A DNA stretch of 64,000 bases from positions 1,120,001 through 1,184,000 of the forward strand of contig CP084166.1 of the NCBI GenBank assembly GCA_021513695.1. Reading direction: 5' to 3'. Each line of letters starts with the position of its first letter. The stretch's first letter is position 1. Made by a program: the position numbers and the translations under genes. Origin of the DNA: Candidatus Heimdallarchaeum aukensis. Its GTDB lineage: Archaea > Asgardarchaeota > Heimdallarchaeia > Heimdallarchaeales > Heimdallarchaeaceae. The notes beneath the pieces were generated by a model. It searched no databases. It was given only the letters and a program-made list of their open reading frames with translations, and was not told the origin of the DNA. Positions 1 through 64,000 of the stretch are shown one piece after another.

Positions 1-1
1 T

Positions 2-559
2 AAACGTAGGGCAAAGTTACAGTCAATCTATGACAAGCAAGGATTAACCACCTGGGGAAGAAAAATGTTTCAACTCCAGTTAGAACGAATGTGTAAAATC
101 ACCAACTATTTCCATAAAGCAAGTAGAAAAATAGTAGACTATTGTTCAGAAAAAAACATTGATACGATAGTTATAGGTTACAACCCCCGATGGAAACAAG
201 AAGTGATTATGGGTAAAAAGAATAATCAAACCTTTGTTTTTATACCCTTCAAATCGCTAATTGACAAAATCACTTACAAAGCAGAAGAAAAAGGAATAAA
301 AGTTCTTCCTACCGAAGAGTCCTACACCTCTGTCTACAGTTTCTTGGATAATGAAGAGATAGCTTTCCACCTCCATTATGCTGGTAAAAGAATCCATCGT
401 GGACTATTTATCAGTACCAGAGGATTAAAAATTAATGCTGATATCAACTCTGCAGGTAATATCGGTCGCAAAGTATTCCCCACGTTATTCTCTGTTATGT
501 CTAACTACGGGATAGTCTGGGGTGCAGTGGTTCACCCCGTCCGTTGGAAAATAAGTTAG
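2..559 (+). CDS. tnpB: TnpB (IS605 OrfB-type RuvC-like endonuclease), C-terminal ~185 aa, 5'-partial at window edge
   Basis: The frame of tracked ORF 65-559 stays open back to nt 2 (KRRAKLQSIYDKQGL...). About 92% aa identity by eye to ORF 9850-10728. RuvC-type motifs TEESYTS and INADINSAGNI are present. Confidence 0.85.
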   Translation, partial: KRRAKLQSIYDKQGLTTWGRKMFQLQLERMCKITNYFHKASRKIVDYCSEKNIDTIVIGYNPRWKQEVIMGKKNNQTFVFIPFKSLIDKITYKAEEKGIKVLPTEESYTSVYSFLDNEEIAFHLHYAGKRIHRGLFISTRGLKINADINSAGNIGRKVFPTLFSVMSNYGIVWGAVVHPVRWKIS

Positions 560-639
560 TTAGTTGAGTTAGTTAGTCCAGCTCTTACGCTGTTCTTTCT
601 TTCTCTTTATTTTTCGACCGACTAAACTTACTCTTTCTT

Positions 640-660
640 CCGATTTTTAATCAAAATCGG
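640..660 (+). repeat. Right-end subterminal hairpin of IS copy A (CCGATTTT-TAATC-AAAATCGG)
   Basis: Perfect 8-bp inverted repeat, conserved at 10803-10823 in copy B. It lies about 20 nt from the element end, as expected for IS200/IS605 right-end / omega-RNA structures. Confidence 0.6.
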
Positions 661-687
661 AATTTGGGAAAAGGTAAACCATAAGGA

Positions 688-1677
688 TTAAGGTATAAGT
701 CCCCAGAAAAAGGCTTCCAAAAGTTTTGTTTTGAACTCTTTAGTTGTAGAGTAACAGGAAGAGAAGAAAGCTACATTATCGAGTATATCTTGCAAATTGC
801 TGAAAAATGCACCATATTCTACACTTAGCTTTTCAATATCGACGTTATAACGAATCAATACACCTATTTTCTTCAAGTTCTTTTTCTTAAGCAATGAATC
901 CTTGAGTGATTGATATTTCTCTTTCATGATGTCTAGCATCAACAAGAGAACTTCTTGTTCATTAGCAATATCGCTATCAATCTCTTCTAAAGGAATAATT
1001 GAAAACTGGAAAGTTTTAGTTTTTATTATTCCTACCTCATCTTCAAATTTAACAAAGGTAAAAGGTAATGTTAAGAGCAAAGAGGCGAATGAGTTCTTTA
1101 TCTTTTCAACTTCTTTCTTTGAGTAAAGTAGAGCTATTTTTTTAACTTTAGTTTTAAATAATCCTTTACTAATAAGTTCTTTTAGTTCTTGAGTAAGAAG
1201 ATTTGCTTGTGAAACACTTAACAACTCTCTTACAATCCTTTCATATTCGTTAACAATACTTGTCAATAGTTTTTCATCTACTTGATCAATAGATTTAATG
1301 TTATGAAACTTATAAATGAGCAATTTAGCAAACTCTTCTCTAAAATCATCTATTTTGCTTACTATTTCAGGAACAAGACACAATAACAATCCTATGGTTT
1401 TCTTTTTCATTCTTTTATCTTGCATCGTAGGATCGTCAACTAGGAAAGAAAACGCATATTGAACAAATCCTTCAGAGAAGGCAAAAGGGAATGGTCCATA
1501 CAGTTCAGAAGATATTTCATCAATGTCAACTACACCTTGAAAAACAAGTGAATAGGTCATAGCTCCAGAGAACTCAAACTTATCTATTATCTCTTCTTCA
1601 AATTGAGTCTCTTCAGATGTTACCATTTGAGTTAATGCTGGACCTATATCTTCAAGTTTAAACAATGCTATAAGCAT
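688..1677 (-). CDS. Hypothetical protein (329 aa), N-terminal alpha/beta module followed by a helical region
   Basis: Long ORF with coding-like composition. I recognise no confident family; see the finding on a possible longin/uDENN-like N-terminus. Confidence 0.6.
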   Translation of the reverse strand: MLIALFKLEDIGPALTQMVTSEETQFEEEIIDKFEFSGAMTYSLVFQGVVDIDEISSELYGPFPFAFSEGFVQYAFSFLVDDPTMQDKRMKKKTIGLLLCLVPEIVSKIDDFREEFAKLLIYKFHNIKSIDQVDEKLLTSIVNEYERIVRELLSVSQANLLTQELKELISKGLFKTKVKKIALLYSKKEVEKIKNSFASLLLTLPFTFVKFEDEVGIIKTKTFQFSIIPLEEIDSDIANEQEVLLLMLDIMKEKYQSLKDSLLKKKNLKKIGVLIRYNVDIEKLSVEYGAFFSNLQDILDNVAFFSSCYSTTKEFKTKLLEAFFWGLIP

Positions 1678-2000
1678 AATTATAACTATTTAAAAAAGAA
1701 TATTAAAACTTTACATATGCTTGACCTGTCTGTTTACTCAATAGACCTAGGTTACACTTTTGGGCACTAGAGAAACACAGAGGTGATTCATAAGTTTTTT
1801 TCCAGGAGTAGGGAGGTTAAGAGACTAGTGAAGGAGACTAAAATTGTAGTAAGAGCGGTAGAAGGAGAGGTCGGGGGAGCAGTAGGTTAGTCCTAGTCTT
1901 TTCGCTCACGGATGATCATTTACCCTCGTAACCCACTTTCTATTTGTTTGTTACCAACGTAGGTAGAGTAAATAGTTCAAAGAAATAAGGCTTTTATTAA

Positions 2001-2041
2001 ATAGAGAATCTTTTAGACTATTCTCTATGTAAAAAAAAAAG
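2001..2041 (-). terminator. Candidate terminator of the LVIVD-repeat gene: T10 tract followed by a 9-bp-stem hairpin
   Basis: On the minus strand a T10 run (2031-2040) starts 5 nt after the stop. It is followed by ATAGAGAAT/ATTCTCTAT inverted repeats (2001-2009 / 2020-2028). Archaeal termination uses oligo-T tracts. Confidence 0.45.
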
Positions 2042-2045
2042 AAAA

Positions 2046-4817
2046 TTAATTCTTTTTTCTCTTTAGGACTGCTAAGCTAAAGAATGAAAGAATAGTAATA
2101 GTAATAAGAGGATGAAAACTTAAAATCATTGTATTATCATTCGAGGTCGTATTTTCATCTTGGGATTCAACAACTTCAAAAGAATAATAGTTTCCATTAT
2201 TATCTGCAATGGCTTCATTTGGATTAGCAGCAATGTCTACAGCTTTGATATAATATTCTACATAATCTCCAGCGTCTAGAGGACTTAACGTTTTAGTATA
2301 GAGATATCCATCGGAAGAACTCATTGATTTAGCATCCCAAGCTCCACCATTAATTCTTATATAGAGTGTAACTGAAGCGATACCAACATTATCTGTAACC
2401 TCTGCAGAAATTTTTACATAATCTTGAGATGTTGGATTTGAAGGGCTATGAAATACATTTTGGATTGTAGGTTTTTGAGTATCTGGTTCTAATACGGTAA
2501 AAGAGTAATATAGACCATCGTTGTCGTAGGTAATTGTGTTGGAATTTTCTGAATTATCAGCACAAGTAATATAATAATCTATTTTCTCATTTGCTAAAAA
2601 TGATCCTATGTTTTTTGTAAATTTGTTCTGAATTTGAGAATCCACTTCCATTTGTGCTTCATTCCAGGCTGAACCATCAACCCGATAGTACAAAGTAACT
2701 GAAGCTATTCCTGAAGCATCTTCTAAATAAGCTAGAATAGTAACATTTTGACCTTCAAAAGGATCAGCTGGACTATGAGTTATTTCTACAAGCTCAGGAG
2801 GAGTAGAATCTGGTAAAAGTTCAAAGATAGATAGACCAAAAGTTTTCGAACCTACATATACCATTGAATTATTTACAAAAATTGTATCACATTGAGCATA
2901 TCCACCATATTCCCAACCTAAGGAATTGGAACTAGCAATCTTTTCAAGATTTGAAGGGTCAACAGTGACATTAAAGACTTCTAAACCATATCTGAAAGAA
3001 GTTACATAGAGTAGGCCATTTTTATAATAGAAATTAGACGGATAATAATCTGTAAATTCTTTTAGCTTCATTATACTAGTTATATTTGATATATCAAACA
3101 CTTTGAATGATGACCCACATGCAAGATAAAGGTAGTTTCCAACTATTTTAAAGTTAAGAGTATTCTCATTATCGGAGAAATATGATAACACTTGAGGATT
3201 ATATAAATCAGAAACGTTTACGAAAACTAATTCATTGTAATCGTAATACCTGCTTCCAAGAACAACTATATCCCCATATTTATCTATGTCAGTTAAAATC
3301 GCAGAAGATACGCTTATTGAAGAGATTTCGTATGGGGTAGTTGGTTCTGTCATGTTAACAATAAGCAGTTTACCATCTTCGTCAGATACTAAGAATCCAA
3401 TGCCATTTTCAACTACGATATCTTTAATTCTTTTGTGTGTTCCTACAAATTGTCCTATTTTATTTGGACTAAGAGGGTCTGTGATATTCAAAATATCTAT
3501 TCCATCCCAAGATTTTGCAATATAGGCTCTATCATCCTCAACCTCTAGTGCAAAAATCTCTCGATACATACCTTCATTAGTTAAGTATTGAGAAATTATT
3601 TTTGGAGATGAGGGATTTATAACATCAATAAATGTGATATCACCTTCTCCATTTGCGACAACAACATTTGATTTATAAGTAGAAATATCAGTAATCCAAC
3701 CCCATTGGGTAGTAATATCTAAGAGCTCTGGATTGTATATATCGGTAACATTAACTGTTATCAATCCTCCTCCCCCTCCAGCGATGTATGCAAATTGTTG
3801 ATTATATACAATAAGGTCATTAATTCTATTGTATTTAACATTACAACTTGAAATTAAAGTAGGATTCGAAAGAACAGATACATTAAACAATCTCATATCC
3901 ATGTAAGTACAAGTAACATAAAGAATCTGATTTTCAAGGTAAAGCCCCGTCATTCCTGCATAAGGTTCAGAATACTCTCCGATCTTTACGGGATTAGATG
4001 GATTTGTACAATCTAGAATAATGAGATGATCTTGTCTGTCTGCAATATATACGATATCATTATCCGCAATGACATCACAAGCATAACAATTATAAGTTGC
4101 TAATAAAGCTGGTGATGAGGGATTTGAGACATCAAAAATTTTCACGCCTAAATTTTGATCCGCGGCAAATATAGTTGAACCTTCACCTGTGATACTTTGA
4201 GGAAATTCAAAATTACTTGTCATTGCAAGAAATTCAGGATATTGGGGATCAGAAATATCATAAACACAAAGACCTTTGTTAACATCAGTTATATATGCAT
4301 ATGAATCATTTAGATATATAGAAGTGGGTCTTTGTAAACTCGATTCAGAAGCAATGAGTTGTGGATTAGCTAAATCAGTTGACATATCTAGTACAATCAA
4401 TCCCTTTCCATCAACAACTAAGTAAGCATAAGGATAGTCAATCTTTACATCTAAGACACGACCATCAAAATCTAATTCATTAGAGATCGTAGGGTGAATT
4501 TCATTTTCAATATTGAAAATAGTTAATCCCCTTGCATCATTAGCAGCATAGATGTAGTTTCCATATTGTTCAATTGAAATTGTTGTACCTTTGTAATAAG
4601 TAGATAAGTGATTTAGTTCCCGTTTAGGTGCATTTTTTTGTTTTTCAATGTCTTGAAGTTTTATCGTTGTTTTATCTTGTTCCATGCTTGCTCCATCCGT
4701 CAATTTAACTAATTTGGAAGTTTCATCCAACAAATTATTATTTAAATTAGATCCAATAACAAAAATGAAGCTTAAAGCAATTAATTTATAGATTTGGTTC
4801 TTTTTTATAGTTTTCAT
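2046..4817 (-). CDS. Secreted LVIVD-repeat beta-propeller protein with two tandem Ig-like modules and a C-terminal membrane anchor (923 aa)
   Basis: The N-terminus looks like a signal peptide. There are at least 11 LVIVD-type repeats (GLIVLDMS, GLCVYDIS, VKIFDVSNPSSP, LIILDCTNPSNP, ITFIDVINPSSP, IDILNITDPLSP, LLIVNMTEPTTP...). Two ~105-aa paralogous modules follow (..GIASVTLYYRVDG.. / ..GIASVTLYIRING..), then a terminal TM helix plus KRKKN. Confidence 0.8.
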   Translation of the reverse strand: MKTIKKNQIYKLIALSFIFVIGSNLNNNLLDETSKLVKLTDGASMEQDKTTIKLQDIEKQKNAPKRELNHLSTYYKGTTISIEQYGNYIYAANDARGLTIFNIENEIHPTISNELDFDGRVLDVKIDYPYAYLVVDGKGLIVLDMSTDLANPQLIASESSLQRPTSIYLNDSYAYITDVNKGLCVYDISDPQYPEFLAMTSNFEFPQSITGEGSTIFAADQNLGVKIFDVSNPSSPALLATYNCYACDVIADNDIVYIADRQDHLIILDCTNPSNPVKIGEYSEPYAGMTGLYLENQILYVTCTYMDMRLFNVSVLSNPTLISSCNVKYNRINDLIVYNQQFAYIAGGGGGLITVNVTDIYNPELLDITTQWGWITDISTYKSNVVVANGEGDITFIDVINPSSPKIISQYLTNEGMYREIFALEVEDDRAYIAKSWDGIDILNITDPLSPNKIGQFVGTHKRIKDIVVENGIGFLVSDEDGKLLIVNMTEPTTPYEISSISVSSAILTDIDKYGDIVVLGSRYYDYNELVFVNVSDLYNPQVLSYFSDNENTLNFKIVGNYLYLACGSSFKVFDISNITSIMKLKEFTDYYPSNFYYKNGLLYVTSFRYGLEVFNVTVDPSNLEKIASSNSLGWEYGGYAQCDTIFVNNSMVYVGSKTFGLSIFELLPDSTPPELVEITHSPADPFEGQNVTILAYLEDASGIASVTLYYRVDGSAWNEAQMEVDSQIQNKFTKNIGSFLANEKIDYYITCADNSENSNTITYDNDGLYYSFTVLEPDTQKPTIQNVFHSPSNPTSQDYVKISAEVTDNVGIASVTLYIRINGGAWDAKSMSSSDGYLYTKTLSPLDAGDYVEYYIKAVDIAANPNEAIADNNGNYYSFEVVESQDENTTSNDNTMILSFHPLITITILSFFSLAVLKRKKN

Positions 4818-5006
4818 TTATAAAGCACCATTCGTGTACTATTCTATGTTAAATAAATTAGATTATAAAAATATTATGGAAAACTAAATAGTTAAAATGT
4901 TCTATATTTTTTTCTTCATTTGAATATGTTATTATTTTCTTCCACATGTTTCTGTTGGTTAAAATTGCCTTTATAAAAAAGAAAATGAGTGAATATTTAT
5001 CATAAA

Positions 5007-6029
5007 CTATTTTTTCTTTTTCATCAAAATCCATGAAGTCAATGAAAGTAGTATTAGAGAGAAAATAGCACCAATGAACGGAAATGAAGCACTCTCTGCT
5101 AAATTTTCTGGATTTTGAAGTGCATAAATATCATATTCAATTAATGAAATATATGAAGTTAATCCAAAAGCTGGTAACAATGGTGACAAAGAAGCAATTT
5201 TCGCTCCTGTTTCGCTCACAATCTGACTTATTACATTTGCATCAAATTGTGGTTGAACAACAATAGTTTTCACATTTTCTTCTTTCATCTCATTTATTAC
5301 ATTCTGTATATGCTCGGGACTGGGCTCTGTTTCATGTTGTTCTTCAATTATTGCAACTCTTTCAATACCTAAAAGATCAAAAAGATACATAAAAGAGGGG
5401 TGATGTACAACAACTTTCATTCCTTCAACTTCAGGTCTGTATTCATCATTTATTCTTTTTATTAAGTCATCAAGATCATACAGATAGTTATCTCTATTAG
5501 AGAGGTATTTTTCTTCATTTTCAGGGTCTAAGGAAATAATTGTTGTAGTAATATTTTTCACAAAACTTTTTGCATATATTGGACTCATCCATACATGAGG
5601 ATTAAGAAAACTCTCATCTGCTGCAGGATCCTCTCTCATTATACTCTCATTAGCCAATGTAATAACTACCAAATTAGGATTATCTTCTAATATTGAATCC
5701 ATAGCTGAAGAAAGCCAAGATTCTAGTCCTTCTATCCCTAAACGTATGAGAACATCTGCTTCTGAAAGCAATTCTCGTTCTTGAGTAGTCATTTCATATG
5801 TATGAGGATCTTCAAGACCAGAAACAATAGAGATAGGAGTGAACAAACCTTTCCCAATTTCATAAGCCCAATTTTGTACTATACCTATAGTTGTAACGAC
5901 GTTTAAAGTGTCATTAGGGTCAAATTCTTGTTTTTGCAGTGCTAAAGCGAGATTCCTCTCAGTATTAAGATTTGCGAACATTAACGCTGTGAAGAATAAG
6001 AGAAAAGCCATCATTCTTTTTTTATTCAT
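5007..6029 (-). CDS. Metal (Zn/Mn/Fe) ABC transporter substrate-binding protein, ZnuA/TroA family, with C-terminal TM anchor
   Basis: N-terminal signal/TM, the NPHVWMSP motif typical of the ZnuA/TroA family, and a neighbouring permease, ATPase and DtxR-type regulator. C-terminal hydrophobic helix plus KKKK. Confidence 0.8.
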   Translation of the reverse strand: MNKKRMMAFLLFFTALMFANLNTERNLALALQKQEFDPNDTLNVVTTIGIVQNWAYEIGKGLFTPISIVSGLEDPHTYEMTTQERELLSEADVLIRLGIEGLESWLSSAMDSILEDNPNLVVITLANESIMREDPAADESFLNPHVWMSPIYAKSFVKNITTTIISLDPENEEKYLSNRDNYLYDLDDLIKRINDEYRPEVEGMKVVVHHPSFMYLFDLLGIERVAIIEEQHETEPSPEHIQNVINEMKEENVKTIVVQPQFDANVISQIVSETGAKIASLSPLLPAFGLTSYISLIEYDIYALQNPENLAESASFPFIGAIFSLILLSLTSWILMKKKK

Positions 6030-6044
6030 TTGTTTTACCTCCGA

Positions 6045-6062
6045 TTTACGACTCTTCGTAAA
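6045..6062. promoter_or_regulatory. Candidate operator palindrome TTTACGA-CTCT-TCGTAAA between the divergent znuA-like and dtxR-like genes
   Basis: Perfect 7-bp inverted repeat with a 4-bp spacer, 16 nt upstream of the znuA-like start codon, in the divergent intergenic region next to a DtxR-family repressor gene. Confidence 0.35.
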
Positions 6063-6117
6063 TATTTCAATAAAACAAAATTTATAAACTTTACTTTATT
6101 TCAATTTATTAGAAAAG

Positions 6118-6573
6118 GTGAAAAGCTTGATCTTAGAAGATGATCAACAGATAGATATTTCTATCAATGAAAAAATAATTCTAGATTTTCTCTATCGCTG
6201 GATTCGTCCTATTCGCGTAGGAGACCTGAAAGATTATTTGAATGTTAAACATTCTACACTTAATTCACAGCTTCAAAATTTAGAAGAAAAACAACTGATT
6301 AGATGGAAAAGATATGGTAGTGTAGAACTTACAGAAAAGGGAAAGAAGTATTCATCTCATTTAACTCGTCATCACAGGATTTTAGAACTATTTCTTGTTG
6401 AAACTCTTTCCATTTCTATATCTGAAGCACATGAGATTAGTACAGAGATAACTCCTGTGGCTAGTTGTAAGTTTATTCAACACATAGTCCAACGATTTGG
6501 TGAACAAGAAAAATGTCCTTGTGGGAATGAAATCCCCAAGATTGAGGGTAAATGTTCAATTGGAGGGGTCTAA
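6118..6573 (+). CDS. DtxR/MntR-family metal-dependent transcriptional regulator (GTG start)
   Basis: wHTH followed by LTEKGKKYSSHLTRHHRILELFLVETL, the DtxR-family dimerisation/metal-site helix pattern. First gene of the permease/ATPase operon. Confidence 0.8.
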   Translation: MKSLILEDDQQIDISINEKIILDFLYRWIRPIRVGDLKDYLNVKHSTLNSQLQNLEEKQLIRWKRYGSVELTEKGKKYSSHLTRHHRILELFLVETLSISISEAHEISTEITPVASCKFIQHIVQRFGEQEKCPCGNEIPKIEGKCSIGGV

Positions 6574-7596
6574 ATGGGTTCGTTTCTAGATTTTTTCTAT
6601 GCATTAGCAAATTATAGTTGGATGCAAAGGGCCTTTTATACTGCTTTGATAGTAGGAATTGTTGGTGGAATTATTGGAGTTTTTATTTTGTTGAAGGGAA
6701 TGGTATTTCTAGGTCAAGCAATTGCTCATACGGCTTTTGCTGGTGCAGCTCTTGCTATTTTATTAGGGATAGAACCTTTATACATAATAATTATTTTTGG
6801 AGTTATTGCTGCATTGGGTGTAGGGTACGTTAATGAGAAGAAAATTATGAAGGAAGATATAATCATCGGTGTAATTTTCACTTTTTTCATGGCATTAGCT
6901 ATAATATTCATCACTCTAAATAAGCAATATAGTACTGATGTCAATGCTATTTTGTTTGGAAACATCTTATTGGTTTCAAAGCTTAATTTTGTCGTCTTAA
7001 TTATAACTTTAGGAATAGTTGGGGTGTTGATTCTTGGATTAAAGAAAGAGTATTATCTTATAACATTCAATTCTGATATAGCTACAGTTTCTGGAATACC
7101 TGTAAAATTATTAGAATATCTTTTACTTATATTACTTGCATTAACAATAGATGTATCTCTTAAAGCTATTGGAGCGATTTTAGTTTTTGCCATGATTGTT
7201 ACTCCAGCTGCAGCAGCTTATCAATGGACTTTCAAGATTAACAAAATGCTACTGCTATCGTCATTGATCGGAGTGATTTCTAGCATAGGAGGGTTGTTCC
7301 TTTCCTATCTCTTAAATCTGTCAAGTGGTGCAACTATAGTAAGCTTATCTACCTTGATTTTTCTCTTTTCTTTCATAATGTCACCAAAACGTATCAAAAC
7401 AGGTTTTACTACAGCTGAATGTAAATTCTGTAGACATGTGATTAATGGAGAAAGTTACTGTTTAGATGAACCAGAGTGTAGAGCTTTAGATATTCCTCAT
7501 TACCATGATGATAAGGGAATAATTATTTTGAAAAAGGACATTAAACCTCTCTCCACTCCAACAAAACATAAACATGACAAAGAGGAGGAGAAATAG
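6574..7596 (+). CDS. Metal ABC transporter permease (ABC-3/ZnuB/TroCD family) with a ~75-aa Cys/His-rich cytoplasmic tail
   Basis: Polytopic hydrophobic protein. Its start abuts the regulator stop (TAA ATG) and its stop abuts the ATPase start (TAG ATG). The tail is ECKFCRHVINGESYCLDEPECRALDIPHYHDD...KHKHDKEEEK. Confidence 0.85.
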   Translation: MGSFLDFFYALANYSWMQRAFYTALIVGIVGGIIGVFILLKGMVFLGQAIAHTAFAGAALAILLGIEPLYIIIIFGVIAALGVGYVNEKKIMKEDIIIGVIFTFFMALAIIFITLNKQYSTDVNAILFGNILLVSKLNFVVLIITLGIVGVLILGLKKEYYLITFNSDIATVSGIPVKLLEYLLLILLALTIDVSLKAIGAILVFAMIVTPAAAAYQWTFKINKMLLLSSLIGVISSIGGLFLSYLLNLSSGATIVSLSTLIFLFSFIMSPKRIKTGFTTAECKFCRHVINGESYCLDEPECRALDIPHYHDDKGIIILKKDIKPLSTPTKHKHDKEEEK

Positions 7597-8367
7597 ATGC
7601 AGCTCAAACAAGAATCTAATAACTTAACTTCAAATAGAGATCACTCAGATGTAATTGTATGTCTCAAAGATGTTTCTGTTGCTTATGGGAAGAACATAGC
7701 TTTATACAAAATTAACTTAGATATAGAAAAAGGAGAATTTATTGGAATTGTTGGCCCTAATGGAAGCGGGAAAACTACCTTACTCAAAACTGTTCTTGGG
7801 TTAATTAAACCTATTCAAGGAAATATACGCCTTTTCAATCAAAACATAGATGGAAAGATACCCAGAGAGATTAAGAATAAAATAAGCTATATTCCTCAAT
7901 TTACACCCTTTGATAAGAACTTTCCTGCTTTAGTTGAAGATGTTGTTATGATGGGAAGATATAACAAAATAGGTATGTTCAGGGTTCCTTCTAAAGAAGA
8001 TAGAGAGAGAGTAAAACACGCTTTAGAGCTTGTAAAAATGGATAACATGGCACATAGACCTATAGGACATTTAAGTGGAGGTCAACAACAGAAGGTAATG
8101 ATTGCACAAGCTCTTGCTACTTCTCCATCCATACTCCTACTTGATGAACCAACATCAGCATTGGACTTTAAAATGACTAAAAACGTGATGGACATACTTA
8201 CCCAACTTAATAAGACATATGGAATTACAATAGTAACAATTCACCATAATTTAAGAATAATTAAAGAATATACAAAACGAGTAATAGCAATCAACAAAAC
8301 TCTTGTTTATGATGGATCACCCAATGACTCCCAATTTGATGAGATAATTGATGAAATGTACATCTAA
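7597..8367 (+). CDS. Metal ABC transporter ATP-binding protein (ZnuC/TroB-like)
   Basis: Walker A GPNGSGKTT, ABC signature LSGGQQQK, Walker B LLLDEPTSALD. Confidence 0.9.
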   Translation: MQLKQESNNLTSNRDHSDVIVCLKDVSVAYGKNIALYKINLDIEKGEFIGIVGPNGSGKTTLLKTVLGLIKPIQGNIRLFNQNIDGKIPREIKNKISYIPQFTPFDKNFPALVEDVVMMGRYNKIGMFRVPSKEDRERVKHALELVKMDNMAHRPIGHLSGGQQQKVMIAQALATSPSILLLDEPTSALDFKMTKNVMDILTQLNKTYGITIVTIHHNLRIIKEYTKRVIAINKTLVYDGSPNDSQFDEIIDEMYI

Positions 8368-8572
8368 CCTTTTTTTATTTTATTTTTTTCAAAAATATTT
8401 ATATTCCACCTTCTAATAGTTATCAAATCAGTAAAATATATGCAAAAAATGATTGCAATGGATAGTGGATTTGTTGCTTTATTAGTTATTATCGTCATTA
8501 GTGGATCATTGTTAATTTATGATCTATTTAAATTCGTAATTACAATAAAAAAAGAGATCGCGAGAAGAAAAA

Positions 8573-9349
8573 ATGTCCCAGAAAAAAACTGAATTCCTTG
8601 AACCTGTTTTATCTAATGATTTAATAGTCACATTAAACGCTGCAATTGGTGAGCGAATGCTAATTTTAGCAGGCAGCTGTACAGCTTTTTTTGATGGAAG
8701 AATAAAGTCTACTTTAGAATTAGGAGAGAGGATATTAATAATTAAAAAAGACCTATCCATATTAATGCATGGAGTTTCAGGGGTAAAACCTTTAAATTGG
8801 CAAAAGCCAAATCAAGGGCCAATTTCATTTCTAAAAGAGAAAAATGAATTAGTTATGTACACAAAAAGGAAAAAAACAGAAGAAGAGTTATGGATTAGAT
8901 TTCGTTCTATTGATTTTGTTATTTTATGGTCAGGTAGCGATTTTTCTTCTTTAGAGATTTATGGGGATGAATCTGACCTTGTTCAATATCTCGTAAAACA
9001 TCCCTCAATAATTGAAAAGGATTTGCAAATTCTTTCTACAGAATACCCAACTGATGTAGGATTTGTTGACATTAAAGCTCTTGATAGCAAGAAAAGACTG
9101 ATTATTATTGAAGTAAAAAAACGTAACGCTACACCTTCAGATGCTTTTCAGTTAAAAAGATATAAGGACTATTTTGAAAATATCGAAAATAAAAAAATTA
9201 GAGCTATACTTGTTGCTCCTTCTTTCCCTGACAAAGTAAAAAAATATTTAGAGATAAATAACTTAGAATTTCAAGAAGTAGATTGGAAAAACATCTTTCC
9301 CACTATTTCTAGAGAAAAAAATATGAAAATTGATGATTTCTTTTTCTGA
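8573..9349 (+). CDS. nucS: NucS/EndoMS mismatch-specific endonuclease
   Basis: The N-terminal half follows the NucS pattern (..ILAGSCTAFFDGRIKSTLELGERILIIKKDLSILMHG..). The C-terminal RecB-like nuclease motif is GFVDIKALDSKKRLIIIEVKKRNATPSDAFQLKRY. The ~258 aa length fits. Confidence 0.85.
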   Translation: MSQKKTEFLEPVLSNDLIVTLNAAIGERMLILAGSCTAFFDGRIKSTLELGERILIIKKDLSILMHGVSGVKPLNWQKPNQGPISFLKEKNELVMYTKRKKTEEELWIRFRSIDFVILWSGSDFSSLEIYGDESDLVQYLVKHPSIIEKDLQILSTEYPTDVGFVDIKALDSKKRLIIIEVKKRNATPSDAFQLKRYKDYFENIENKKIRAILVAPSFPDKVKKYLEINNLEFQEVDWKNIFPTISREKNMKIDDFFF

Positions 9350-9468
9350 AATTATGAAGTTATAGAAAAAGTTGAAAAAAGAAGAAAGAAAGGGAGAGGA
9401 AAGAAAGCGGAGGAGAGAGGAAAGGAGGGAAAATGAGGAGTTTAAATAGTGAAAAAAAGTAAAAATGA

Positions 9469-10728
9469 ATGAATGAGAAAATGAGGAAAAAGGTGTGGCG
9501 AACTGAGGAAATATGGGGGAAAGAATCGATCACTCTAAAGCAGTTGGCACACCAGGTAAAAAACTTGTATAATCAAGCAAATTACATTATTAAGTATCAG
9601 TTAAGAAAAAGTAAATATTTCACGAGAGAGTTCGAACTGATGAATATTTTAAGGTATCACCCGACCTACACAGCACTACCTGGTCATACGGCACAACAGA
9701 CGATAAAGTTTCTATGTTTAGCGTGGAAAGGGTATTTTAGGTCTTTAGAAGAATGCAAAAAAGAACCAGAAAAGTTTAATGGTAAACCCCGTCCTCCAAA
9801 ATAGAAGAAGAAAGATGGACTTGCTATAATCTATTTTACTAACTCTCAAGTGAAAATTAAAGAAGAAAAAGAGCAAGAAAAAGAAAAATTTTTTATCTCT
9901 TTCCCTAAACGTGTAGGACTAAAGATAGTTACAAGACTGTGTCCTTCAACGAAAGTGAAGTTTGCCCGTCTTATACCTATGGGAACGAAATTTAAATTAG
10001 AGATAGTTTACGAGAAAGAGATAGAAGAACGAAAAAAACGACATGCAGAAAGAGTTCTAGCTCTTGATCTGGGAGTGAATAACCTTGTAGGCGGGTTAAC
10101 CACTATTCCTGGTGAAAAAGGTTTTCTGATAAATGGTAGACCCATTAAAGCTGTTAATCAGTGGTTTAATAAACGTAGGGCAAAATTACAGTCAATCTAT
10201 GACAAGCAAGGATTAAACACCTGGGGAAGAAAAATGCTTACTCTCCAGTTAGAACGAATGTGTAAAATAGCTGACTATTTCCATAAAGCAAGTAGGAAGA
10301 TAATAGACTACTGTTTAGAAAAAAACATTGATACGATAGTTATAGGTTACAACCCCAGATGGAAACAGAAAGTGAATATGGGAAAGAAAAATAACCAAAC
10401 CTTTGTTTTTATCCCCTTTAAATCCCTCATTGATAAAATCACTTACAAAGCAGAAGAAAAAGGGATAAAAGTTATTCCTACCGAAGAGTCCTACACCTCT
10501 GTCTGCAGTTTCTTAGATAATGAAGAGATAGCTTTTCACCCCCATTATGCTGGCAAAAGAACTCACCGTGGACTGTTCATCAGTACCAGAGGATTAAAAA
10601 TTAATGCTGATATCAACTCTGCAGGTAATATCGGTCGCAAAGTATTCCCCACGTTATTCTCTGTTATGTTTAACTACGGGATAGTCTGGGCTGCAGTGGT
10701 TCACCCCGTCCGTTGGAAAATAAGTTAG
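9469..10728 (+). pseudogene. tnpB: tnpB interrupted by one in-frame TAG (9802-9804); tracked as two ORFs, 9469-9804 and 9850-10728
   Basis: Both tracked ORFs are in the same frame (start coordinates both = 1 mod 3). The sequence reads ...GKPRPPK*KKKDGLAIIYFTNSQVKIK... with no other stop. RuvC motifs are intact (ALDLGVNNL, TEESYTS, NADINSAGNI). The read-through length of ~419 aa is typical for TnpB. Confidence 0.8.
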
Positions 10729-10802
10729 CAAGTTAAGTTAGTCCAGCTCTTATGCTGTTCTTTCTCTTTCTTTTTTTCCACCGACTAAACTTCCTCCTCC
10801 TT

Positions 10803-10823
10803 CCGATTTTTAATCTAAATCGG
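10803..10823 (+). repeat. Right-end subterminal hairpin of IS copy B (CCGATTTT-TAATC-TAAATCGG)
   Basis: Same hairpin as 640-660, with one change at the loop-proximal base pair. Confidence 0.6.
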
Positions 10824-10860
10824 AATTTAGGAAAAAGTAAACCATGATTTTTTTTAAGAA

Positions 10861-11172
10861 TCATTCTGTTATACATTCTGCTTCAGGAATAATTATCCAA
10901 GCAATAACATATGCTATAAATAATGATGTCCCACTAGCAAAAAAAAGCAATATTGCCAGCAATCTAACCAATGAAACATCCATATTAGAATAGATCGCAA
11001 GTCCAGAACACACTCCGCCTAGTACTTTATTGTTAGCACATCTAAATAATTTATTTGATTGAGGGTAATAAGTCGAAGATGGAACGGTTTGCTCTTCTTC
11101 AAATTGGCGCCCACATTTTTGACAAAACAATGACCCCGGGGGGTTATCTGTACCACATTGTTCACAAATCAC
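10861..11172 (-). CDS. Zinc-ribbon + PspC-domain membrane protein
   Basis: N-terminal CxxC...CxxC (CEQCG...CQKCG), then the PspC-domain pattern NKVLGGVCSGLAIYSNMDVSLVRLLAILLFF followed by a TM helix. Confidence 0.75.
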   Translation of the reverse strand: MICEQCGTDNPPGSLFCQKCGRQFEEEQTVPSSTYYPQSNKLFRCANNKVLGGVCSGLAIYSNMDVSLVRLLAILLFFASGTSLFIAYVIAWIIIPEAECITE

Positions 11173-11380
11173 ACAATCACCACTATCTAATGAATTTCTA
11201 GAGATATAAATCTATTCAAATAAAACAGGATAAATTCTTTTCAAACTTAAAATTAAGCATTTTTTAGCTAGTATATGAAATTGAAATTAATTATTTTTGT
11301 AGCAAGTTTTTGCTTATTATTATAAGCCTCTAATTAACAAATAGTAAAATTTTAAATAAAAGTGATAATTCTGTCATTTG

Positions 11381-12394
11381 ATGTCTGATATTCCTTTTAT
11401 TATTATTAACCCCCAAGCTCGTTCTGGTAAAATAGGTAAAAAACTTGAAGAGATAAAGAAAAAGTTCAAACAATATCTTGGGGAATTTGAGTATGAGTTA
11501 ACACAAGGTCCTTTAGATGAAATAAGAATAGCAACAGAAGCTATAGAAAAAGGATTTAAGAAAATACTTGTTTGTGGCGGAGATGGTACAGCAACAAACA
11601 CTGGAGATGCAATCATAAATTCAGGAAATAAAGATGTGGTTCTAGGTTTAATAAGTGCAGGAAGCATGTGTGACTGGCATAAAACCCATTCAATTCCCTT
11701 TAATATGGATGAAAGTTTACAAATTATCGCAGAAGGACATTACGAATCTTTTCCTGCTATGAAATGCATAGGAGACAAAACTTACTACTCTTTTGACATG
11801 GCTGATGGTGGTTTCACTGGCGCAGCAGCTGCAGCAGCACATCATGAAGTGAAATGGATCAAGAATGGAGACATAAAATACTTATGGTTAGCTCTTAAAT
11901 ATGTTCTAGTATCAAAAAACACTAAAGCCAAAATTACTATTGACGACAGAGAACCAATAGAAATAAATGATTTCACAAATCTTATCGTTGCCTTTGGAGA
12001 TGAAATTGTAGGATTTAAAGTTCTTCCTGGAAATGACTATTTCTCAAGAGTTAACAAAGATTTAGGTGTTTTTGTTCTTCACAAACTCAAAGGGTTTAGA
12101 AGAATTATTATGCTAATTAGGGCATTAAGCGCAAAGCATGTAGGTAAAAAAGGTGTTTGGTTAACAAGAGGAAGAAAAGTAGTCATAGAAACCGAGAGAC
12201 CTATTCCCTGGGAAGCAGAAGGAGAGATATTTAACGAAAAATCTCACACAGTAACAATTGAATATGTAGAAGATGCTCTGAAACTATTCGTTCCAAAGAA
12301 CAGAACTTACAATGATAAAATAGACGAAAATATCTACAATGAGCCTTTTGAAAATTCATTCAAAAAAAGAAAAGTAGAAATTTATAAAAAATAA
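11381..12394 (+). CDS. Diacylglycerol kinase-family lipid kinase (YegS/DAGK catalytic domain)
   Basis: The pattern IIINPQARSGK...ILVCGGDGT is typical of the DAGK_cat family. I chose ATG 11381 rather than the tracked TTG 11378. Confidence 0.75.
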   Translation: MSDIPFIIINPQARSGKIGKKLEEIKKKFKQYLGEFEYELTQGPLDEIRIATEAIEKGFKKILVCGGDGTATNTGDAIINSGNKDVVLGLISAGSMCDWHKTHSIPFNMDESLQIIAEGHYESFPAMKCIGDKTYYSFDMADGGFTGAAAAAAHHEVKWIKNGDIKYLWLALKYVLVSKNTKAKITIDDREPIEINDFTNLIVAFGDEIVGFKVLPGNDYFSRVNKDLGVFVLHKLKGFRRIIMLIRALSAKHVGKKGVWLTRGRKVVIETERPIPWEAEGEIFNEKSHTVTIEYVEDALKLFVPKNRTYNDKIDENIYNEPFENSFKKRKVEIYKK

Positions 12395-12396
12395 TT

Positions 12397-14352
12397 CTAC
12401 TTTTTATTTTCTAACTTTTTTGACCAAGTATCTTTTAATGTAATTATTCTGTTGAAAACTAAATTGTCTTTTGTCGTATCATTATCAATAATGAAATAGC
12501 CCAGTCTTTCGAATTGATATCTTGACCCGATTTCTGCTTTTGCGAGGAATGATTCAACAAAACCCTTGACGATTCTTAATGAATCAGGGTTTATGTAATC
12601 AGTGAAATCTTTTCCTTCCTCTACATCTAAAGGATTTTCTTTCATGAATAATCTATCATATAACCTTATTTCAGCTGGAATAGCATTCTTCTCAGATATC
12701 CAATGGATACTTACTTTTACTTCTGGGTCGTCTTTAGTAGAATTTGATTTTGAATCTGGGTCATAAGAACAGTGTAACTCTTTGATTTTGCCTGTTTTTT
12801 CATCTTTTATTACTTTCTCACATTTTATTGTATAGCTGTATTTTAACTTAACTTTTCGTCCAGGTGCGAGTCTGTAGAAATCTTCAGGAGGTTCTTCTTC
12901 AAAGTCGCTATTATCGATATAGATTACTTTACTGAAAGTTATCGTTCTTTTACCCATTTCTTTGTTTCGAGTATGGTTATCAACTTCGATTTTTTCTTCT
13001 TTATCTTCTGGATAATTAGTTATTATAACTTTTAAGGGTTCAATTACACTCATAACTCTTGGACATCGTTCTTCTAGATCTTCTCTTATGTAATGTTCTA
13101 AAATTGATAAATCAACTATTCTTTCTCTTTTGGATACACCTATACCATCGGTGAACTTCTTTATTGCTTCAGGAGTAACTCCTCGTCTTCTGAAGGCAGC
13201 TATCGTAGGCATACGGGGGTCATCCCAACCATCAACATATCCTTCATTTACTAAGCGTAGCAATTTTCTTTTACTCATCACAGTATAAGAAAGATTTAAT
13301 CTGGCAAACTCTATTTGCTGTGGATGAAAGATTGGATTACCTTCTTCATCTTCTAATTGATCAAGAAACCAATCGTACAATTCTCTATGTACCTCAAATT
13401 CCAAGGTACAAATAGAATGAGTTATTCCTTCAATAGAGTCTTCTAAACCATGAGCCCAATCATATAATGGATATATACACCATTTATCCCCAGTGTTATG
13501 GTGAGTTTTATGTAATATTCTGTAAATTATAGGATCCCTCATTAAGAGGTTAGGGTGTGACATATCAATTTTAGCTCGTAAGACTTTTTCTCCATCAGCG
13601 AACTCTCCGTTCTTCATTCTTTCAAATAAATCGAGATTTTCTTCTATGCTTCTATTTCTATATGGGCTCTCTTTTCCTGGTTCTGTTACTGTCCCTCTTA
13701 ATTTCCTTATTTCCTCAACACTCAAATCGTCAACATACGCTTTCCCTTTTTTAATTAGTTGAACTGCATACCCATATAATTGGTCAAAATAATCAGAAGC
13801 AAAGAAGAGTCTATCTTCCCAATCAGCTCCTAGCCATTTAACATCCTCAATAATTGATTTCACGTATTCTTCCTCTTCAGTAATAGGATTAGTGTCATCA
13901 AACCTGAGGTTGAATTTACCATTATACTCTTTTGCTATCCCATAATTGAGGTTAACAGAAACAGCATGTCCAATATGTAGGTACCCATTTGGTTCTGGAG
14001 GAAAACGAGTATGAACTCTTCCATTATATTTACCCGTTTTCATATCTTCGTTTATTATTTTACGGATGAAATCAACTTCTTTTGTCTCTTTTACTTCTTC
14101 TTTTTCTTCCGAAAGTAGCTCAGGGTATTTGCGTTGAATAAGTTGCTTAGTTTCATCTAGAGGTTGTGCATTGAGTTTTTCTATCATTTTATGTGCAATT
14201 TCCTTCAATTCTTTTGCACGACCTCGAAACTCTGGATGGTTTGACATTAATTTACCCATCACAGCGCTAAGTTTCGCGTTGCCAAATTCTAGAATATTCT
14301 CTAGTACATATTTTTCAATGATGTCTTCTTCGGAATTCATTGTGACATACAT
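12397..14352 (-). CDS. glnS: Glutamine--tRNA ligase (GlnRS) with a ~95-aa N-terminal appended helical domain
   Basis: Long collinear similarity to E. coli GlnRS as I remember it: [36 protein letters not shown] (HIGH), [48 protein letters not shown] (KMSKS), [10 protein letters not shown]. Confidence 0.85.
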
Positions 14353-14513
14353 TAAATTTTCATCAAATTAAAATCTTTAGTCTTTAGTTAAAAGAGAGTT
14401 AAACATAAAGGTGTTTAAATTACTTTTTCCTCCTTAGGAAGTTTTGACTTAGATATCACTATTTTGCAAAAAAAAGAATGAATTATTACAAGTTAAACAA
14501 GAAACACTTCGTA

Positions 14514-15713
14514 CTACCCTATTAGTGGTTGAGGAGCATGAGTTAATTGTTTTACTTTTGATTGTTCAATCGCATAAGTATTTTCTGAACCCAAAGTCAT
14601 CCTATTTGGAAAGATCAATTTGGGTTCAACTGCGAGAACATTTCCTTCTTGAATCACATAGTCAGACCTTTTAATTATAACTGGCAAATCATTTAACTCT
14701 AAACCAACTCCATGAGCAAGAAAGGGTATTTGTCCTCCTAACATCATTGTTTTATCTAATCCTAGTTCTTTAGCGAATTCATAGGACGCCATATAAATTT
14801 CAGAAACTTTCTTTCCTACTTTTAATAACTCTGCTACCTTTTTCTCACACAGCCAAGACTGATAGTATAATTCTTTGATAGAATCAGATGGATTACCAAA
14901 AACATAGCATCTTGTTTCATCAGCAATGTAGCCTTTATAGGTTGCAGAAATGTCAACGAGCACTATTTCATCTTGTTTTATCTTTTTCTTACTAGGTCCC
15001 CAAGGATTTGATTGATGTAGCCCTGGGCCAGCAGTTGCAGTTAATGTATAGCTAGAAATACCTGTGTTAATTCCTGATAGAACAATTCCATTTCCACCTG
15101 CTTCTGTATAAAAATCTCTGCTTCGTACTGAAGCTTGAGCTCCATTTTTCCTCATTTCGGCATATAATAATCCACTTGCTTCTATCTCTGTCATCCCAGG
15201 TTTTATTATTTCTAGGACTTTTGAATGAACTTCATCTAAAATTTTAGCAGCTTTAGCAATCTGATTGATTTCATTTTTAGACTTTGATGCACGTAATTCT
15301 CGTAATACTCTACCAATAGATGTAGTCTTTTTCTCAGGAAATAGTTTTGCTAATTTTTGAAATAGATCATAGGGTAAAACATCTCCTTCCAGACCGATTA
15401 ATCCTTCTTTTCCAAGCTCAAACTCTTTTTTTTCTAAATGGTTAATTATCTCATTTGTTCTTCGAATTGGGACAATATTCTCGATAATTGTTTCTTCTTT
15501 TATTCTATCTAGCACCCTTCTAGCAAAAAGTATACTCTCTCCTTCTTGGGGAATGAATAACAGACAGGATTGTCCTGTTCCTGAATAATAATAGAGATCT
15601 GACTTATATTGAATGATAGAAAAGTCAATATCTAGTTCAGCCAATTTTTTTTGCAAACGTTGAATCCTTTCTTCAAACTCTTCTTTTGGAATATCATCTT
15701 TTTCTAAAATCAT
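14514..15713 (-). CDS. M24-family Xaa-Pro aminopeptidase/prolidase-like protein
   Basis: Creatinase-like N-domain followed by a pita-bread fold, with metal-ligand contexts (VLVDISATYKGYIADETR, HGVGLELND, VLAVEP). Confidence 0.75.
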   Translation of the reverse strand: MILEKDDIPKEEFEERIQRLQKKLAELDIDFSIIQYKSDLYYYSGTGQSCLLFIPQEGESILFARRVLDRIKEETIIENIVPIRRTNEIINHLEKKEFELGKEGLIGLEGDVLPYDLFQKLAKLFPEKKTTSIGRVLRELRASKSKNEINQIAKAAKILDEVHSKVLEIIKPGMTEIEASGLLYAEMRKNGAQASVRSRDFYTEAGGNGIVLSGINTGISSYTLTATAGPGLHQSNPWGPSKKKIKQDEIVLVDISATYKGYIADETRCYVFGNPSDSIKELYYQSWLCEKKVAELLKVGKKVSEIYMASYEFAKELGLDKTMMLGGQIPFLAHGVGLELNDLPVIIKRSDYVIQEGNVLAVEPKLIFPNRMTLGSENTYAIEQSKVKQLTHAPQPLIG

Positions 15714-15765
15714 TAAGTTTCAAAAAAAAATGTATGTTAAAATACTTTCGAAAGGTATTTTGTTC

Positions 15766-16425
15766 TTAAACTATCTTTACCCATCTGGGTTCATACTCAT
15801 ATTTTGCAAATTTCACTCTTATTAGCTGAGTTGGACCTTTTTCTAGGTCATCTTCTCTTCTTGTTTCAACCATCATATCGGCAATACTATGAAGAGAACG
15901 CTCTATTTGCTCATCCATTACGCCTTTGTCCAATACTAGTAAAGCACATTGGTTTCTAAGTCTAATTCTAGCTGCAACAGTTTGGATAAAATTAATCACT
16001 TGCATGGGATCATTATAGAGCATTAATAGAGAAAATTGATCAAAAACTATTCTTAACTTATCACTCTGTTGAGAACGCTCGTTAATACTTACAGAAATTG
16101 ACAACAGATCATTTGCTTTCTCAACAATTATGGTATTAGGCGTTTTCTCTTTGGGTAGGGCCCTAAATGAAAAAACATCAATAAAATTTAATCTTCCTTT
16201 CTCTATATGTTCGTCTATGTTATCTATACGCTTTTTTAGAATATTGAGTGTATCAAGAGCAGAGTTAGCATATAATACTAAAAGAACAGAATCACCATTA
16301 TTCAATCCATCTTCTATGAATCTGTACATCATTTCTCTTTTAGACGTACCAGATTCTCCTGTCATTAAAATGAGTGAGGAATCTATGGATCGTGTTAAGA
16401 TATCTATTCTTGTTTTAACTGACAT
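15766..16425 (-). CDS. KaiC/RecA-superfamily ATPase-like protein with a degenerate P-loop
   Basis: Single-domain KaiC-like layout (..SLILMTGESGTSKREMMYRFIEDGLNNGDSVLLVLY.., later ..ALLVLD..). Walker A reads GESGTSKR instead of GxxxxGK[ST]. Confidence 0.6.
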   Translation of the reverse strand: MSVKTRIDILTRSIDSSLILMTGESGTSKREMMYRFIEDGLNNGDSVLLVLYANSALDTLNILKKRIDNIDEHIEKGRLNFIDVFSFRALPKEKTPNTIIVEKANDLLSISVSINERSQQSDKLRIVFDQFSLLMLYNDPMQVINFIQTVAARIRLRNQCALLVLDKGVMDEQIERSLHSIADMMVETRREDDLEKGPTQLIRVKFAKYEYEPRWVKIV

Positions 16426-16442
16426 ACATACTAACCCTCTAT

Positions 16443-17177
16443 TTATTTGCTCATAGCTTTATAAGCTTCTTGACAGAATGTTAATGCTTCTGAAATGAGA
16501 TTACTTTTATCTACGTTTTGAGAACCTAAACGTAGTTTGAAACAAGTATGTACTACTTCAGAAGGTAAGTTATCAGCATACTTTTCTTTGATAAGGTCTT
16601 GAACATTGCTTCTATAGAATTCTGTTTCACCATTATAATACATAAAAGCACAAGCGCAGCCTAAAACAGCATCTACAGTCATATAAATTGCTTGATATTC
16701 ATCTTCTGGAGGATATAACACTAGATCTTTCATTTGGTTATAAAATTCTGTTCCCATTGCTCTTGCTGATTCTTTTATTGCATCTTCAGTAACCTTTAAA
16801 GCTGAAAATGGGTTTTTTCCAATCAGTTCTCTTCCTTTTTGGGCTAAAAGGATTTGAGTAGCAGGTAACGATGAAATTGAAGAAGCTTCTAAAACTTTAA
16901 CATCAATTAATGAAGCAAATAATGGGTCTTCCAAATATTTAGTAATTATTTTACCCAATTTACTAATTGTTTTTTCCCACTTATTTTTTGTTGCAAATTT
17001 TTCATCAATTATTACTAAAAAGTCACAGTCGGATTCTCCTGCGATGTGTACGTTGTCAACTACACTTCCAACTAGAAGAAGACTTTTTACTTCTTTCTCA
17101 AGTTGCTCTTTTATATCCTTAGAAAACTCATCGATCAAACTTTGATATTCATCTCTTGTAAAGCCCATTTCTTTCAC
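16443..17177 (-). CDS. Nucleotidyltransferase-domain protein (minimal NTase N-terminus + helical C-terminal domain)
   Basis: LLVGSVVDNVHIAGESDCDFLVII matches the GS-x(n)-DxD minimal nucleotidyltransferase motif. The C-terminal ~120 aa is helical (HEPN-like is possible but unverified). Confidence 0.6.
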   Translation of the reverse strand: MKEMGFTRDEYQSLIDEFSKDIKEQLEKEVKSLLLVGSVVDNVHIAGESDCDFLVIIDEKFATKNKWEKTISKLGKIITKYLEDPLFASLIDVKVLEASSISSLPATQILLAQKGRELIGKNPFSALKVTEDAIKESARAMGTEFYNQMKDLVLYPPEDEYQAIYMTVDAVLGCACAFMYYNGETEFYRSNVQDLIKEKYADNLPSEVVHTCFKLRLGSQNVDKSNLISEALTFCQEAYKAMSK

Positions 17178-17427
17178 CTTTTTATTTATGCGAACATGTT
17201 TTTATATACTATAAATAATTTACTGATTATAATAATTTTTTCTGTTTTACCGTAAAAATAGAGAAAAAAAGTATAATGACGAAGGAATAATAGGCAAAAA
17301 CAGTTTTTTCTCAATACTGGAAGCAAAAAACAAATAACCCCCACAATTTAGCATATCATATTAGGGAAAACGCTTAATTATATTATGATAAAATTAATTA
17401 ATATACAGCTTTTTCTATGTGATTACT

Positions 17428-20346
17428 ATGGGCAAAAAGAAGAAGTCTATTCAAATCAACCAAGAGATTATTTATGGACACACGCTTACCCCAGACGAAG
17501 TTGCTCTTAAATTAGGGACAGATCTTAAATTTGGGTTAAAAGAAAAAGATATCGAAAAAAGGCAAGATATGTTTGGAAAAAATGTTATTCCTCCTGTTAA
17601 AGGAAACATTTGGGATGTTTACTTAGCTCCTCTTTTTAATTGGTTGATTAATATTTACTTAATCGTTGCCGCAATTTTAGCCATTTTAGCAATTTGGGTT
17701 CCTGGTCAATGGTCCCAGATAGGTTTTTGGATGATTATTATATTATTTAATGTTGCATTCACCATTTTTCAGCAAGTTAGAGCACAGTTTAAGCTTGATG
17801 CTTTACACAAGTTAACAGCTCCTACCTCTGTTGTAATTAGAGATGCTATTCCTGATACCGTAGAAGCTGCAGAACTTGTCCCTGGGGACTTAATAGAACT
17901 AGATCAAGGAGATAGGGTACCTGCAGATGCTAGAATAATTCAAGCAAATAATTGTTTAGTTAATGAATCAGCACTAACTGGCGAATCTATTGCTGTTGAA
18001 AAAACAAACAACACAAAAATTACTTTACCTATGGATACACCTATCGGTCAAAGAAGCAATATGCTTTTTACTGGTACATATATAGAGAGTGGGAGAGCTG
18101 TAGCTGTTGTAACCAATACTGGTATATTCACTGAACTTGGAAAACTATCAAAAGAGCTTGAGAATATAAGTACAAACGAGATTCCAATTAGAGCTAAGGT
18201 TAATAGATTAGCAATGTGGTTAGGAATAGCTGTAGTTTCATATTTGATTATCTCTGTTATTTACAAAGTCATTTATCATCTAAAAAGAGGAACGTTAGAA
18301 AACATTGATATCTTTCTTCAAGATATCGTTTCTTCTCTTACAACTTCAATGGCAATAATGCCAATTACCATCCCTCTTCTAACTACACTTATTTTAATTA
18401 CAGGAGTTCTCTCAATGGCTAAAAAAAGAGTAATCATAAGAAATTTGTCAGCAGTGGAGACTCTTGGTAGAAGTTCTGTTTTATGCACTGACAAAACGGG
18501 AACTATTACAGCTAATCAGATGACTATTCAGAGGATTTGGGATACATCTTTATTTTATGGTGTTTCGGGTTCAGGCTATAGTATTCAAGGAGCAATTTTC
18601 CCAATTGGCGAAGAGAAAGAAGTAAAAATCGAAGAATATATGATTCCAGATTATTCAAGACCTTTTACAAAAGGTTCTCCTCTACAAGATATTCTAATTG
18701 GAGGTTTCTTAAATAATAATGCTCACTTAGTTGTTGAAGAAGTGTTTGAACCTTTTCATCAAACTTCTTGGAAAACAACAGGAGATCCTACTGATGGAGC
18801 TTTTCTTGCATTATTCAACAAGTCAGGATTAAGAGAAGAGGAAGTTAAAAAGGAATTCGGTTTTCTTAAGGAATTCAATTTTGATTCCACAATTAAAAGG
18901 ATGAGTAAACTTTACGAAATAGAAGAAGGTTATATTCTATTCTGTAAAGGTGCAACAGAAACTATCTTACCCTTATGTAATAGTATAGGTTCATCTTCAG
19001 GCTCTACTCCTTTGACTGAAGAAAAAAGGAAAGAGATTATAGAAAATGTTAACTACTTTGCATCTCAAGGTTATAGGGTAATTTCACTAGCTTTACGGAT
19101 TTTGCCCAAAGGAGAGCTAATTCCTGATGAAAGAGAAGAAGTAGAAAAAGATCTGGTTTACAATGGTTTTGTTGCCATGCTTGACCCTCCCAGATATGGT
19201 GTTAAAGAAGCAGTGGAAGAATGTTATAATGCTCAGATAACTCCAATTATGATCACTGGTGATTCTCTCTTAACTGCTAAAGCAATAGGTAAAGAAGTAG
19301 GAATAATAAAAGAGGGACAATTGGCAGTAGAAGGAAATAAAATTTCAGAACTATCAGATGAAGAATTCTTTAACACAAGAATTTTTGCTAGAGTTTCTCC
19401 TCAACATAAACAGGAGATTGTTGCAAAGTACCAGAGTAAAGATAAAATCGTTAGTATGACAGGAGATGGAGTAAACGATGCTTTAGCTTTGACTAATGCA
19501 GATGTAGGAATATGTATGGGCATTGCAGGAACAGATGTGGCTAAACAAGCTTCTGATGTTGTTATTGCAGACGATAGTTTTACAAGTACGGTTTTAGGAA
19601 TAAGAGAAGGAAGAGGGTTATTCGAAAAAATAAGAGTAATGATCTTTTTCTACATTTCATTAAATGTCGCCGAAGCTCTAGTTTACTTTACTAGTTCGTT
19701 TATCCCTGGCTTTCATTTATTAAATGACTATCAAAGAGTAATTATTTTTTCAACTGCCCACGCTATTCCCCCTCTTGCTTTCATAGTTGATTCGATAGCA
19801 AGCGATATCATGAATTATCCACCAAAAGATAACGAAGATATATTCAACAAAAGATATGTCATTGCGTTAGCTTCTCTGGCTACTACACTTGCTCTATCCT
19901 CTGGATTAATTTATATCTTGGCTTATACTGGAATTATTCCTGTATTCTCTTTTAATCAAGCAATACCTCTGGCTGAAGATACCCTAAACGCTGCGCAATC
20001 TTGGGAACAAGCAAAAGCTAGAACCATGTTTGTAATGGTTTTAGTTATTAGCGAAAGTTTAGTTGTTTTATCTCTACGAAGATTCAACAAGAGTTTAATA
20101 AAATCATTAAAAGAAGATTGGAAAAACATAGTTATGATTTTAGTCTTTGTAGTTCCTATCGGTCATATTTTAACTATGTACATCTTACCTTTCCAGAATT
20201 TCCTTAAAAACGCCATTGGGTTCAACTTAGAATATCTTCCTTTGTCAATTATAGATTGGTTAATTTTGATACCGGCTATTCTTTTTCCAATAATTGCTCT
20301 AGAGACAACAAAATGGCTAGTTAGAAAAAGGAAAAAATATTTCTGA
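17428..20346 (+). CDS. Cation-transporting P-type ATPase (P2-type, Ca2+/Na+-like)
   Basis: Motifs TGES, CTDKTGTITANQM (phosphorylation site), MITGD and MTGDGVNDALAL, with about 10 TM segments. ATG 17428 chosen; the track starts at GTG 17419. Confidence 0.9.
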   Translation: MGKKKKSIQINQEIIYGHTLTPDEVALKLGTDLKFGLKEKDIEKRQDMFGKNVIPPVKGNIWDVYLAPLFNWLINIYLIVAAILAILAIWVPGQWSQIGFWMIIILFNVAFTIFQQVRAQFKLDALHKLTAPTSVVIRDAIPDTVEAAELVPGDLIELDQGDRVPADARIIQANNCLVNESALTGESIAVEKTNNTKITLPMDTPIGQRSNMLFTGTYIESGRAVAVVTNTGIFTELGKLSKELENISTNEIPIRAKVNRLAMWLGIAVVSYLIISVIYKVIYHLKRGTLENIDIFLQDIVSSLTTSMAIMPITIPLLTTLILITGVLSMAKKRVIIRNLSAVETLGRSSVLCTDKTGTITANQMTIQRIWDTSLFYGVSGSGYSIQGAIFPIGEEKEVKIEEYMIPDYSRPFTKGSPLQDILIGGFLNNNAHLVVEEVFEPFHQTSWKTTGDPTDGAFLALFNKSGLREEEVKKEFGFLKEFNFDSTIKRMSKLYEIEEGYILFCKGATETILPLCNSIGSSSGSTPLTEEKRKEIIENVNYFASQGYRVISLALRILPKGELIPDEREEVEKDLVYNGFVAMLDPPRYGVKEAVEECYNAQITPIMITGDSLLTAKAIGKEVGIIKEGQLAVEGNKISELSDEEFFNTRIFARVSPQHKQEIVAKYQSKDKIVSMTGDGVNDALALTNADVGICMGIAGTDVAKQASDVVIADDSFTSTVLGIREGRGLFEKIRVMIFFYISLNVAEALVYFTSSFIPGFHLLNDYQRVIIFSTAHAIPPLAFIVDSIASDIMNYPPKDNEDIFNKRYVIALASLATTLALSSGLIYILAYTGIIPVFSFNQAIPLAEDTLNAAQSWEQAKARTMFVMVLVISESLVVLSLRRFNKSLIKSLKEDWKNIVMILVFVVPIGHILTMYILPFQNFLKNAIGFNLEYLPLSIIDWLILIPAILFPIIALETTKWLVRKRKKYF

Positions 20347-20413
20347 AAACCATTTAAATTCATTTTTTCTTTTTTTCTGCGTAAATGTTATTAAGGGAGA
20401 AGTTGAAAAACGA

Positions 20414-20794
20414 ATGAAAATGATTGGAGTAAATTATCATATTAAAATGATAATACCTAATAAAGGAGAAATAAATGCAGAATTAATAAGAATCAAAGCT
20501 CCTCAGTTAACTGAGCAGTTGGTTAGAATACTTCCCTTGAACACAAGAGCCATCAGGAGAGAAAATATTTTCTTAATTCCTATAAACCAGACTTTTGGTA
20601 TTGAAAAACCAATGAAAAAAGTAAAGAAGGGAGATCTAGTTTATGACCCAAAATCTCAAGCAATATTAGTTATTTTGGAAGATTCAGAACTAGACTTCAG
20701 AGTAGCACAAATAGGAATAGTTGTTAAAAACCTTGATTTAATTCAAGAGATAAAAACAACCGTGGGAGTAAGAATTGAAAGCCTTAGCCAATAA
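20414..20794 (+). CDS. Small cyclophilin-like-fold protein (hypothetical)
   Basis: Pattern ..INAELIRIKAPQLTEQLVRILPL.....VKKGDLVYDPKSQAILVILED.. is reminiscent of the cyclophilin-like (PF04126-type) family. The family call is tentative. Confidence 0.4.
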   Translation: MKMIGVNYHIKMIIPNKGEINAELIRIKAPQLTEQLVRILPLNTRAIRRENIFLIPINQTFGIEKPMKKVKKGDLVYDPKSQAILVILEDSELDFRVAQIGIVVKNLDLIQEIKTTVGVRIESLSQ

Positions 20795-20830
20795 TAAATT
20801 AGATTGACCTTGTAATCAAATTTTATTTGC

Positions 20831-21031
20831 TTATTTTTCATCTTCAACTATAATTCTTTGAAGAAAAATGTTACACTCCTTACAAACTAAAAAATCAAAA
20901 GTTTCTTTTTCTTTATAGTAAATTTGGAAATGCATTGGTTTGTTACATTTTCCGCACTTTACTTCTGTCTCTTGCTCTTCAATTAGAATCAATTCATTTA
21001 CATCCACTCTCGGAGAAACATATTTCTGCAT
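20831..21031 (-). CDS. Small zinc-ribbon protein (66 aa)
   Basis: CGKC...CKEC four-Cys arrangement. Short, so coding status is moderately uncertain. Confidence 0.45.
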   Translation of the reverse strand: MQKYVSPRVDVNELILIEEQETEVKCGKCNKPMHFQIYYKEKETFDFLVCKECNIFLQRIIVEDEK

Positions 21032-21152
21032 TAGACAACAACCCTTAGATTCTCAATGAAAAAATGTATATTTATTAATAAAGCTTTTTAAACAAAATAT
21101 AGTAAAAATGGATTCTAAAAGAATCCTTTAGTTTGCTTTGATTTTTAGTTGT

Positions 21153-21440
21153 TTAGCTTCTTCGGAGTGTAATGTCGATAGTACTTACAGTCTTTACTCC
21201 AGTGTCAGTTTCTATCTCTTCAGAGCCTATTTTGATGTCATCAATTTTGATTTGTTCAGCTAGGAATTTGCGAGTACTAATTTCTGCTACATCTACAGCT
21301 TTGCTTATTGAACGACCACGAGCTTTGAGAATACATTCATCAGCTCCTTTGTTAAAGATAGTCACTACCACTAGACAGTAAGACATTGTTCCTTTTCTAC
21401 CGATGTAAATTACTTGTTGATCTTGTTGTTCTTCAGACAT
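21153..21440 (-). CDS. albA: Alba DNA/RNA-binding chromatin protein
   Basis: 95 aa. The sequence VIYIGRKGTMSYCLVVVTIFNKGADECILKARGRSISKAVDVAEI fits the Alba family pattern. Confidence 0.85.
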   Translation of the reverse strand: MSEEQQDQQVIYIGRKGTMSYCLVVVTIFNKGADECILKARGRSISKAVDVAEISTRKFLAEQIKIDDIKIGSEEIETDTGVKTVSTIDITLRRS

Positions 21441-21541
21441 GTTTATCCATCCTCGTTAATTGGTTTTAATGATTTTTTCAAATTGATATTTATAAAGTTT
21501 ATTAACTGGTAAACATTGAGACTAAAGAGAAAAAAAAATAC

Positions 21542-22093
21542 TTAAGGCTTATATCTATCAAATAAGAAAAAGTGCAGTTTTCCTTTCATTTTTGTGGCTA
21601 AAACAAAGTTTTTTCTTACTGTGGTTGCAAGCCGTCCAGCTCTAACTAATTCAATTGGATTAATAGAGCCTTCTTTCTTTATAATTTGAACAAGATAAGG
21701 AGAGTGTTCTAATCCTGGGCCTTTAGTATAAACAGCAAAGTCAGTACCAAACTTCAATCCAGGTTTAACAACATAACCTTTTTCTCTTAAATGGTTGTAA
21801 ACCTCCATTTTCTGGTCAAAATTGATGTGATTTTCGCGACATCGTTTAAGAAACTGCTCTTTATCCAAAAGATTACCCTCTTCATCAAAGATCTCAATTA
21901 TCTTCTTTTCTTGGAGATAAAAAGCTTCAAAGTAAGACAACTCTAAAGGGTCTCTAAATTCATCACCGATATTAGGCTTTCTGACACCTATGGGCTTACC
22001 ATAAAAACCATTATTGTATAGCCAAGTTCCTTTTTCTAAGTCCCATACGACTACTCGGTTGCCAATAAATTGAGCTTTAATTAGTTCATTCAT
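21542..22093 (-). CDS. endA: tRNA-splicing endonuclease EndA (short, ~183 aa form)
   Basis: Motifs GYVVKPGLKFGTDFAVY, HSPYLVQI and RLATTVRKNFVLA. Start moved to internal Met (MNELIKAQF...); the tracked ORF extends to 22153. Confidence 0.8.
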   Translation of the reverse strand: MNELIKAQFIGNRVVVWDLEKGTWLYNNGFYGKPIGVRKPNIGDEFRDPLELSYFEAFYLQEKKIIEIFDEEGNLLDKEQFLKRCRENHINFDQKMEVYNHLREKGYVVKPGLKFGTDFAVYTKGPGLEHSPYLVQIIKKEGSINPIELVRAGRLATTVRKNFVLATKMKGKLHFFLFDRYKP

Positions 22094-22188
22094 TCTTGTT
22101 ACTAGTGATATAACCATTTTTATTTTTATGTTTTTTAGTGAAAAAAACCACAAAAAATAAAGATAATGACGATTTTATTTAATTATAG

Positions 22189-23382
22189 ATGACCAATACT
22201 AACGATTTTCCCTTATCTATTGAGAAATATGTCCAACAATGCATTTACTGTGGATATTGTTCTGTATGCCCAACATATAAAGAAATAGGTTGGGAGAGTA
22301 ATCATCCCCGAGGAATTCTTAAACAGATTGAAAAATACATCAATGAGGATACAAGTAGAGAAGAACAAAAAACTTTGTTTCAAGCAGTTTTTGATTGTAC
22401 TTTGTGTGGAGCGTGTCAAAATATTTGTTTGTCTGACATCCCGATCATAGATATTTGGATACAGATGAGAAAAGAAGCATTTGATAAAGGTCTTTGGAAA
22501 CAAGAATTAGTTCAAGTAACAGAATTTGTTAAAACAACCCATAATATATATGGATTAGAACCAGAGGACAGATTAAAATGGACAGAATATGTGAATATTA
22601 ACCTTAATCGAAGAGTGAAAAAGAATAAACCAGTCCTATTCTTTTTTGGTTGCCAAGCTTCTTATTCAGGAAAAATGATGAAAATAGCAGAAAGTGCAGT
22701 AAAAGTCCTTCGTAAAGCAAAAGTCGATTTCACAGTACTAGGAGAAGATGAATGGTGTTGTGGTTCACCCATATTCCTGGGAGGAGGATTTGATCTAGGA
22801 AAATCTTTAGCGAAACACAATCTAGAAGAAATAAAAAAACTAGGTATAAAGACACTTGTAACTGCATGTTCAGGATGTTATAGAACTTTCAAAAACGTTT
22901 ATCCAAATATCTTAGGTGAAGAATGGAACATAGAAGTACTTCATTTCTCAGAACTTATTTCCAAATTGATAAAAGAAGGGAAAATAGAGTTTAAAAAGGA
23001 ATTATCAGAAAAAATTACTTACAAAGACCCATGTGAGTTAGTAAGGCATACTGGAGTAATTCAAGCTCCAAGAGATGTAATTTTAAACATCAAAAACGTT
23101 CGCTATGAAGAGTTAATCTCCAATAAAGAAAATGCACTTTGTTGTGGGGGAGGAGGTTTACTAAAAATCAATAATCGTCCTTTAGTTGAGCAAGTAAATG
23201 ATAGATTAATGGACGAAATTGCTTATTCTGAAGCAGATATTGTGGTAAACAATTGCCCTCTTTGTCTAGACACAATTAGCCTAGGTGTGAAGAAGAAAAA
23301 CCTGAATGTAGAAGTCATAGATATGACAGAACTTGTAGCGCGAGCTATGGGAATAAAGGAGAAGGAGGAGGATAAGGATTAA
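22189..23382 (+). CDS. Fe-S oxidoreductase, HdrD/GlcF-like (two 4Fe-4S motifs + two CCG domains)
   Basis: CIYCGYCSVCP and CTLCGACQNIC ferredoxin-type motifs. Two Cys-rich CCG-type segments (WCCGSP..., CCGGGG...). Confidence 0.8.
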   Translation: MTNTNDFPLSIEKYVQQCIYCGYCSVCPTYKEIGWESNHPRGILKQIEKYINEDTSREEQKTLFQAVFDCTLCGACQNICLSDIPIIDIWIQMRKEAFDKGLWKQELVQVTEFVKTTHNIYGLEPEDRLKWTEYVNINLNRRVKKNKPVLFFFGCQASYSGKMMKIAESAVKVLRKAKVDFTVLGEDEWCCGSPIFLGGGFDLGKSLAKHNLEEIKKLGIKTLVTACSGCYRTFKNVYPNILGEEWNIEVLHFSELISKLIKEGKIEFKKELSEKITYKDPCELVRHTGVIQAPRDVILNIKNVRYEELISNKENALCCGGGGLLKINNRPLVEQVNDRLMDEIAYSEADIVVNNCPLCLDTISLGVKKKNLNVEVIDMTELVARAMGIKEKEEDKD

Positions 23383-23539
23383 AGACAATGAAAGAGCGCA
23401 ATTTAGAAGATTCTTTAAAAAGAGATTCGAAGAAGGAGAACATATTTTAGAACTTTATACAAGAGATTTTGCTAAAGTTCCAAATTTAGTAAAAAAACTA
23501 GTTATTGCTAAACCAGAAGCAGTAATATTAGTAGAAACA

Positions 23540-24781
23540 GTGGAAGACATTAAGAAAGCATTTGAGATAGCAAATAAAACAAAAATACCTCTTATCCCTC
23601 GCGCAGGAGCTACTTCAGGACATGGAGGAACACTAGTTTATAAAAAAGGAATAATAGTCGATCTAACAAAACTTAACAGGATAATAGATATAGAGTTGAT
23701 GGATCAATCAGTAACAGTAGAACCAGCAGTAACTTTCCACGACCTAGAAAAAGCTCTAACAATGCAAAGTTTAGCTCTTTGCTCCTATCCATCAAGTATC
23801 TACTCAGGAACAATAGGAGGGTGGATAGCACAAGGAGGAGAAGGTATAGGGAGTTTGAAATATGGAAGCATTATAGACCTATTACTGGGTTTAGAAGTAG
23901 TTTTACCCAATGGAAGTGTAAAATACTACACTGAGAAAGAAGATTTTGAAATGTTTGTAGGAGCACAAGGAACAACGGGAATAATAACAAAAATAAAAAT
24001 GAAGTTTAGATTTGATATACCTCTAAAACATATAGCTTTTACATTTGATAACTTCACAGACATGCTAAAAGGGTTATCAAGATGTAGAGAAGTAGAACCA
24101 TTTTCAGTTTGGTTCCTAAATAAACATAAAGTAGATTACCTAAATAAAACACTAGGATATATCTTACCTTCACGTCATCTAGTAATTGTTTCAAAAGAGA
24201 TAAGCTATGATGAAGAAGAAAAAGAGTTCAGAGAAAAAATATACAAGATAGTAAGAGAAGAAAAAGGACAGCTAATTTCAGATTATTATATTCAAGGAAT
24301 TTGGAAAGCAAGATTCAAAATCTTTTCAATATTAAAAGAAATGGACAACTATATTTTGGGAGAAGTAAGCATACCCTTAGATTACGGAGCAGCGTATATA
24401 GAGAATCTACCAAAGAAAATAGATAGAAAAATATTGATAGAAGGAACAATGGTCTCTTTTTCCACTGTATCAATAATCTTGAATTTGGTGCTAAAAACAG
24501 ACCAATCAAAAATTAAACAATATAAAAAATTCTTGAAAGTCTATAAATGGATACTAAAAGCAATAAAAATAGGTGGATTCCCCTCAGCAACAGGGTTGTG
24601 GTTCGGAGGATATTACCACACTATTTATGGAAAAGAAAGAGAAGAGAAATTATTGAAATTTAAGAAAGAAGTAGATAAAAACAATATTTGCAATCCGGAT
24701 AAAGTATGGTCGCCTAAAGTAAAACAATTACCCTTAATCTCTTTGAAAACAGCGATAAAAATTATTGGTGGATTATTTTGA
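23540..24781 (+). CDS. FAD-linked oxidase (GlcD / D-lactate dehydrogenase-like); annotated start probably too far downstream
   Basis: IPLIPRAGATSGHGG is a FAD_binding_4-type motif. The same frame is open from 23357 and encodes conserved-looking N-terminal sequence (..LYTRDFAKVP..KPEAVILVETVEDIKKA..), but there is no ATG/GTG/TTG before 23540. Confidence 0.7.
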   Translation: MEDIKKAFEIANKTKIPLIPRAGATSGHGGTLVYKKGIIVDLTKLNRIIDIELMDQSVTVEPAVTFHDLEKALTMQSLALCSYPSSIYSGTIGGWIAQGGEGIGSLKYGSIIDLLLGLEVVLPNGSVKYYTEKEDFEMFVGAQGTTGIITKIKMKFRFDIPLKHIAFTFDNFTDMLKGLSRCREVEPFSVWFLNKHKVDYLNKTLGYILPSRHLVIVSKEISYDEEEKEFREKIYKIVREEKGQLISDYYIQGIWKARFKIFSILKEMDNYILGEVSIPLDYGAAYIENLPKKIDRKILIEGTMVSFSTVSIILNLVLKTDQSKIKQYKKFLKVYKWILKAIKIGGFPSATGLWFGGYYHTIYGKEREEKLLKFKKEVDKNNICNPDKVWSPKVKQLPLISLKTAIKIIGGLF

Positions 24782-25212
24782 AAATAAAGGAATACTTTTT
24801 TCCTGAAGATTTACTGTATGATATAAGTAAACCAGGACACATTTGGATAAGGAAAATAGAAGAAAATAAAATAGAGATAGGAATAGACGATTATGCAGCT
24901 AAACGTGCAGGAGAAATAGAGTTTATTAGAACAATGAAAGTTGGAAAACAAATTACAAAAGGGGGAACAATAGGAACATACGAAACAGGAAAATGGATAG
25001 GACAAATAAAAAGTCCAGTATCAGGAAAAATAGTAGAGAAAAATGAACTACTAAAAAAGCAACCAGAGTTGGTAAATAAAGCACCCTATAGTGCATGGAT
25101 AGTGAGAATAGAAGGAGCAAAAATAGAAGAAGAACTAAAAGAAAATGAGTTGATAGTAGAAGCAGGAGAAAAACTGAAAGAGCACATATTATTTAGAATC
25201 TCAAAAGAATAA
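24778..25212 (+). CDS. Glycine-cleavage H-protein-like (lipoyl-carrier-like) protein
   Basis: HIWIRKIEENKIEIGIDDYAAKRAGEIEFI...YETGKWIGQIKSPVSGKIVEKNELLKKQPELVN follows the GcvH pattern, including a Lys at the lipoylation position. The TTG start overlaps the upstream stop. Confidence 0.7.
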   Translation: MKIKEYFFPEDLLYDISKPGHIWIRKIEENKIEIGIDDYAAKRAGEIEFIRTMKVGKQITKGGTIGTYETGKWIGQIKSPVSGKIVEKNELLKKQPELVNKAPYSAWIVRIEGAKIEEELKENELIVEAGEKLKEHILFRISKE

Positions 25213-25245
25213 AGAAAAAAAAAGAAAATTCCTGGAAAAGAACAA

Positions 25246-26067
25246 TTAAAGTAAAATTCCTAAAAGGAAGAAAAGAATAATTATTAAACCAAGAACTAAA
25301 CAAACAAAAGCAAAACTGTATTTTTTAGCAACACGAAGAAGTAATTCAATGGTTAAGAAGCCAATTATAGCTGTAACCAAAATAGCTAAACTTATCTCCC
25401 ACCATTTGAAGAGAAGAACAGGTTCGTGAGTGATAAGTGACCAAGATAAGTTGAGTGTAAAACCTCCAAGAACAGCAGGAATGCTCATAATAAAACTGCC
25501 TTTAAGAGCTTCCTCTTTATCCACACCAAGAAAAAGCAACCCACCAACAGTGGTACCAGAACGACTGATACCAGGAATAATAGTAAAACCCTGCAATAAA
25601 CCAACAATAAGCATACGTTTCTTACTCAGTTCAGCGATAGTAACACCTTCTTTCTCAACCTTACGTGAAAAATAAAGAACAAAAGCTGTAACTAAAAGAG
25701 CAAGACCAATAATTAAGGTAATGTACTCGCCAAAAACAGGATTCTCACCTAAATAGGATAATAAAAGATAACAAGGAATACCAGTGATAGCTGTACCAAA
25801 AGTAGTAACTAAAATAAACCAACGCCATTGAACAACCTCAGGAGAACGAACGCGAAAATCAATAAAAAAGAAAAGCTCCTTGTAATATTTTAAAACAACA
25901 GCAATAAGAGTACCTAAATGAAGCCACAAAGAAAGAGAAATAGCTTCTTGAGAACCAATATGCAAAAAAGAAACAAGTAAAGTAACAGATTGACCTTCAG
26001 AACTGACAGGTAACCACTCCAATAAACCTTGAAGGACAGCAAAAAGAAGTAAAAACCAGAAGAGCAT
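25246..26067 (-). CDS. uppP: Undecaprenyl-diphosphate phosphatase (UppP/BacA family)
   Basis: Polytopic membrane protein with LEWLPVSSEGQ and PGISRSGTT signature segments. Confidence 0.85.
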   Translation of the reverse strand: MLFWFLLLFAVLQGLLEWLPVSSEGQSVTLLVSFLHIGSQEAISLSLWLHLGTLIAVVLKYYKELFFFIDFRVRSPEVVQWRWFILVTTFGTAITGIPCYLLLSYLGENPVFGEYITLIIGLALLVTAFVLYFSRKVEKEGVTIAELSKKRMLIVGLLQGFTIIPGISRSGTTVGGLLFLGVDKEEALKGSFIMSIPAVLGGFTLNLSWSLITHEPVLLFKWWEISLAILVTAIIGFLTIELLLRVAKKYSFAFVCLVLGLIIILFFLLGILL

Positions 26068-26208
26068 GAGGTAAAAAAAAGAGAGACAGATAAAAATATA
26101 TCTATTAAATAAGAAAAGATGAAAAAGGAAAATAGCAAAATATAATAAAAAAAAGTAATCATTTAGTACAAAAAAAGAAAAAGTCTAGAATGAAAAAAAA
26201 GGGAGGGG

Positions 26209-27114
26209 TTAAAAAACAAAGCTAGGCAGGAGAGAAATAATAAATAAAAGAGTAAATATCATGTGCAACTGTGCAGTGTGAACATCGATAATAGAAAAAA
26301 TCTTTTCATTTTCATTTTTAAGAGCAATGATGTTCTTTAACGCAAGTGGAAAAGTCAAAAAAGTCAAAAGAGACCAATAATCAACTATGTCCAACAACAA
26401 ATAAACAAAAACAAGAATAAAAGGTAAGACAACTAATAAAACATACTCAAAGAAAGCAAAGCGTTTACCAAATAAAATAGAGAGAGATTTCATACCAAAA
26501 CCAGCATCGATTTCAAGATCACGGTAGTTATTGCCCTGTAGAACAGCCAAAATAAGCAAAGCTTGAGGAAGAGATAAGAAGAGAGATAACCAAGAAAAGA
26601 AACCTGATTGAACAATAAAAGTACCAAGAGTTATGCCAATACCAAAAGTAAAAAATATAGCAAACTCACCAAGACCACGATATTTTAACTCAAAAGGAGC
26701 TAAACCATAGAAAAAAGCAAGAATAACACCTAACAAACCTAAATATAAAACCCAAAAAATCCTGGTAAGATAGAAAATATACAAACCAACAAAAATACCA
26801 ACTAAAAAAGAAAAAAATCCAACCCAAAAAACATGTTTTGGAATAAGTAAACCCCTAACAAGAATCCTACCTTGGGTGTGAATATTAGAAACATCAATGC
26901 CTTTCTTGAAATCAACATATTCGGAAACAAGATTAGCACCTAAATGTAAAAGAAAAATACCAATGAAAGTTAAAAAAGCAAGAAACCAATTAATGTAACT
27001 AATTTCGTACCAGGAAATAATAAGACCAAGTGTAACAGTAAATAAACTAAGAGTAAAAGAAAAAGGACGAGAAACAATAAACCATAATTTAAATCTGGAA
27101 AGAAAAGTTAACAT
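26209..27114 (-). CDS. UbiA-family prenyltransferase (MenA-like)
   Basis: About 8-9 TM segments. Asp-rich motifs in MenA-like context (SEYVDFKKGID; NNYRDLEIDAGFGMKSL). Confidence 0.7.
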   Translation of the reverse strand: MLTFLSRFKLWFIVSRPFSFTLSLFTVTLGLIISWYEISYINWFLAFLTFIGIFLLHLGANLVSEYVDFKKGIDVSNIHTQGRILVRGLLIPKHVFWVGFFSFLVGIFVGLYIFYLTRIFWVLYLGLLGVILAFFYGLAPFELKYRGLGEFAIFFTFGIGITLGTFIVQSGFFSWLSLFLSLPQALLILAVLQGNNYRDLEIDAGFGMKSLSILFGKRFAFFEYVLLVVLPFILVFVYLLLDIVDYWSLLTFLTFPLALKNIIALKNENEKIFSIIDVHTAQLHMIFTLLFIISLLPSFVF

Positions 27115-27496
27115 CTGAAATCACAACTAAAAAAAAACATTTGACCGATTAAAAAAAGATTGTTGTTAAAATAAAAAAAGGAAATGATATAGGAAGAAGA
27201 AGAGTAGAAAAGAAGGAAAATTAAAAGGAAATAATAAATAAATACAAAACAAACTGTGAAAAAAAAAGAGCAAAAAGGAAAACAAACCAATGAAACGATA
27301 GAAATACATAAGAATTTTAGCCCAGGAAGCTTCAGGAAAAATCTTTTCTACGCATTAAGAGATTAAAATCAATTTTAATCCTACCAAATCGATGAGAAAT
27401 AATAGGATATAAGAATTCTACAAAAATATAAGTAAAAAGGATAAGAATAGAAAAACCTAGACAAAGCAAATAGATTAAACTCTTAAGAAAACAGAT

Positions 27497-27571
27497 TGGT
27501 AGTCCCCAGGAGATTTGAACTCCTGCCCCCGGATCCAGAGTCCGGGATCCTTGCCACTAGACTAGGGGACT
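27497..27571 (-). tRNA. tRNA-Gln (anticodon CUG), CCA encoded
   Basis: Folded by hand. 7-bp acceptor stem (AGTCCCC/GGGGACT, A1-U72), anticodon stem CCGGA/TCCGG with loop CT-CTG-GA, T arm AGGAG-TTCAAAT-CTCCT, discriminator A plus CCA. Confidence 0.9.
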
Positions 27572-27606
27572 CTAAATTACAAGCGGTAACAAAGGATTGG
27601 AAAAGA

Positions 27607-27681
27607 TGGTAGTCCCCAGGAGATTCGAACTCCTGCCACCGGATTCAAAGTCCGGAATCCTTGCCGCTAGACTAGGGGACT
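27607..27681 (-). tRNA. tRNA-Gln (anticodon UUG), CCA encoded
   Basis: Same cloverleaf as the neighbouring gene, with anticodon loop CT-TTG-AA. 35-nt spacer between the two genes. Confidence 0.9.
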
Positions 27682-27868
27682 TTTTATCTTAACTATTAGT
27701 CTTCTGTCGATTCTTTTTTTTAATTGTGTTTTAAACTTTTCTTTATCTACTATGCTTTATAAACTATTAAATTTTTTTGATTTTTTTCGACTTTTTTCTT
27801 TTTTTCTTTCTCTCATTCTTTTTCCTTATCAAAAAATAAATAAGAGTAAACTTACATTTTATATTATT

Positions 27869-29266
27869 ATGCTTATAAAAACTGGTATTAATGAGCTTGA
27901 CCAGATGATTGATGGTGGTTTACGTACCCATTATTGTTATTCTATCAAGGGTTCTGCTGGTGCTGGTAAGACTGTTTTATCTATTTTTCTTGCTTGGGGT
28001 GCTCTCAATCAGGACATCCCTGTTGTTTTTATTAGTACTGAGATTGAACCTGATCGTATTATTCATTATTTTCACTCTTTTGGTCTTCCTGTTGAGGACT
28101 ACATTGACCGAGGGTTATTAGTCATTGATAAGATGTCTTTGAAGTCTTCTGGTGAGGAGATTATCCAGACTAACAGTTTTGATTTATCAGGTATTATTTT
28201 ACGTGTTACTAAGAAGATTGAGCGTATTCGAGCTAAGTTGGTTATTTTTGATTCTCTTTCTGCTTTTATTGCTGACTTTGAGTATAAAGACACTGCCCGT
28301 AGTAAGTATATTGATTTTATTAAGCGCATTACTAGTTTAGATACTTCTTTAATTATTACTATTGAGTGTGACCCTATTACTAGCAGTTCTCAGATTGACT
28401 ATTTAGTTGACGGTGTTATTGCTTTAAAGACCGAATTAATCAACAATCAGCTAATCAAGAAGATTTCTGTTCCTAAATTAAGAGAAGCCAAGCCTTTAGT
28501 TTATGAAAACCGTTATACTATTACTCAGAAAGGTTTTAGGATTTTCAAATCTGAGAGCGAGCCTTTGTTTACCGTTGATCGTTCTACTGGTATTAAGGTT
28601 TTGGACAATCTTTTAGGTGGAGGTATTGCTCGAGGTTCTGTTGTTTTAGTTGAGATCAATGGTGAGATTAATTATTTTCCTTTCTTCTTGACTCTTCTTT
28701 ACAATTATTTAACTCTAAACCATGGTGTTATCATTCATTCCAATGTTCAGATGAATGTTAATCGTATTTTGGAGGAGTTTGAGCGAGGTCAGTGTGACAT
28801 TTCTGACTACTTACGTGATGGTAATATTGTCTTTTTGGATAAGTACAATCGTTCTGTCACTGCTGTTGAAGCTAAAGAGATTCGTGATATGATTAACTTA
28901 GATGACATGTTAGCTATTACTGTTGAGATGATGCAGGCTTTTGGTTCTGACACTGAAGTTGTTGTTTTTGGTGATCTTACTGATGATGTTAACATTTTGA
29001 ATGAGCGTGATTTCTTAAAATTGTTTGCTCTTCAGTCTTACAACATTAAGGAGCATAATGCTATTTCCTTTTCTTTTATCAATTACAATGCTGTTGACAA
29101 AAAAATTCTCGCTCGTTTACGTACCACCTCTGATGTTATCATTCGTTTATCGCGTGAAAATTATTCTAACTACATTGAATGTTTGAAGAGCACTACTGGT
29201 GCTACATTTCTTGCTAAGAATATTGAATTTAAAAAAAGTTATCCTATGATTGAAATTGTTGAGTGA
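27869..29266 (+). CDS. Two-domain KaiC-like (RecA-superfamily) ATPase; second domain lacks a P-loop
   Basis: Domain 1: TGINELDQMIDGGLRTHYCYSIKGSAGAGKTVLS (Walker A) ... LVIFDS (Walker B). Domain 2: TGIKVLDNLLGGGIARGSVVLVEINGEINYFP, with no GK[ST]. Start moved to Met40 of tracked ORF 27752-29266, because the upstream part is T-rich low complexity. Confidence 0.75.
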   Translation: MLIKTGINELDQMIDGGLRTHYCYSIKGSAGAGKTVLSIFLAWGALNQDIPVVFISTEIEPDRIIHYFHSFGLPVEDYIDRGLLVIDKMSLKSSGEEIIQTNSFDLSGIILRVTKKIERIRAKLVIFDSLSAFIADFEYKDTARSKYIDFIKRITSLDTSLIITIECDPITSSSQIDYLVDGVIALKTELINNQLIKKISVPKLREAKPLVYENRYTITQKGFRIFKSESEPLFTVDRSTGIKVLDNLLGGGIARGSVVLVEINGEINYFPFFLTLLYNYLTLNHGVIIHSNVQMNVNRILEEFERGQCDISDYLRDGNIVFLDKYNRSVTAVEAKEIRDMINLDDMLAITVEMMQAFGSDTEVVVFGDLTDDVNILNERDFLKLFALQSYNIKEHNAISFSFINYNAVDKKILARLRTTSDVIIRLSRENYSNYIECLKSTTGATFLAKNIEFKKSYPMIEIVE

Positions 29267-31373
29267 GGAAGTATTATGCACAAGATTTTATACTTCAAGA
29301 GCAAAACTTGTAACTGGTGTCCTTTTGTCGAATCGATTTTAAAGAAGATTGTTTCTGAAAAATCTACTTTAGAGTTAGAAGTTATTGATATTGAAGAAAA
29401 TTATGAAATCGCTGAAAAGTATAATATTATCGCTGTTCCTACTATTATTCTTCCTAACTCTACTAAAATTGTTGGTGCTACCGATGAAACTTTTCTACGC
29501 CAGCAGTTATCATTTTTTTTGTGATTGGTGAGAACTGCTTTCTTTTTGTTCTTTTTTTTGGTAAATTGTTTTTTTCGTTCTTTAATTCTACTTTCATCTC
29601 TATAAGAAAACTCTTTAAATTCTTTTCTTTTTTGTAAATTAATGACTTGGTCCTTAAATGATTCAAAGCTTATCTATGGTGTTGATCAAAACGATCTTTA
29701 TTTTTTAGATATTAATGATCAAGGTGAACTTTTACTTAAGCTTAAGGATCAATCTATTTCTTTTAATGAAATCATCAATCTTGTTAAGTCTCAGTTTAAC
29801 TCTTCTTCTCTCTCTTCTGTTCCTTCATTTACTCTTCGCATTCCTCAATTAATAACTGAACAAATTTCCAAACTTAACACTTGTTTCCAGTCTGCTATTC
29901 ATCAATATCAATATTCTGGCAATTTTCAAGGCATCTATCCTATTAAAGTTAATTCTTTGAGTTATGTTCTTGAAACTATTAAAGCGAACAGTCCTTCCTA
30001 TGCTTTTGAAGCTGGAACTGTTAATGAATTAGATGTTTTGCTTTCTCTTCTTCGTGATGATAAAACTCGTATGATAATGTGTAACGGTGTTAAAGATTCA
30101 GACTATATAGATAAGATTAGAGGAGCTCTTAACGATGGTTATTCTATTGTTATTAGTTTGGAGTCATGCTCTGAGTCTACTACCATTCTTGATTTAATAG
30201 ACCATGATTTACTTAAACTTGCTTTGAGAATCAAACCCTATCCCACTGTTAAATCTCATTGGGGAAGTTCTTCTGGTCGCGATTCTAAATTTGGTTTATC
30301 TATTCATGAATTTAAGCGCATTATTAATTTGTTAGAAAAAAGAGGAGTAAAGGATAAAGTTATTGCTATTCACGCTCATCCTGGTTCTCAGATTATTGAT
30401 ATTGATGGTTTAAGGTTCTTTGTTCTGTATCTTTCAAACAGGTATTTAGAACTTAAGCGTCTTGGTTTCACCAACCTTAACAATATAGACTTTGGTGGAG
30501 GTATACCTATTAATTATGATAATAGGTTACCCTCTGACATTTTAGATAATTATGTTAAAACGCTTGTATTAACTCTAAAAGAGACTATCACCGATTCTGA
30601 CGTTCAACCTAATATTTGGATTGAAGCAGGAAGGTTTCTTACTGCTCCCTCTTCCTTAATTATTGTTGAAACTATTGCTCTTTACTCTATTTTCCCCTCT
30701 GAAGAGAGTTTAAATGACCATAAGGCTATGATTAGCTCAATGCTTGAAAAAATCACTCATCCTTCTTCGATACTTAATTTATTTTCTCATTGGACTGAAT
30801 TACAATCTCCTACAATCGACTCAAATGTTAACGAAATCTTGAAGACTGAAATTTTGATGAAACACTTAAAATTAGCTATCAGAGAAAAAATGATGAATTT
30901 TGATGATGAGCAAAAGTTCAACAGGATTTTTGATTTAGATTTGGATGAGATATTCTATGAGATTTATTCCCCTGAACATATCTTAATCGGTAATTTCAGT
31001 GTTTTCAATACTATTATTGATTGGTTACTTGTTGGTCAATATTTTCCTATTCTTCCTATAGACAATCTTGATCATCAACCTGTTTCTTTAGCTAGATTGG
31101 TGGATAAAACATGTGATTCTGATGGTGAGATATCTATTTACCATCCTGTCTTTAATGAAGAAAAGATTTTGTATACCAAGGATGGTTTTCCATTAACAGT
31201 CAAAGACAAGAAATTTAATCTCATGGGCTTTCCTATTGGTTGTTTGCCTACTAATTTCCCATATTATTTAGTTATTGCTTTAACAGGTGCCTACCAAGAT
31301 AACATTAAGATGCATCACAATCTAATTGAGCCATTAAGTAGTATTATTATCAAGCATGAGAATGGGCAGTGGA
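28374..31373. repeat. Tandem direct duplication, unit 1 (3,000 bp)
   Basis: Sequence lines 28381-29520 are identical to 31381-32520 at offset 3000. After two homopolymer indels the offset becomes 3002, and identity continues to 31373/34375. Confidence 0.9.
29276..29524 (+). CDS. Small thioredoxin/glutaredoxin-fold protein (CNWC active-site motif)
   Basis: 82 aa. KSKTCNWCPF (CxxC) and a cis-Pro context (IAVPTIIL) are typical of the thioredoxin fold. Confidence 0.75.
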   Translation: MHKILYFKSKTCNWCPFVESILKKIVSEKSTLELEVIDIEENYEIAEKYNIIAVPTIILPNSTKIVGATDETFLRQQLSFFL

Positions 31374-32266
31374 CTATTACTAGCAGTTCTCAGATTGACT
31401 ATTTAGTTGACGGTGTTATTGCTTTAAAGACCGAATTAATCAACAATCAGCTAATCAAGAAGATTTCTGTTCCTAAATTAAGAGAAGCCAAGCCTTTAGT
31501 TTATGAAAACCGTTATACTATTACTCAGAAAGGTTTTAGGATTTTCAAATCTGAGAGCGAGCCTTTGTTTACCGTTGATCGTTCTACTGGTATTAAGGTT
31601 TTGGACAATCTTTTAGGTGGAGGTATTGCTCGAGGTTCTGTTGTTTTAGTTGAGATCAATGGTGAGATTAATTATTTTCCTTTCTTCTTGACTCTTCTTT
31701 ACAATTATTTAACTCTAAACCATGGTGTTATCATTCATTCCAATGTTCAGATGAATGTTAATCGTATTTTGGAGGAGTTTGAGCGAGGTCAGTGTGACAT
31801 TTCTGACTACTTACGTGATGGTAATATTGTCTTTTTGGATAAGTACAATCGTTCTGTCACTGCTGTTGAAGCTAAAGAGATTCGTGATATGATTAACTTA
31901 GATGACATGTTAGCTATTACTGTTGAGATGATGCAGGCTTTTGGTTCTGACACTGAAGTTGTTGTTTTTGGTGATCTTACTGATGATGTTAACATTTTGA
32001 ATGAGCGTGATTTCTTAAAATTGTTTGCTCTTCAGTCTTACAACATTAAGGAGCATAATGCTATTTCCTTTTCTTTTATCAATTACAATGCTGTTGACAA
32101 AAAAATTCTCGCTCGTTTACGTACCACCTCTGATGTTATCATTCGTTTATCGCGTGAAAATTATTCTAACTACATTGAATGTTTGAAGAGCACTACTGGT
32201 GCTACATTTCTTGCTAAGAATATTGAATTTAAAAAAAGTTATCCTATGATTGAAATTGTTGAGTGA
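29642..32266 (+). CDS. Chimeric ORF created by the duplication junction: SpeA-like residues 1-577 fused in frame to the C-terminal ~297 aa of the KaiC-like protein
   Basis: aa 1-577 are identical to ORF 32644-34401. From TITSSSQIDYLVDG onward the sequence is identical to the C-terminus of ORF 27752-29266. The junction is at nt 31373/31374. Confidence 0.7.
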   Translation: MTWSLNDSKLIYGVDQNDLYFLDINDQGELLLKLKDQSISFNEIINLVKSQFNSSSLSSVPSFTLRIPQLITEQISKLNTCFQSAIHQYQYSGNFQGIYPIKVNSLSYVLETIKANSPSYAFEAGTVNELDVLLSLLRDDKTRMIMCNGVKDSDYIDKIRGALNDGYSIVISLESCSESTTILDLIDHDLLKLALRIKPYPTVKSHWGSSSGRDSKFGLSIHEFKRIINLLEKRGVKDKVIAIHAHPGSQIIDIDGLRFFVLYLSNRYLELKRLGFTNLNNIDFGGGIPINYDNRLPSDILDNYVKTLVLTLKETITDSDVQPNIWIEAGRFLTAPSSLIIVETIALYSIFPSEESLNDHKAMISSMLEKITHPSSILNLFSHWTELQSPTIDSNVNEILKTEILMKHLKLAIREKMMNFDDEQKFNRIFDLDLDEIFYEIYSPEHILIGNFSVFNTIIDWLLVGQYFPILPIDNLDHQPVSLARLVDKTCDSDGEISIYHPVFNEEKILYTKDGFPLTVKDKKFNLMGFPIGCLPTNFPYYLVIALTGAYQDNIKMHHNLIEPLSSIIIKHENGQWTITSSSQIDYLVDGVIALKTELINNQLIKKISVPKLREAKPLVYENRYTITQKGFRIFKSESEPLFTVDRSTGIKVLDNLLGGGIARGSVVLVEINGEINYFPFFLTLLYNYLTLNHGVIIHSNVQMNVNRILEEFERGQCDISDYLRDGNIVFLDKYNRSVTAVEAKEIRDMINLDDMLAITVEMMQAFGSDTEVVVFGDLTDDVNILNERDFLKLFALQSYNIKEHNAISFSFINYNAVDKKILARLRTTSDVIIRLSRENYSNYIECLKSTTGATFLAKNIEFKKSYPMIEIVE

Positions 32267-34375
32267 GGAAGTATTATGCACAAGATTTTATACTTCAAGA
32301 GCAAAACTTGTAACTGGTGTCCTTTTGTCGAATCGATTTTAAAGAAGATTGTTTCTGAAAAATCTACTTTAGAGTTAGAAGTTATTGATATTGAAGAAAA
32401 TTATGAAATCGCTGAAAAGTATAATATTATCGCTGTTCCTACTATTATTCTTCCTAACTCTACTAAAATTGTTGGTGCTACCGATGAAACTTTTCTACGC
32501 CAGCAGTTATCATTTTTTTTGTGATTGGTGAGAACTGCTTTCTTTTTTTTGTTCTTTTTTTGGTAAATTGTTTTTTTCGTTCTTTAATTCTACTTTCATC
32601 TCTATAAGAAAACTCTTTAAATTCTTTTCTTTTTTGTAAATTAATGACTTGGTCCTTAAATGATTCAAAGCTTATCTATGGTGTTGATCAAAACGATCTT
32701 TATTTTTTAGATATTAATGATCAAGGTGAACTTTTACTTAAGCTTAAGGATCAATCTATTTCTTTTAATGAAATCATCAATCTTGTTAAGTCTCAGTTTA
32801 ACTCTTCTTCTCTCTCTTCTGTTCCTTCATTTACTCTTCGCATTCCTCAATTAATAACTGAACAAATTTCCAAACTTAACACTTGTTTCCAGTCTGCTAT
32901 TCATCAATATCAATATTCTGGCAATTTTCAAGGCATCTATCCTATTAAAGTTAATTCTTTGAGTTATGTTCTTGAAACTATTAAAGCGAACAGTCCTTCC
33001 TATGCTTTTGAAGCTGGAACTGTTAATGAATTAGATGTTTTGCTTTCTCTTCTTCGTGATGATAAAACTCGTATGATAATGTGTAACGGTGTTAAAGATT
33101 CAGACTATATAGATAAGATTAGAGGAGCTCTTAACGATGGTTATTCTATTGTTATTAGTTTGGAGTCATGCTCTGAGTCTACTACCATTCTTGATTTAAT
33201 AGACCATGATTTACTTAAACTTGCTTTGAGAATCAAACCCTATCCCACTGTTAAATCTCATTGGGGAAGTTCTTCTGGTCGCGATTCTAAATTTGGTTTA
33301 TCTATTCATGAATTTAAGCGCATTATTAATTTGTTAGAAAAAAGAGGAGTAAAGGATAAAGTTATTGCTATTCACGCTCATCCTGGTTCTCAGATTATTG
33401 ATATTGATGGTTTAAGGTTCTTTGTTCTGTATCTTTCAAACAGGTATTTAGAACTTAAGCGTCTTGGTTTCACCAACCTTAACAATATAGACTTTGGTGG
33501 AGGTATACCTATTAATTATGATAATAGGTTACCCTCTGACATTTTAGATAATTATGTTAAAACGCTTGTATTAACTCTAAAAGAGACTATCACCGATTCT
33601 GACGTTCAACCTAATATTTGGATTGAAGCAGGAAGGTTTCTTACTGCTCCCTCTTCCTTAATTATTGTTGAAACTATTGCTCTTTACTCTATTTTCCCCT
33701 CTGAAGAGAGTTTAAATGACCATAAGGCTATGATTAGCTCAATGCTTGAAAAAATCACTCATCCTTCTTCGATACTTAATTTATTTTCTCATTGGACTGA
33801 ATTACAATCTCCTACAATCGACTCAAATGTTAACGAAATCTTGAAGACTGAAATTTTGATGAAACACTTAAAATTAGCTATCAGAGAAAAAATGATGAAT
33901 TTTGATGATGAGCAAAAGTTCAACAGGATTTTTGATTTAGATTTGGATGAGATATTCTATGAGATTTATTCCCCTGAACATATCTTAATCGGTAATTTCA
34001 GTGTTTTCAATACTATTATTGATTGGTTACTTGTTGGTCAATATTTTCCTATTCTTCCTATAGACAATCTTGATCATCAACCTGTTTCTTTAGCTAGATT
34101 GGTGGATAAAACATGTGATTCTGATGGTGAGATATCTATTTACCATCCTGTCTTTAATGAAGAAAAGATTTTGTATACCAAGGATGGTTTTCCATTAACA
34201 GTCAAAGACAAGAAATTTAATCTCATGGGCTTTCCTATTGGTTGTTTGCCTACTAATTTCCCATATTATTTAGTTATTGCTTTAACAGGTGCCTACCAAG
34301 ATAACATTAAGATGCATCACAATCTAATTGAGCCATTAAGTAGTATTATTATCAAGCATGAGAATGGGCAGTGGA
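31374..34375. repeat. Tandem direct duplication, unit 2 (3,002 bp)
   Basis: See unit 1. The only differences I found are T5->T8 and T8->T7 runs in the trx-speA spacer (~29547-29560 vs ~32547-32562). Confidence 0.9.
32276..32524 (+). CDS. Small thioredoxin-fold protein, duplicate copy
   Basis: Identical translation to 29276-29524. Confidence 0.75.
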   Translation: MHKILYFKSKTCNWCPFVESILKKIVSEKSTLELEVIDIEENYEIAEKYNIIAVPTIILPNSTKIVGATDETFLRQQLSFFL

Positions 34376-34401
34376 ATGTTTTATATTATAGAGATAAATA
34401 A
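32644..34401 (+). CDS. PLP-dependent arginine/ornithine decarboxylase, SpeA-like (fold-III Orn/DAP/Arg decarboxylase)
   Basis: GIYPIKVNS (PLP-Lys context as in SpeA YPIKVN), IHAHPGSQI, DFGGGIPINY, CDSDGE. The 585-aa length is close to biosynthetic arginine decarboxylases. Confidence 0.75.
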   Translation: MTWSLNDSKLIYGVDQNDLYFLDINDQGELLLKLKDQSISFNEIINLVKSQFNSSSLSSVPSFTLRIPQLITEQISKLNTCFQSAIHQYQYSGNFQGIYPIKVNSLSYVLETIKANSPSYAFEAGTVNELDVLLSLLRDDKTRMIMCNGVKDSDYIDKIRGALNDGYSIVISLESCSESTTILDLIDHDLLKLALRIKPYPTVKSHWGSSSGRDSKFGLSIHEFKRIINLLEKRGVKDKVIAIHAHPGSQIIDIDGLRFFVLYLSNRYLELKRLGFTNLNNIDFGGGIPINYDNRLPSDILDNYVKTLVLTLKETITDSDVQPNIWIEAGRFLTAPSSLIIVETIALYSIFPSEESLNDHKAMISSMLEKITHPSSILNLFSHWTELQSPTIDSNVNEILKTEILMKHLKLAIREKMMNFDDEQKFNRIFDLDLDEIFYEIYSPEHILIGNFSVFNTIIDWLLVGQYFPILPIDNLDHQPVSLARLVDKTCDSDGEISIYHPVFNEEKILYTKDGFPLTVKDKKFNLMGFPIGCLPTNFPYYLVIALTGAYQDNIKMHHNLIEPLSSIIIKHENGQWNVLYYRDK

Positions 34402-34465
34402 AACAGATAATTTTATAAACAGTTGTTTTTCATTATCATTCGACCATTTAAAAGAGGACCATTTA

Positions 34466-34816
34466 ATGAGCATGCGAGAATCTATTGTTAAAACGTTAAA
34501 AGAAATAAAAGATGAATATAGAGAAGTTGAGACTACAGACAAAATTTTAGATCTAATCAGTTTAGTTGGTATTGTACTCTTCTTTGTAAGTGCGTTAGTA
34601 ATGAGTTTGAACAATAAAATTAATCCTATCAACATTGCTTTCTCTATCTATCCATTAGCTATTGCTGGTACTGCTACTGCTATACGAATGAAACTTAAAA
34701 AGATAACCAATGAAGAAGAAGCCTCTAGAGTTTTTAGAGAATACATAACAATTGTTAGTTTATTAACAGTATTAGTATTAATTGTGATTTTATTTACTGT
34801 AATAATTTATGTTTAA
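34466..34816 (+). CDS. Small membrane protein (3 predicted TM helices)
   Basis: ATG 34466 chosen within tracked ORF 34358-34816, whose 5' end overlaps speA. Hydrophobic segments follow a charged N-terminus. Confidence 0.5.
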   Translation: MSMRESIVKTLKEIKDEYREVETTDKILDLISLVGIVLFFVSALVMSLNNKINPINIAFSIYPLAIAGTATAIRMKLKKITNEEEASRVFREYITIVSLLTVLVLIVILFTVIIYV

Positions 34817-34879
34817 TTCACTTCTTTTTTTAAAAAGTACCACAAATTTTTTTATATACAATATGGTTATTTGTGGACA

Positions 34880-36283
34880 ATGAGTTACAATATTGAAAAG
34901 CAATATACTAGAGTTATTAAATATGGTATGAGTTTAGGTGTGAGGAGAGTATTTGAAACCGTTGTTTTTGCAGTTACTATCTTTAGTATGACTTTTATTT
35001 ACCTTTATGTACTTTTTACTGAAAATGTTTCAGCTATTGGAAAATACATTTTCTTTCCTATTGGAATATTTTTAGAGATTGTGCTTATTTTAGCATACAT
35101 TGAAAACCATTATAGCATAGAGATTTTTGGTGAGATTGTTACAAAATTTTTCACTATCCTTAGCATTTTATCTCTTTTAATGATAGTTATTTATTCTTCT
35201 ATTCCCGCACTCTATACTACCAGAACACTTGATGGAGTAAACACTTCTCTTTTAGTTATTTACTTTATTTTAGTTGTTGTTGAAACGGGCTATTTTTTGT
35301 ATTCTGTTCCTAGAGGCGAGTTATCTGAGTCTTTTGGAATGGAGAAGCAGTTTTCTATTTTGGAAAAGAAACTAAAAAGCATTGACTTAGATTCCTTACC
35401 TGTTGAAAAGGCAATTAAAAAAGGAATTGAGACTTTAAAGAAGAAAGTTTCTGAGAATGGTGTCTGGGGTTCTTTAAATCCCCTTTATGAGACTGCAATG
35501 GTACTAGATTTTTTCCATTCCCAGAATTATGAAATAGATTCATCTTGGACTATTAAGACTTCTCAAGGCAAAAAAATTGTTTCTCTAAAGAATTCATTTG
35601 ACTATATCTCCACGATCGTTGACATGCTTGAAGAATCTGAAATTTCTTACGAACAATTGTACATTCTATATGTTGTTAGCTTATTTGACCCTTCAACTCT
35701 TGACCCTCACCTTAATTTGATTGAAAACTTCAAAAATGAATTAAAAGAGGAAACTGAATGGGATTTTATTAATTCTCTTAATCAATTTTCTCCAAACATC
35801 AGATCAAGAAGTAGTCCTAACCATTTTGTTTTCGCTTATATTGCTGATGTAATTGGAGATATAGAGTTATTAGATCGAATTTCTATGTTATTTACAAAAA
35901 GCATAGACATTATAATCAAAAGAGGTTATTCTCGATTTTCTACATCAAAAACAGGAAGAACACCTATGGAAATGTTTGCTCGATTAATGTTGACCTTATA
36001 TCACATTAGAAGAATGCCACCTAAAAGGCAAGAATTTCTAAAAGCTGTTCAGCAAACTCAATTTATCGAAGGAAGCTGGGAAGATGATATAGGAACAACA
36101 GGCTATGTTATGCAATCCTTAATTCCAAGCGAAACAATTGAATCCATGCCCTTAAAGAAAGGTACTCTATACTTGCTTGCGATGCAAGATAAGGAAGGAA
36201 TGTGGAACGGTAGTATTGAGGAGACAATAATTGCTCTTAAAACACTTATTCAAGTCAGGAAATTCATTGAAGAACAAGTCTAA
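34880..36283 (+). CDS. Membrane protein with a C-terminal prenyltransferase/terpene-cyclase-like alpha-alpha repeat domain
   Basis: About 4-5 N-terminal TM helices. C-terminal repeats of the type GVWGSLNPLYETAMVLDFF, EGSWEDDIGTTGYVMQSL and EGMWNGSIEETIIALKTL resemble squalene-cyclase/prenyltransferase beta-subunit repeats. Confidence 0.5.
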   Translation: MSYNIEKQYTRVIKYGMSLGVRRVFETVVFAVTIFSMTFIYLYVLFTENVSAIGKYIFFPIGIFLEIVLILAYIENHYSIEIFGEIVTKFFTILSILSLLMIVIYSSIPALYTTRTLDGVNTSLLVIYFILVVVETGYFLYSVPRGELSESFGMEKQFSILEKKLKSIDLDSLPVEKAIKKGIETLKKKVSENGVWGSLNPLYETAMVLDFFHSQNYEIDSSWTIKTSQGKKIVSLKNSFDYISTIVDMLEESEISYEQLYILYVVSLFDPSTLDPHLNLIENFKNELKEETEWDFINSLNQFSPNIRSRSSPNHFVFAYIADVIGDIELLDRISMLFTKSIDIIIKRGYSRFSTSKTGRTPMEMFARLMLTLYHIRRMPPKRQEFLKAVQQTQFIEGSWEDDIGTTGYVMQSLIPSETIESMPLKKGTLYLLAMQDKEGMWNGSIEETIIALKTLIQVRKFIEEQV

Positions 36284-36354
36284 TTTTTTCTTACTCTTTT
36301 CTTACTACATTTCATATTCACAATTCTTTTAAGAATAAATAAAAAATACAATAT

Positions 36355-37155
36355 ATGGCAGATATTATTCACATTTTACTATACATTCAAACAGCAACAG
36401 TAATATTATGTTTATTATATGGTTCTATTATAGACATCTTTAAACGCGAGATTTCTGATATTCCGTGGATTGTTATGGTTGTAGAGGGGATCATTACTTC
36501 CATTCTTATGATTATTTTTTATGAGGACAAAAAAGAGATCTGGAGAATTATAGGAATAAACTTCTCTCTCGCATTAATTATAGGAATAATTATTTATTAT
36601 ACTGGGATCATGGGAGGAGCTGATGCTAAAGCTATAATGGCTTTATCTGTAAATACTGCTATTTTTCCTTTTGATTTTCCATTAACAAAACTAACTGTTT
36701 ATCTTTTCTTACCTCCTGTATTCAATATCTTTTTCAACTGGTTACTTGCGATAATTATTTTTTATCCTATTCCTTTAGCAATTTACAATGTGATTCTGAA
36801 AATTAAAGGAGTAAAACTATTCAATGAAACTCATGCAAATTTCTTTGATAAAATTCTCTCTTTAATCTCAGGTTATGTAATTCAAGTTGAAAAAGCCAAA
36901 GATAGAGTAGATATTGTTTATTCTGAAGTTTATAATCAAAAGAATGAACGTTGGGAAGTTAAACATTTTATGAAGGTAGAAGAACAGGAAGAAGAAGACA
37001 AATTCAAGCGTGAAGTTGAAGAATGGATTGATAAAACTAATAAAAAATACATCTGGGTTAAAGTTCTTCCTCCTGGAATAGTGTTCTTGCTAATAGGTTA
37101 CATCGTTTCATTATTTATTGGGAATCCTTTATTCGCTTTATTTACTATTCTTTGA
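36355..37155 (+). CDS. A24-family aspartic peptidase (preflagellin/prepilin peptidase, FlaK/PibD-like)
   Basis: Polytopic. First catalytic Asp context SIIDIFKREISD, second GGADAKAIMALS. An inserted soluble segment before the last TM, as in FlaK. Confidence 0.7.
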   Translation: MADIIHILLYIQTATVILCLLYGSIIDIFKREISDIPWIVMVVEGIITSILMIIFYEDKKEIWRIIGINFSLALIIGIIIYYTGIMGGADAKAIMALSVNTAIFPFDFPLTKLTVYLFLPPVFNIFFNWLLAIIIFYPIPLAIYNVILKIKGVKLFNETHANFFDKILSLISGYVIQVEKAKDRVDIVYSEVYNQKNERWEVKHFMKVEEQEEEDKFKREVEEWIDKTNKKYIWVKVLPPGIVFLLIGYIVSLFIGNPLFALFTIL

Positions 37156-37177
37156 TTCTCTTTTCTTTCTTTTTGTT

Positions 37178-37813
37178 TTATATTCCTTGATTATGTTTAT
37201 CAAACATACTTGCTTCTGTTAAATTTAGTGCAATTGCTAACTCAGCTACTATCCCATCCAAGAAGGATAAAGCTGCACTTTCAAACATTGTTCCTTCTGG
37301 AGTTAAAGTACTATCTAGTCCTATTTCTCTTCTTGCAAGATCGGTTTTTGTACGCCCAATTAATTTGACTGTTACATCTCCTAATCTTCCTATCACACTT
37401 AAAGGATAACTTGTTATAACAATCACGAATGGATTCCAAATTAAGTATGTTTCCAAAACTGCTTTTACAATTGGAGTTGTTCCTGACCCACTTATAACCA
37501 CTATCGTTTCTCCTTCTTTCACTCTTGGAACAGACCGTGAGTTAGTTATAAATCTTGATTCTGCGCCTAAATGTTCTAAACGGGTTTGAAACATCTGTCC
37601 TACCATTGCAGAACGTCCACTAGCCAAAATGAATATTCTTCTTTCATTTTTGATATCATCAAGCAGTCTATCTCTAACTGCTGTCACATACTCATGATGT
37701 TTCCTCATGTGTTCTACATTTTTCTTTAGATTATCGATCATTAATTCTATCGCTCTAAAAATGATTAGATCTTTATTTTCAGTTAATGACTCTTTATTCT
37801 TGGATTCATCCAT
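37178..37813 (-). CDS. SIS-domain sugar-phosphate isomerase (6-phospho-3-hexuloisomerase-like)
   Basis: ILASGRSAMVGQMFQTRLEHLG ... VVISGSGTTP ... TPEGTMFESAALSFLD follows the PHI/SIS pattern. Confidence 0.7.
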   Translation of the reverse strand: MDESKNKESLTENKDLIIFRAIELMIDNLKKNVEHMRKHHEYVTAVRDRLLDDIKNERRIFILASGRSAMVGQMFQTRLEHLGAESRFITNSRSVPRVKEGETIVVISGSGTTPIVKAVLETYLIWNPFVIVITSYPLSVIGRLGDVTVKLIGRTKTDLARREIGLDSTLTPEGTMFESAALSFLDGIVAELAIALNLTEASMFDKHNQGI

Positions 37814-38076
37814 TATTTTTTCGCTCCTTATTGCGAAATAATGAAATAGCTACAGTTTTTTTTTTACTGTAGAATTTATTTCTAAGCTAAAAGAACTACA
37901 ACTATTTTTAAATTAAATGGTTTAAACTAGAATTTTTATCAAACAAGGTACTGTTTGAAGCCCAAAAATCTCTTTTTTTCAGCAACTATTCCTTGCATAA
38001 TAATGCAAATATCAATACGAAAACTTTTTTTCCTAAAAAAAACAATGGAGAGATATAAGCTATAGGGACGAATCAT

Positions 38077-41004
38077 ATGTTGAAGAAGTTTAACAAAATT
38101 AAAAACTCCAAAAATCGTCCTGCATTTATAGCTGGATTTACTATATTATTTTGGTTAATTATTATTGCATCAAATATTAATCAAGTTTTACATCTTTCTC
38201 AACATTTAACCGATGAAGGCGATTTTTCTTCTTCAGCTAGTTCTGAATCAAGAATAGCTTCCAACATTATTGCAAAATATCAAGAAGATAATTCAACCTT
38301 TTTTCTTATCATTCGAAATAGAAATGGAAGTTCAATTTTAACAGAAGAAATGTACAAAAAAACTGCAGAAATAGAGAAAAATATAACAAGTAACAGGTTG
38401 ATTGGGCCTTATTTATCTTCATCAACACCTTATTCTTCTATTTTTGATACTACAGATAACTTACTGCGAAGTGTATTAAGTTTACAATGGTATTCTACCA
38501 AATTCATTATCTCTTCTTCTGCAATTATGTGGGGAGGAATAGAATATTTCTGTGATAATTGGCTAAAATACTACAATGATTCAGCAAACCTTACAAGTTC
38601 CGTAGAAAATGCAGACTATTTTACAAAACAGTTCTTAGAAGAATATATTTCAGATATTAACAGTTCAATTTTCTTGCCAATAATGAACTCTTTTATATCC
38701 AATTTCTCTGCTTTATTTCTTAAAAACTTGAAATTTGAGGAAAACATTCCGTCGAATGTATCAGAAGCGATATCTTTTTCTTCATCTTTAATTAGTAGTA
38801 ATAAAACATTTTTTTCTCAGATTGCAACTGATTCAAGGTTCTTGGACACTTTAGTTTTTCTTTCAAGTTCTTTTAATATTAATAGATGGAATGAATCTTA
38901 CTATTTGTACCTAAAAACTAGCGAATTCTTGTTTAATTCTACTAAAAAGCCAGATGTTGATTTTATTAATGAAGTATATTCTAATGGTTCTTTAACTGGT
39001 TTTGTTAACGCAAAAAACAAGTACTTGATTCCATTATTACGACTAGAAAAAACAATACCACCTATTTCTGAAGATATGATTATTTCTTTGCTAACCTTGT
39101 ATACTAACTATAATAAGACAAGAGAACCTGATACTATGATTATTTTGTTTAATACTGCTTTATCTTATAAAACAGTAAATGGTTACGATTTATATAAAGA
39201 AATTATTCGTATTCTTCCTCTATTACAAAAAGAAAATCCTTCTTTAGAAATTGAAGTTACAGGTTTTGATCTTTTCATTATTGAGTTAACTGAAGATTCA
39301 GAAAATCAAGCTAAAAAAATGGATATTATTGTTATTGTATTCTTGATTGTGATACTAGTTTTGGCATATCGTTCTCCTATCTTACCACTCATTCAGATTC
39401 TTGCTATTGGAATTGCCATGGTTGTTTCTCGCTCAATATTCATTTTAATAAGTAAAACTGTTTATCCTCTCTCTAGTACAAGTTTAATACTTATGAGCAT
39501 TAATTTATTAGGGGCCACAACAGATTACAGCGTTTTTCTTATTGGAGATTATTTGTTAATGTATGAAAAAATCAAAGATAAGAAAAAATCAATTAAAGAA
39601 ACTCTAGAGAGAACAGCGAAGAGTATAGTTATTTCTTCAATTTCTCTTGCTATCGGCTTTGGTTCATTAATTTTTTCTCGCATTCCATCAATTAGAGGAA
39701 TGGGAATAGGAGGAGCTATTGGCTTTCTTTCAGGAATGGTAGTTTCCTTGACAGTTGTTCCTTCTTGTTTATTTCTCATAAAACAGGAATTTCTAACTAA
39801 GTGGAAATTTAAGAAAAAAATTTTACCTAAGTTTGACTTATTCGGTAAATCTCAGAAACTTGTTCTAAAACACCCTACTCGAGTGTTCTTTGCTTTCACA
39901 ATTATTTCTGCTTTATGCTTTGGTTTATTTTTTATAACTCCATTAGATTATTCGCAATTGAGCACAGCTCCTGATAGATATATTTCAAAACAAGGGTTCA
40001 ATTTAATTTCAGAGCATTTAGGTGAAGATAAACTTAATCAAATTGTTATTTTATATAAAACACCTGAAAATGAGTCTTTCATGTTTAAGAACAATTCTCT
40101 TAATATTGATGCTATAAAAAAGGTAGAAAAAACAATAGCAGAACTGATGAAAAATACAAACTTTACATATATTTACGGAGTTAGTCACCCTTTAGGTAAA
40201 CCCTTTTCAGAAAGTTTAGAAAATACTTCTTATTTCCTTTACCAAGAAATTCTTTTATTAACTACTAAATTTATTCTACCTGATAGTCGCTATGCTTTAG
40301 TTACTTGTGGTTCTCCTTTCAAAGAAGAGGATATAAAGCTAGATCAACAAGTTTCTATAATTCGAGATACAATAAAAGAATTGATTGATACCCCACAATT
40401 CGAAGATTGGGAGATTTTAGTAACAGGATTTCCAGTTACTTTAGTAGATGGAAAAAGAATAATTCAAGAAGACTTTTTACTTATTTCCTTAATGATTCTA
40501 GTTAGCTCTTTCATCTTGTTAGTCTTCTTCATGAAAGATGTCTTTATGGCTTTTAGGATATTATTAACTATAGTCATTAGTCTTGGATTGAATCTTGGTT
40601 TATTTGCTATTTTTTCTCACATTTTCTTTGGAGGAAGTATATTATTTATGGTGCCTTTGTTCCTTTTTTCAGTTTTAATATCATTAGGGTTAGATTTTGA
40701 TATTCTATTTCTGGGTATATTTAATAGGCTACTTAAGAAGACCGGAGAATTAGAATCAAGTATTTTTAACTCTGTCAAACAAACGATGTCAAACATTTCT
40801 ATTGCTGGAATAATTATGATGGCAACTTACTTCTCGTTAATATTCACGAACTCAATCCAAATGATACAAATTGGTTTAGGATTAAGCATAGGCATTTTTA
40901 TTGATGTTTTTATTTCTCGATTATTTATTGTTCCCTCTGCGGTAATTCTGACTTCAAAGTTTGAACAAAAATTAAAGTTCTGGAGGAAAAAAGATGAAAA
41001 CTAA
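38077..41004 (+). CDS. MMPL/RND-superfamily membrane transporter (975 aa)
   Basis: Two blocks of about 6 TM helices, each preceded by a large extracytoplasmic domain. A segment such as TTDYSVFLIGDYLLMYEK resembles the MMPL DYxxF...R..E region. Confidence 0.7.
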   Translation: MLKKFNKIKNSKNRPAFIAGFTILFWLIIIASNINQVLHLSQHLTDEGDFSSSASSESRIASNIIAKYQEDNSTFFLIIRNRNGSSILTEEMYKKTAEIEKNITSNRLIGPYLSSSTPYSSIFDTTDNLLRSVLSLQWYSTKFIISSSAIMWGGIEYFCDNWLKYYNDSANLTSSVENADYFTKQFLEEYISDINSSIFLPIMNSFISNFSALFLKNLKFEENIPSNVSEAISFSSSLISSNKTFFSQIATDSRFLDTLVFLSSSFNINRWNESYYLYLKTSEFLFNSTKKPDVDFINEVYSNGSLTGFVNAKNKYLIPLLRLEKTIPPISEDMIISLLTLYTNYNKTREPDTMIILFNTALSYKTVNGYDLYKEIIRILPLLQKENPSLEIEVTGFDLFIIELTEDSENQAKKMDIIVIVFLIVILVLAYRSPILPLIQILAIGIAMVVSRSIFILISKTVYPLSSTSLILMSINLLGATTDYSVFLIGDYLLMYEKIKDKKKSIKETLERTAKSIVISSISLAIGFGSLIFSRIPSIRGMGIGGAIGFLSGMVVSLTVVPSCLFLIKQEFLTKWKFKKKILPKFDLFGKSQKLVLKHPTRVFFAFTIISALCFGLFFITPLDYSQLSTAPDRYISKQGFNLISEHLGEDKLNQIVILYKTPENESFMFKNNSLNIDAIKKVEKTIAELMKNTNFTYIYGVSHPLGKPFSESLENTSYFLYQEILLLTTKFILPDSRYALVTCGSPFKEEDIKLDQQVSIIRDTIKELIDTPQFEDWEILVTGFPVTLVDGKRIIQEDFLLISLMILVSSFILLVFFMKDVFMAFRILLTIVISLGLNLGLFAIFSHIFFGGSILFMVPLFLFSVLISLGLDFDILFLGIFNRLLKKTGELESSIFNSVKQTMSNISIAGIIMMATYFSLIFTNSIQMIQIGLGLSIGIFIDVFISRLFIVPSAVILTSKFEQKLKFWRKKDEN

Positions 41005-42601
41005 GATTATTCACTTATTTCTGATACTTTTATTTGTAACAACTTGTATTCCTGTTATCACTAAAGCTTCTAGTGAAATTGATTTCAGAGAGTTAGAGTT
41101 TTCATCTAAAGGCTATGATATAACTTATGAAATTCTAGAAGGAAAGAATATAGGAACTTTGTTCAGTGATATTGGTTTCAACCTATCAGGCTCATTGTCT
41201 GGTTCAGAATTTCATGTTTTGCTTAAGAATCGAAGAAATGAGTTAAGAGACATTTATTCGATGGAATCTAATTCAGTTTTTCAACAAAACACTTCAATTT
41301 TTATTTTCGATAATTACATACAGTTAAAAAACAATTTAGAATTTAGTTCTGAATTATCAAAACTTCTCTCTCAGATAAAAATTGGAAAAAATTATCTAGA
41401 ACCGACAGAAGATAAAGAAATTTCCGCTATTCTTCCCTATAACTCTACAATCCCAATACCTAGAATTTTTACGCAAGTTACGTTTCCAAATTTCAATTCC
41501 ATAATCAGTAGTAATAACTTTTTTGACTTTCTTCCAATTATTTTAGGAAACGAATATGAAAGATATGAGGCAGAGTTTTCTTTTCTTCAACTAACTGGAA
41601 ATTTCACAGTAAATGTTTATAACAAATTACTAGACTATTTTACAGTCTCAATAAGAAAAAGTGATTCCAGTTTAATCATTAAAAGCTCTTGGAATAAAAA
41701 CAATGGTCTTCTCCAATCCCTGTCTATACAGTTCAAACATGGAGATATAACTAATCTTTTCAGTATAGAGTACAAAAATTTTAAAGAAATTCAAAGCCCT
41801 GAAGGTAGCGATATTATCTCTTTTTTTATTACGAATAGCACAGCCGATTTAGACTTTTATAATGGACCAAATACTAAGAGAAGCCAACTAGAAAACGCTA
41901 CAAGTTTAATTAATGAAATCAATAATACAGAAGCTTTTCAATATCTAATTCAAAATAATGGAGGATTATCACTTTCTTGGACTTGGCAGGTGTTAGATCC
42001 CTTAACAGAAGAATATGTTGAACCCTCAATACTTCAAGAGACAACATTTCTTTCTCAAATGCAACCTGTTATTATTCCAGATTGGGATATGAATAAAGGG
42101 ATTATTTTGTTTGTAGAAAGTATAGGTAAAAGTTTGTATGAACAAGTTCAAGATTTTAGAATCAAGATTGGTAACAGAACAGAATATTCATTATCAATAA
42201 ACAAATTTAATATTCAATTACAAGAGTTTGAGCAATTCTATTACTTATTAGTTGATTTTGACATAAGTTATCAGAGAAAGGAAATCAGCTTTTTAGCAAG
42301 TAGGGTTCAGATTCAAAAATGGAATTTATCATACTATTTCTGGTTAAGTTATTCTAAATTGGGGATATTAAGCGCCTTTTCTATATCTTGCCAAGAAATT
42401 AACCATTTTTATTTTGAACCTTTTGACATAGAAAGAGAAACACATTATAAGTGGAATTACAAAATAGAAAGTATACAAAAAGCTGACATTATTCCTACCT
42501 TTACTACAATTACAACGAAAACTCCAATCTCAAAAATTGTCTTTGTTACTTTATTTGTACTTACAGTTATTAGAAAAATAAAAAAGAAAGAGTTGAAGTA
42601 A
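40994..42601 (+). CDS. Secreted/anchored hypothetical protein (535 aa), translationally coupled to the MMPL gene
   Basis: Start overlaps the MMPL stop by 11 nt. N-terminal signal-like helix, N/S/F-rich beta-looking body, C-terminal TM helix plus KIKKKELK. Confidence 0.6.
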   Translation: MKTKIIHLFLILLFVTTCIPVITKASSEIDFRELEFSSKGYDITYEILEGKNIGTLFSDIGFNLSGSLSGSEFHVLLKNRRNELRDIYSMESNSVFQQNTSIFIFDNYIQLKNNLEFSSELSKLLSQIKIGKNYLEPTEDKEISAILPYNSTIPIPRIFTQVTFPNFNSIISSNNFFDFLPIILGNEYERYEAEFSFLQLTGNFTVNVYNKLLDYFTVSIRKSDSSLIIKSSWNKNNGLLQSLSIQFKHGDITNLFSIEYKNFKEIQSPEGSDIISFFITNSTADLDFYNGPNTKRSQLENATSLINEINNTEAFQYLIQNNGGLSLSWTWQVLDPLTEEYVEPSILQETTFLSQMQPVIIPDWDMNKGIILFVESIGKSLYEQVQDFRIKIGNRTEYSLSINKFNIQLQEFEQFYYLLVDFDISYQRKEISFLASRVQIQKWNLSYYFWLSYSKLGILSAFSISCQEINHFYFEPFDIERETHYKWNYKIESIQKADIIPTFTTITTKTPISKIVFVTLFVLTVIRKIKKKELK

Positions 42602-44359
42602 TTGCTGAAACATAAAAATAAGTTTATTTTGGATACAAACTTTATTATTAGTGCTTTTGAGAAAAACCCTTCCACAATTAACATTTTTATAAAGAAGATA
42701 AGAAGTCTCAATATTCAATTATTAATTACGAATCACATTATCAAAGAAGTTAGATGGTATTTACGTAGAAGAATAATAAATGAAATTACCATCAAAGAAG
42801 TCTCCACTAAAGAGATTAGGAAATTACTTTCTGAAATAGAAAAAAAGGGTATTTCACCACCACATTTTCCTGACTTATCAAACATAGTTTTAGCTAGAAA
42901 ATTGGAAGGTACAGTTGTAACAAGTGATCTTCAACTAGTAAAAACTTGCGAAGAATTGGGAGTACCAGTTCATATGTCATCTTCATTTGTGTTTTTTTTG
43001 AAAGAAAAGGTAAATAATTTTGAAGATAAGAAATTCTTCAACGAACTCTATGATATTATTCTTTCTGATGAGATTATGCACAGTGTGGAGCAGAGTGAGA
43101 CATATAATCCTGTCTATAGAATAAAAGAAATTCAATTACATGCGATTAAAGTTTTACAAAAACTACCTAAAATATCTCCTAATAAAACACAAGAAATGTT
43201 CTTTTTAAAAGAAGAGAATGAACTGTTGGACTTAATTAATGAAATTGAATTTGAGATGCCAAATTATATAACCCAAATTCAAGATGGTAAGGACTTAGAA
43301 ACTCTAGAGGTAGAACTGAAAGATATTTACAATCAAATTAATGACATTGTTTGGCAATTACAACTTCAGCTCAAAACGAGAAAGAGTCTTATTTTATCTG
43401 CATCTATAAGAATTAAAGCTAGAATACTTTTTGCTCTGAGTATTGTAGAATTTACTTTATTAAACTTTGAAAAATTAGAAAATACTTTGAATATTCTTTC
43501 AGAGATAGTATCCAGTTCACCAGACATGGTTTCAGATCTGTTTATGGATTTACAATTTCTCAGGATGGTTTTTCTTTTTGTCACCCAAAATTATAACAGA
43601 CTAACAGGATACTTTTCAGACAATTTTCTTTTATTGTGTGAAATTGAAAAAAGAAAAGATTTGACAAAGCTCACTAGAACAATAATTTTCGCTTGTACAA
43701 TTTTAGAAAGCAGGATAATAGATAAAAATGCTTCTTTAGAAGGTAAAAAAGAAATCTCTCTTTTATTCCAATTAGGCTATATTTTATTACAAAAAAGAAA
43801 TATTGAGAATGCTCTCCTTATCTTATTACAAACTCATTATTTAGCTCTACAAATTAAGGATGAAGAATTGATCCGAAATTCTCTAGAACTCATGATTGTT
43901 ATTCATTACATCTCCAATGAAAATATAAGTACTGAAATAGAACAAGGAATATTAGAATTAAAAAAAATTAATCCGTTTAATGTTCCTGTTTTTTCTATAA
44001 AAGAAGAATTAGATCTAAATATTTTTACTAATACAGAGTTTAAACAAATTGATGATTTTCCAAGCTTATTAAAAGAGTGGTTCTATATCTACGATTATTT
44101 GATAAAAGAAGAAGGACAAACAAAAACTGCAATATTTGTTATAAGTCCTTATTTTTCTCCTAAAACAGTTTTTATTACAACTCAACGTTTGCCAATGTAT
44201 GAACTTAGACCAGGAAGACAAATAAAAATAATAAAAGGAATGCTAAAAATTCGTAAATGCAGTTATAATTACGAGAAAAGAGAAGTTGATTTAGTTATTG
44301 AAATTAAAGAACCATTATTCTCTTTGAGAGATCCATGGGGAATGAAGATTATTAGGTAA
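42602..44359 (+). CDS. PIN-domain protein fused to a ~450-aa helical domain of unknown function (TTG start)
   Basis: N-terminal FILDTNFIISAF ... IIKEV ... DLSNIVLA ... VVTSDLQLVKTCEELGVPV gives the acidic-residue spacing of a PIN/VapC-like nuclease. Starts directly after the upstream stop. Confidence 0.65.
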   Translation: MLKHKNKFILDTNFIISAFEKNPSTINIFIKKIRSLNIQLLITNHIIKEVRWYLRRRIINEITIKEVSTKEIRKLLSEIEKKGISPPHFPDLSNIVLARKLEGTVVTSDLQLVKTCEELGVPVHMSSSFVFFLKEKVNNFEDKKFFNELYDIILSDEIMHSVEQSETYNPVYRIKEIQLHAIKVLQKLPKISPNKTQEMFFLKEENELLDLINEIEFEMPNYITQIQDGKDLETLEVELKDIYNQINDIVWQLQLQLKTRKSLILSASIRIKARILFALSIVEFTLLNFEKLENTLNILSEIVSSSPDMVSDLFMDLQFLRMVFLFVTQNYNRLTGYFSDNFLLLCEIEKRKDLTKLTRTIIFACTILESRIIDKNASLEGKKEISLLFQLGYILLQKRNIENALLILLQTHYLALQIKDEELIRNSLELMIVIHYISNENISTEIEQGILELKKINPFNVPVFSIKEELDLNIFTNTEFKQIDDFPSLLKEWFYIYDYLIKEEGQTKTAIFVISPYFSPKTVFITTQRLPMYELRPGRQIKIIKGMLKIRKCSYNYEKREVDLVIEIKEPLFSLRDPWGMKIIR

Positions 44360-45296
44360 GCTCTTCTTTCCACTCTTCTATAATGCCTATAATTTCTTCA
44401 ACGTCAATAGGTTTTCTTCTCATTTTTTCTATTAATTGACTCATTTTATGTCTCATAAAAGGTGATAGGGCGCCTGCTTCCATTAAAGCATCTCTTGCTT
44501 TATCAAAAGCTTTTATTATTTGTTCTTTATCTCTTGATACTGTTACGATAGTCTTAAGATTATCAAAAACTTTCTTGGGTTCAACACTCTCCCAATCTTC
44601 TTCAATCTTTGTCGCTTGAACTAATGAGGAAGTAACTAGAGCGTATCCTTCACCTATTTGTTTAATTAAACCCTTCTTTTCAAGGTTAAACATAAGCTGA
44701 TCTATTTTTCTTTTTTCTACTCCAAGTTCATTTGCCAGTGTTTCTGCGTTTTTTGGCAGATTTGAATTAGATAGAACTCCAAGAATTCTTTGAGATACAG
44801 TACCATTCTTCTTACAATATTGAACAAGAGAGGTTAAGGCATTAACAAATTTGTCATCAGTAGGTTTCGAATAGTAAGTTACTAATTCTTCTAGTAATCT
44901 GTCAATTTCTTCTGTCTCTATATGTACAGGAGTAAAACTTTCTTCTTCTTTTGGTTTAGTAAAAGTTTCTTTTTTCAATCTATCAATTTCTATTTCTAAA
45001 TCCCTTATTTTTAATTTAAGTTCATTTTCTCTTTCATTTCGAGCTTGAGCATCTTGTTCTTTCCAATATCGCTCTTCTTCCATTCTCTTGGAATATCTTT
45101 CTATTTCTTCATCTTTCTGCTGAATAACTTGTTTAAGTTTAGCTATCTCTGCATTTAAATTTTCTATCATATTTGATTGATGGGAGATGCGTTGTTGTAA
45201 TTGAGACATGTATTGTTCTTGAGCTTGCATTTGCAATTTCATGCGTCTAACATCATTATCACCTTCACCGTTTTCCCCATATGGAGTTCTTACCAC
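44352..45296 (-). CDS. Coiled-coil + winged-helix protein (314 aa)
   Basis: An N-terminal Q/E/K-rich heptad region (aa ~20-115) is followed by the wHTH-like LPKNAETLANELGVEKRKIDQLMFNLEKKGLIKQIGEGYALV. Confidence 0.55.
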   Translation of the reverse strand: MVRTPYGENGEGDNDVRRMKLQMQAQEQYMSQLQQRISHQSNMIENLNAEIAKLKQVIQQKDEEIERYSKRMEEERYWKEQDAQARNERENELKLKIRDLEIEIDRLKKETFTKPKEEESFTPVHIETEEIDRLLEELVTYYSKPTDDKFVNALTSLVQYCKKNGTVSQRILGVLSNSNLPKNAETLANELGVEKRKIDQLMFNLEKKGLIKQIGEGYALVTSSLVQATKIEEDWESVEPKKVFDNLKTIVTVSRDKEQIIKAFDKARDALMEAGALSPFMRHKMSQLIEKMRRKPIDVEEIIGIIEEWKEELT

Positions 45297-45364
45297 AAAA
45301 AGTCACCTCAATTATAAGCAATATTCTCTCTCACAATTAAAAAATTTTAGATTTGGAGAAAATA

Positions 45365-45970
45365 TTAACCCAATATTTCTAACAATATGATTTCAAATAT
45401 TTTCTTACATCTTGAAACATTTGAATAGGGCCATTTCTTGTCTTCAGTATTAAGAACATAGTCTGCTAAAGCCATTACTGAGCCTACCCCATAACCTAGT
45501 TCTTTTTTATTTCGTGCTAGAAAATTATCAAAATTCCTTAAATATTCATCTTCCTTCGCTTTAGAACTATTTTCTCCTTCTTTTCTATCAGGATTATCTA
45601 AACGTCCAAATCTGGTTCTCAAAGAAGCATGGAATGCAATAAGGAAGACATTTGTTTCTCCAAAATGTTTTTTCAAAACTTCAATTTCAGAAACTGCTCG
45701 GATCCCAGAGACAAAAACTGCTTTAATTTCTTCATCTAAATTGTCAATCTTCTCAATCAATCGTTCGGTAAAATAACTATCAGATATCTTCTTACAATCA
45801 TCTGTAACCTTCTTAATATTTTCTGGGATAAAATCATAACCTCGTTTTTTCACTTCTTCCAAGACTACTGTTCCAGTTTCAAACAGAGGAATATTGTACT
45901 TTTCTCCAAAAATTTTAGCATAAGTTGTTTTTCCTGCTAATGGAAGAGATGTGAGAACTATAACTTTCAT
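45365..45970 (-). CDS. UPF0200-family archaeal nucleotide kinase-like P-loop protein (dephospho-CoA kinase-like)
   Basis: MKVIVLTSLPLAGKTTYAK (P-loop), ..VSGIRAVSEIEVLKKHFGE..IAFHAS..RFGRL.., ..ELGYGVGSVMALADYVLNTE follows the UPF0200 pattern as I recall it. Start moved to Met14 of the tracked ORF. Confidence 0.65.
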   Translation of the reverse strand: MKVIVLTSLPLAGKTTYAKIFGEKYNIPLFETGTVVLEEVKKRGYDFIPENIKKVTDDCKKISDSYFTERLIEKIDNLDEEIKAVFVSGIRAVSEIEVLKKHFGETNVFLIAFHASLRTRFGRLDNPDRKEGENSSKAKEDEYLRNFDNFLARNKKELGYGVGSVMALADYVLNTEDKKWPYSNVSRCKKIFEIILLEILG

Positions 45971-46199
45971 ACTCTCAATTTCATGTGGTATAAAATAAAT
46001 TTTTCTCAATAAAAATAAAATAAACGGTCAGAGAGCTCCAGTGGTTCATAGTAAGCCATAGCTTAACTCCCCCGGTCTATGAGGCTCTGACCTAAGTTAA
46101 CTTCTTCATTTTTATTTAAAAATTAAGTGATTAAATATAGAAAAAAATCACCTAATACTTTGTCAAAAAAGAAATAAATCTAAATCTTTTCATATCCTT

Positions 46200-46460
46200 A
46201 TGGAAAACCAAAAAGGCAAAATTCCTATATTTCAAGTTGATGCTTTCACTGATAAAGCCTTTCAAGGCAATCCTGCAGCTGTTTGTATCTTAGAAGAAAA
46301 ATACTCTTTTTCTGATTCTTTACTACAAAAAATAGCTCAAGAAATGAATCTTTCTGAAACAGCTTTTATTTACGTGAAAGATCTAGATCAAATTACTAAC
46401 CAAAGTGAGTTCAGGTTACGTTGGTTTACCCCAAATAAAGAAGTCAAAATGTGTGGACAT
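46200..46460 (+). pseudogene. PhzF-family isomerase gene, 5' fragment (codons 1-87), truncated by IS insertion
   Basis: IFQVDAFTDKAFQGNPAAVC...LSETAFI...RLRWFTPNKEVKMCGH is the PhzF N-terminal pattern. After ..CGH (46460) the tracked ORF continues into unrelated IS sequence. Confidence 0.85.
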
Positions 46461-48328
46461 GATTTACTTTTTTACGTAAAGTTTTTCACACTCTGTCTTG
46501 CAAGAGAGAAAACTAAAGGAAGTTTAATCTCTTGAACTCAACCAAGCCATACAATGCCATGAAGGGGTTGAGACAGACATCATACACGAATCGTGGGAAT
46601 CATAAAGAAGAATAGAAAGTTTTTCTTTCTTTTCTTCACTCCACGAGAGACAAAAAAGAAAGAAAGAAAGAAAGAATTACTCCTATAATAGAGAAGGAGT
46701 TACTTTCCTTTTTGTCTACTGGGACTGCAACCAATGGCTGAGCCCTCGGCAAACAGTGAAATGGGAAGAACTGAACCTTTGACCAGTGAGGTAATCAGTG
46801 ATAGTTGTTCCTCGAGGACGAAAAAGAGCACCAAGGAACTTACGAGCGATATTCATTGCCCCTGTGAGGTCAGAGTGGAAAGTGTAGTTACAGGAAGAAC
46901 AATGAACTAAACCTCTAACGGGACGGATAACTTTTCTCCCACAACGAGCACAGTAAGAAGATGTCCCTCTTTCTCCTATTGTTAATATTCGGTGAGGTTC
47001 AAAACCTCGAAGTATCAATGCTCGACGAAGAAGAGCAAGAACAAGAGAAAAGTTCCACTGATGAAGTTTCCTGCGAAACTTACGAGTACTTTTACCTTTT
47101 CCTTTCTCCTCGCGAACATGTTTAGGGTAACCTACAACGACGAAAAGGTCATACATTCGCGCATAGGTCTCTATCGTCTGCACAACCTCACTTATAAATT
47201 GGTGAATATATGCTCGTTTAACGTTTCTATATCTTCTTCGGAGGAGACTAAGAAAACGATAAACTTGATGTTTTTTACCCGACTGGTCATTTAAAGCTGC
47301 TTTCCTCTGAAGACGGGAAAGTTTGAGTTTATATCTATGATTGACTCTATTCCACTGTTTGGTATACCAAAATTTTATCTCTTTACTTGTTAATTTCTTT
47401 TTAGGGGTTAGTAACACTCCTGTAGCAGGAATGTTTATACCTAGATCTATTCCCAGCACAGCTGGGGGAAGAGAAGAAGAACTTTTTTCTTTAGTAGGAT
47501 AAAAAGAAGGAGGAGGAAGAACTCTTAGTTGGAAATACACCCACCATTCAAGTGTAGAACGTTTATATCTTAGTTCTAAACTTTTTATTCGTCCTTTCTT
47601 TAATTCCTTCTGGTGGAAAGTGCTCATCTCTAAAGGTAACCATAGTTTCTGATGATAAGGTGTGTTTCTTTTCCATGTATCTAACGAGTCTCTTATCCCC
47701 ACCCACCAACGAGTGAGAGTGTTATTCTTCTCTTTAGGTAGATGGACGAGAACGAACCTCTTTGCATTAATTAGTTGTCTTCTTGCTCTCTTTATGGGTG
47801 GACGAGTATTATTAGGTCTATACCCTTGTTCATATAACTGTACGGCTATATCTCTACACTCTTGAAATTCGTTGTGGGAACAATAAGGGAACATTTTCTT
47901 CAGATCGTGAGGGACATTCTTTCTTCTCTCTTCTTCTTTAACTTTGGAAGTAGTTAGCGTCAGTTCATCTAGTTTTCCTCTATGCACTCTTATTTTCCCT
48001 TTTTTAGTTTTAGTACATATTTTTCTTCTGTTATGATGTATAATTCTCACATATTTTTCTATTATCCTCGTATCTCTTCCCGTTATTCTCCTTAACCTTT
48101 CCTTCTTCCTCGTCGTCAATACCTCCTTCTTTATTCTCACTTTCAAGGTTTTGACGACGTCCTCCACCATCTTTCTCTTTTCTCCTTCTTTCCTCTTTTT
48201 TTGTTTCTTCTTCTCTTTTTTTTATTATACTTTTTTCCCTATAAAAACCCCTCTCCTTCCTCTCCTCTCTTCTCTTTTTTTTTTATTTTGCTGTCAACAA
48301 CTGTAAACTACGTAAAAAATAGACGCAT
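46461..48328 (-). mobile_element. TnpB-only IS element (~1.87 kb, second family) inserted in the PhzF-family gene
   Basis: Deleting 46461-48328 joins ..MCGH to ATLASAAVLFNEF.. in frame. TTTTTTACGTA occurs near both ends in inverted orientation (46468-46478 / 48309-48319). Visibly more G+C-rich than the flanks. Boundaries are ambiguous by 3 nt (CAT at both junctions). Confidence 0.8.
46716..48170 (-). CDS. tnpB: TnpB-like RuvC/zinc-finger endonuclease (484 aa), Arg/Lys-rich
   Basis: AVLGIDLGINIPA (RuvC Asp), IGERGTSSYCARCG (Glu + CxxC), HCSSCNYTFHSDLTGAMNIARK (CxxC + Asp). No similarity at nt level to the copy A/B family. Confidence 0.8.
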   Translation of the reverse strand: MVEDVVKTLKVRIKKEVLTTRKKERLRRITGRDTRIIEKYVRIIHHNRRKICTKTKKGKIRVHRGKLDELTLTTSKVKEEERRKNVPHDLKKMFPYCSHNEFQECRDIAVQLYEQGYRPNNTRPPIKRARRQLINAKRFVLVHLPKEKNNTLTRWWVGIRDSLDTWKRNTPYHQKLWLPLEMSTFHQKELKKGRIKSLELRYKRSTLEWWVYFQLRVLPPPSFYPTKEKSSSSLPPAVLGIDLGINIPATGVLLTPKKKLTSKEIKFWYTKQWNRVNHRYKLKLSRLQRKAALNDQSGKKHQVYRFLSLLRRRYRNVKRAYIHQFISEVVQTIETYARMYDLFVVVGYPKHVREEKGKGKSTRKFRRKLHQWNFSLVLALLRRALILRGFEPHRILTIGERGTSSYCARCGRKVIRPVRGLVHCSSCNYTFHSDLTGAMNIARKFLGALFRPRGTTITDYLTGQRFSSSHFTVCRGLSHWLQSQ

Positions 48329-48934
48329 GCAACCCTTGCTTCAGCAGCAGTCTTATTTAATGAGTTTAAGATTACAACTAACATCATTGAATTTGAAACT
48401 TTAAGTGGTTCTTTACTTGTATCAAAGAAAGATAATGATTTTTATTTGGATTTCCCCATTTCTAGTTTGTTCAAAGATGAAGAGAATTATCAAGAACTCA
48501 TTTCTGCTTTAGGAATCGAAGAAGCATTAAACATCGAATATTGTGAAACTTTAGACTATCTTATAGTTGAAGTGGAAAACGATCAAATTGTAGAAGATCT
48601 AGCCCCTAATTTTCAAAGAATGTTAGACAGTCATTTACCTAAGAATGTTGGATTAGTAATTGTTACTTCTAAATCTACTTCTAACAAAGATTTTGACTTT
48701 GTTTCTCGTTGCTTTGCTCCTTGGTTTGCTATCAATGAAGACCCTGTAACTGGTTCTGCTCATACTATTTTGTATCCTTACTGGTCAAAAAGGCTAATGA
48801 AAAAAGAACTTATTGCTTACCAATGTTCTCCACGAGGAGGAATTCTTCATCTTCAACCTTCAACTTCTCCTGATAGACTTTATATAGTAGGAAAAGCAAC
48901 TGTTGTTTTACATGGTCATCTATTTCTTGATTAA
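48329..48934 (+). pseudogene. PhzF-family isomerase gene, 3' fragment (~201 codons)
   Basis: The frame of tracked ORF 48446-48934 is open back to 48329 (ATLASAAVLFNEFKITTNIIEFETLSGSLLVSKKDNDFYLDFP...). The C-terminal part has FVSRCFAPWFAINEDPVTGSAH, typical of PhzF. Confidence 0.85.
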
Positions 48935-49076
48935 TTTTATTTTTTGACCGACCGTTAATTTTATATATCAGTCAATGTCTTGAAAGTATCAGAAAATTAG
49001 AAATCTGAATTACGAGGTTACATTTAAGCTCGGAGAACACACAATACACATTTGATATCAAGGAGTGTAGATTAGA

Positions 49077-49790
49077 TTGTATGAAGAAGAAAAGGAATTA
49101 GTAGAAGTTGATGTCAACGAAGAGGGTATTGAAGAGATATCTGTTGATGAACAAAAACAAGAAGCTGAATCTAAAGAAGAAGTGGAAGAAAAGAAAGAGT
49201 CACAAGATGAGGTTGACGAAATAGAAGAATTGCGAAAATCGCTCAAAGCACTTTTTTCAGATCCTGAAGCATTAATCGAACAATATGTTCAATTATACAA
49301 GGAGCTAAAAGAAACAAAGGAAAAGCGCGATGAATACCTTTACCTTGCTCAAAAAACTCAAGCTAATTTGGAAAACTATAGAAAACAAGTACTCAAAGAT
49401 CAACAATGGGCTAATTTCCACAATAAATCCAAAATCTTGGAGAAGTTTCTTTCCATCTACGATGACCTTGCCAGAACTCAAGCTGAATTCGATAAGAATC
49501 CAGATATCGAACATGTAAAAGAAGCTCTTCGAATGATTTTTGATAACTTCAAGGCTACTTTTGATAATTTAGAAGTTAAAGTGATCTCACCAAAAGAAGG
49601 TGAAAAATTCAATCCTCGTATTCATGAAGCTATTCATGTTTTAGAGTTAGAGGACAAAGAAAACAACTCTATTGTTGAGGTTGTAAGTTTAGGATTTATG
49701 TTACAAGACTTAGTTCTTCGTCCTGCTAAAGTAGTGATTTCAAAAGTAAAAAGCAAACAAAAAGAGGAAAATAAAGATCAAGGTGATTAG
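49077..49790 (+). CDS. grpE: Nucleotide exchange factor GrpE (TTG start, AAGGAG 10 nt upstream)
   Basis: Acidic N-terminus, long helix (..[18 protein letters not shown]..), C-terminal FNPRIHEAI...[14 protein letters not shown]. Followed by dnaK 2 nt later. Confidence 0.85.
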
Positions 49791-49792
49791 AA

Positions 49793-51703
49793 ATGTCTGA
49801 AGAAAAGAAAGAAACCAAGAAAGAAATAGTTGTTGGAATTGACTTAGGAACAACAAACTCTGCCATTGCTTATATGGTAGGAAATCAACCTCAGATTATT
49901 CCCAACGCTGAAGGAGGGAGAATCACTCCCAGTGTTGTAGCATTTAATGAGGATGGAACTAGAACTGTTGGTATTCAAGCAAAAAGGCAAGCTGTTGCTC
50001 AAGCTGAAAGAACAGTTATTGAGATTAAAAGAAAGATGGGAACTGATTATAGATTTGAAGTTGATGGAAAGAAATACAGACCAGAAGAAATTAGTGCTAT
50101 GATTCTTTCCAAACTTAAACATGATGCTGAGGAATATTTAGGTCAAAAAATTAACAAAGCAGTTATTACTGTTCCTGCATATTTCAGTGATGCTCAAAGA
50201 CAAGCAACAAAAGATGCAGGAGAAATTGCAGGTCTGGAAGTTTTAAGAATCGTTAATGAACCTACTGCATCTGCCTTAGCATATGGTTTAGATAAAGAAG
50301 AAGCAGAAAAAGTTCTCGTTTTTGACCTTGGAGGAGGAACTTTTGATGTTTCAATATTAGAATTAGATGAAGGTTTATTCCGAGTTATTGCTACAAGTGG
50401 AAACAATCTTCTTGGAGGTTCTGATTGGGATCAAAAGATAATTGACTGGATGATTGAAGAATTTAAGAAAAATGAGGGAATTGATCTTTCTGGAGACCCC
50501 AAGATTGTTCAACGTCTAAAAGATGCTGCTGAACAAGCAAAGATTGAATTAACTTCCAAACTCCAAACAAGAATTAATCTTCCTTACATTACCTTTGACC
50601 CAAAAACTAATACTCCAAAACACTTAGAGATGACACTTACAAGAGCTAAATTTGAGGAAATGACAAGAGACCTTGTTGAAAAATGCCGTGAACCTTCCTT
50701 ACAAGCAATGAAAGACGCAAAGTTAAAACCAGAGGACCTAGATAAGATTATTCTTGTTGGTGGAGCCACTCGTATGCCAATGATACAAAAAATGGTTAAA
50801 GAGCTCTTTGGCAAAGAACCTCACAAAGGAATTAACCCTGATGAGGTAGTTGCTTTAGGAGCTGCTGTTCAAGCAGGAGTCTTAGCTGGAGAGGTAAAAG
50901 ACATCCTTCTACTTGATGTTACACCTTTAACACTAGGTGTTGAAACTTTAGGAGGAGTTATGACTCCATTAATTGAAAGAAATACAACTATACCTGTAAC
51001 AAAGAAAAAAGTTTTCACTACAGCAGTTGACGGGCAACCTAGTGTGGAAATCCATGTTCTTCAAGGAGAACGTACTATGGCCAAAGATAATATCACTCTT
51101 GGTCGATTCCAGCTAGTTGGTATTCCTCCTGCGCCTAGAGGAGTTCCTCAAATTGAAGTTAGCTTTGAAATCGATGCCAATGGTATTCTTAAGGTATCTG
51201 CCAAGGACTTAGGAACTGGAAAAGAGCAATCAATTACAATTCAATCCTCACATCTAACCGAAGAAGAAATCGAACGCATGAGAAAAGACGCAGAAAAATA
51301 CAAAGAAGAGGATCAAAAGCGCAGAGAACTAATTGAAGCAAAGAACAGTGCAGAACAAGCCATATACACCACTGAGAAGACAATCAAAGAAGCTGAAGAC
51401 AAAATAAACGAAGACGAGAAAAACGCTCTTAACTCTAAAATTGAGGAACTAAAGAAAGTCCTTGAGGGAGAAGATCTTGACAAAATAAAGAAAAAGACTG
51501 AAGAATTAATGCAAGAAATGTTCAAGATCTCTCAAAGAATCTATGGCGCTGCAGGTCCTCAAGGAGCACCAGGAGCAGGGCCTACAGGCTTCCCAGGTTA
51601 TGGCGCTCCAGGTGAAGCTGCAGGAACTCAAACTGGTTCAGATATAGATGAAGAAAGTGTAATAGATGTCGACTACGAACCAGTTGACGAAGATGAAAAA
51701 TAA
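49793..51703 (+). CDS. dnaK: Molecular chaperone DnaK (Hsp70)
   Basis: [30 protein letters not shown], and a G/A/P-rich tail with an acidic C-terminus. Confidence 0.95.
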
Positions 51704-51768
51704 AACTCGGTAAAGGATAAATTTAATATTATTTCTTTTTCTTCTTTCTACCGTTAGGAAGTGACGCT

Positions 51769-52917
51769 ATGTCAGAGAAACGAGATTACTATGAAGTCTT
51801 AGGAGTTAGTCGTGATGCCTCAGAAAGTGAAATAAAAAAAGCTTTTAGAAAAAAAGCTATGCAGTATCATCCTGATCGAAATCCTGATGACCCTAAAGCA
51901 GCTGAAAAGTTCAAAGAAGTTTCTGAAGCTTTTGAAGTCCTTTCTGATCCTGAAAAACGTGCAGCTTATGACAGATTTGGTTTTGCTGGTGTAGACTCAA
52001 GTTTCTCTCATGTAAGTGCGAGTGACTTTTCCTCCTTCAGTGATTTATTTTCTACACTTTTTGGTGAGGATCTTTTTAGTGAATTTTTTGGTGGACATAG
52101 AAGAAGAGCTAGTGGACCCAGAAAGGGTTCAGATTTAGTAATGAATTACTCTATTTCTTTCTACGACGCAATTTTCGGTACAAAAAGAGTTGTTGAAGTT
52201 CCAATAAAGAAAGTTTGTTCCACATGCAATGGTTCAGGAACGAAAAAAGGTTCTTCTCCTAGAATTTGCCCCACTTGTCAAGGTTCTGGTGTGGAGACAC
52301 TAACACAAAGAAGTGGTTTCACAATTTTCCAAAGACAAATTCAATGCCGTCAGTGCAATGGAAAAGGGCAAATTATTGACAACCCTTGTCCTACTTGTAA
52401 AGGAACTGGTCGTTCAAAAGAGAATGAAAAAATTAGATTAGAAATTCCCCCAGGAGTTGATAGTGGATTTAGACTTCGAATAAAAGGAAAAGGAGAAGAA
52501 GGGCATTTAGGAGGGCCTAGAGGAGACTTATATATTAGAATAATAGTTGATGAACATCCCTTCTTCAAACGCAGTGGAGATGATCTTGCCGCTGAAATAG
52601 CTATTCCTTATCCAATTGCTGTTTTAGGAGGAGAAATAACTATACCTACTCCTTATGGACCAGAGAAGGTAAATATCCCCAAGAATACTAAAGATGGAGA
52701 TGTTATTAGACTATCCAGAAAAGGAGTTCAACGAGAAACTAGATATGGAATTAATCGTGGAGACTTTCATGTAGTTGTAAGGATAGACATTCCAAAGAAG
52801 TTAACATCTGAAGAAAAGGAGCTACTTACTAAATTATCTAAAGTAATGAAAATGCCAGAAAAACAGCAAAAACTGTTTAATAAGCTATTTGAAGAGATTG
52901 AGAAAAATAAAAAATAG
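51769..52917 (+). CDS. dnaJ: Molecular chaperone DnaJ (type I: J domain, G/F region, four CxxCxGxG)
   Basis: DYYEVLGV...[39 protein letters not shown]. Confidence 0.95.
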
Positions 52918-52980
52918 TTATTCTATAACTTCTTTTTATTTTCAGATACTTTTTTATTATGTAAATGTGATTTATTATAT

Positions 52981-53916
52981 ATGAGTGATGAAGATTTTGT
53001 TCGTTGTCCCAACTGTGGAAATCTTAACATTAAAGGTTCGACAAAATGCCTTTTCTGTGATCAGGAATTAGAAGTTTCAGAAGAAGACAAGGGTAAAGTT
53101 GTTGAAATTTTTTCCTGCCCTAGCTGTTCTACTGATTTACCTGTTGGGGTAAAGTCATGTCCCATTTGTGGATGGAGTGAAGAAGGAATAACAGAGGAAG
53201 AAGAAACCCCAACGGATAGAGGAGAATCGTTAGGTATTCCTCAAGTGGGAGCAAGTGCGCCTCCAACACCTATTGTTCCAGAAATCCCCCAAACTGAGGT
53301 GACAGAAGAAGCGAAAGAAGAAGTTCTTACTCCCAAGATTCCAGAAATATTGGAAGAAGAAGTAAAAGAAGTAGAAGAAAAAATAGTTATTGAAGAAGAG
53401 CTTGTTCTACCAGAAAAAGTATCTGTTAAATTTACAATAGCGTTCATATGTTTATCAATATTAATTTCAATATTCCATTATGGGCTCAGTTTCGTAATAG
53501 CTCTTCCTTCAGTTAAGATTATAGACCCTAATGTCCAAGTTATTCCTCTAGAAGGTGACTTATCAACTTCAGTAAAAATTAATGCTGCAGCTTTTTATTT
53601 ATCTGCAATAATATCTATTGCTACCGGATACATTATTTCGTTGTTCATTAGAAGAAGAATCAAAGAAACAAAGGATATCATTCTATGGTTAGGAATTTTC
53701 ATATTTATCGACATGTTAATTCACATTGCTATTCCTGCTTTAGCTACAATAATATTCTATCCCAGAGAGATATTGTTTATTAATTTAACAGGGGCAACAT
53801 TAGTGTTTTTAGTAACAAATATGGTTCTAATGTTCACCCCATTTATTGTTGGAGGACACTGGTTGTTTACAAAACTTGATAAACTTTATTTCCCTAAAAA
53901 ATATGCACAAAACTAA
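52981..53916 (+). CDS. Double zinc-ribbon membrane protein (311 aa)
   Basis: CPNCG...CLFCD and CPSCS...CPICG, an acidic E/P-rich linker, then about 4 TM helices. Confidence 0.6.
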   Translation: MSDEDFVRCPNCGNLNIKGSTKCLFCDQELEVSEEDKGKVVEIFSCPSCSTDLPVGVKSCPICGWSEEGITEEEETPTDRGESLGIPQVGASAPPTPIVPEIPQTEVTEEAKEEVLTPKIPEILEEEVKEVEEKIVIEEELVLPEKVSVKFTIAFICLSILISIFHYGLSFVIALPSVKIIDPNVQVIPLEGDLSTSVKINAAAFYLSAIISIATGYIISLFIRRRIKETKDIILWLGIFIFIDMLIHIAIPALATIIFYPREILFINLTGATLVFLVTNMVLMFTPFIVGGHWLFTKLDKLYFPKKYAQN

Positions 53917-53928
53917 AGATGTTACAAA

Positions 53929-54360
53929 ATGTACGGAGAAAAAATAGAAAAATTCTTGAAATATGAACTTGACAACATTAACAAACATTTGCCAAGAAAG
54001 AGGATACCACTCAAGAAAGGGTTGGAAGTAAATACTTATGTAAGTAAAGGTAACGATAAAATTTCAATTGACCCTCGAGAAATACAATTTTTGCAATCCT
54101 TATGTCCAAAGAATAAACTCAATTCTGTCTACTTGCCAATAATTATAGTGAGAAGAAGGGATCTTGGCGAAGGAGCGTATATAATTAGTGGTGAATCTAT
54201 AGAAGAATTTCTAGTTTTGAAAGCTATTAACAAATGGAAGGGCGATTGGGAAGAATTTATCAAAGAAAAAGAAAAGAGACACTATTTTTATCTTTATAAA
54301 CCAGATTTACTAGAAATAAGAAAAAAACTTTCTACATGCACTGTTATTGCTTTTAGTTAA
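53929..54360 (+). CDS. UPF0216/DUF61-like small archaeal protein
   Basis: 143 aa. ..LDNINKHLPRKRIPLKKGL......IDPREIQFLQSL.....YLPIIIVRR..GEGAYIISG.. resembles the UPF0216 pattern as I recall it. Tentative. Confidence 0.45.
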   Translation: MYGEKIEKFLKYELDNINKHLPRKRIPLKKGLEVNTYVSKGNDKISIDPREIQFLQSLCPKNKLNSVYLPIIIVRRRDLGEGAYIISGESIEEFLVLKAINKWKGDWEEFIKEKEKRHYFYLYKPDLLEIRKKLSTCTVIAFS

Positions 54361-54411
54361 ATTATGTGGGGAAACTTTATTTATTTCTATTCTTTTTTTT
54401 CTTGATAAAAA

Positions 54412-55596
54412 ATGAATTCTTACTCAATTTCTAAAGAAACTTACAAAAAAAGAATGGAAAAAATTAGAAGTTGGCTTGAAAAAGAGAAACTATCAGCAAT
54501 GATTTTCTTTAACCCTATTTCTATTTATTATTTAACAGGATATCGTTTTATTCCTACAGAGAGACCTATTTCTTTTATTTTTCCCACTGCTGATGAACCC
54601 TGGTTTTTCATCCCAAGGTTAGAAGTTGAACACATTAGAGAGAAGATACCTTGGATAACTTACGAGTACTATTTCGAATATCCAGATTTAAAACATCCTG
54701 CCAAAATATTTGTAGAATTATTAAAAAGAAAGAAACTCTTTACTGATCCTATTGCCCTTGAATCCTCTAATTTTTCAGCACATTGGGGATATAAAGGTCC
54801 GTTAATCACAGATTTATTAAAAGACGATGTTGAAACCAAACTTTTTCCTTATCTTATTATGGAAATGAGAAAAATTAAAGATGAAGAAGAACTCAAACTT
54901 ATTCGCGAATCTGCGAAATGGGGAAATCTTGCCCACAAATTATTACAAGAATATACTGAAATAGGAAAAGATGAAGTTGAAGTTAGCTTAAAAGCTTCTT
55001 GGGATGCAACAAAAGAAATGTTAGGAAAACTAAAAGATTTCATTCCACATAATGCGCTATCAGCTTATGCTGGATATAGAGGTCAAATCGGTGAATGGAG
55101 TGCAATTCCTCATTCTGTACTACAAAAAACAAAGTTTAAGGAAGGTCAAACACTTGTGACAGGAGCTTCAGCCAATGTTTCAGGATATTTGTCTGAACTT
55201 GAAAGAACAATGTTTGTTGGGAAGCCTAACGACAAACAACGTAAATATTTCCAAATAATGAAAAAAGCTCAAGATGCAGCTTTAGAAACATTTTCTCCAG
55301 GAATCCCTTGTAGCGAAGTAGACAAAGCGGCTAGAAAAGTTTTCAAAGATGAAGGGGTTTTTCATTTAGTTCAACACCATACTGGTCATGCTATAGGATT
55401 GGAAGGTCACGAACCTCCTTTTCTTGATATTGGGATAGAAGAAATTATCAAGCCAAGAATGGTTTTCACATGTGAACCAGGAATCTACGAATACAAGTTT
55501 GCAGGCTTTCGTCATTCTGACACAGTTATTATTCATGAAGATGGAGCAGAAAGAATCACTCTATATCCCAGAGATATTGAAGATTTAATTATCTGA
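54412..55596 (+). CDS. M24-family Xaa-Pro dipeptidase/aminopeptidase
   Basis: Creatinase-type N-domain followed by a pita-bread domain (HHTGHAIGLEGHEPP, FTCEPGIY). Confidence 0.8.
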   Translation: MNSYSISKETYKKRMEKIRSWLEKEKLSAMIFFNPISIYYLTGYRFIPTERPISFIFPTADEPWFFIPRLEVEHIREKIPWITYEYYFEYPDLKHPAKIFVELLKRKKLFTDPIALESSNFSAHWGYKGPLITDLLKDDVETKLFPYLIMEMRKIKDEEELKLIRESAKWGNLAHKLLQEYTEIGKDEVEVSLKASWDATKEMLGKLKDFIPHNALSAYAGYRGQIGEWSAIPHSVLQKTKFKEGQTLVTGASANVSGYLSELERTMFVGKPNDKQRKYFQIMKKAQDAALETFSPGIPCSEVDKAARKVFKDEGVFHLVQHHTGHAIGLEGHEPPFLDIGIEEIIKPRMVFTCEPGIYEYKFAGFRHSDTVIIHEDGAERITLYPRDIEDLII

Positions 55597-56520
55597 CGCT
55601 TTTTTTCTGGTTAATATAACCTTTTTTCCATTTTCTTTAATGAATATTGTGTCTTCTGCTTGAGCTACAGGTTTATTAGTTATCTCTTTTAAAACAGAAT
55701 ATCCGTGTAAAACATGTTGTTCTGTTAACTCTTCTAAAGCTTTTTCTATTTGTCTTTTACTAAATTTACTAACTAACCATCGAGGAGAAAAAGGTAATCC
55801 ATAAAAGTTATTTTTTATGTAAACAAACACTTCTCTGGCTTGAGAACTTGGAGTGTTTCTTAACTGTGAATAATGGATAAATATAGTGTCTAGATCATCG
55901 TCAATTACTATTCCTTTTCCAGTTGTTGAAAATGGTTCTATTGCATAGGCATTATTCTTGTGAAAAACATCTTTAGGTTTCCACAATTTTTTATTTTTTC
56001 CATAATTAGGAACAGATAATCCATCATGAAGAGAGTAGTGTCCAAGAGAGTGACCTGATAAGTTTGTTATAGGTTTGAATCCTTCTTTTTTGATTATTTT
56101 TTCAACAACTGCACCCACTTCGTAAACATTTACTTTATCGTTTATCTTCTTTAAAGCTGCAAAAAGTGCGTGTTCAGCAGATGTTTTTAACTTTTCAAAT
56201 TTAGGGTCAAAAATCTTCATTCTTGCTGCATCAGTTATAAAACCATCAAAGGCCACACCTAGATCTATTTTAACAATCGAGTTATCAGGTATTTCACTAA
56301 TATCATCTATTATAGGCGAATAATGTGCAGCAATTTCATTAATAGAAATATTTACTGGAAAAGCGGGTATTGCTCCTTGTTTTCTGATAAAATTCTCTGT
56401 TTTTTCAGCTATTTCTAGTAAAGATCGTCCAGGCTCGCACAAACTCAAAGCTAGTTCCATAGCTTTTACATGTATTTGTCCACTTAGTTTGTATTTTTTT
56501 TCTACTTGCATTTTAATCAT
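55585..56520 (-). CDS. map: Methionine aminopeptidase, type 2 (archaeal)
   Basis: IDLGVAFDGFITDAARM, GHSLGHYSLHDG, YAIEPF, AQAEDTIFI, plus the type-2 helical insert. About 300 aa. Confidence 0.85.
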   Translation of the reverse strand: MIKMQVEKKYKLSGQIHVKAMELALSLCEPGRSLLEIAEKTENFIRKQGAIPAFPVNISINEIAAHYSPIIDDISEIPDNSIVKIDLGVAFDGFITDAARMKIFDPKFEKLKTSAEHALFAALKKINDKVNVYEVGAVVEKIIKKEGFKPITNLSGHSLGHYSLHDGLSVPNYGKNKKLWKPKDVFHKNNAYAIEPFSTTGKGIVIDDDLDTIFIHYSQLRNTPSSQAREVFVYIKNNFYGLPFSPRWLVSKFSKRQIEKALEELTEQHVLHGYSVLKEITNKPVAQAEDTIFIKENGKKVILTRKKASDN

Positions 56521-56716
56521 TTCGTTAATATAATCAAGAAGGTATTCTGTTTTTTATTTGTTTTCTTAATACAGAAAAAGAGAAAAAGTAGATTTATGAG
56601 GACTAAATTTCATTTTTTTAAAAAAAAGGAGACTTTGAAAAGTAACGATAATATTAAAATAGAATAAATGATAAAGTAACAAGTAACTAAACCTTACTTA
56701 TTTAGGAGAAAAAAAT

Positions 56717-58471
56717 ATGCCACTTGAAACAAAAAATAACTATTTCAAACCTGTTGAACCAAAAAAATACATTGGACAGCAAGAAATCATTAAGAGTTTC
56801 AATGAACTTATAAGCAAGTTTAAAGTTGGAGAAACAGAGAAAAGGTCTGTTCTAATCATAGGAAATAATGGTACTGGAAAATCTTCGCTTCTTTTCAAAT
56901 TATCAGATTATATTAGTGGAAGAAGAGACATAAAAACAATTTACAACATTAAGCCAATAAAAGAACAAGTTGAAGGATTCTTTAGAAATTGGTTAAATGA
57001 CATCGATAAGCTTACTCCTAGCTGGGGAGGTATTTTTGAAAAGATCCCTGAACTTCCTCTTCTAAAGGATGATAATAGAATTACTGATGAAAAAGAGTAT
57101 GTAAAAAACTTTACTGATAAGTTCTTCGAAAAGATGAACAAAATCGATAAAAAATTAAAGAGTGAAAAAATAAGGCTTTATTTTTTCATCGATAATACTT
57201 CAATCTTTAGAATGATGAGATATTCTATTTTCTATAAGATTTTTTCACAAATTATTGATGAAATAGCAAAAAAAGGTTTCAATCTTTTCGTTGTAACAAC
57301 TATAGACGAACTTTTCCTTTCAGAAATTGATGTCGAAAAGAAACTTACTTTCAATTCTGAAATCTTCAAACTAGAACCATTAACAGAGGCGGAAGCTCAG
57401 ATTTTCATAAAGGAAAAATCTCCTGAATTGAAATCATCTGATGTTTTAGAGCTTCTTGAAAATAGTGAAAGGACATATTTTGATCTTGTTTTAGCTATAT
57501 ACTTCATAGAGAAGAAGCTATCTGTAACTGATTATGTTGAAAAGAACATCGTAAAACTGCTTGATATATCTGAAGAGGAACATGAAGCTCTCCAAGAAAT
57601 GAGCACCTATTCTGAGAATCTATTTCCTGAAGAAAGACTACTTAAGTTCATTCAAAAGGAAACTTTAGATAATTTAGAAAAAAAAGGTCTAATCGAATAT
57701 TTTGGTGACTATATCCGTTTTACTCAAAATGCTCTTTTAGACGTGGTTAAATTTAATGAAAAATTGTATTCTACATTGACAATAATTATGATCAAACTTG
57801 ATAAAATACATCATGATTTAGAGAGTAACATAATACCGACAGATATTGAGTTTCAAGAATTGAGAAAAATAACTTCACGAATTCACGATGGACTGTCATA
57901 CAATGTTGTTGGAGCAAAAGTTAACCAAATAATTAAACTACTAATTAAGAAAAAAGAGTTCCAAAAAGCTTATGATTTTGCTTTATTAAACATAAACAAT
58001 TTTGACCAACTTCATGATTTTGTAAGAGCAGCTACTATCGCAGAAAAGGTAGGAAGAGATTTAGAAGAAAAACACTACGCCTTTGCTGGAAAATTGTATT
58101 ATAGAGCTGGTATTTTTTACGAGACTATGAAAGAAGATTCAAAAGCTAAACGAGCATTTATTCGTGCAGCTGATCAATTTGAGAAACAATTTTCCTCATT
58201 AGATGCTAAAAACAGTCCTTATTTATTGAGAGCGCATATAAAATCATGTTTAGATTGCTACAGAAAAGCAAAAGATGAAACTAAATTTAGAAGAATCAAA
58301 GAAAAAGCAATCAAAATCTTCCCTGAAGAATCGATACATCATCGTTACATCAGTGAAATTAATTACAAGAAAATAGAAGCCATACAAGCCACTCCAATTA
58401 TAGAAGAACCAAGAGAAGAAGAAAAGAAATCCATAGATATCGACGATTTAGAAAAAGAATTAGAATTTTAG
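56717..58471 (+). CDS. STAND-like P-loop NTPase (AAA_16/Arch_ATPase-type) with a helical-repeat (TPR-like) C-terminal half
   Basis: YIGQQEIIKSFNELISKF....RSVLIIGNNGTGKSSLLFKL (lead-in + Walker A), RLYFFIDNTS (Walker-B-like). The C-terminal ~230 aa is made of paired helices (..YYRAGIFYETMKEDSKAKRAFIRAADQFE..). Confidence 0.6.
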   Translation: MPLETKNNYFKPVEPKKYIGQQEIIKSFNELISKFKVGETEKRSVLIIGNNGTGKSSLLFKLSDYISGRRDIKTIYNIKPIKEQVEGFFRNWLNDIDKLTPSWGGIFEKIPELPLLKDDNRITDEKEYVKNFTDKFFEKMNKIDKKLKSEKIRLYFFIDNTSIFRMMRYSIFYKIFSQIIDEIAKKGFNLFVVTTIDELFLSEIDVEKKLTFNSEIFKLEPLTEAEAQIFIKEKSPELKSSDVLELLENSERTYFDLVLAIYFIEKKLSVTDYVEKNIVKLLDISEEEHEALQEMSTYSENLFPEERLLKFIQKETLDNLEKKGLIEYFGDYIRFTQNALLDVVKFNEKLYSTLTIIMIKLDKIHHDLESNIIPTDIEFQELRKITSRIHDGLSYNVVGAKVNQIIKLLIKKKEFQKAYDFALLNINNFDQLHDFVRAATIAEKVGRDLEEKHYAFAGKLYYRAGIFYETMKEDSKAKRAFIRAADQFEKQFSSLDAKNSPYLLRAHIKSCLDCYRKAKDETKFRRIKEKAIKIFPEESIHHRYISEINYKKIEAIQATPIIEEPREEEKKSIDIDDLEKELEF

Positions 58472-58481
58472 GTGAAATAAG

Positions 58482-59921
58482 GTGTCAGAAAAAGAAATTA
58501 GTAAATTCAGTAAAGAAATAGAAAATTTAGAAAATGAAATTTTTGCACTAAATAGTTCTCTAGAAGAACTACAAGCTTTTGATAAATATTATAGCGAGCT
58601 TTTACAAATAATTCAGAATAAACTACTCTCGCTGAATGAAAAGCTTCGAGAATTGCATGATAACTCACATAAAGAATTAACGAATAATGTTGAAACAATC
58701 GAGGAAAAAACAAAGAATCTAACTCAAAAATGGACTGAAACAAATAAAGAAACAGTATCAACAGAGTTAAAGAACATAGGTGAAAAGTTAAACAATCTAA
58801 AGATAAAATTTGTTGAAAGTTTAAATTCAAACAAAAAAACAATTGAAAACTTATCCCAAAAATTTGTAAATGATATTAACAATATTATTAACACACACAT
58901 ACAAGAGTATGAGCGTTTTTCTACTAATCAAGTTAAGACAACAAGAGACAGTTTTACAGACATGAAAAAAGAGTTATCAGAACTACATTTGAACAGCATA
59001 AAAGAATTAGAAAAGAATACAAAAGATATAAGGACTAATTTTGATGCCAATATTAAAATTAATGAAGATATTCTGAAAGAGAGTATTCAACACTTGAGAT
59101 CAGAATATCGTGACAAATTAACTATGAATATGGAAGGAGTTTTTGAAAGTTTTGAGCGAATTAAAGACGAACTAGGTAACATGGTTACAAATACTATCCA
59201 AAAAATCCAGAATGAACTTTCAGGAATTACAGAAACAATGGATAAATACCTTATTCAAGAGATTTCTAAGATTCAAGAAATCTTAGGAGATTATGAAGAA
59301 GGAATGTTAGATGTAAACAATATAGTTATGAGTAACTTCGATGCATCTAAAAATGAACTGTTACAAACTTATGATGATCTTACAGAAAAATACATTTCTA
59401 AATACAAGAATGCGTATGCAGAACTTGAAGAGAATTACATAAAGAATAATGAATCAATATTAGAGGGTTTAGTTTCTAAATCTCAAGAGATGGTTCAGAG
59501 AGCAAAAACTGAATTCAGTCAACAACAAGAAAATATCAGTTCAATTTTAGAACAAACACACGAACAAATTATAAAAGATACATCTTACTTAGAAAGATTA
59601 TCTCAGGAACAGTTCAGCAAAATACAGCAAAGCATAGAAAGTTCATCTACTAAAATAAAAACGACCATAGAATCTTCACAAAATGATGTTAATTCTGCTC
59701 TTTCTGAACAAACTGTATCTACTAAAGAAAAAATCAACGAGTTAATTGCTAATATCAAAAAACAGGTTAAAGATCTACAAGAAAGTTCATTGAAGGCTTT
59801 AGATGAAGAAGCGAAACTTAAGATTACAGAAGCGGATAAAGCACAAAAAGAAAAGATAAAGGTAATTAATCAATTGAAAAAGACTAGTAAAACAATAGAG
59901 AAAATTAAAGAAGAACTTTAG
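58482..59921 (+). CDS. All-helical coiled-coil protein (479 aa, GTG start)
   Basis: K/E/N/I/L/Q/S/T-rich throughout, with very few Pro/Gly and none of Cys or Trp beyond a single Trp. Lies 10 nt after the NTPase gene and 11 nt before the giant ORF. Confidence 0.65.
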   Translation: MSEKEISKFSKEIENLENEIFALNSSLEELQAFDKYYSELLQIIQNKLLSLNEKLRELHDNSHKELTNNVETIEEKTKNLTQKWTETNKETVSTELKNIGEKLNNLKIKFVESLNSNKKTIENLSQKFVNDINNIINTHIQEYERFSTNQVKTTRDSFTDMKKELSELHLNSIKELEKNTKDIRTNFDANIKINEDILKESIQHLRSEYRDKLTMNMEGVFESFERIKDELGNMVTNTIQKIQNELSGITETMDKYLIQEISKIQEILGDYEEGMLDVNNIVMSNFDASKNELLQTYDDLTEKYISKYKNAYAELEENYIKNNESILEGLVSKSQEMVQRAKTEFSQQQENISSILEQTHEQIIKDTSYLERLSQEQFSKIQQSIESSSTKIKTTIESSQNDVNSALSEQTVSTKEKINELIANIKKQVKDLQESSLKALDEEAKLKITEADKAQKEKIKVINQLKKTSKTIEKIKEEL

Positions 59922-59932
59922 GAAGTGAAAAA

Positions 59933-62900
59933 ATGGAGTCCACGTTAGAGAAAATGGGTTTATCAAAAGAAGAAATAGAGGTTTACGCAAATATTGTTCA
60001 ATTTGGTTTCAGAACAATTGGGCAAATACAAGTATATACAAAAACAAATACTGAAACTATTGTACAAGCTTTAAATAAATTAGTAGAAAAAGGTTATATT
60101 AAAGAAATAAAACCAAGAAAGCCAGAAGGCACTTCAATATTCATTCCTCTTCCTCCTCAAATTAAACTTACAGAAGATGTGGCAAAGAGATTAGATAACG
60201 AATTATCAGCTCTAAGTAAAGAAGTAAGTGAAGATTGGAATAAAACAATCACTTTATTACGTAAAGAATTACTCTCTTTTCACGAGAATATATCTTCTAA
60301 CATTGGAGAACATAAAAATCATATTTCTGCTGATGCAAACAAATTTCACTCTAATATGAATGAACTTATTGATAAAAAGAGAACAGAGTTAGAAAACGCG
60401 ATTTCAAAAATTAACCAAGAAATAAAAACAATCCTAGAGACTGATGAAGAAAATCTCCAAAAATCTTCAGAAAGAGTAAAAGAAACAATAAATAATAGTT
60501 TTGATACTACTATTCACAAAATAGGTGAATTTCACGATAATTTCAAATCAAAAATTGAAGAAACATACCAAAAACTAGAAGATAAGCATAAAGAAAGAAT
60601 CGAGAAACAAAAAGAGAACATTCAAAATAAGCTTCAAGAGATCTCTGAATTAGCAAAGAGCAATCTTGACAAAAATTTAGCTGTTTTAGATGAAAATCAG
60701 GTAATTGTTAATGAAAAAACTTCTGATGTTTTTTCTGATTTAGCTGAAAAGAGTAACAGTGTTGGAAATAATAGCATTGAATCAACAAAGAAAACAATTA
60801 GCTCGATCATAGAGGAATATAAAGGAAAAATTAACCAATATCAATTAAATGTTAAAGAAATTTTAAGTTCTCTAAACGAAGAACTAACAGCTCTTGAGAA
60901 TTCAACGAATGACAACATTATTCAAACCATTACTCAAGCTAAAGATATCGCTATTTCTGTACTAAATGAGAATGAAAAACAATTCATAAAGTTAGTAGAA
61001 GACACAAAAACAAATGCAGTTCAGAAACTAAGTCAACTTATTTCTGAAACAGGAGAGAAGAATAACAATGCAAAAGAGGAATTAATCTCTGCATTAAAGG
61101 ATTATCTCTCCCAATTTGAAGAGAATAGCAAAAATCTTCTTGACTTACTAAAAAATGGAATAAACGCAGGTTTTGCTAATTTACAAGATGGATTAGAAAA
61201 ATCAATTACTCAACTCAATGAACAGATAACAGCTATGCAAGAAGACATAGAAGAATTTGTTGAGACATATATTGGCTCTTTATTCGAAGATATTGAAAAC
61301 ATTAAACAAACCATACTAACAAAATTAAATACAAATATTGAAAAGTTCTCAAAAGACACAACTGACAAACATAAGAAGAACAAAGAACTGATCGCAAAAA
61401 TAGAAAATGACTTCACTCAAGCTACTACTGATATTATTAAGAAATCAAATGAAATGATAGTAAGTGAAACAGAGAAAATATCTTCTGAAATAAAAGAAAA
61501 CAAAGAAAAACTGAAGGAAGAAAATACCTCTTTCCTTACAATAATTAATGAAAACATAGAGAGTTACAAGGACACACTTTCTGAAACTATGAAACAACTT
61601 TCTGAAAATAAGCAAGAGTTCAATTCATTCTTTGTAGAACACCTGGAAAACTTGAAAACTGAAGTAATAGAAAAAATAGAAGCTAATAAAGATACAAATA
61701 TCGAAAATATACAAAAGAAACTAGATTTAAAGAACGAAGAATATGCTTCAAAAATCAATGATTTTGTAGAAGAATATCTACAAAAGTCTAGAGATATAAG
61801 AGATGAAACACCAAATCTCGTTGAACTAGAATATACAAAGGCTTCTAACAAAATCAATGAACTAAGTTCTACTCTATCAGAACTTATCAGTGCCTTCACT
61901 TCTATGGTTAATGAGATTTATGAAAAAATAGATGAAAAAGCCGCCAACAAGTTATTTGGTAAAGGTGAAGGATTAAACTTCATTGATAGATTAGAAAAGA
62001 TCAAGAATGATAATCAAAACATAGCTGAAAAAGTAAAAACAGATCTTGACACACTTTATCGCACTTTTGAAAGTTCTAAAGAAAAATTAAGTGAAGATAT
62101 TTTTTACAAAATGAATAGACATATTGAATCCTTTACAAGTTATAACGAGGAAAATATTACAAAGTTTAAAGAATTCATGGAAAATACAAAGAAAGAAATT
62201 AAAGAAAGCTTGGATTCTGCAACAGGAGAATTAAAAAATAAGATAAACGTTGAGATGTCAGAATATAAAACAGCTTTTGATACACAAATTAATGATAAAT
62301 TCATAATATTATCTTCGTTAGTTGGTGAAGAAATAGAAAATAAAACAGAGGATTTACTTGAGATTGACACTTTAGAAGACTTTTTCACGAAGGTAAAAGA
62401 TGAAACCAGTACAAAAATTAAAGAATTTGTTAAAATGCTTGATTCATCACTTACTAAACAGGAAAAATCTTCTGATTCTTTGCACAAATCTTTAGTTAAA
62501 AAACTTGATGAATTACAGATACAATCTCTGAAGACACTAAATAAAGCTAAAATAGAGTTAGAAAAAGTAAATGATGAAATTACTACAGAGTCGAACTCTC
62601 TTCTTCAGACAACTGTAGAAAACATGGAACAAGATATTGAAAACACAATTACAGAGAGTAAGGAAAAAGCAAATGAAAAAGTGGCTGAAAAGAAAGAAGA
62701 ACTAACCAAAATTGTCACAGAGAGTATTGATGGTTTAGTAGAATCAAAGAATAGAATTCAAGCTGAAATAGAAAAAAGTAACAATGATGTTTTTGCTAAT
62801 TTAGATGATTCAATTGTTAAAAATATAGAGTCACATTCAGAGCTAGTAGACTCATTATCTAACAAGATGGACAATTCAATGGTAAGTTTACAAGCAGAAC

Positions 62901-64000
62901 TCGATGAAGCAAAGAAAGCTTTGGACACAGAAGTCAGTGATACTTTAGATAAAGCTTCTGAAGATTATAGTACTCATACTAACAAAGTCAACAAGGAAAT
63001 AGAAGAAAAGATCAATGAAAAAATAAACGAATTCAAAGAACAGTTTAGAGAAATCACTGCAGAGATTTCTGTAGATCCTGAGAAGGAATCACCTTTAGAT
63101 GAAACTACTTCAGAAATTATTGCTCAGTTAGAAAAAATAACGAAACAGTATCCTTCTCAAATGAAGAAAGAGAGAGATGAATATGTGGAAAAGATTAAAG
63201 AAACATTGTCTCAATTCCAAGAATCTACTCAAACTAAAATTGATACAATAATATCAAGTGTAAAGAAAGATGTGCAAAATGTTTTCGACTCTTCTTCTGA
63301 GTTCCTTGGTAAAAGTATCAATGAAATAGAACAAAGTTTTGAAAAAGAAGTAAACGATTATACTTTAGCGGTAAATTACGATGTTAATACACTTGTAAGT
63401 TCATCTGACAGCAATTCAGGAGCTCTGGTTACCAATATTCAAAGTACAAGAGACTCATTAATTGATACAATTGACGTAACAAACAAATCCATCGCTTCGA
63501 ATTTGGATACAATCGAAAAATCAACTAATGATGCTCTAGCTGTTTTTCTCTCATCTACTTTAGAACAATTGAAAGAGATTTCTCAAGGAACAGAGGAGAT
63601 TCTCAATCAAAAAGACGCTTATCTAAAAACAGTAGATGAATTTAGAGACAAATTCATTGAAACAAATACAAGTATTATTGACAAGGTTGAAAAAGATGTT
63701 TCAAAGACCTTAAAGACTATTCCTGAAAAGATCAAGAATGTTTTAGAAGCAACAGCTGATGCAATGGAATTAATGCGTAAGGTTCTATCTTTAGGAGCAG
63801 GAATTGAGCCTAAAGCAATTGAAGAAACCTGGGTAGTTTATGGTAAAGAGCAAGTAGATTCAGCTATAATGTCAATGTTTTCTCGAACAAAACGATCCTT
63901 AACTGCTGTAACACCTTACTTAAATTGGATGGACATCGAAACCTTGGAACAGGATGCTAATATTTCAAGAAAGAGGATTGAAATTATATCTGATATGGGT
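59933..64000 (+). CDS. Giant TrmB-family wHTH / coiled-coil protein, 3'-partial (>=1,356 codons, no stop before window end)
   Basis: I translated the frame from ATG 59933 to nt 64000 and found no stop. It is not in the supplied track because it is open-ended. The N-terminus MESTLEKMGLSKEEIEVYANIVQFGFRTIGQIQVYTKTNTETIVQALNKLVEKGYIKE is TrmB-type wHTH. The last ~55 aa resemble the start of a TrmB C-terminal domain. Confidence 0.8.
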   Translation, partial: MESTLEKMGLSKEEIEVYANIVQFGFRTIGQIQVYTKTNTETIVQALNKLVEKGYIKEIKPRKPEGTSIFIPLPPQIKLTEDVAKRLDNELSALSKEVSEDWNKTITLLRKELLSFHENISSNIGEHKNHISADANKFHSNMNELIDKKRTELENAISKINQEIKTILETDEENLQKSSERVKETINNSFDTTIHKIGEFHDNFKSKIEETYQKLEDKHKERIEKQKENIQNKLQEISELAKSNLDKNLAVLDENQVIVNEKTSDVFSDLAEKSNSVGNNSIESTKKTISSIIEEYKGKINQYQLNVKEILSSLNEELTALENSTNDNIIQTITQAKDIAISVLNENEKQFIKLVEDTKTNAVQKLSQLISETGEKNNNAKEELISALKDYLSQFEENSKNLLDLLKNGINAGFANLQDGLEKSITQLNEQITAMQEDIEEFVETYIGSLFEDIENIKQTILTKLNTNIEKFSKDTTDKHKKNKELIAKIENDFTQATTDIIKKSNEMIVSETEKISSEIKENKEKLKEENTSFLTIINENIESYKDTLSETMKQLSENKQEFNSFFVEHLENLKTEVIEKIEANKDTNIENIQKKLDLKNEEYASKINDFVEEYLQKSRDIRDETPNLVELEYTKASNKINELSSTLSELISAFTSMVNEIYEKIDEKAANKLFGKGEGLNFIDRLEKIKNDNQNIAEKVKTDLDTLYRTFESSKEKLSEDIFYKMNRHIESFTSYNEENITKFKEFMENTKKEIKESLDSATGELKNKINVEMSEYKTAFDTQINDKFIILSSLVGEEIENKTEDLLEIDTLEDFFTKVKDETSTKIKEFVKMLDSSLTKQEKSSDSLHKSLVKKLDELQIQSLKTLNKAKIELEKVNDEITTESNSLLQTTVENMEQDIENTITESKEKANEKVAEKKEELTKIVTESIDGLVESKNRIQAEIEKSNNDVFANLDDSIVKNIESHSELVDSLSNKMDNSMVSLQAELDEAKKALDTEVSDTLDKASEDYSTHTNKVNKEIEEKINEKINEFKEQFREITAEISVDPEKESPLDETTSEIIAQLEKITKQYPSQMKKERDEYVEKIKETLSQFQESTQTKIDTIISSVKKDVQNVFDSSSEFLGKSINEIEQSFEKEVNDYTLAVNYDVNTLVSSSDSNSGALVTNIQSTRDSLIDTIDVTNKSIASNLDTIEKSTNDALAVFLSSTLEQLKEISQGTEEILNQKDAYLKTVDEFRDKFIETNTSIIDKVEKDVSKTLKTIPEKIKNVLEATADAMELMRKVLSLGAGIEPKAIEETWVVYGKEQVDSAIMSMFSRTKRSLTAVTPYLNWMDIETLEQDANISRKRIEIISDMG

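Follow-up and report, generated by a model that had tools for sequence, protein, structure and literature searches.

In the 64,000-nt window analysed here (the whole stretch of DNA taken from Candidatus Heimdallarchaeum aukensis), three open reading frames follow one another on the + strand at 56717..58471, 58482..59921 and 59933..64000. They are separated by gaps of 10 nt (58472-58481) and 11 nt (59922-59932), exactly the coordinates and spacing given in the original prediction. Gene 1 starts with ATG and encodes 584 aa, gene 2 starts with GTG and encodes 479 aa, and gene 3 remains open for 1356 codons to the window end. Shine-Dalgarno-like motifs lie just 5' of each start (AGGAG, 8 nt 5' of the gene 1 ATG; AGGTGA for gene 2; GGAAGTGA for gene 3). 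The AT-rich intergenic region upstream (56521..56716), common to the trio and a divergent M24 peptidase gene, contains a TATA-like TTTAAAAA at about 56616 and, judged by its sequence, is a putative operon promoter. For the 3' end of gene 3 we extended the contig, as had been proposed, with a 99.99 % identical one (L001) that supplies the last 84 codons and the stop. The complete protein is 1440 aa long and its gene is followed by a T-run. Contig L001 carries a 1-nt deletion at window position 63947, and it is the window's frame that leads on into the conserved C-terminal domain. All sequences used are from metagenome-assembled genomes.

All three proteins have full-length collinear orthologues, 31-42 % identical, whose genes keep this order and lie 5-15 nt apart; for the rods, position-specific conservation extends over the full length at 31-35 % identity. 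Among the fetched loci with enough flanking sequence, the window included, the full trio is present in 13 and a two-gene variant in 2. The trio occurs in Heimdall, Loki/Promethearchaeota, Wukong, Frey and Hermod lineages, in neighbourhoods that are otherwise unrelated, and the conservation elsewhere against which the prediction was to be judged is therefore present. The same order and tight spacing recur in Heimdall loci L002, L003, L006, L008, L019, L020 and L022, and in L012, Loki L013, Wukong L014, Frey L017 and Hermod L018. One variant (Hel, L015) pairs gene 1 with a gene 3-like protein and the other (L016) pairs it with a gene 2-like protein; thus, the trio is not obligatory. Within the Heimdall clade the locus sits in housekeeping synteny, with grpE-dnaK-dnaJ and M24 peptidases upstream and GAPDH downstream. 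No integrase or defence-island neighbours were seen in the examined synteny, and a virus contig search did not find the trio. Judging from its genomic context, the locus is not mobile. We found no published account of the trio in the literature, in line with the claim that its composition is undescribed.

Gene 1 (56717..58471, +) encodes a P-loop NTPase with a lid/helical domain and a TPR-like alpha-solenoid. The NTPase N-terminus and TPR-like C-terminus read from the sequence earlier were both recovered: Walker A is GNNGTGKSS (56861..56887, aa 49-57), Walker B is LYFFIDN (57176..57196, aa 154-160), and a stack of paired helices spans 57701..58354 (aa 329-546; pLDDT mostly 80-96). The family alignment contains F[VT]GRxxE, GxGxGK[ST][ST], hhhhD and GG[IV]P / R[TS]PF, which make up the STAND motif set, and the solenoid corresponds to the C-terminal superstructure-forming repeats of STAND proteins. 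The window protein has degenerate forms of the first and last of these (YIGQQE and RTYF); YIGQQE (56768..56785, aa 18-23), upstream of the P-loop, is a copy of the STAND 'hhGRxxE' motif, for which most Asgard orthologues have F[VT]GRxxE. The window protein falls below the Pfam cut-offs for AAA_16 (21 bits, cut-off 32.6) and nSTAND1 (18.9, cut-off 27.1), and its orthologues have recorded matches to AAA_16, nSTAND1 and ATPase_2 with E<=1e-5. An AAA+/STAND fold plus solenoid is supported, and on its motifs we assign gene 1 to the STAND-class NTPases. At least 90 % of the family keeps the Walker B Asp. The residue after it varies (N/D/E/G/P/S/C), so the family has no conserved catalytic Glu, which points to a switch rather than a motor. 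A C-terminal acidic tail, IDDLEKELEF (58439..58468), is invariant across the Heimdall clade and missing from other Asgard clades in the orthologue comparison.

Among 1.84 billion proteins, relatives of gene 1 with E<=1e-10 comprise 33 representatives. For full-length relatives, all source-named cluster members looked up are Asgard archaea, and the family appears to be restricted to them. The nearest known relatives are STAND NTPases such as MalT, NLR/Avs and the archaeal PF01637 ATPases PAB2304 and SSO1545. Gene 1 differs from these in lacking an N-terminal effector or DNA-binding domain, in its Asgard restriction, in always adjoining hendecad rod genes and, for the window protein, in its sub-threshold Pfam scores. 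It is neither an ordinary Orc1/Cdc6 protein nor an IS helper ATPase; the combination of AAA+ initiator core, C-terminal winged helix and family match that marks Orc1/Cdc6 is absent.

Gene 3 (59933..64000, +) begins with the TrmB-type winged helix-turn-helix that had been predicted (59945..60151, aa 5-73), which scores 31.9 bits against PF01978 (cut-off 25.6); orthologues score 31.6 (Loki), 38.1 (Wukong) and 24.7 (L012) bits. As in the TrmB family, an amphipathic helix follows directly: the hendecad region from about aa 76, which resembles the TrmB dimerisation helix in kind, not in size. The C-terminal region (aa 1262-1440, of which the window holds aa 1262-1356 at 63716..64000) starts with a linker helix and continues into a PLD-fold alpha/beta domain of TrmB/TrmBL2 type. 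In an AF2 model of an orthologue this domain has pLDDT above 90 over its core. In a profile search with the domain against 177,635 PDB sequences, both of the two best matches were TrmB (E 0.019, 0.032), aligned at TrmB residues 111-206, directly after the TrmB coiled-coil helix; a sequence-level Pfam match of gene 3 to the TrmB C-terminal domain was not found. The domain is non-catalytic and has no HxK(x)4D motif. The original prediction recognised no enzymatic or effector domain, and this holds for effectors, but gene 3 has this further domain. Its protein ends about 150 aa after the start of the PLD-like domain and the sugar-binding beta-barrel subdomain of TrmB is missing, an architecture that matches the shorter TrmBL2 type and not TrmB itself.

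Gene 3 therefore shares both ends, a winged helix-turn-helix and a non-catalytic PLD-fold domain, with TrmB (a Thermococcales sugar regulator; PDB 3QPH, 2F5T) and TrmBL2 (a chromatin protein; PDB 5BPD). From its sequence we place it in the TrmB family, enlarged by a giant helical insert, and DNA binding by its helix-turn-helix is predicted from family membership. Between the two ends lie about 1190 aa of hendecad helix, compared with about 35 aa in TrmB. Unlike TrmB and TrmBL2, gene 3 has a conserved central apex in its helix and is locked into a putative operon beside the genes for a STAND ATPase and a second rod.

That second rod, gene 2 (58482..59921, +; 479 aa), has a single a/d/e/h hydrophobic seam that runs uninterrupted and without a change of phase between about aa 14 and 468, and would be one continuous helix of ~65 nm. 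In genes 2 and 3 the hydrophobic period is 3.66-3.67 residues (11/3, hendecad) and stays in phase over hundreds of residues. The periodicity power at this period is 10.7 for gene 2 and 13.5 for gene 3, compared with about 1 in shuffles and 0.15-0.47 at period 3.5; none of the other 41 window ORFs of 150 aa or more has a hendecad peak > 2.4. All orthologues of both genes have the same period (power 8-23), with nothing at 3.5. The a/d/e/h core is rich in I/L, I/L/F/Y fill 60-87 % of the a and h positions, and proline is absent from gene 2 and occurs 14 times in the 1440 aa of gene 3. Thus, these are not ordinary heptad coiled coils; they are of an unusual hendecad (11/3) type. The long helical character claimed earlier for the pair survives with this refinement. 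Neither protein has an ABC head, signal peptide or TM segment (the gene 2 N-terminus is MSEKEISKF), so a surface-layer identity was rejected, and standard SMC/Rad50-type proteins do not account for them either. The length of gene 2 is tightly kept within clades (479-486 aa) and tracks the gene 3 arm length loosely (r = 0.73, over 9 non-independent loci).

The helical region of gene 3 is divided at its geometric centre by a conserved apex (61775..61987, aa 615-685), where the hendecad phase breaks and the motifs RDIRDETPNLV (620-630) and DEKAANKLFGKGEG (667-680) are found. Arm 1 (60158..61774, aa 76-614) keeps a single constant phase that continues to about aa 650. Arm 2 (61988..63715, aa 686-1261) consists of 4-5 phase segments parted by shifts equal to about one residue, and includes the conserved island SDSNSGALVTNIQSTRDS (aa 1158-1175). 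Across the window protein, the long and short Heimdall classes and the L012, Loki, Wukong and Hel proteins, no more than about 30 aa separate the middle of the helical region from the first phase break and from a conserved motif with Pro/Gly. Hypervariability is confined to module 1 in arm 1 (61235..61504, aa 435-524; ~14 % identity between window and long class) and module 2 in arm 2 (62339..62635, aa 803-901), which mirrors module 1 about the apex. Both are deleted in the 1257-aa class relative to the 1471-1489-aa class (117 aa in long-class coordinates, and 104 aa), at 150-273 and 140-242 residues either side of an apex that the two classes retain at 55-60 % identity.

The central apex and these mirrored deletions suggest that the two arms lie against each other. 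In other words, the insert probably folds back on itself at the apex; the resulting antiparallel arm would be about 85 nm long. The support consists of one matched deletion pair, essentially one evolutionary event, together with a weaker case in the window protein (33 versus 17 aa) and the central phase break. Tests for anti-diagonal covariation and charge complementarity across 25 sequences gave no signal. A simple two-helix hairpin does not readily account for the asymmetry between the arms, with 3-4 phase shifts in arm 2 and none in arm 1.

As inferred, the plan resembles that of SMC, Rad50 and MukB: a long intramolecular antiparallel coiled coil, turning at a conserved apex, brings the two terminal domains into one DNA-binding head, an ATPase belongs to the system, and the arm length is in the 50-100 nm range. 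The trio nevertheless lacks an ABC signature motif and a kleisin or Mre11 partner, its ATPase is separate and of STAND class, and its arms are hendecad where those of SMC-type proteins are heptad. SMC models match gene 2 as coiled coil only (18 bits, cut-off 567) and gene 1 as P-loop only. With no ABC head halves, and with a helix-turn-helix and a PLD-like domain as the gene 3 termini, membership of this group was rejected; any likeness would be convergent, without homology.

The 11/3 hydrophobic periodicity is also found in the ZorA tail, a 70-nm right-handed coiled coil (PMC11946911), in the peripheral stalks of A/V-ATPases, which are hendecad heterodimers (PMC3293630), and in tetrabrachion. 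Genes 2 and 3 differ from these in having no membrane motor domain and no rotary ATPase context and in not being secreted, and the gene 3 rod is fused to DNA-binding domains. PADLOC matched the locus to the coiled-coil tail part of ZorA profiles only (about 215 to 800, genes 2 and 3). A ZorA (Zorya) identity was rejected given the N-termini of gene 3 (helix-turn-helix) and gene 2, the lack of TM segments and the lack of a ZorB-like gene nearby. Exchangeable apolipoproteins, perilipin 4 and alpha-synuclein have 11/3 amphipathic periodicity as well, and gene 3 exceeds the cut-off of PF01442. Genes 2 and 3 are distinguished from apolipoproteins as cytoplasmic proteins with a strongly aliphatic a/h seam. 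Membership was rejected because gene 3 starts with a helix-turn-helix and both proteins lack a signal peptide and 22-residue punctuation by proline (0/14 prolines); the resemblance appears to lie in the kind of repeat and is no demonstration of homology or of lipid binding.

Taking these features together, we suggest, tentatively and at a little short of an even chance, that genes 1-3 form a single operon encoding a nucleotide-gated, DNA-anchored long-rod assembly. The gene order and its conservation, the domain identities and the hendecad periodicity that enter this proposal are direct tool results. We infer how the arm folds back, which partners touch and what the assembly does in the cell. 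The helix-turn-helix and PLD-like domain of gene 3 would be kept together as a DNA-binding head, as in TrmB, with a right-handed-type (hendecad) coiled coil in place of the TrmB dimerisation helix projecting from the DNA as an antiparallel arm. The gene 2 rod would have to pair with itself or run along this arm. The TPR-like domain of gene 1 could bind the rods at the apex or ends, and its nucleotide-dependent oligomerisation could cluster or free them. Such an assembly might serve as a bridge or tether for chromosomal DNA, reaching about 0.1 micrometre, in nucleoid organisation, segregation or anchoring, and would be neither a sugar-responsive gene regulator nor a defence system. The tethering, chromatin-organising and gated-sensing roles put forward in the original prediction agree with the evidence as candidate functions. 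In bacteria, RacA-DivIVA and Scy/FilP-ParA offer comparable arrangements: a helix-turn-helix protein with a coiled coil fastens the chromosome to a scaffold, and scaffolds built of coiled coils cooperate with a P-loop ATPase. The likeness is by analogy only: the families are unrelated, the ATPase of the trio is STAND rather than ParA/MinD, and the trio is several times larger.

A bolder form of this proposal, which we consider possible but on the unlikely side, is an Asgard lineage-wide, non-SMC, long-armed DNA organiser. Here a TrmBL2-like chromatin-binding head with a fold-back right-handed coiled-coil arm of 75-115 nm would form, with the second rod and the STAND switch ATPase, a nucleoid scaffold under nucleotide control or a tether between the nucleoid and some other structure. 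If true, this would be a structural system new to description and a prokaryotic counterpart of the nucleoskeleton in the closest relatives of eukaryotes. No described system known to us combines a switch-type ATPase, a ~65-nm rod and a long-armed TrmB-type DNA-binding protein.

Other readings share parts of this evidence. An 11/3 period is a hallmark of amphipathic helices on lipid surfaces, and genes 2 and 3 could form a coat of giant helices flat on lipid, in the manner of exchangeable apolipoproteins, perilipin 4 and alpha-synuclein, with gene 3 tying DNA to a membrane or lipid body and gene 1 regulating the attachment. Consistent with this are the period itself, a score of 115.6 bits for gene 3 against Pfam Apolipoprotein A1/A4/E (PF01442; cut-off 90, gene 2 below it), a narrow hydrophobic face with many Ser/Thr/Asn in seam positions, Lys-biased positions flanking that face and Glu-rich positions opposite. 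We judge such a coat improbable: the I/L/F/Y content of the a and h positions amounts to a real hydrophobic core, Pro-punctuated 22-mers are lacking, and full-length position-specific conservation exceeds what amphipathicity by itself needs. Moreover, the mirrored deletions and central apex are predicted by a self-pairing arm and not needed by a surface-bound helix. Long rods with non-heptad periodicity also resemble the bacterial Scy/FilP class, and genes 2 and 3 might polymerise into a scaffold like Scy/FilP, crescentin or intermediate filaments, with the helix-turn-helix as DNA adaptor and the ATPase as assembly regulator. Two different rod proteins encoded together, two-gene variants that keep gene 1 with either rod type and lengths strictly kept within clades agree with polymerisation; a TrmB-type head at both rod ends and the central apex suggest instead a discrete particle, and we give the filament little credence. 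It overlaps with the DNA-anchored assembly and is hard to tell apart from it computationally.

A role in sensing or defence, in which the STAND NTPase would detect an invader or stress through its TPR-like domain as Avs/NLR do and act through the rods by analogy with the ZorA tail in Zorya, seems to us quite unlikely. The ZorA matches are limited to the tail part of the profile, and MotA/ExbB membrane domain, ZorB and any effector domain (nuclease, protease, TIR or similar) are lacking; the PLD-like domain has no HKD motif. Defence genes are patchily distributed, unlike a trio conserved vertically across clades, set in housekeeping synteny free of integrase or defence-island neighbours and not found on viral contigs. 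Least probable, and disfavoured, is an ordinary TrmB-type transcription factor with a long linker beside unrelated genes, for which the TrmB helix-turn-helix and TrmB-like second domain of gene 3 would speak. The trio stays together across at least five Asgard lineages in differing contexts, gene 3 is missing the sugar-binding C-terminal subdomain of TrmB, and a conserved 1190-aa helix is not a linker.

A conserved operon of three + strand genes at the end of the window encodes a switch ATPase of the STAND class, a head of the TrmB/TrmBL2 type and a pair of very long rods built on hendecads, in which hydrophobic residues recur with an 11/3 period rather than the 3.5-residue period of heptads. 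Gene 1 (56717-58471) is an ORF of 584 aa, gene 2 (58482-59921, GTG start) one of 479 aa, and gene 3, which opens at 59933, is still without a stop after 1356 codons when the window ends. The intergenic gaps of 10 nt and 11 nt each hold a Shine-Dalgarno-like motif; all three ORFs and their spacing are as the original prediction had them. G+C content is about 29%, with a strong excess of A on the coding strand. A 7.2-kb Logan contig retrieved with the exact gene 2 protein (L001) matches window 57034-64000 at 99.99% identity and extends beyond the window end, adding 84 gene 3 codons, a stop and then a T-run. Together, window and contig give a complete gene 3 of 1440 aa. In L001, a 1-nt deletion at window 63947 (G at L001 6914, GG in the window) splits gene 3, and gene callers consequently split off an 86-aa ORF. 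The window's version is the correct one, since its reading frame leads into a conserved domain.

Gene 1 has just eight close homologues, each in a MAG of Heimdallarchaeaceae or Heimdallarchaeota, and in their contigs the trio keeps its order, with gaps of 5-15 nt. Genes 1, 2 and 3 encode 586, 480 and 1481 aa at locus L002, 594, 479 and 1481 aa at L003, 590, 485 and >253 aa at L006, and 591, 484 and 1258 aa at L008. All three proteins align end to end with those of the window at 31-42% identity. The window and these close loci also share flanks: upstream dnaK-dnaJ, a zinc-ribbon membrane protein, DUF61 and two M24 peptidases, and downstream GAPDH. In the window the upstream genes lie at 49077-56520, together with a probable grpE assigned by position only. 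Those Heimdallarchaeaceae contigs that reach far enough keep the order from dnaK or dnaJ through the M24 peptidases, and have beside gene 1 an extra divergent gene of 135-148 aa that is absent from the window.

Searching 1.84 billion representatives with a gene 1 profile matched 82 proteins (33 at E<=1e-10), about 30 of them full-length relatives of 550-630 aa. Every source-named cluster member looked up among the full-length relatives was an Asgard archaeon, and the lineages include Heimdall, Promethearchaeota (Loki), Wukong, Hel, Frey and Hermod. The trio recurs with gene 1/2/3 products of 556/436/1478 aa at L012, 575/769/1532 aa in Loki (L013), 570/498/1534 aa in Wukong (L014), 574/767/1806 aa in Frey (L017) and 574/717/1719 aa in Hermod (L018), and the neighbouring genes differ at each of these five loci. 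Two-gene variants pair gene 1 with a 1110-aa gene 3-like protein in Hel (L015) and with a 711-aa gene 2-like protein at L016. A metagenome scan with a Heimdall-only alignment of the gene 3 C-terminal domain yielded four loci with upstream sequence. Gene 2 lies in front of gene 3 in all four, and gene 1 is present in all three that reach far enough upstream. Viral contigs yielded no relative. A word-index search with the last 260 aa of the window/L001 composite returned no match, missing even the orthologues, which reflects the method's limits.

Two observations concern individual loci. A small Arf/Ras/Roc-family GTPase gene lies within about 5 kb of the module in both two-gene variants (L015 17586-18077 and L016 16162-16692), which may be coincidence, as Asgard genomes are rich in such genes. 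In the metagenomic Heimdall-type locus L022, genes 1 and 3 each contain a single in-frame TAG (4431-4433 and 7667-7669), the one in gene 1 standing where the L006 orthologue has Glu. Pseudogenization, sequencing error, or TAG read-through or recoding could account for these codons.

Gene 1 encodes a switch ATPase of the STAND class that lacks an effector domain and whose TPR-like part is a sensor or adaptor domain, in line with the STAND-type NTPase and TPR-like C terminus originally predicted. Pfam gives only sub-threshold matches to AAA_16 and nSTAND1. The assignment follows from the motifs of an Asgard-wide alignment and from a stack of paired helices in an AF2 model. In the alignment, the STAND-type F[VT]GRxxE precedes a GxGxGK[ST][ST] P-loop, and a lid motif (GG[IV]P / R[TS]PF) is present; these are motifs by which Leipe et al. 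in 2004 reportedly defined STAND NTPases. The model (pLDDT 76.8) has a five-stranded P-loop core, then a helical lid region, and the well-predicted helical stack at aa 329-546, so that gene 1 shows both the motifs and the architecture of the class. The residue after the Walker B Asp varies (N, D, E, G, P, S or C), and there is thus no conserved catalytic glutamate. In three orthologues the Walker A lysine is an arginine (P0013, GTGRTS; P0017, GSGRSS; P0028, GSGRTS), which adds to the impression that gene 1 may be a switch that works by binding and not an active hydrolase. The protein ends, at aa 575-584 (window 58439-58468), in an acidic tail of the pattern [ILV][ED][DN][LI]EKEL[ED]F. This tail (EDLEKELEF) is invariant in the Heimdall clade, although overall identity there is just 38-42%, is absent in other Asgard clades, and resembles a short linear docking motif. 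Sequence comparison of gene 1 with the PDB returned only insignificant P-loop matches to Arf GTPases, which were discarded.

The hydrophobic residues of genes 2 and 3 give a single, very sharp Fourier peak at 3.661-3.674 residues (11/3 = 3.667). Peak power is 9-14 in Heimdall proteins and up to 23 in Frey proteins, compared with about 1 in shuffles and 0.03-0.47 at the heptad period of 3.5. Only these two among the 43 window ORFs of at least 150 aa have the peak. The coiled-coil reading originally proposed therefore holds as regards long helical proteins, but the repeat is a hendecad and not an ordinary heptad. I, L, F and Y occupy positions a, d, e and h of the 11-residue repeat (hydrophobic fractions in gene 2 of 87, 39, 55 and 61%); K-biased positions flank this seam and E-rich positions lie opposite. 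Gene 2 contains zero prolines and keeps one phase over about aa 14-468, implying that it probably forms a single helix of about 65 nm with a nearly straight hydrophobic stripe. The tail of ZorA is a 70-nm right-handed coiled coil (PMC11946911), and the peripheral stalks of archaeal and bacterial rotary ATPases are hendecad coiled coils. The periodicity accounts for the match of gene 3 to Pfam Apolipoprotein (115.6 bits, cut-off 90) and for the NCBIfam and PADLOC matches to ZorA, those from PADLOC being confined to the tail part of the profiles. With all of these, genes 2 and 3 share the type of repeat but not family membership. A LEA-like disordered protein was rejected on account of the strongly aliphatic seam, and a compositional artefact on account of position-specific conservation and a periodicity unique within the window. 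The module contains one of the longest continuous hendecad coiled coils seen in a protein, which makes it relevant to the structural biology and design of coiled coils.

Gene 3 belongs to the TrmB family and carries a giant helical insert. The N-terminal TrmB winged HTH that had been predicted lies above the Pfam cut-off, as it does in the Loki and Wukong orthologues. The last ~150 aa are conserved in all lineages (motifs W.V.G, TK[SR], P and RDG.EE) and were identified only through family profiles and fold comparison; the window protein's C-terminal domain alone gave nothing useful against Pfam and the PDB. An AF2 model of this domain from the orthologue P0141, 52% identical to the window over the domain, has a core pLDDT above 90. 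With a six-lineage profile, TrmB provides the best two of 177,635 PDB sequences at E values of 0.019 and 0.032, borderline alone (0.16 with an earlier profile). The match spans TrmB residues 111-206, exactly where the effector domain follows the coiled-coil helix. Like its counterpart in TrmB, this PLD-like domain lacks the catalytic HxK(x)4D motif. The second, sugar-binding subdomain of TrmB is also missing, giving gene 3 the architecture of the chromatin protein TrmBL2. Gene 3 thus has three of the four TrmB-family features considered and lacks the one that separates TrmB proper from TrmBL2. Where TrmB has a short dimerization helix, gene 3 has about 1190 aa of hendecad helix. Within the second arm of this insert, an almost invariant polar island, SDSNSGALVTNIQSTRDS (aa 1158-1175, window 63404-63457), is far better conserved than its surroundings and is a candidate binding site or joint.

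We infer that the gene 3 insert folds back on itself at a conserved central segment, or apex. The hendecad phase of the window protein holds steady over aa 57 to about 650 and is broken at RDIRDETPNLV ... DEKAANKLFGKGEG (aa 620-680), after which four to five phase segments follow. Aa 668 lies halfway between the HTH's end and the onset of the C-terminal region. A break lies within about 30 aa of the geometric centre in both Heimdall length classes (centre 689 and break 699-720 in the long; 576 and 575-607 in the short), in L012, and in the Loki, Wukong and Hel proteins, the last three counting for less because they have extra breaks. The short class (1256-1264 aa) is without two segments of 117 and 104 aa present in the long class (1470-1489 aa), the first 150-273 residues ahead of the apex and the second 140-242 residues beyond it. 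BLAST between the classes implied a single central gap, a reading overruled by block-wise identity, which shows the apex block retained at 55-60%. The two segments missing from the short class are also the only ones to fall to ~14-16% identity between the window protein and the long class, against 30-40% elsewhere. Matched changes in both strands are expected of a fold-back arm and not of a parallel rod, and the mirrored deletions favour the former. The matched pair is, however, essentially one evolutionary event, and phase shifts are present in the second arm and absent in the first. Among 25 related sequences, neither APC-corrected mutual information along anti-diagonals nor charge complementarity peaked at the expected centre, which at that number does not count against antiparallel pairing. 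Folding back would keep the HTH beside the PLD-like domain, as in TrmB. Gene 2 length follows arm length loosely (r = 0.73, nine non-independent loci), and the two are nearly equal in the Frey, Hermod and short Heimdall versions, hinting that gene 2 may lie along the arm.

In the mechanism we propose, the gene 3 head would bind DNA and the folded arm would project about 85 nm (75-115 nm across lineages). Contacts would be supplied by the apex, gene 2 or both, and the nucleotide state of gene 1 would set the clustering or release of the rods. The most economical function, which we put forward tentatively, would be to tether or bridge chromosomal DNA over a long range and so to serve the organization, segregation or anchoring of the nucleoid. 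A filament-forming cytoskeletal scaffold, which overlaps with tethering, is rather unlikely. So is a lipid-surface coat made of giant amphipathic helices; if that reading held, archaea would have a first DNA-linked apolipoprotein-like system, also new. A STAND-based sensing or defence module seems quite improbable. An ordinary regulator with chance neighbours is very doubtful. Co-occurrence of the three homologues elsewhere, set beforehand as a test on which the original prediction could fall, is clearly borne out by the loci described above.

Membership of SMC/Rad50, Orc1/Cdc6, ZorA or the apolipoproteins fails in each case on a defining feature. An IS helper ATPase was rejected as no IS context is present, and a surface-layer reading of genes 2 and 3 was also rejected, which disposes of every alternative named at the outset. 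The module may work like an SMC-type long-armed organizer but is not related to one. No description of the trio was found in open-access papers and bioRxiv. Its parts belong to familiar superfamilies. Their assembly, conserved across Asgard lineages, in which a TrmB head on a putative fold-back hendecad arm is joined by another rod and, in trans, by a STAND ATPase, has no described counterpart there. Tethering, if true, would be a new solution to a general problem, an SMC-like head, fold-back arm and apex having arisen out of the scaffold of a transcription factor while the ATPase is provided in trans. Three genes in at least five Asgard lineages would then build a DNA-anchored object of about 0.1 micrometre under nucleotide-switch control. 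The organization of the chromosome and complex cell interior of Asgard archaea bears directly on the origin of the eukaryotic cell.

Elsewhere in the window, a direct tandem repeat with a unit of about 3.0 kb (28501-31373 and 31501-34375) is 99.86% identical between copies, and because of it the ORFs at 29642-32266 (874 aa) and 32644-34401 (585 aa) start with identical sequence. It reflects either duplication in the very recent past or an artefact of assembly.

Follow-up and report, generated by a model that had tools for sequence, protein, structure and literature searches.

The window, by which we mean the whole 64,000-nucleotide stretch of DNA analyzed here, ends within a giant gene of a Heimdallarchaeaceae (Asgard) archaeon, the last of three tightly packed genes that we refer to as a module. 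The features discussed below are, in window coordinates:

56521..56716, plus strand: A/T-rich intergenic region upstream of the module, presumed promoter (from the sequence read and gene layout)
56717..58471, plus strand: gene 1, STAND-like P-loop NTPase, 584 aa (weak Pfam matches, motifs, Foldseek)
58482..59921, plus strand: gene 2, partner protein, 479 aa, GTG start, single hendecad helix
59933..64000, plus strand: gene 3, giant TrmB-headed rod protein, 1,356 codons in the window, ~1,440 aa in full
59945..60151, plus strand: TrmB-type winged helix-turn-helix (wHTH) head, aa 5–73 (Pfam PF01978)
60158..61948, plus strand: N-arm of the rod, aa 76–672, hendecad helix
61949..61981, plus strand: apex loop KLFGKGEGLNF, aa 673–683, a phase break and conserved helix-breaking turn
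61982..63784, plus strand: C-arm of the rod, aa 684–1284, hendecad helix
63785..64000, plus strand: first 72 residues of a C-terminal phospholipase-D (PLD)-fold domain of TrmBL2/TrmB type, catalytically inert
61210..62487, minus strand: three antisense ORFs (61210–61416, 61564–61899, 62140–62487), shadow ORFs of the giant gene

The giant ORF is a real gene under purifying selection that is truncated by the window end only. Translation from the ATG at 59933 is stop-free over exactly 1,356 codons, and an orthologue that is 88% identical to the window protein is collinear with it and complete at 1,440 aa; the window therefore lacks only ~85 C-terminal residues. Differences between the two genes number 106, 48, and 360 at codon positions 1, 2, and 3, respectively, and the codon changes comprise 297 synonymous and 165 nonsynonymous substitutions. 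The gene is missing from the list of closed ORFs, which gives the three antisense ORFs instead. We reject these as genes: their translations are rich in S, F, and L, as expected opposite a gene rich in E, K, and N, and purifying selection acts on the sense strand. An earlier sequence-only reading of the window, which had claimed that an open-ended frame was missing from the ORF track and that the three S/F-rich antisense ORFs were its artefacts, thus held on both points; two of the refuting cases that it raised do not apply, as recomputation found no overlooked stop among the 1,356 codons and purifying selection relative to the orthologue speaks against noncoding, low-complexity DNA.

The Three-Gene Module and Its Distribution

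The module is divergent from a minus-strand M24 peptidase gene, its first ATG is preceded by a ribosome-binding-like site (AGGAGA), and a promoter in the intervening region is presumed from sequence and gene layout. The first gene encodes an ATPase with a Walker A motif (GNNGTGKS), a Walker B motif (LYFFIDN), and a TPR/alpha-SNAP-like C-terminal solenoid (net charge +8) with a conserved acidic tail ending in LEKELEF; its orthologues all retain the Walker A pattern GxxGxGKS and the Walker B Asp. Its Pfam scores fall below cut-off (AAA_16, 21 vs. 32.6 bits; nSTAND1, 18.9 vs. 27.1 bits), and an AF2 model (pLDDT 75.9) gives Foldseek matches to the STAND-TPR protein 6mfv (7e-7), Avs3, Orc1/Cdc6, and 2qen with low TM-scores (0.24–0.31), with the C-terminal half matching Sec17/alpha-SNAP. 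The partner protein encoded by the second gene (net charge −20) has a power of 48 at the 11/3 periodicity against 1.8 for the heptad, with a constant phase track along its whole length. Orthologues of 433–770 aa with the same single-register hendecad are found in all module-bearing loci, and their length does not track arm length in the giant (giants of 1,168 and 1,812 aa both have partners of 769–770 aa).

The giant TrmB-rod family has so far been found only in Asgard archaea, and the three-gene module accompanies its longer members. It is present in Heimdallarchaeaceae, two other lineages, and Freyarchaeota-type genomes, in differing neighborhoods and in one case with permuted gene order, and full-length ATPase orthologues adjoin giant-family members in other Asgard lineages; neither ATPase nor partner neighbors occur at the loci of shorter family members (763, 968, and 1,089 aa). 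The Heimdallarchaeaceae module has conserved housekeeping genes around it (DnaK–DnaJ, M24 peptidases, and GAPDH), and this neighborhood is syntenic between genomes whose giants are only 30–39% identical, indicating vertical inheritance; at a Freyarchaeota-type locus, two Arf-like small GTPases adjoin the module. Matches to SMC_N or SMC_prok were subthreshold only and were confined to genes neighboring the giant.

The Hendecad Rod and Its Inferred Fold

Residues 76–1284 of the giant protein (~1,210 residues) form a continuous alpha-helix with a hydrophobic hendecad repeat. The 11/3 periodicity (3.67 residues per turn) has a power of 51, compared with ~9 for the 99th percentile of shuffles, whereas the heptad periodicity (3.5) has a power of 1.0; a canonical heptad coiled coil is hence rejected, and relatives of the giant and the partner proteins are likewise hendecad rather than heptad. 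The rod has a net charge of ~−85 and the Pro content is 0.9%. The N-arm keeps a single unbroken register over ~580 residues (aa 76–655). In the C-arm, the register slips by approximately one residue at three places (near aa 790, 1030, and 1200), and the N-arm has no such shifts. Conserved islands lie in the N-arm (TIHKIGEFHDNFKSK, aa 193–207; SRDIRDETPNLVELEY, aa 619–634), in the C-arm (SSDSNSGALVTNIQSTRD, aa 1157–1174), and at the apex loop. The earlier claim of ~1,250 aa of coiled coil is therefore upheld in part, as the long helical middle exists but is hendecad; its claim that the linker is expanded by more than an order of magnitude holds (more than tenfold), and the relatives of intermediate linker length that it proposed to look for do exist, with rods of 115 to 1,608 residues.

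It is very likely, as part of the overall architecture (wHTH, hendecad rod, PLD-like domain, and fold-back), that the rod folds back at the conserved midpoint loop into two antiparallel arms of ~600 residues, ~90 nm long at 0.15 nm per residue. This pairing of the arms rests on comparative sequence evidence alone, with no experiment or atomic model. The conserved FGK loop is central in every size class (arms of 518/522, 603/612, and 624/630 residues), and the lengths of the two arms covary (r = 0.995). Two blocks of ~105 aa, mirrored about the apex (−255 to −150 and +140 to +243), are missing from the short Heimdall class, and, independently, in a Freyarchaeota-type pair that is 64% identical (1,168 vs. 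1,812 aa), stretches of ~334 and ~315 residues have been lost from positions that mirror each other. Among 64 family representatives (669–1,812 aa), 24 have a Gly/Pro break no more than 12 residues from the exact midpoint, where 8.3 would be expected (P ~5e-6). The conservation profile is also mirror-symmetric (r = 0.42–0.65, z = 2.4–5.1), with the best axis no more than four residues from the predicted one, and the symmetry is seen separately in shared columns only, in the short class only, and in the long class only. Three pairs of conserved islands lie opposite each other in the inferred hairpin, where the C-arm island at aa 1157–1174 faces the N-arm island at aa 193–207. The sequences underlying the midpoint and mirror statistics are related, and the P values are hence approximate.

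The same topology, in which a rod measuring tens of nanometers runs out, turns at a conserved central element, and returns to bring the N- and C-termini into one head, is that of SMC, Rad50, and MukB, and coupled, mirrored indels are shared with SMC arms. The giant meets the SMC/Rad50-type pattern of an intramolecular antiparallel fold by inference, without direct structural proof; however, SMC and Rad50 have an ABC ATPase head, a hinge or zinc hook, and a heptad repeat (3.5), whereas the giant has no such hinge or hook, has a head made of a wHTH and a PLD-like domain instead of an ABC ATPase, turns at an 11-residue apex loop without CxxC, repeats as a hendecad (3.67), and is encoded with an ATPase that is a separate, STAND-like protein.

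The hendecad period is shared with proteins of quite different function, and two alternatives follow from such likeness. One is that the giant is an amphipathic 11-mer protein resembling apolipoproteins, perilipins, or LEA proteins that coats lipid or membrane surfaces. Indeed, its PF01442 (Apolipoprotein) score, 115.6 bits over eight stretches, exceeds the cut-off of 90, ApoLp-III matches occur in its relatives, and the amphipathic 11-residue periodicity is common to apolipoproteins A1, A4, and E. Those proteins, however, are secreted and built of proline-punctuated 11/22-mers, whereas the giant is cytoplasmic, wHTH-headed, acidic, and archaeal. There is no signal peptide, as the N-terminus is the wHTH; the scarcity of proline and the unbroken register leave no proline punctuation; the charge of the rod is unfavorable for anionic membranes; and, on the hairpin evidence, the two arms would enclose the hydrophobic stripe. 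We consider a lipid coat very unlikely, and the PF01442 match reflects periodic composition, not common descent.

The ZorA tail, the tetrabrachion RHCC, and the peripheral stalks of A/V-ATPases are likewise long, continuous helical rods with this type of repeat; the tail of ZorA, from the Zorya system, is a 70-nm right-handed helical bundle (PMC11946911). ZorA models (PADLOC and NCBIfam) match the rod and the partner with E-values down to 8e-23. These matches cover the tail region of the profiles only, leave the MotA/ExbB membrane part unmatched by rod or partner, and reach 34–38 bits against NCBIfam cut-offs of 190–250; membership of the ZorA family is hence rejected, the resemblance being one of repeat type only, and the ZorB/C/D partners of Zorya do not accompany the giant. 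A second alternative nonetheless reads the module as an antiviral defence or sensor system, in which an Avs-like STAND NTPase acts with ZorA-like helical tails, the TrmB-like head being the part that senses invading DNA or binds to it. The STAND-TPR and Avs3 matches of the ATPase model, the ZorA matches, and weak LmuB, LeoA, and mad8 matches favor it. Against it stand the tail-only nature of the ZorA matches (38 vs. 250 bits), the absence of a nuclease or other effector domain from the module in domain searches, and the housekeeping synteny in Heimdallarchaeaceae, which points to vertical inheritance instead of a mobile island; we regard a defence role as unlikely.

The Terminal Domains

The head of the giant matches PF01978 (TrmB) over aa 5–73 with 31.9 bits (cut-off 25.6), and six relatives score 27–37 bits, bearing out the earlier proposal that the N-terminal ~60 aa are TrmB wHTH-like. 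It aligns by phmmer with residues 10–107 of Pyrococcus furiosus TrmB (3qph), a part of TrmB that takes in the start of its dimerisation helix. In this alignment TrmB RVYDTI lies opposite TIVQAL of the head, so that Tyr50 and Asp51, the DNA-recognition residues in the TrmB recognition helix (PMC4158304), are not retained and are replaced by Val and Gln; the relatives have no conserved Tyr at the Tyr50 position either. The head is neutral (net charge +1) and its wing retains basic residues (KPRKPEG). Winged helices are also able to mediate protein–protein contacts.

A conserved C-terminal domain of ~145 aa begins 72 residues before the window end and continues beyond it. Sequence analysis shows that this domain has a noncatalytic PLD fold of TrmB/TrmBL2 type, comprising the PLD-like half only. 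A test for the TrmBL2/TrmB PLD-like fold was positive, the sequence similarity of the domain to TrmBL2 is below significance, and neither the window protein nor any of six full-length relatives matched PF11495 at E ≤ 1. As the protein ends ~145 aa past the rod, there is room only for the PLD-like subdomain and the sugar-binding subdomain is absent. The sequence-only reading, which took the residues at the window end for the start of a TrmB C-terminal domain and suggested the PF01978 and PF11495 searches, therefore held, with refinement to the PLD-like, TrmBL2-type half.

These domains invite the reading that the giant is an ordinary sugar-responsive TrmB regulator with an overlong dimerisation helix, forming a parallel dimer with its domains ~180 nm apart. 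The significant PF01978 match favors this, as do source annotations that include 'sugar-specific transcriptional regulator TrmB', and TrmB itself (P. furiosus and T. litoralis; 3qph, 2f5t), a sugar-sensing regulator, shares the wHTH and, in the first subdomain of its effector domain, the fold of the C-domain. The giant nevertheless differs from TrmB in having no PF11495 match, no sugar-binding beta-barrel subdomain, no Tyr50/Asp51, and a linker more than ten times longer that is folded back. A parallel extended dimer also leaves the midpoint loop, mirrored deletions, arm covariation, and symmetric conservation unexplained, and this reading is very improbable.

A Proposed DNA-Anchored Role

The closest analogue is TrmBL2 (TK0471/PF0496; PDB 5bpd, 5bpi, 5bqt), a 264-aa archaeal chromatin protein of Thermococcales in which a short linking helix joins the domains (PMC4158304) and which binds DNA nonspecifically and forms stiff nucleoprotein filaments (PMC11840125, PMC4158304). 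In TrmBL2 the wHTH lies beside the PLD-like domain; in the Asgard giant ~1,210 helical residues take the place of the one short helix, and the fold-back at the midpoint would therefore leave the two domains adjacent, giving the same placement. Unlike TrmBL2, the giant does not conserve the DNA-contacting Tyr50, and its gene lies with those for an ATPase and a partner rod.

We hypothesize that the giant is a DNA-anchored spacer or tether. By analogy to TrmBL2, the head would dimerise and bind DNA with little sequence specificity, a proposal we set beside the loss of the TrmB reading residues. The strongly acidic rod would itself bind neither DNA nor lipid and would serve as a stiff spacer, longer in some lineages than in others; at its far end, the conserved apex loop would provide a site for docking or dimerisation. 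The partner rod and ATPase would control assembly, and the basic ATPase solenoid may clamp acidic helical bundles, as alpha-SNAP clamps SNARE bundles. This role is inferred in the absence of binding data, and the neutral head and the Val/Gln replacement count against DNA binding; we put it forward tentatively, as a possibility that falls slightly short of an even chance.

The main alternative, which remains possible, is a cytoskeleton-like or scaffold system unrelated to DNA, in which the terminal domains are protein–protein interaction modules and the STAND-like ATPase remodels bundles or filaments assembled from the giant hairpin and the partner rod. The head without net charge or the DNA-reading Tyr/Asp, the very acidic rods, the likeness of the C-terminal half of the ATPase to Sec17/alpha-SNAP, a binder of helical bundles, and the two Arf-like GTPases at the Freyarchaeota-type locus all favor a scaffold. 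Conversely, the two terminal domains are those of a chromatin protein known to bind DNA, and the hairpin brings them together in the same way; the basic wing residues are kept; and domain searches of the module proteins detected neither a filament-forming domain nor a membrane anchor.

Our preferred explanation therefore remains the folded-rod architecture combined with a DNA-anchored role, which as a whole we judge as apt to be right as wrong. The literature searched holds no description of the family, which is probably undescribed. Its known parts, a TrmB-type head and a TrmBL2-like end, are here joined by a giant rod that very likely folds back on itself, and in Asgard archaea such a protein would serve as a nucleoid-anchored tether, spacer, or bridge.

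The giant gene and its two ends

The frame opening at ATG 59933 (+) runs to the end of the window through exactly 1,356 codons without a stop, and it is missing from the closed-ORF list; both points had been claimed in the sequence-only reading and both held. The list does contain three antisense ORFs inside the gene, whose translated products are rich in S/F/L, in keeping with their being the complement of an E/K/N-rich gene. Two genes precede the frame on the same strand, with gaps of only 10–11 bp between the three (hereafter the module, with its third gene called the giant).

Features of the module
56717-58471 (+), ATPase
58482-59921 (+), partner rod protein
59933-64000 (+), giant, a TrmB-headed rod protein cut by the window end
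61210-61416 (antisense), ORF inside the giant gene
61564-61899 (antisense), ORF inside the giant gene
62140-62487 (antisense), ORF inside the giant gene

All three genes recur on a contig of another Heimdallarchaeaceae MAG (locus L012), with 87 % nucleotide identity to the window. There the third gene is intact: its 1,440-aa product aligns collinearly with the window protein (88 % identity, a single gap), and hence ~85 C-terminal residues of the giant lie outside the window. Substitutions between the two giant genes number 106/48/360 at codon positions 1/2/3, and the codon changes comprise 297 synonymous and 165 non-synonymous. This codon-position bias rules out non-coding low-complexity DNA, one of the possibilities that the earlier reading had named as fatal to its claim; the frame is a real gene on which purifying selection acts. 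ATPase copies that are 93–97 % identical carry the Heimdallarchaeaceae label.

The N-terminal TrmB-type domain proposed in that reading also held. Pfam TrmB (PF01978) matches residues 5-73 (numbered from 59933) at 31.9 bits, above the cut-off of 25.6, and a Pfam search finds the same domain in relatives. The head aligns to residues 10-107 of P. furiosus TrmB, a stretch that spans the wHTH and the first part of the dimerisation helix; in this alignment Tyr50/Asp51, which are DNA-contact residues in TrmB (PMC4158304), are replaced by Val/Gln.

The companion claim of a TrmB C-terminal domain held for the fold, without support from the corresponding Pfam model: PF11495 matched neither the window protein nor six full-length relatives. 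A conserved C-domain of ~145 aa, beginning at the motif LSLGxGIEP, closes all relatives. An AlphaFold model of it, made from a relative's sequence and a 16-sequence alignment (pLDDT 88.4), retrieved TrmBL2 at the top of a Foldseek search against the PDB (5bpi, 5bpd, 5bqt; E = 5e-8), followed by TrmB (2f5t, 2.5e-6; 3qph) and then by PLD-fold enzymes. Family profiles of the C-domain gave no significant match to PDB sequences; in a search with a 37-sequence profile, TrmB/TrmBL2 made up four of the top seven matches, but at E of only ~0.3. Because the Pfam and PDB-sequence searches gave nothing significant, the identity of the C-domain rests on fold comparison alone. The 37-sequence alignment contains no invariant His or Lys, and the catalytic HKD motif of PLD enzymes is therefore absent. 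Since the giant stops right after the C-domain, it lacks the sugar-binding sub-domain of TrmB, as does TrmBL2 (PMC4158304). Databases label members of the family as "hypothetical", "helix-turn-helix domain-containing" or "sugar-specific transcriptional regulator TrmB", the last of which is very likely wrong.

Periodicity, midpoint and length of the rod

The middle of the protein had been read as a coiled coil, which held in part: it is a long helical rod, but hendecad rather than heptad. The hydrophobic spectrum of residues 81-1280 has its sole peak at 3.65–3.67 residues (11/3) with a power of 51 (99th percentile of maxima in a shuffle control, 9), and the power of 1.0 at period 3.5 rules out a canonical heptad coiled coil. 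Lags 11 and 22 dominate the similarity autocorrelation of the rod, which contains 0.9 % Pro and has a net charge of ~-85. The 11/3 phase is constant over residues 76 to ~655, is broken at the loop KLFGKGEGLNF (aa 673-683; the apex, separating an N-arm from a C-arm), and undergoes three shifts of ~1 residue in the C-arm, near residues 790, 1030 and 1200.

The rod matches Pfam "Apolipoprotein" at 115.6 bits (cut-off 90) and, in the tail region only and far under family cut-offs, ZorA profiles; both matches are consequences of the 11/3 periodicity. An apolipoprotein-like lipid binder, the rival on which the first match bears, is very unlikely and ranks last among the alternatives. The tail of ZorA itself forms a right-handed helical bundle 70 nm long (PMC11946911). 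Membership of ZorA or another defence family is ruled out, as the matches are confined to the tail and far below cut-off and the module lacks an effector domain.

Among 24 Heimdallarchaeia homologues (30–39 % identical, ~1,257 or 1,433–1,489 aa), a conserved FGK loop lies halfway from the end of the wHTH to the start of the C-domain, with N-arm/C-arm lengths of 518/522, 603/612 (window protein) and 624/630 residues that are correlated at r = 0.995. Two deletions, of 106 and ~104 residues, set the short class apart from the long one; they lie 150–255 residues before the apex and 140–243 after it. An independent Freyarchaeota-type pair (1,168 and 1,812 aa, 64 % identical) differs by ~334 residues in the N-arm and ~315 in the C-arm, at mirrored positions, and arm losses are balanced in four more distant pairs (401/411, 221/216, 99/105, 87/102). 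One distant pair is a non-confirming case (P0073/P0146, 32 % identical), with unbalanced gaps of ~200 vs 480 residues, which we put down to the poor alignability of repeat-rich rods when identity is this low.

A Gly/Pro helix-breaking site occurs within 12 residues of the exact midpoint in 24 of 64 representatives (669–1,812 aa), most of these within ±4 residues, against 8.3 expected by chance (simulation P about 5e-6, an approximate value as the sequences are related). The per-column conservation profile is mirror-symmetric, the best of ~300 candidate axes falling within 4 residues of the predicted one (r = 0.57 for columns common to all classes, 0.42 for the short class and 0.65 for the long class, z = 5.1). 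Conserved islands on the two arms lie opposite one another in three pairs; for example, the mirror position of TIHKIGEFHDNFKSK (aa 193-207 of the window protein) is 1152-1166, overlapping SSDSNSGALVTNIQSTRD (aa 1157-1174).

From this comparative sequence evidence we infer that the rod very likely turns back at its midpoint, with the wHTH and the PLD-like domain meeting at one end as a single head. The alpha-helix rises 0.15 nm per residue, and arms of ~600 residues therefore give a rod of ~90 nm. The overall architecture (ends, hendecad rod and midpoint fold-back) is well supported, and we have high confidence in it. An ordinary TrmB regulator with an extended linker, third among the rivals, conflicts both with the evidence for a hairpin and with the lack of a sugar sub-domain, and is very improbable.

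A search of 1.84 billion representative proteins with the C-domain profile (E <= 1e-3) returned 129 proteins, in which the domain is nearly always at the extreme C-terminus of chains that reach 1,812 aa (1,827 aa when their cluster members are included). The N-terminal head family HMM matches 104 of the 118 C-domain proteins of at least 600 aa, and the middles of family proteins have hendecad, not heptad, periodicity. In some complete members the rod is short (350 aa, rod 128; 439–458 aa, rod 115; 517 aa, rod 259), and rod length is near-continuous from 115 to 1,608 residues, a ~14-fold range, answering in the affirmative the earlier question of whether orthologues with intermediate linkers exist. 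Two representatives, P0141 (rod 128) and P0117 (rod ~1,498), have very similar heads but very different rods. Three of the short-rod members (P0093, P0096 and P0120; 439–458 aa, rod 115; Hodarchaeota/Asgardarchaeia) carry an extra, unidentified N-terminal domain of ~110–130 aa before the wHTH.

Of 30 clusters looked up, 12 were organism-named and all 12 are Asgard (Promethearchaeota): Kariarchaeaceae, Hodarchaeota, Lokiarchaeota, Freyarchaeota, Thorarchaeota, Helarchaeota, Asgardarchaeia and Atabeyarchaeia, with the Heimdallarchaeaceae homologues besides. At least two paralogues occur in one Hodarchaeota MAG. Family taxonomy and gene context come from cluster and contig look-ups and are a sample, not a census.

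The three-gene module and its surroundings

In the window and at all Heimdallarchaeaceae loci, genes for a ~585-aa ATPase and a ~480-aa protein lie upstream of the giant, and the trio recurs in other lineages in differing neighbourhoods.

Giant and partner lengths at module loci of relatives
L006, giant 1,477 aa, partner 433 aa
L010, giant 1,303 aa, partner 481 aa
L007 (Freyarchaeota), giant 1,812 aa, partner 770 aa
L013, giant 1,168 aa, partner 769 aa
L009 (permuted order giant-ATPase-partner), giant 1,188 aa, partner 529 aa

The module ATPases are full-length orthologues (BLASTP 1e-22 to 1e-28; 13-sequence alignment A3), except that of L009, which had no BLASTP match at E <= 1e-3 and is placed by the 13-sequence alignment only. 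Walker A (GxxGxGK) and the Walker B Asp are both invariant in A3, and every partner is a single-register hendecad helix (global power 20–97). Three shorter family members (Loki, 1,089 aa; one of 763 aa; Hod, 968 aa) have no ATPase or partner neighbours at their loci. A partner helix lying residue for residue along the arms is ruled out: the partner stays constant at 769–770 aa between giants whose arms differ by ~320 residues, and elsewhere partners of 433–529 aa do not follow arms of 485–627.

The structure of the ATPase was predicted from seven sequences, leaving out the locus-derived ones (pLDDT 75.9); the top matches of the model are an archaeal STAND-TPR protein (6mfv, 7e-7) and Avs3. Fold comparison likens the N-terminal half to Orc1/Cdc6 and the PF01637-type ATPase 2qen, and the C-terminal half to Sec17/alpha-SNAP. 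TM-scores are low and Pfam scores sub-threshold, so that "STAND-like" is used here as a description and not as a family placement. The solenoid half is basic (+8); both rods are acidic.

Several side observations concern the module. All module ATPases of Heimdallarchaeaceae share an almost invariant acidic C-terminus, ...(D/N)(L/I)EKEL(E/D)F (window 58381-58471; alignments A3, A4), preceded by a low-confidence, presumably disordered linker and missing in orthologues of other Asgard lineages; it resembles, possibly, a short docking motif. Directly upstream of the module lie, at two loci from outside the Heimdall group, a CARDB-domain gene and a HEAT_2-repeat gene (L006 883-4889, L010 456-4548); in the Freyarchaeota locus, two genes for Arf/Ras-like small GTPases, of which one has a longin-like match, come before it (L007 1589-3708). 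These neighbours may be lineage-specific accessory components. A 121-aa gene without a Pfam match directly follows the giant at two Heimdallarchaeaceae loci (L001 14889-15254, L002 13868-14233) and a 94-aa gene at a third (L003); such a small gene, which would lie past the window end, could be an operon member.

Other features of the window
2046-4817 (-), 17419-20346 (+), 38077-41004 (+) and 51769-56520, ordinary genes: LVIVD-repeat/Big_7 surface protein, P-type cation ATPase, MMPL transporter, DnaJ, zinc-ribbon protein, DUF61 and two M24 peptidases
27497-27571 and 27607-27681 (-), tandem tRNA-Gln genes, anticodons CTG and TTG, 35 bp apart
29642-32266 (+) and 32644-34401 (+), Orn/Arg-decarboxylase-like gene pair
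46716-48170 (-), 484-aa TnpB-like, transposon-associated ORF with a Cas12f1-like TNB domain

The products of the decarboxylase-like pair agree at 577 of 579 residues (aa 1-579), and the first copy, just downstream of a KaiC gene (27752-29266), runs on into a KaiC-like segment (Pfam); either a very recent ~1.7 kb tandem duplication or an assembly artefact is possible. The TnpB-like ORF sits in a GC-richer patch (0.37 vs ~0.31), which hints at an inserted IS element. Other Heimdallarchaeaceae share synteny with the window over the stretch that runs from DnaK/DnaJ to the M24 peptidases.

Proposed function and significance

We hypothesize that the rejoined wHTH and PLD-like head would act like TrmBL2, as a dimerising, largely sequence-non-specific DNA binder; TrmBL2 blocks SMC and assembles into stiff nucleoprotein filaments (PMC11840125, PMC4158304). 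The hairpin of acidic hendecads would serve as a stiff and inert spacer, the conserved loop at the apex would be a distal interaction site, and the partner rod and ATPase would govern assembly. This functional reading is inferred, and taken as a whole it falls a little short of probable. The first-ranked rival is a scaffold that works independently of DNA, which we consider unlikely. Below it stands a defence or sensor module, likewise unlikely: housekeeping synteny, apparently vertical inheritance and the absence of an effector all speak against it.

No description of the architecture or the module was found in the full-text literature searched. The building blocks (TrmB wHTH, PLD-like domain, hendecad helices and STAND ATPases) are all known already; it is their combination that the literature searched did not contain, in which a TrmBL2-like head is split by a folded-back rod of variable length and genes for an ATPase and a second rod accompany those of the longer members. 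The giant can be regarded as a member of the TrmB/TrmBL2 family into which a folded, SMC-like rod of hendecads has been inserted.

A bolder version of the DNA-binding reading, unlikely but not excluded, is an Asgard-specific, nucleoid-anchored structural system whose rod length is tunable by evolution. Its TrmBL2-like head would grip DNA while a stiff hendecad hairpin of ~17 to 120 nm presented the conserved tip; with the second rod and a STAND-like ATPase bearing an alpha-SNAP-like clamp, it would set distances, or form bridges, from the chromosome to another cell structure or from one chromosome segment to another. If true, a prokaryotic molecular ruler or proto-nucleoskeleton would exist in the archaea most closely related to eukaryotes, working by a new mechanism that combines an SMC-like shape, a motorless head and a separate switch ATPase.

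The rods are of a size visible to negative-stain EM and cryo-ET, and close pairs (1,168 and 1,812 aa) could serve as natural ruler mutants. If the head binds DNA, the family would add a class to the chromatin-architecture proteins of archaea, in the lineage nearest to eukaryotes, and distance, not catalysis, appears to be what evolves in it.
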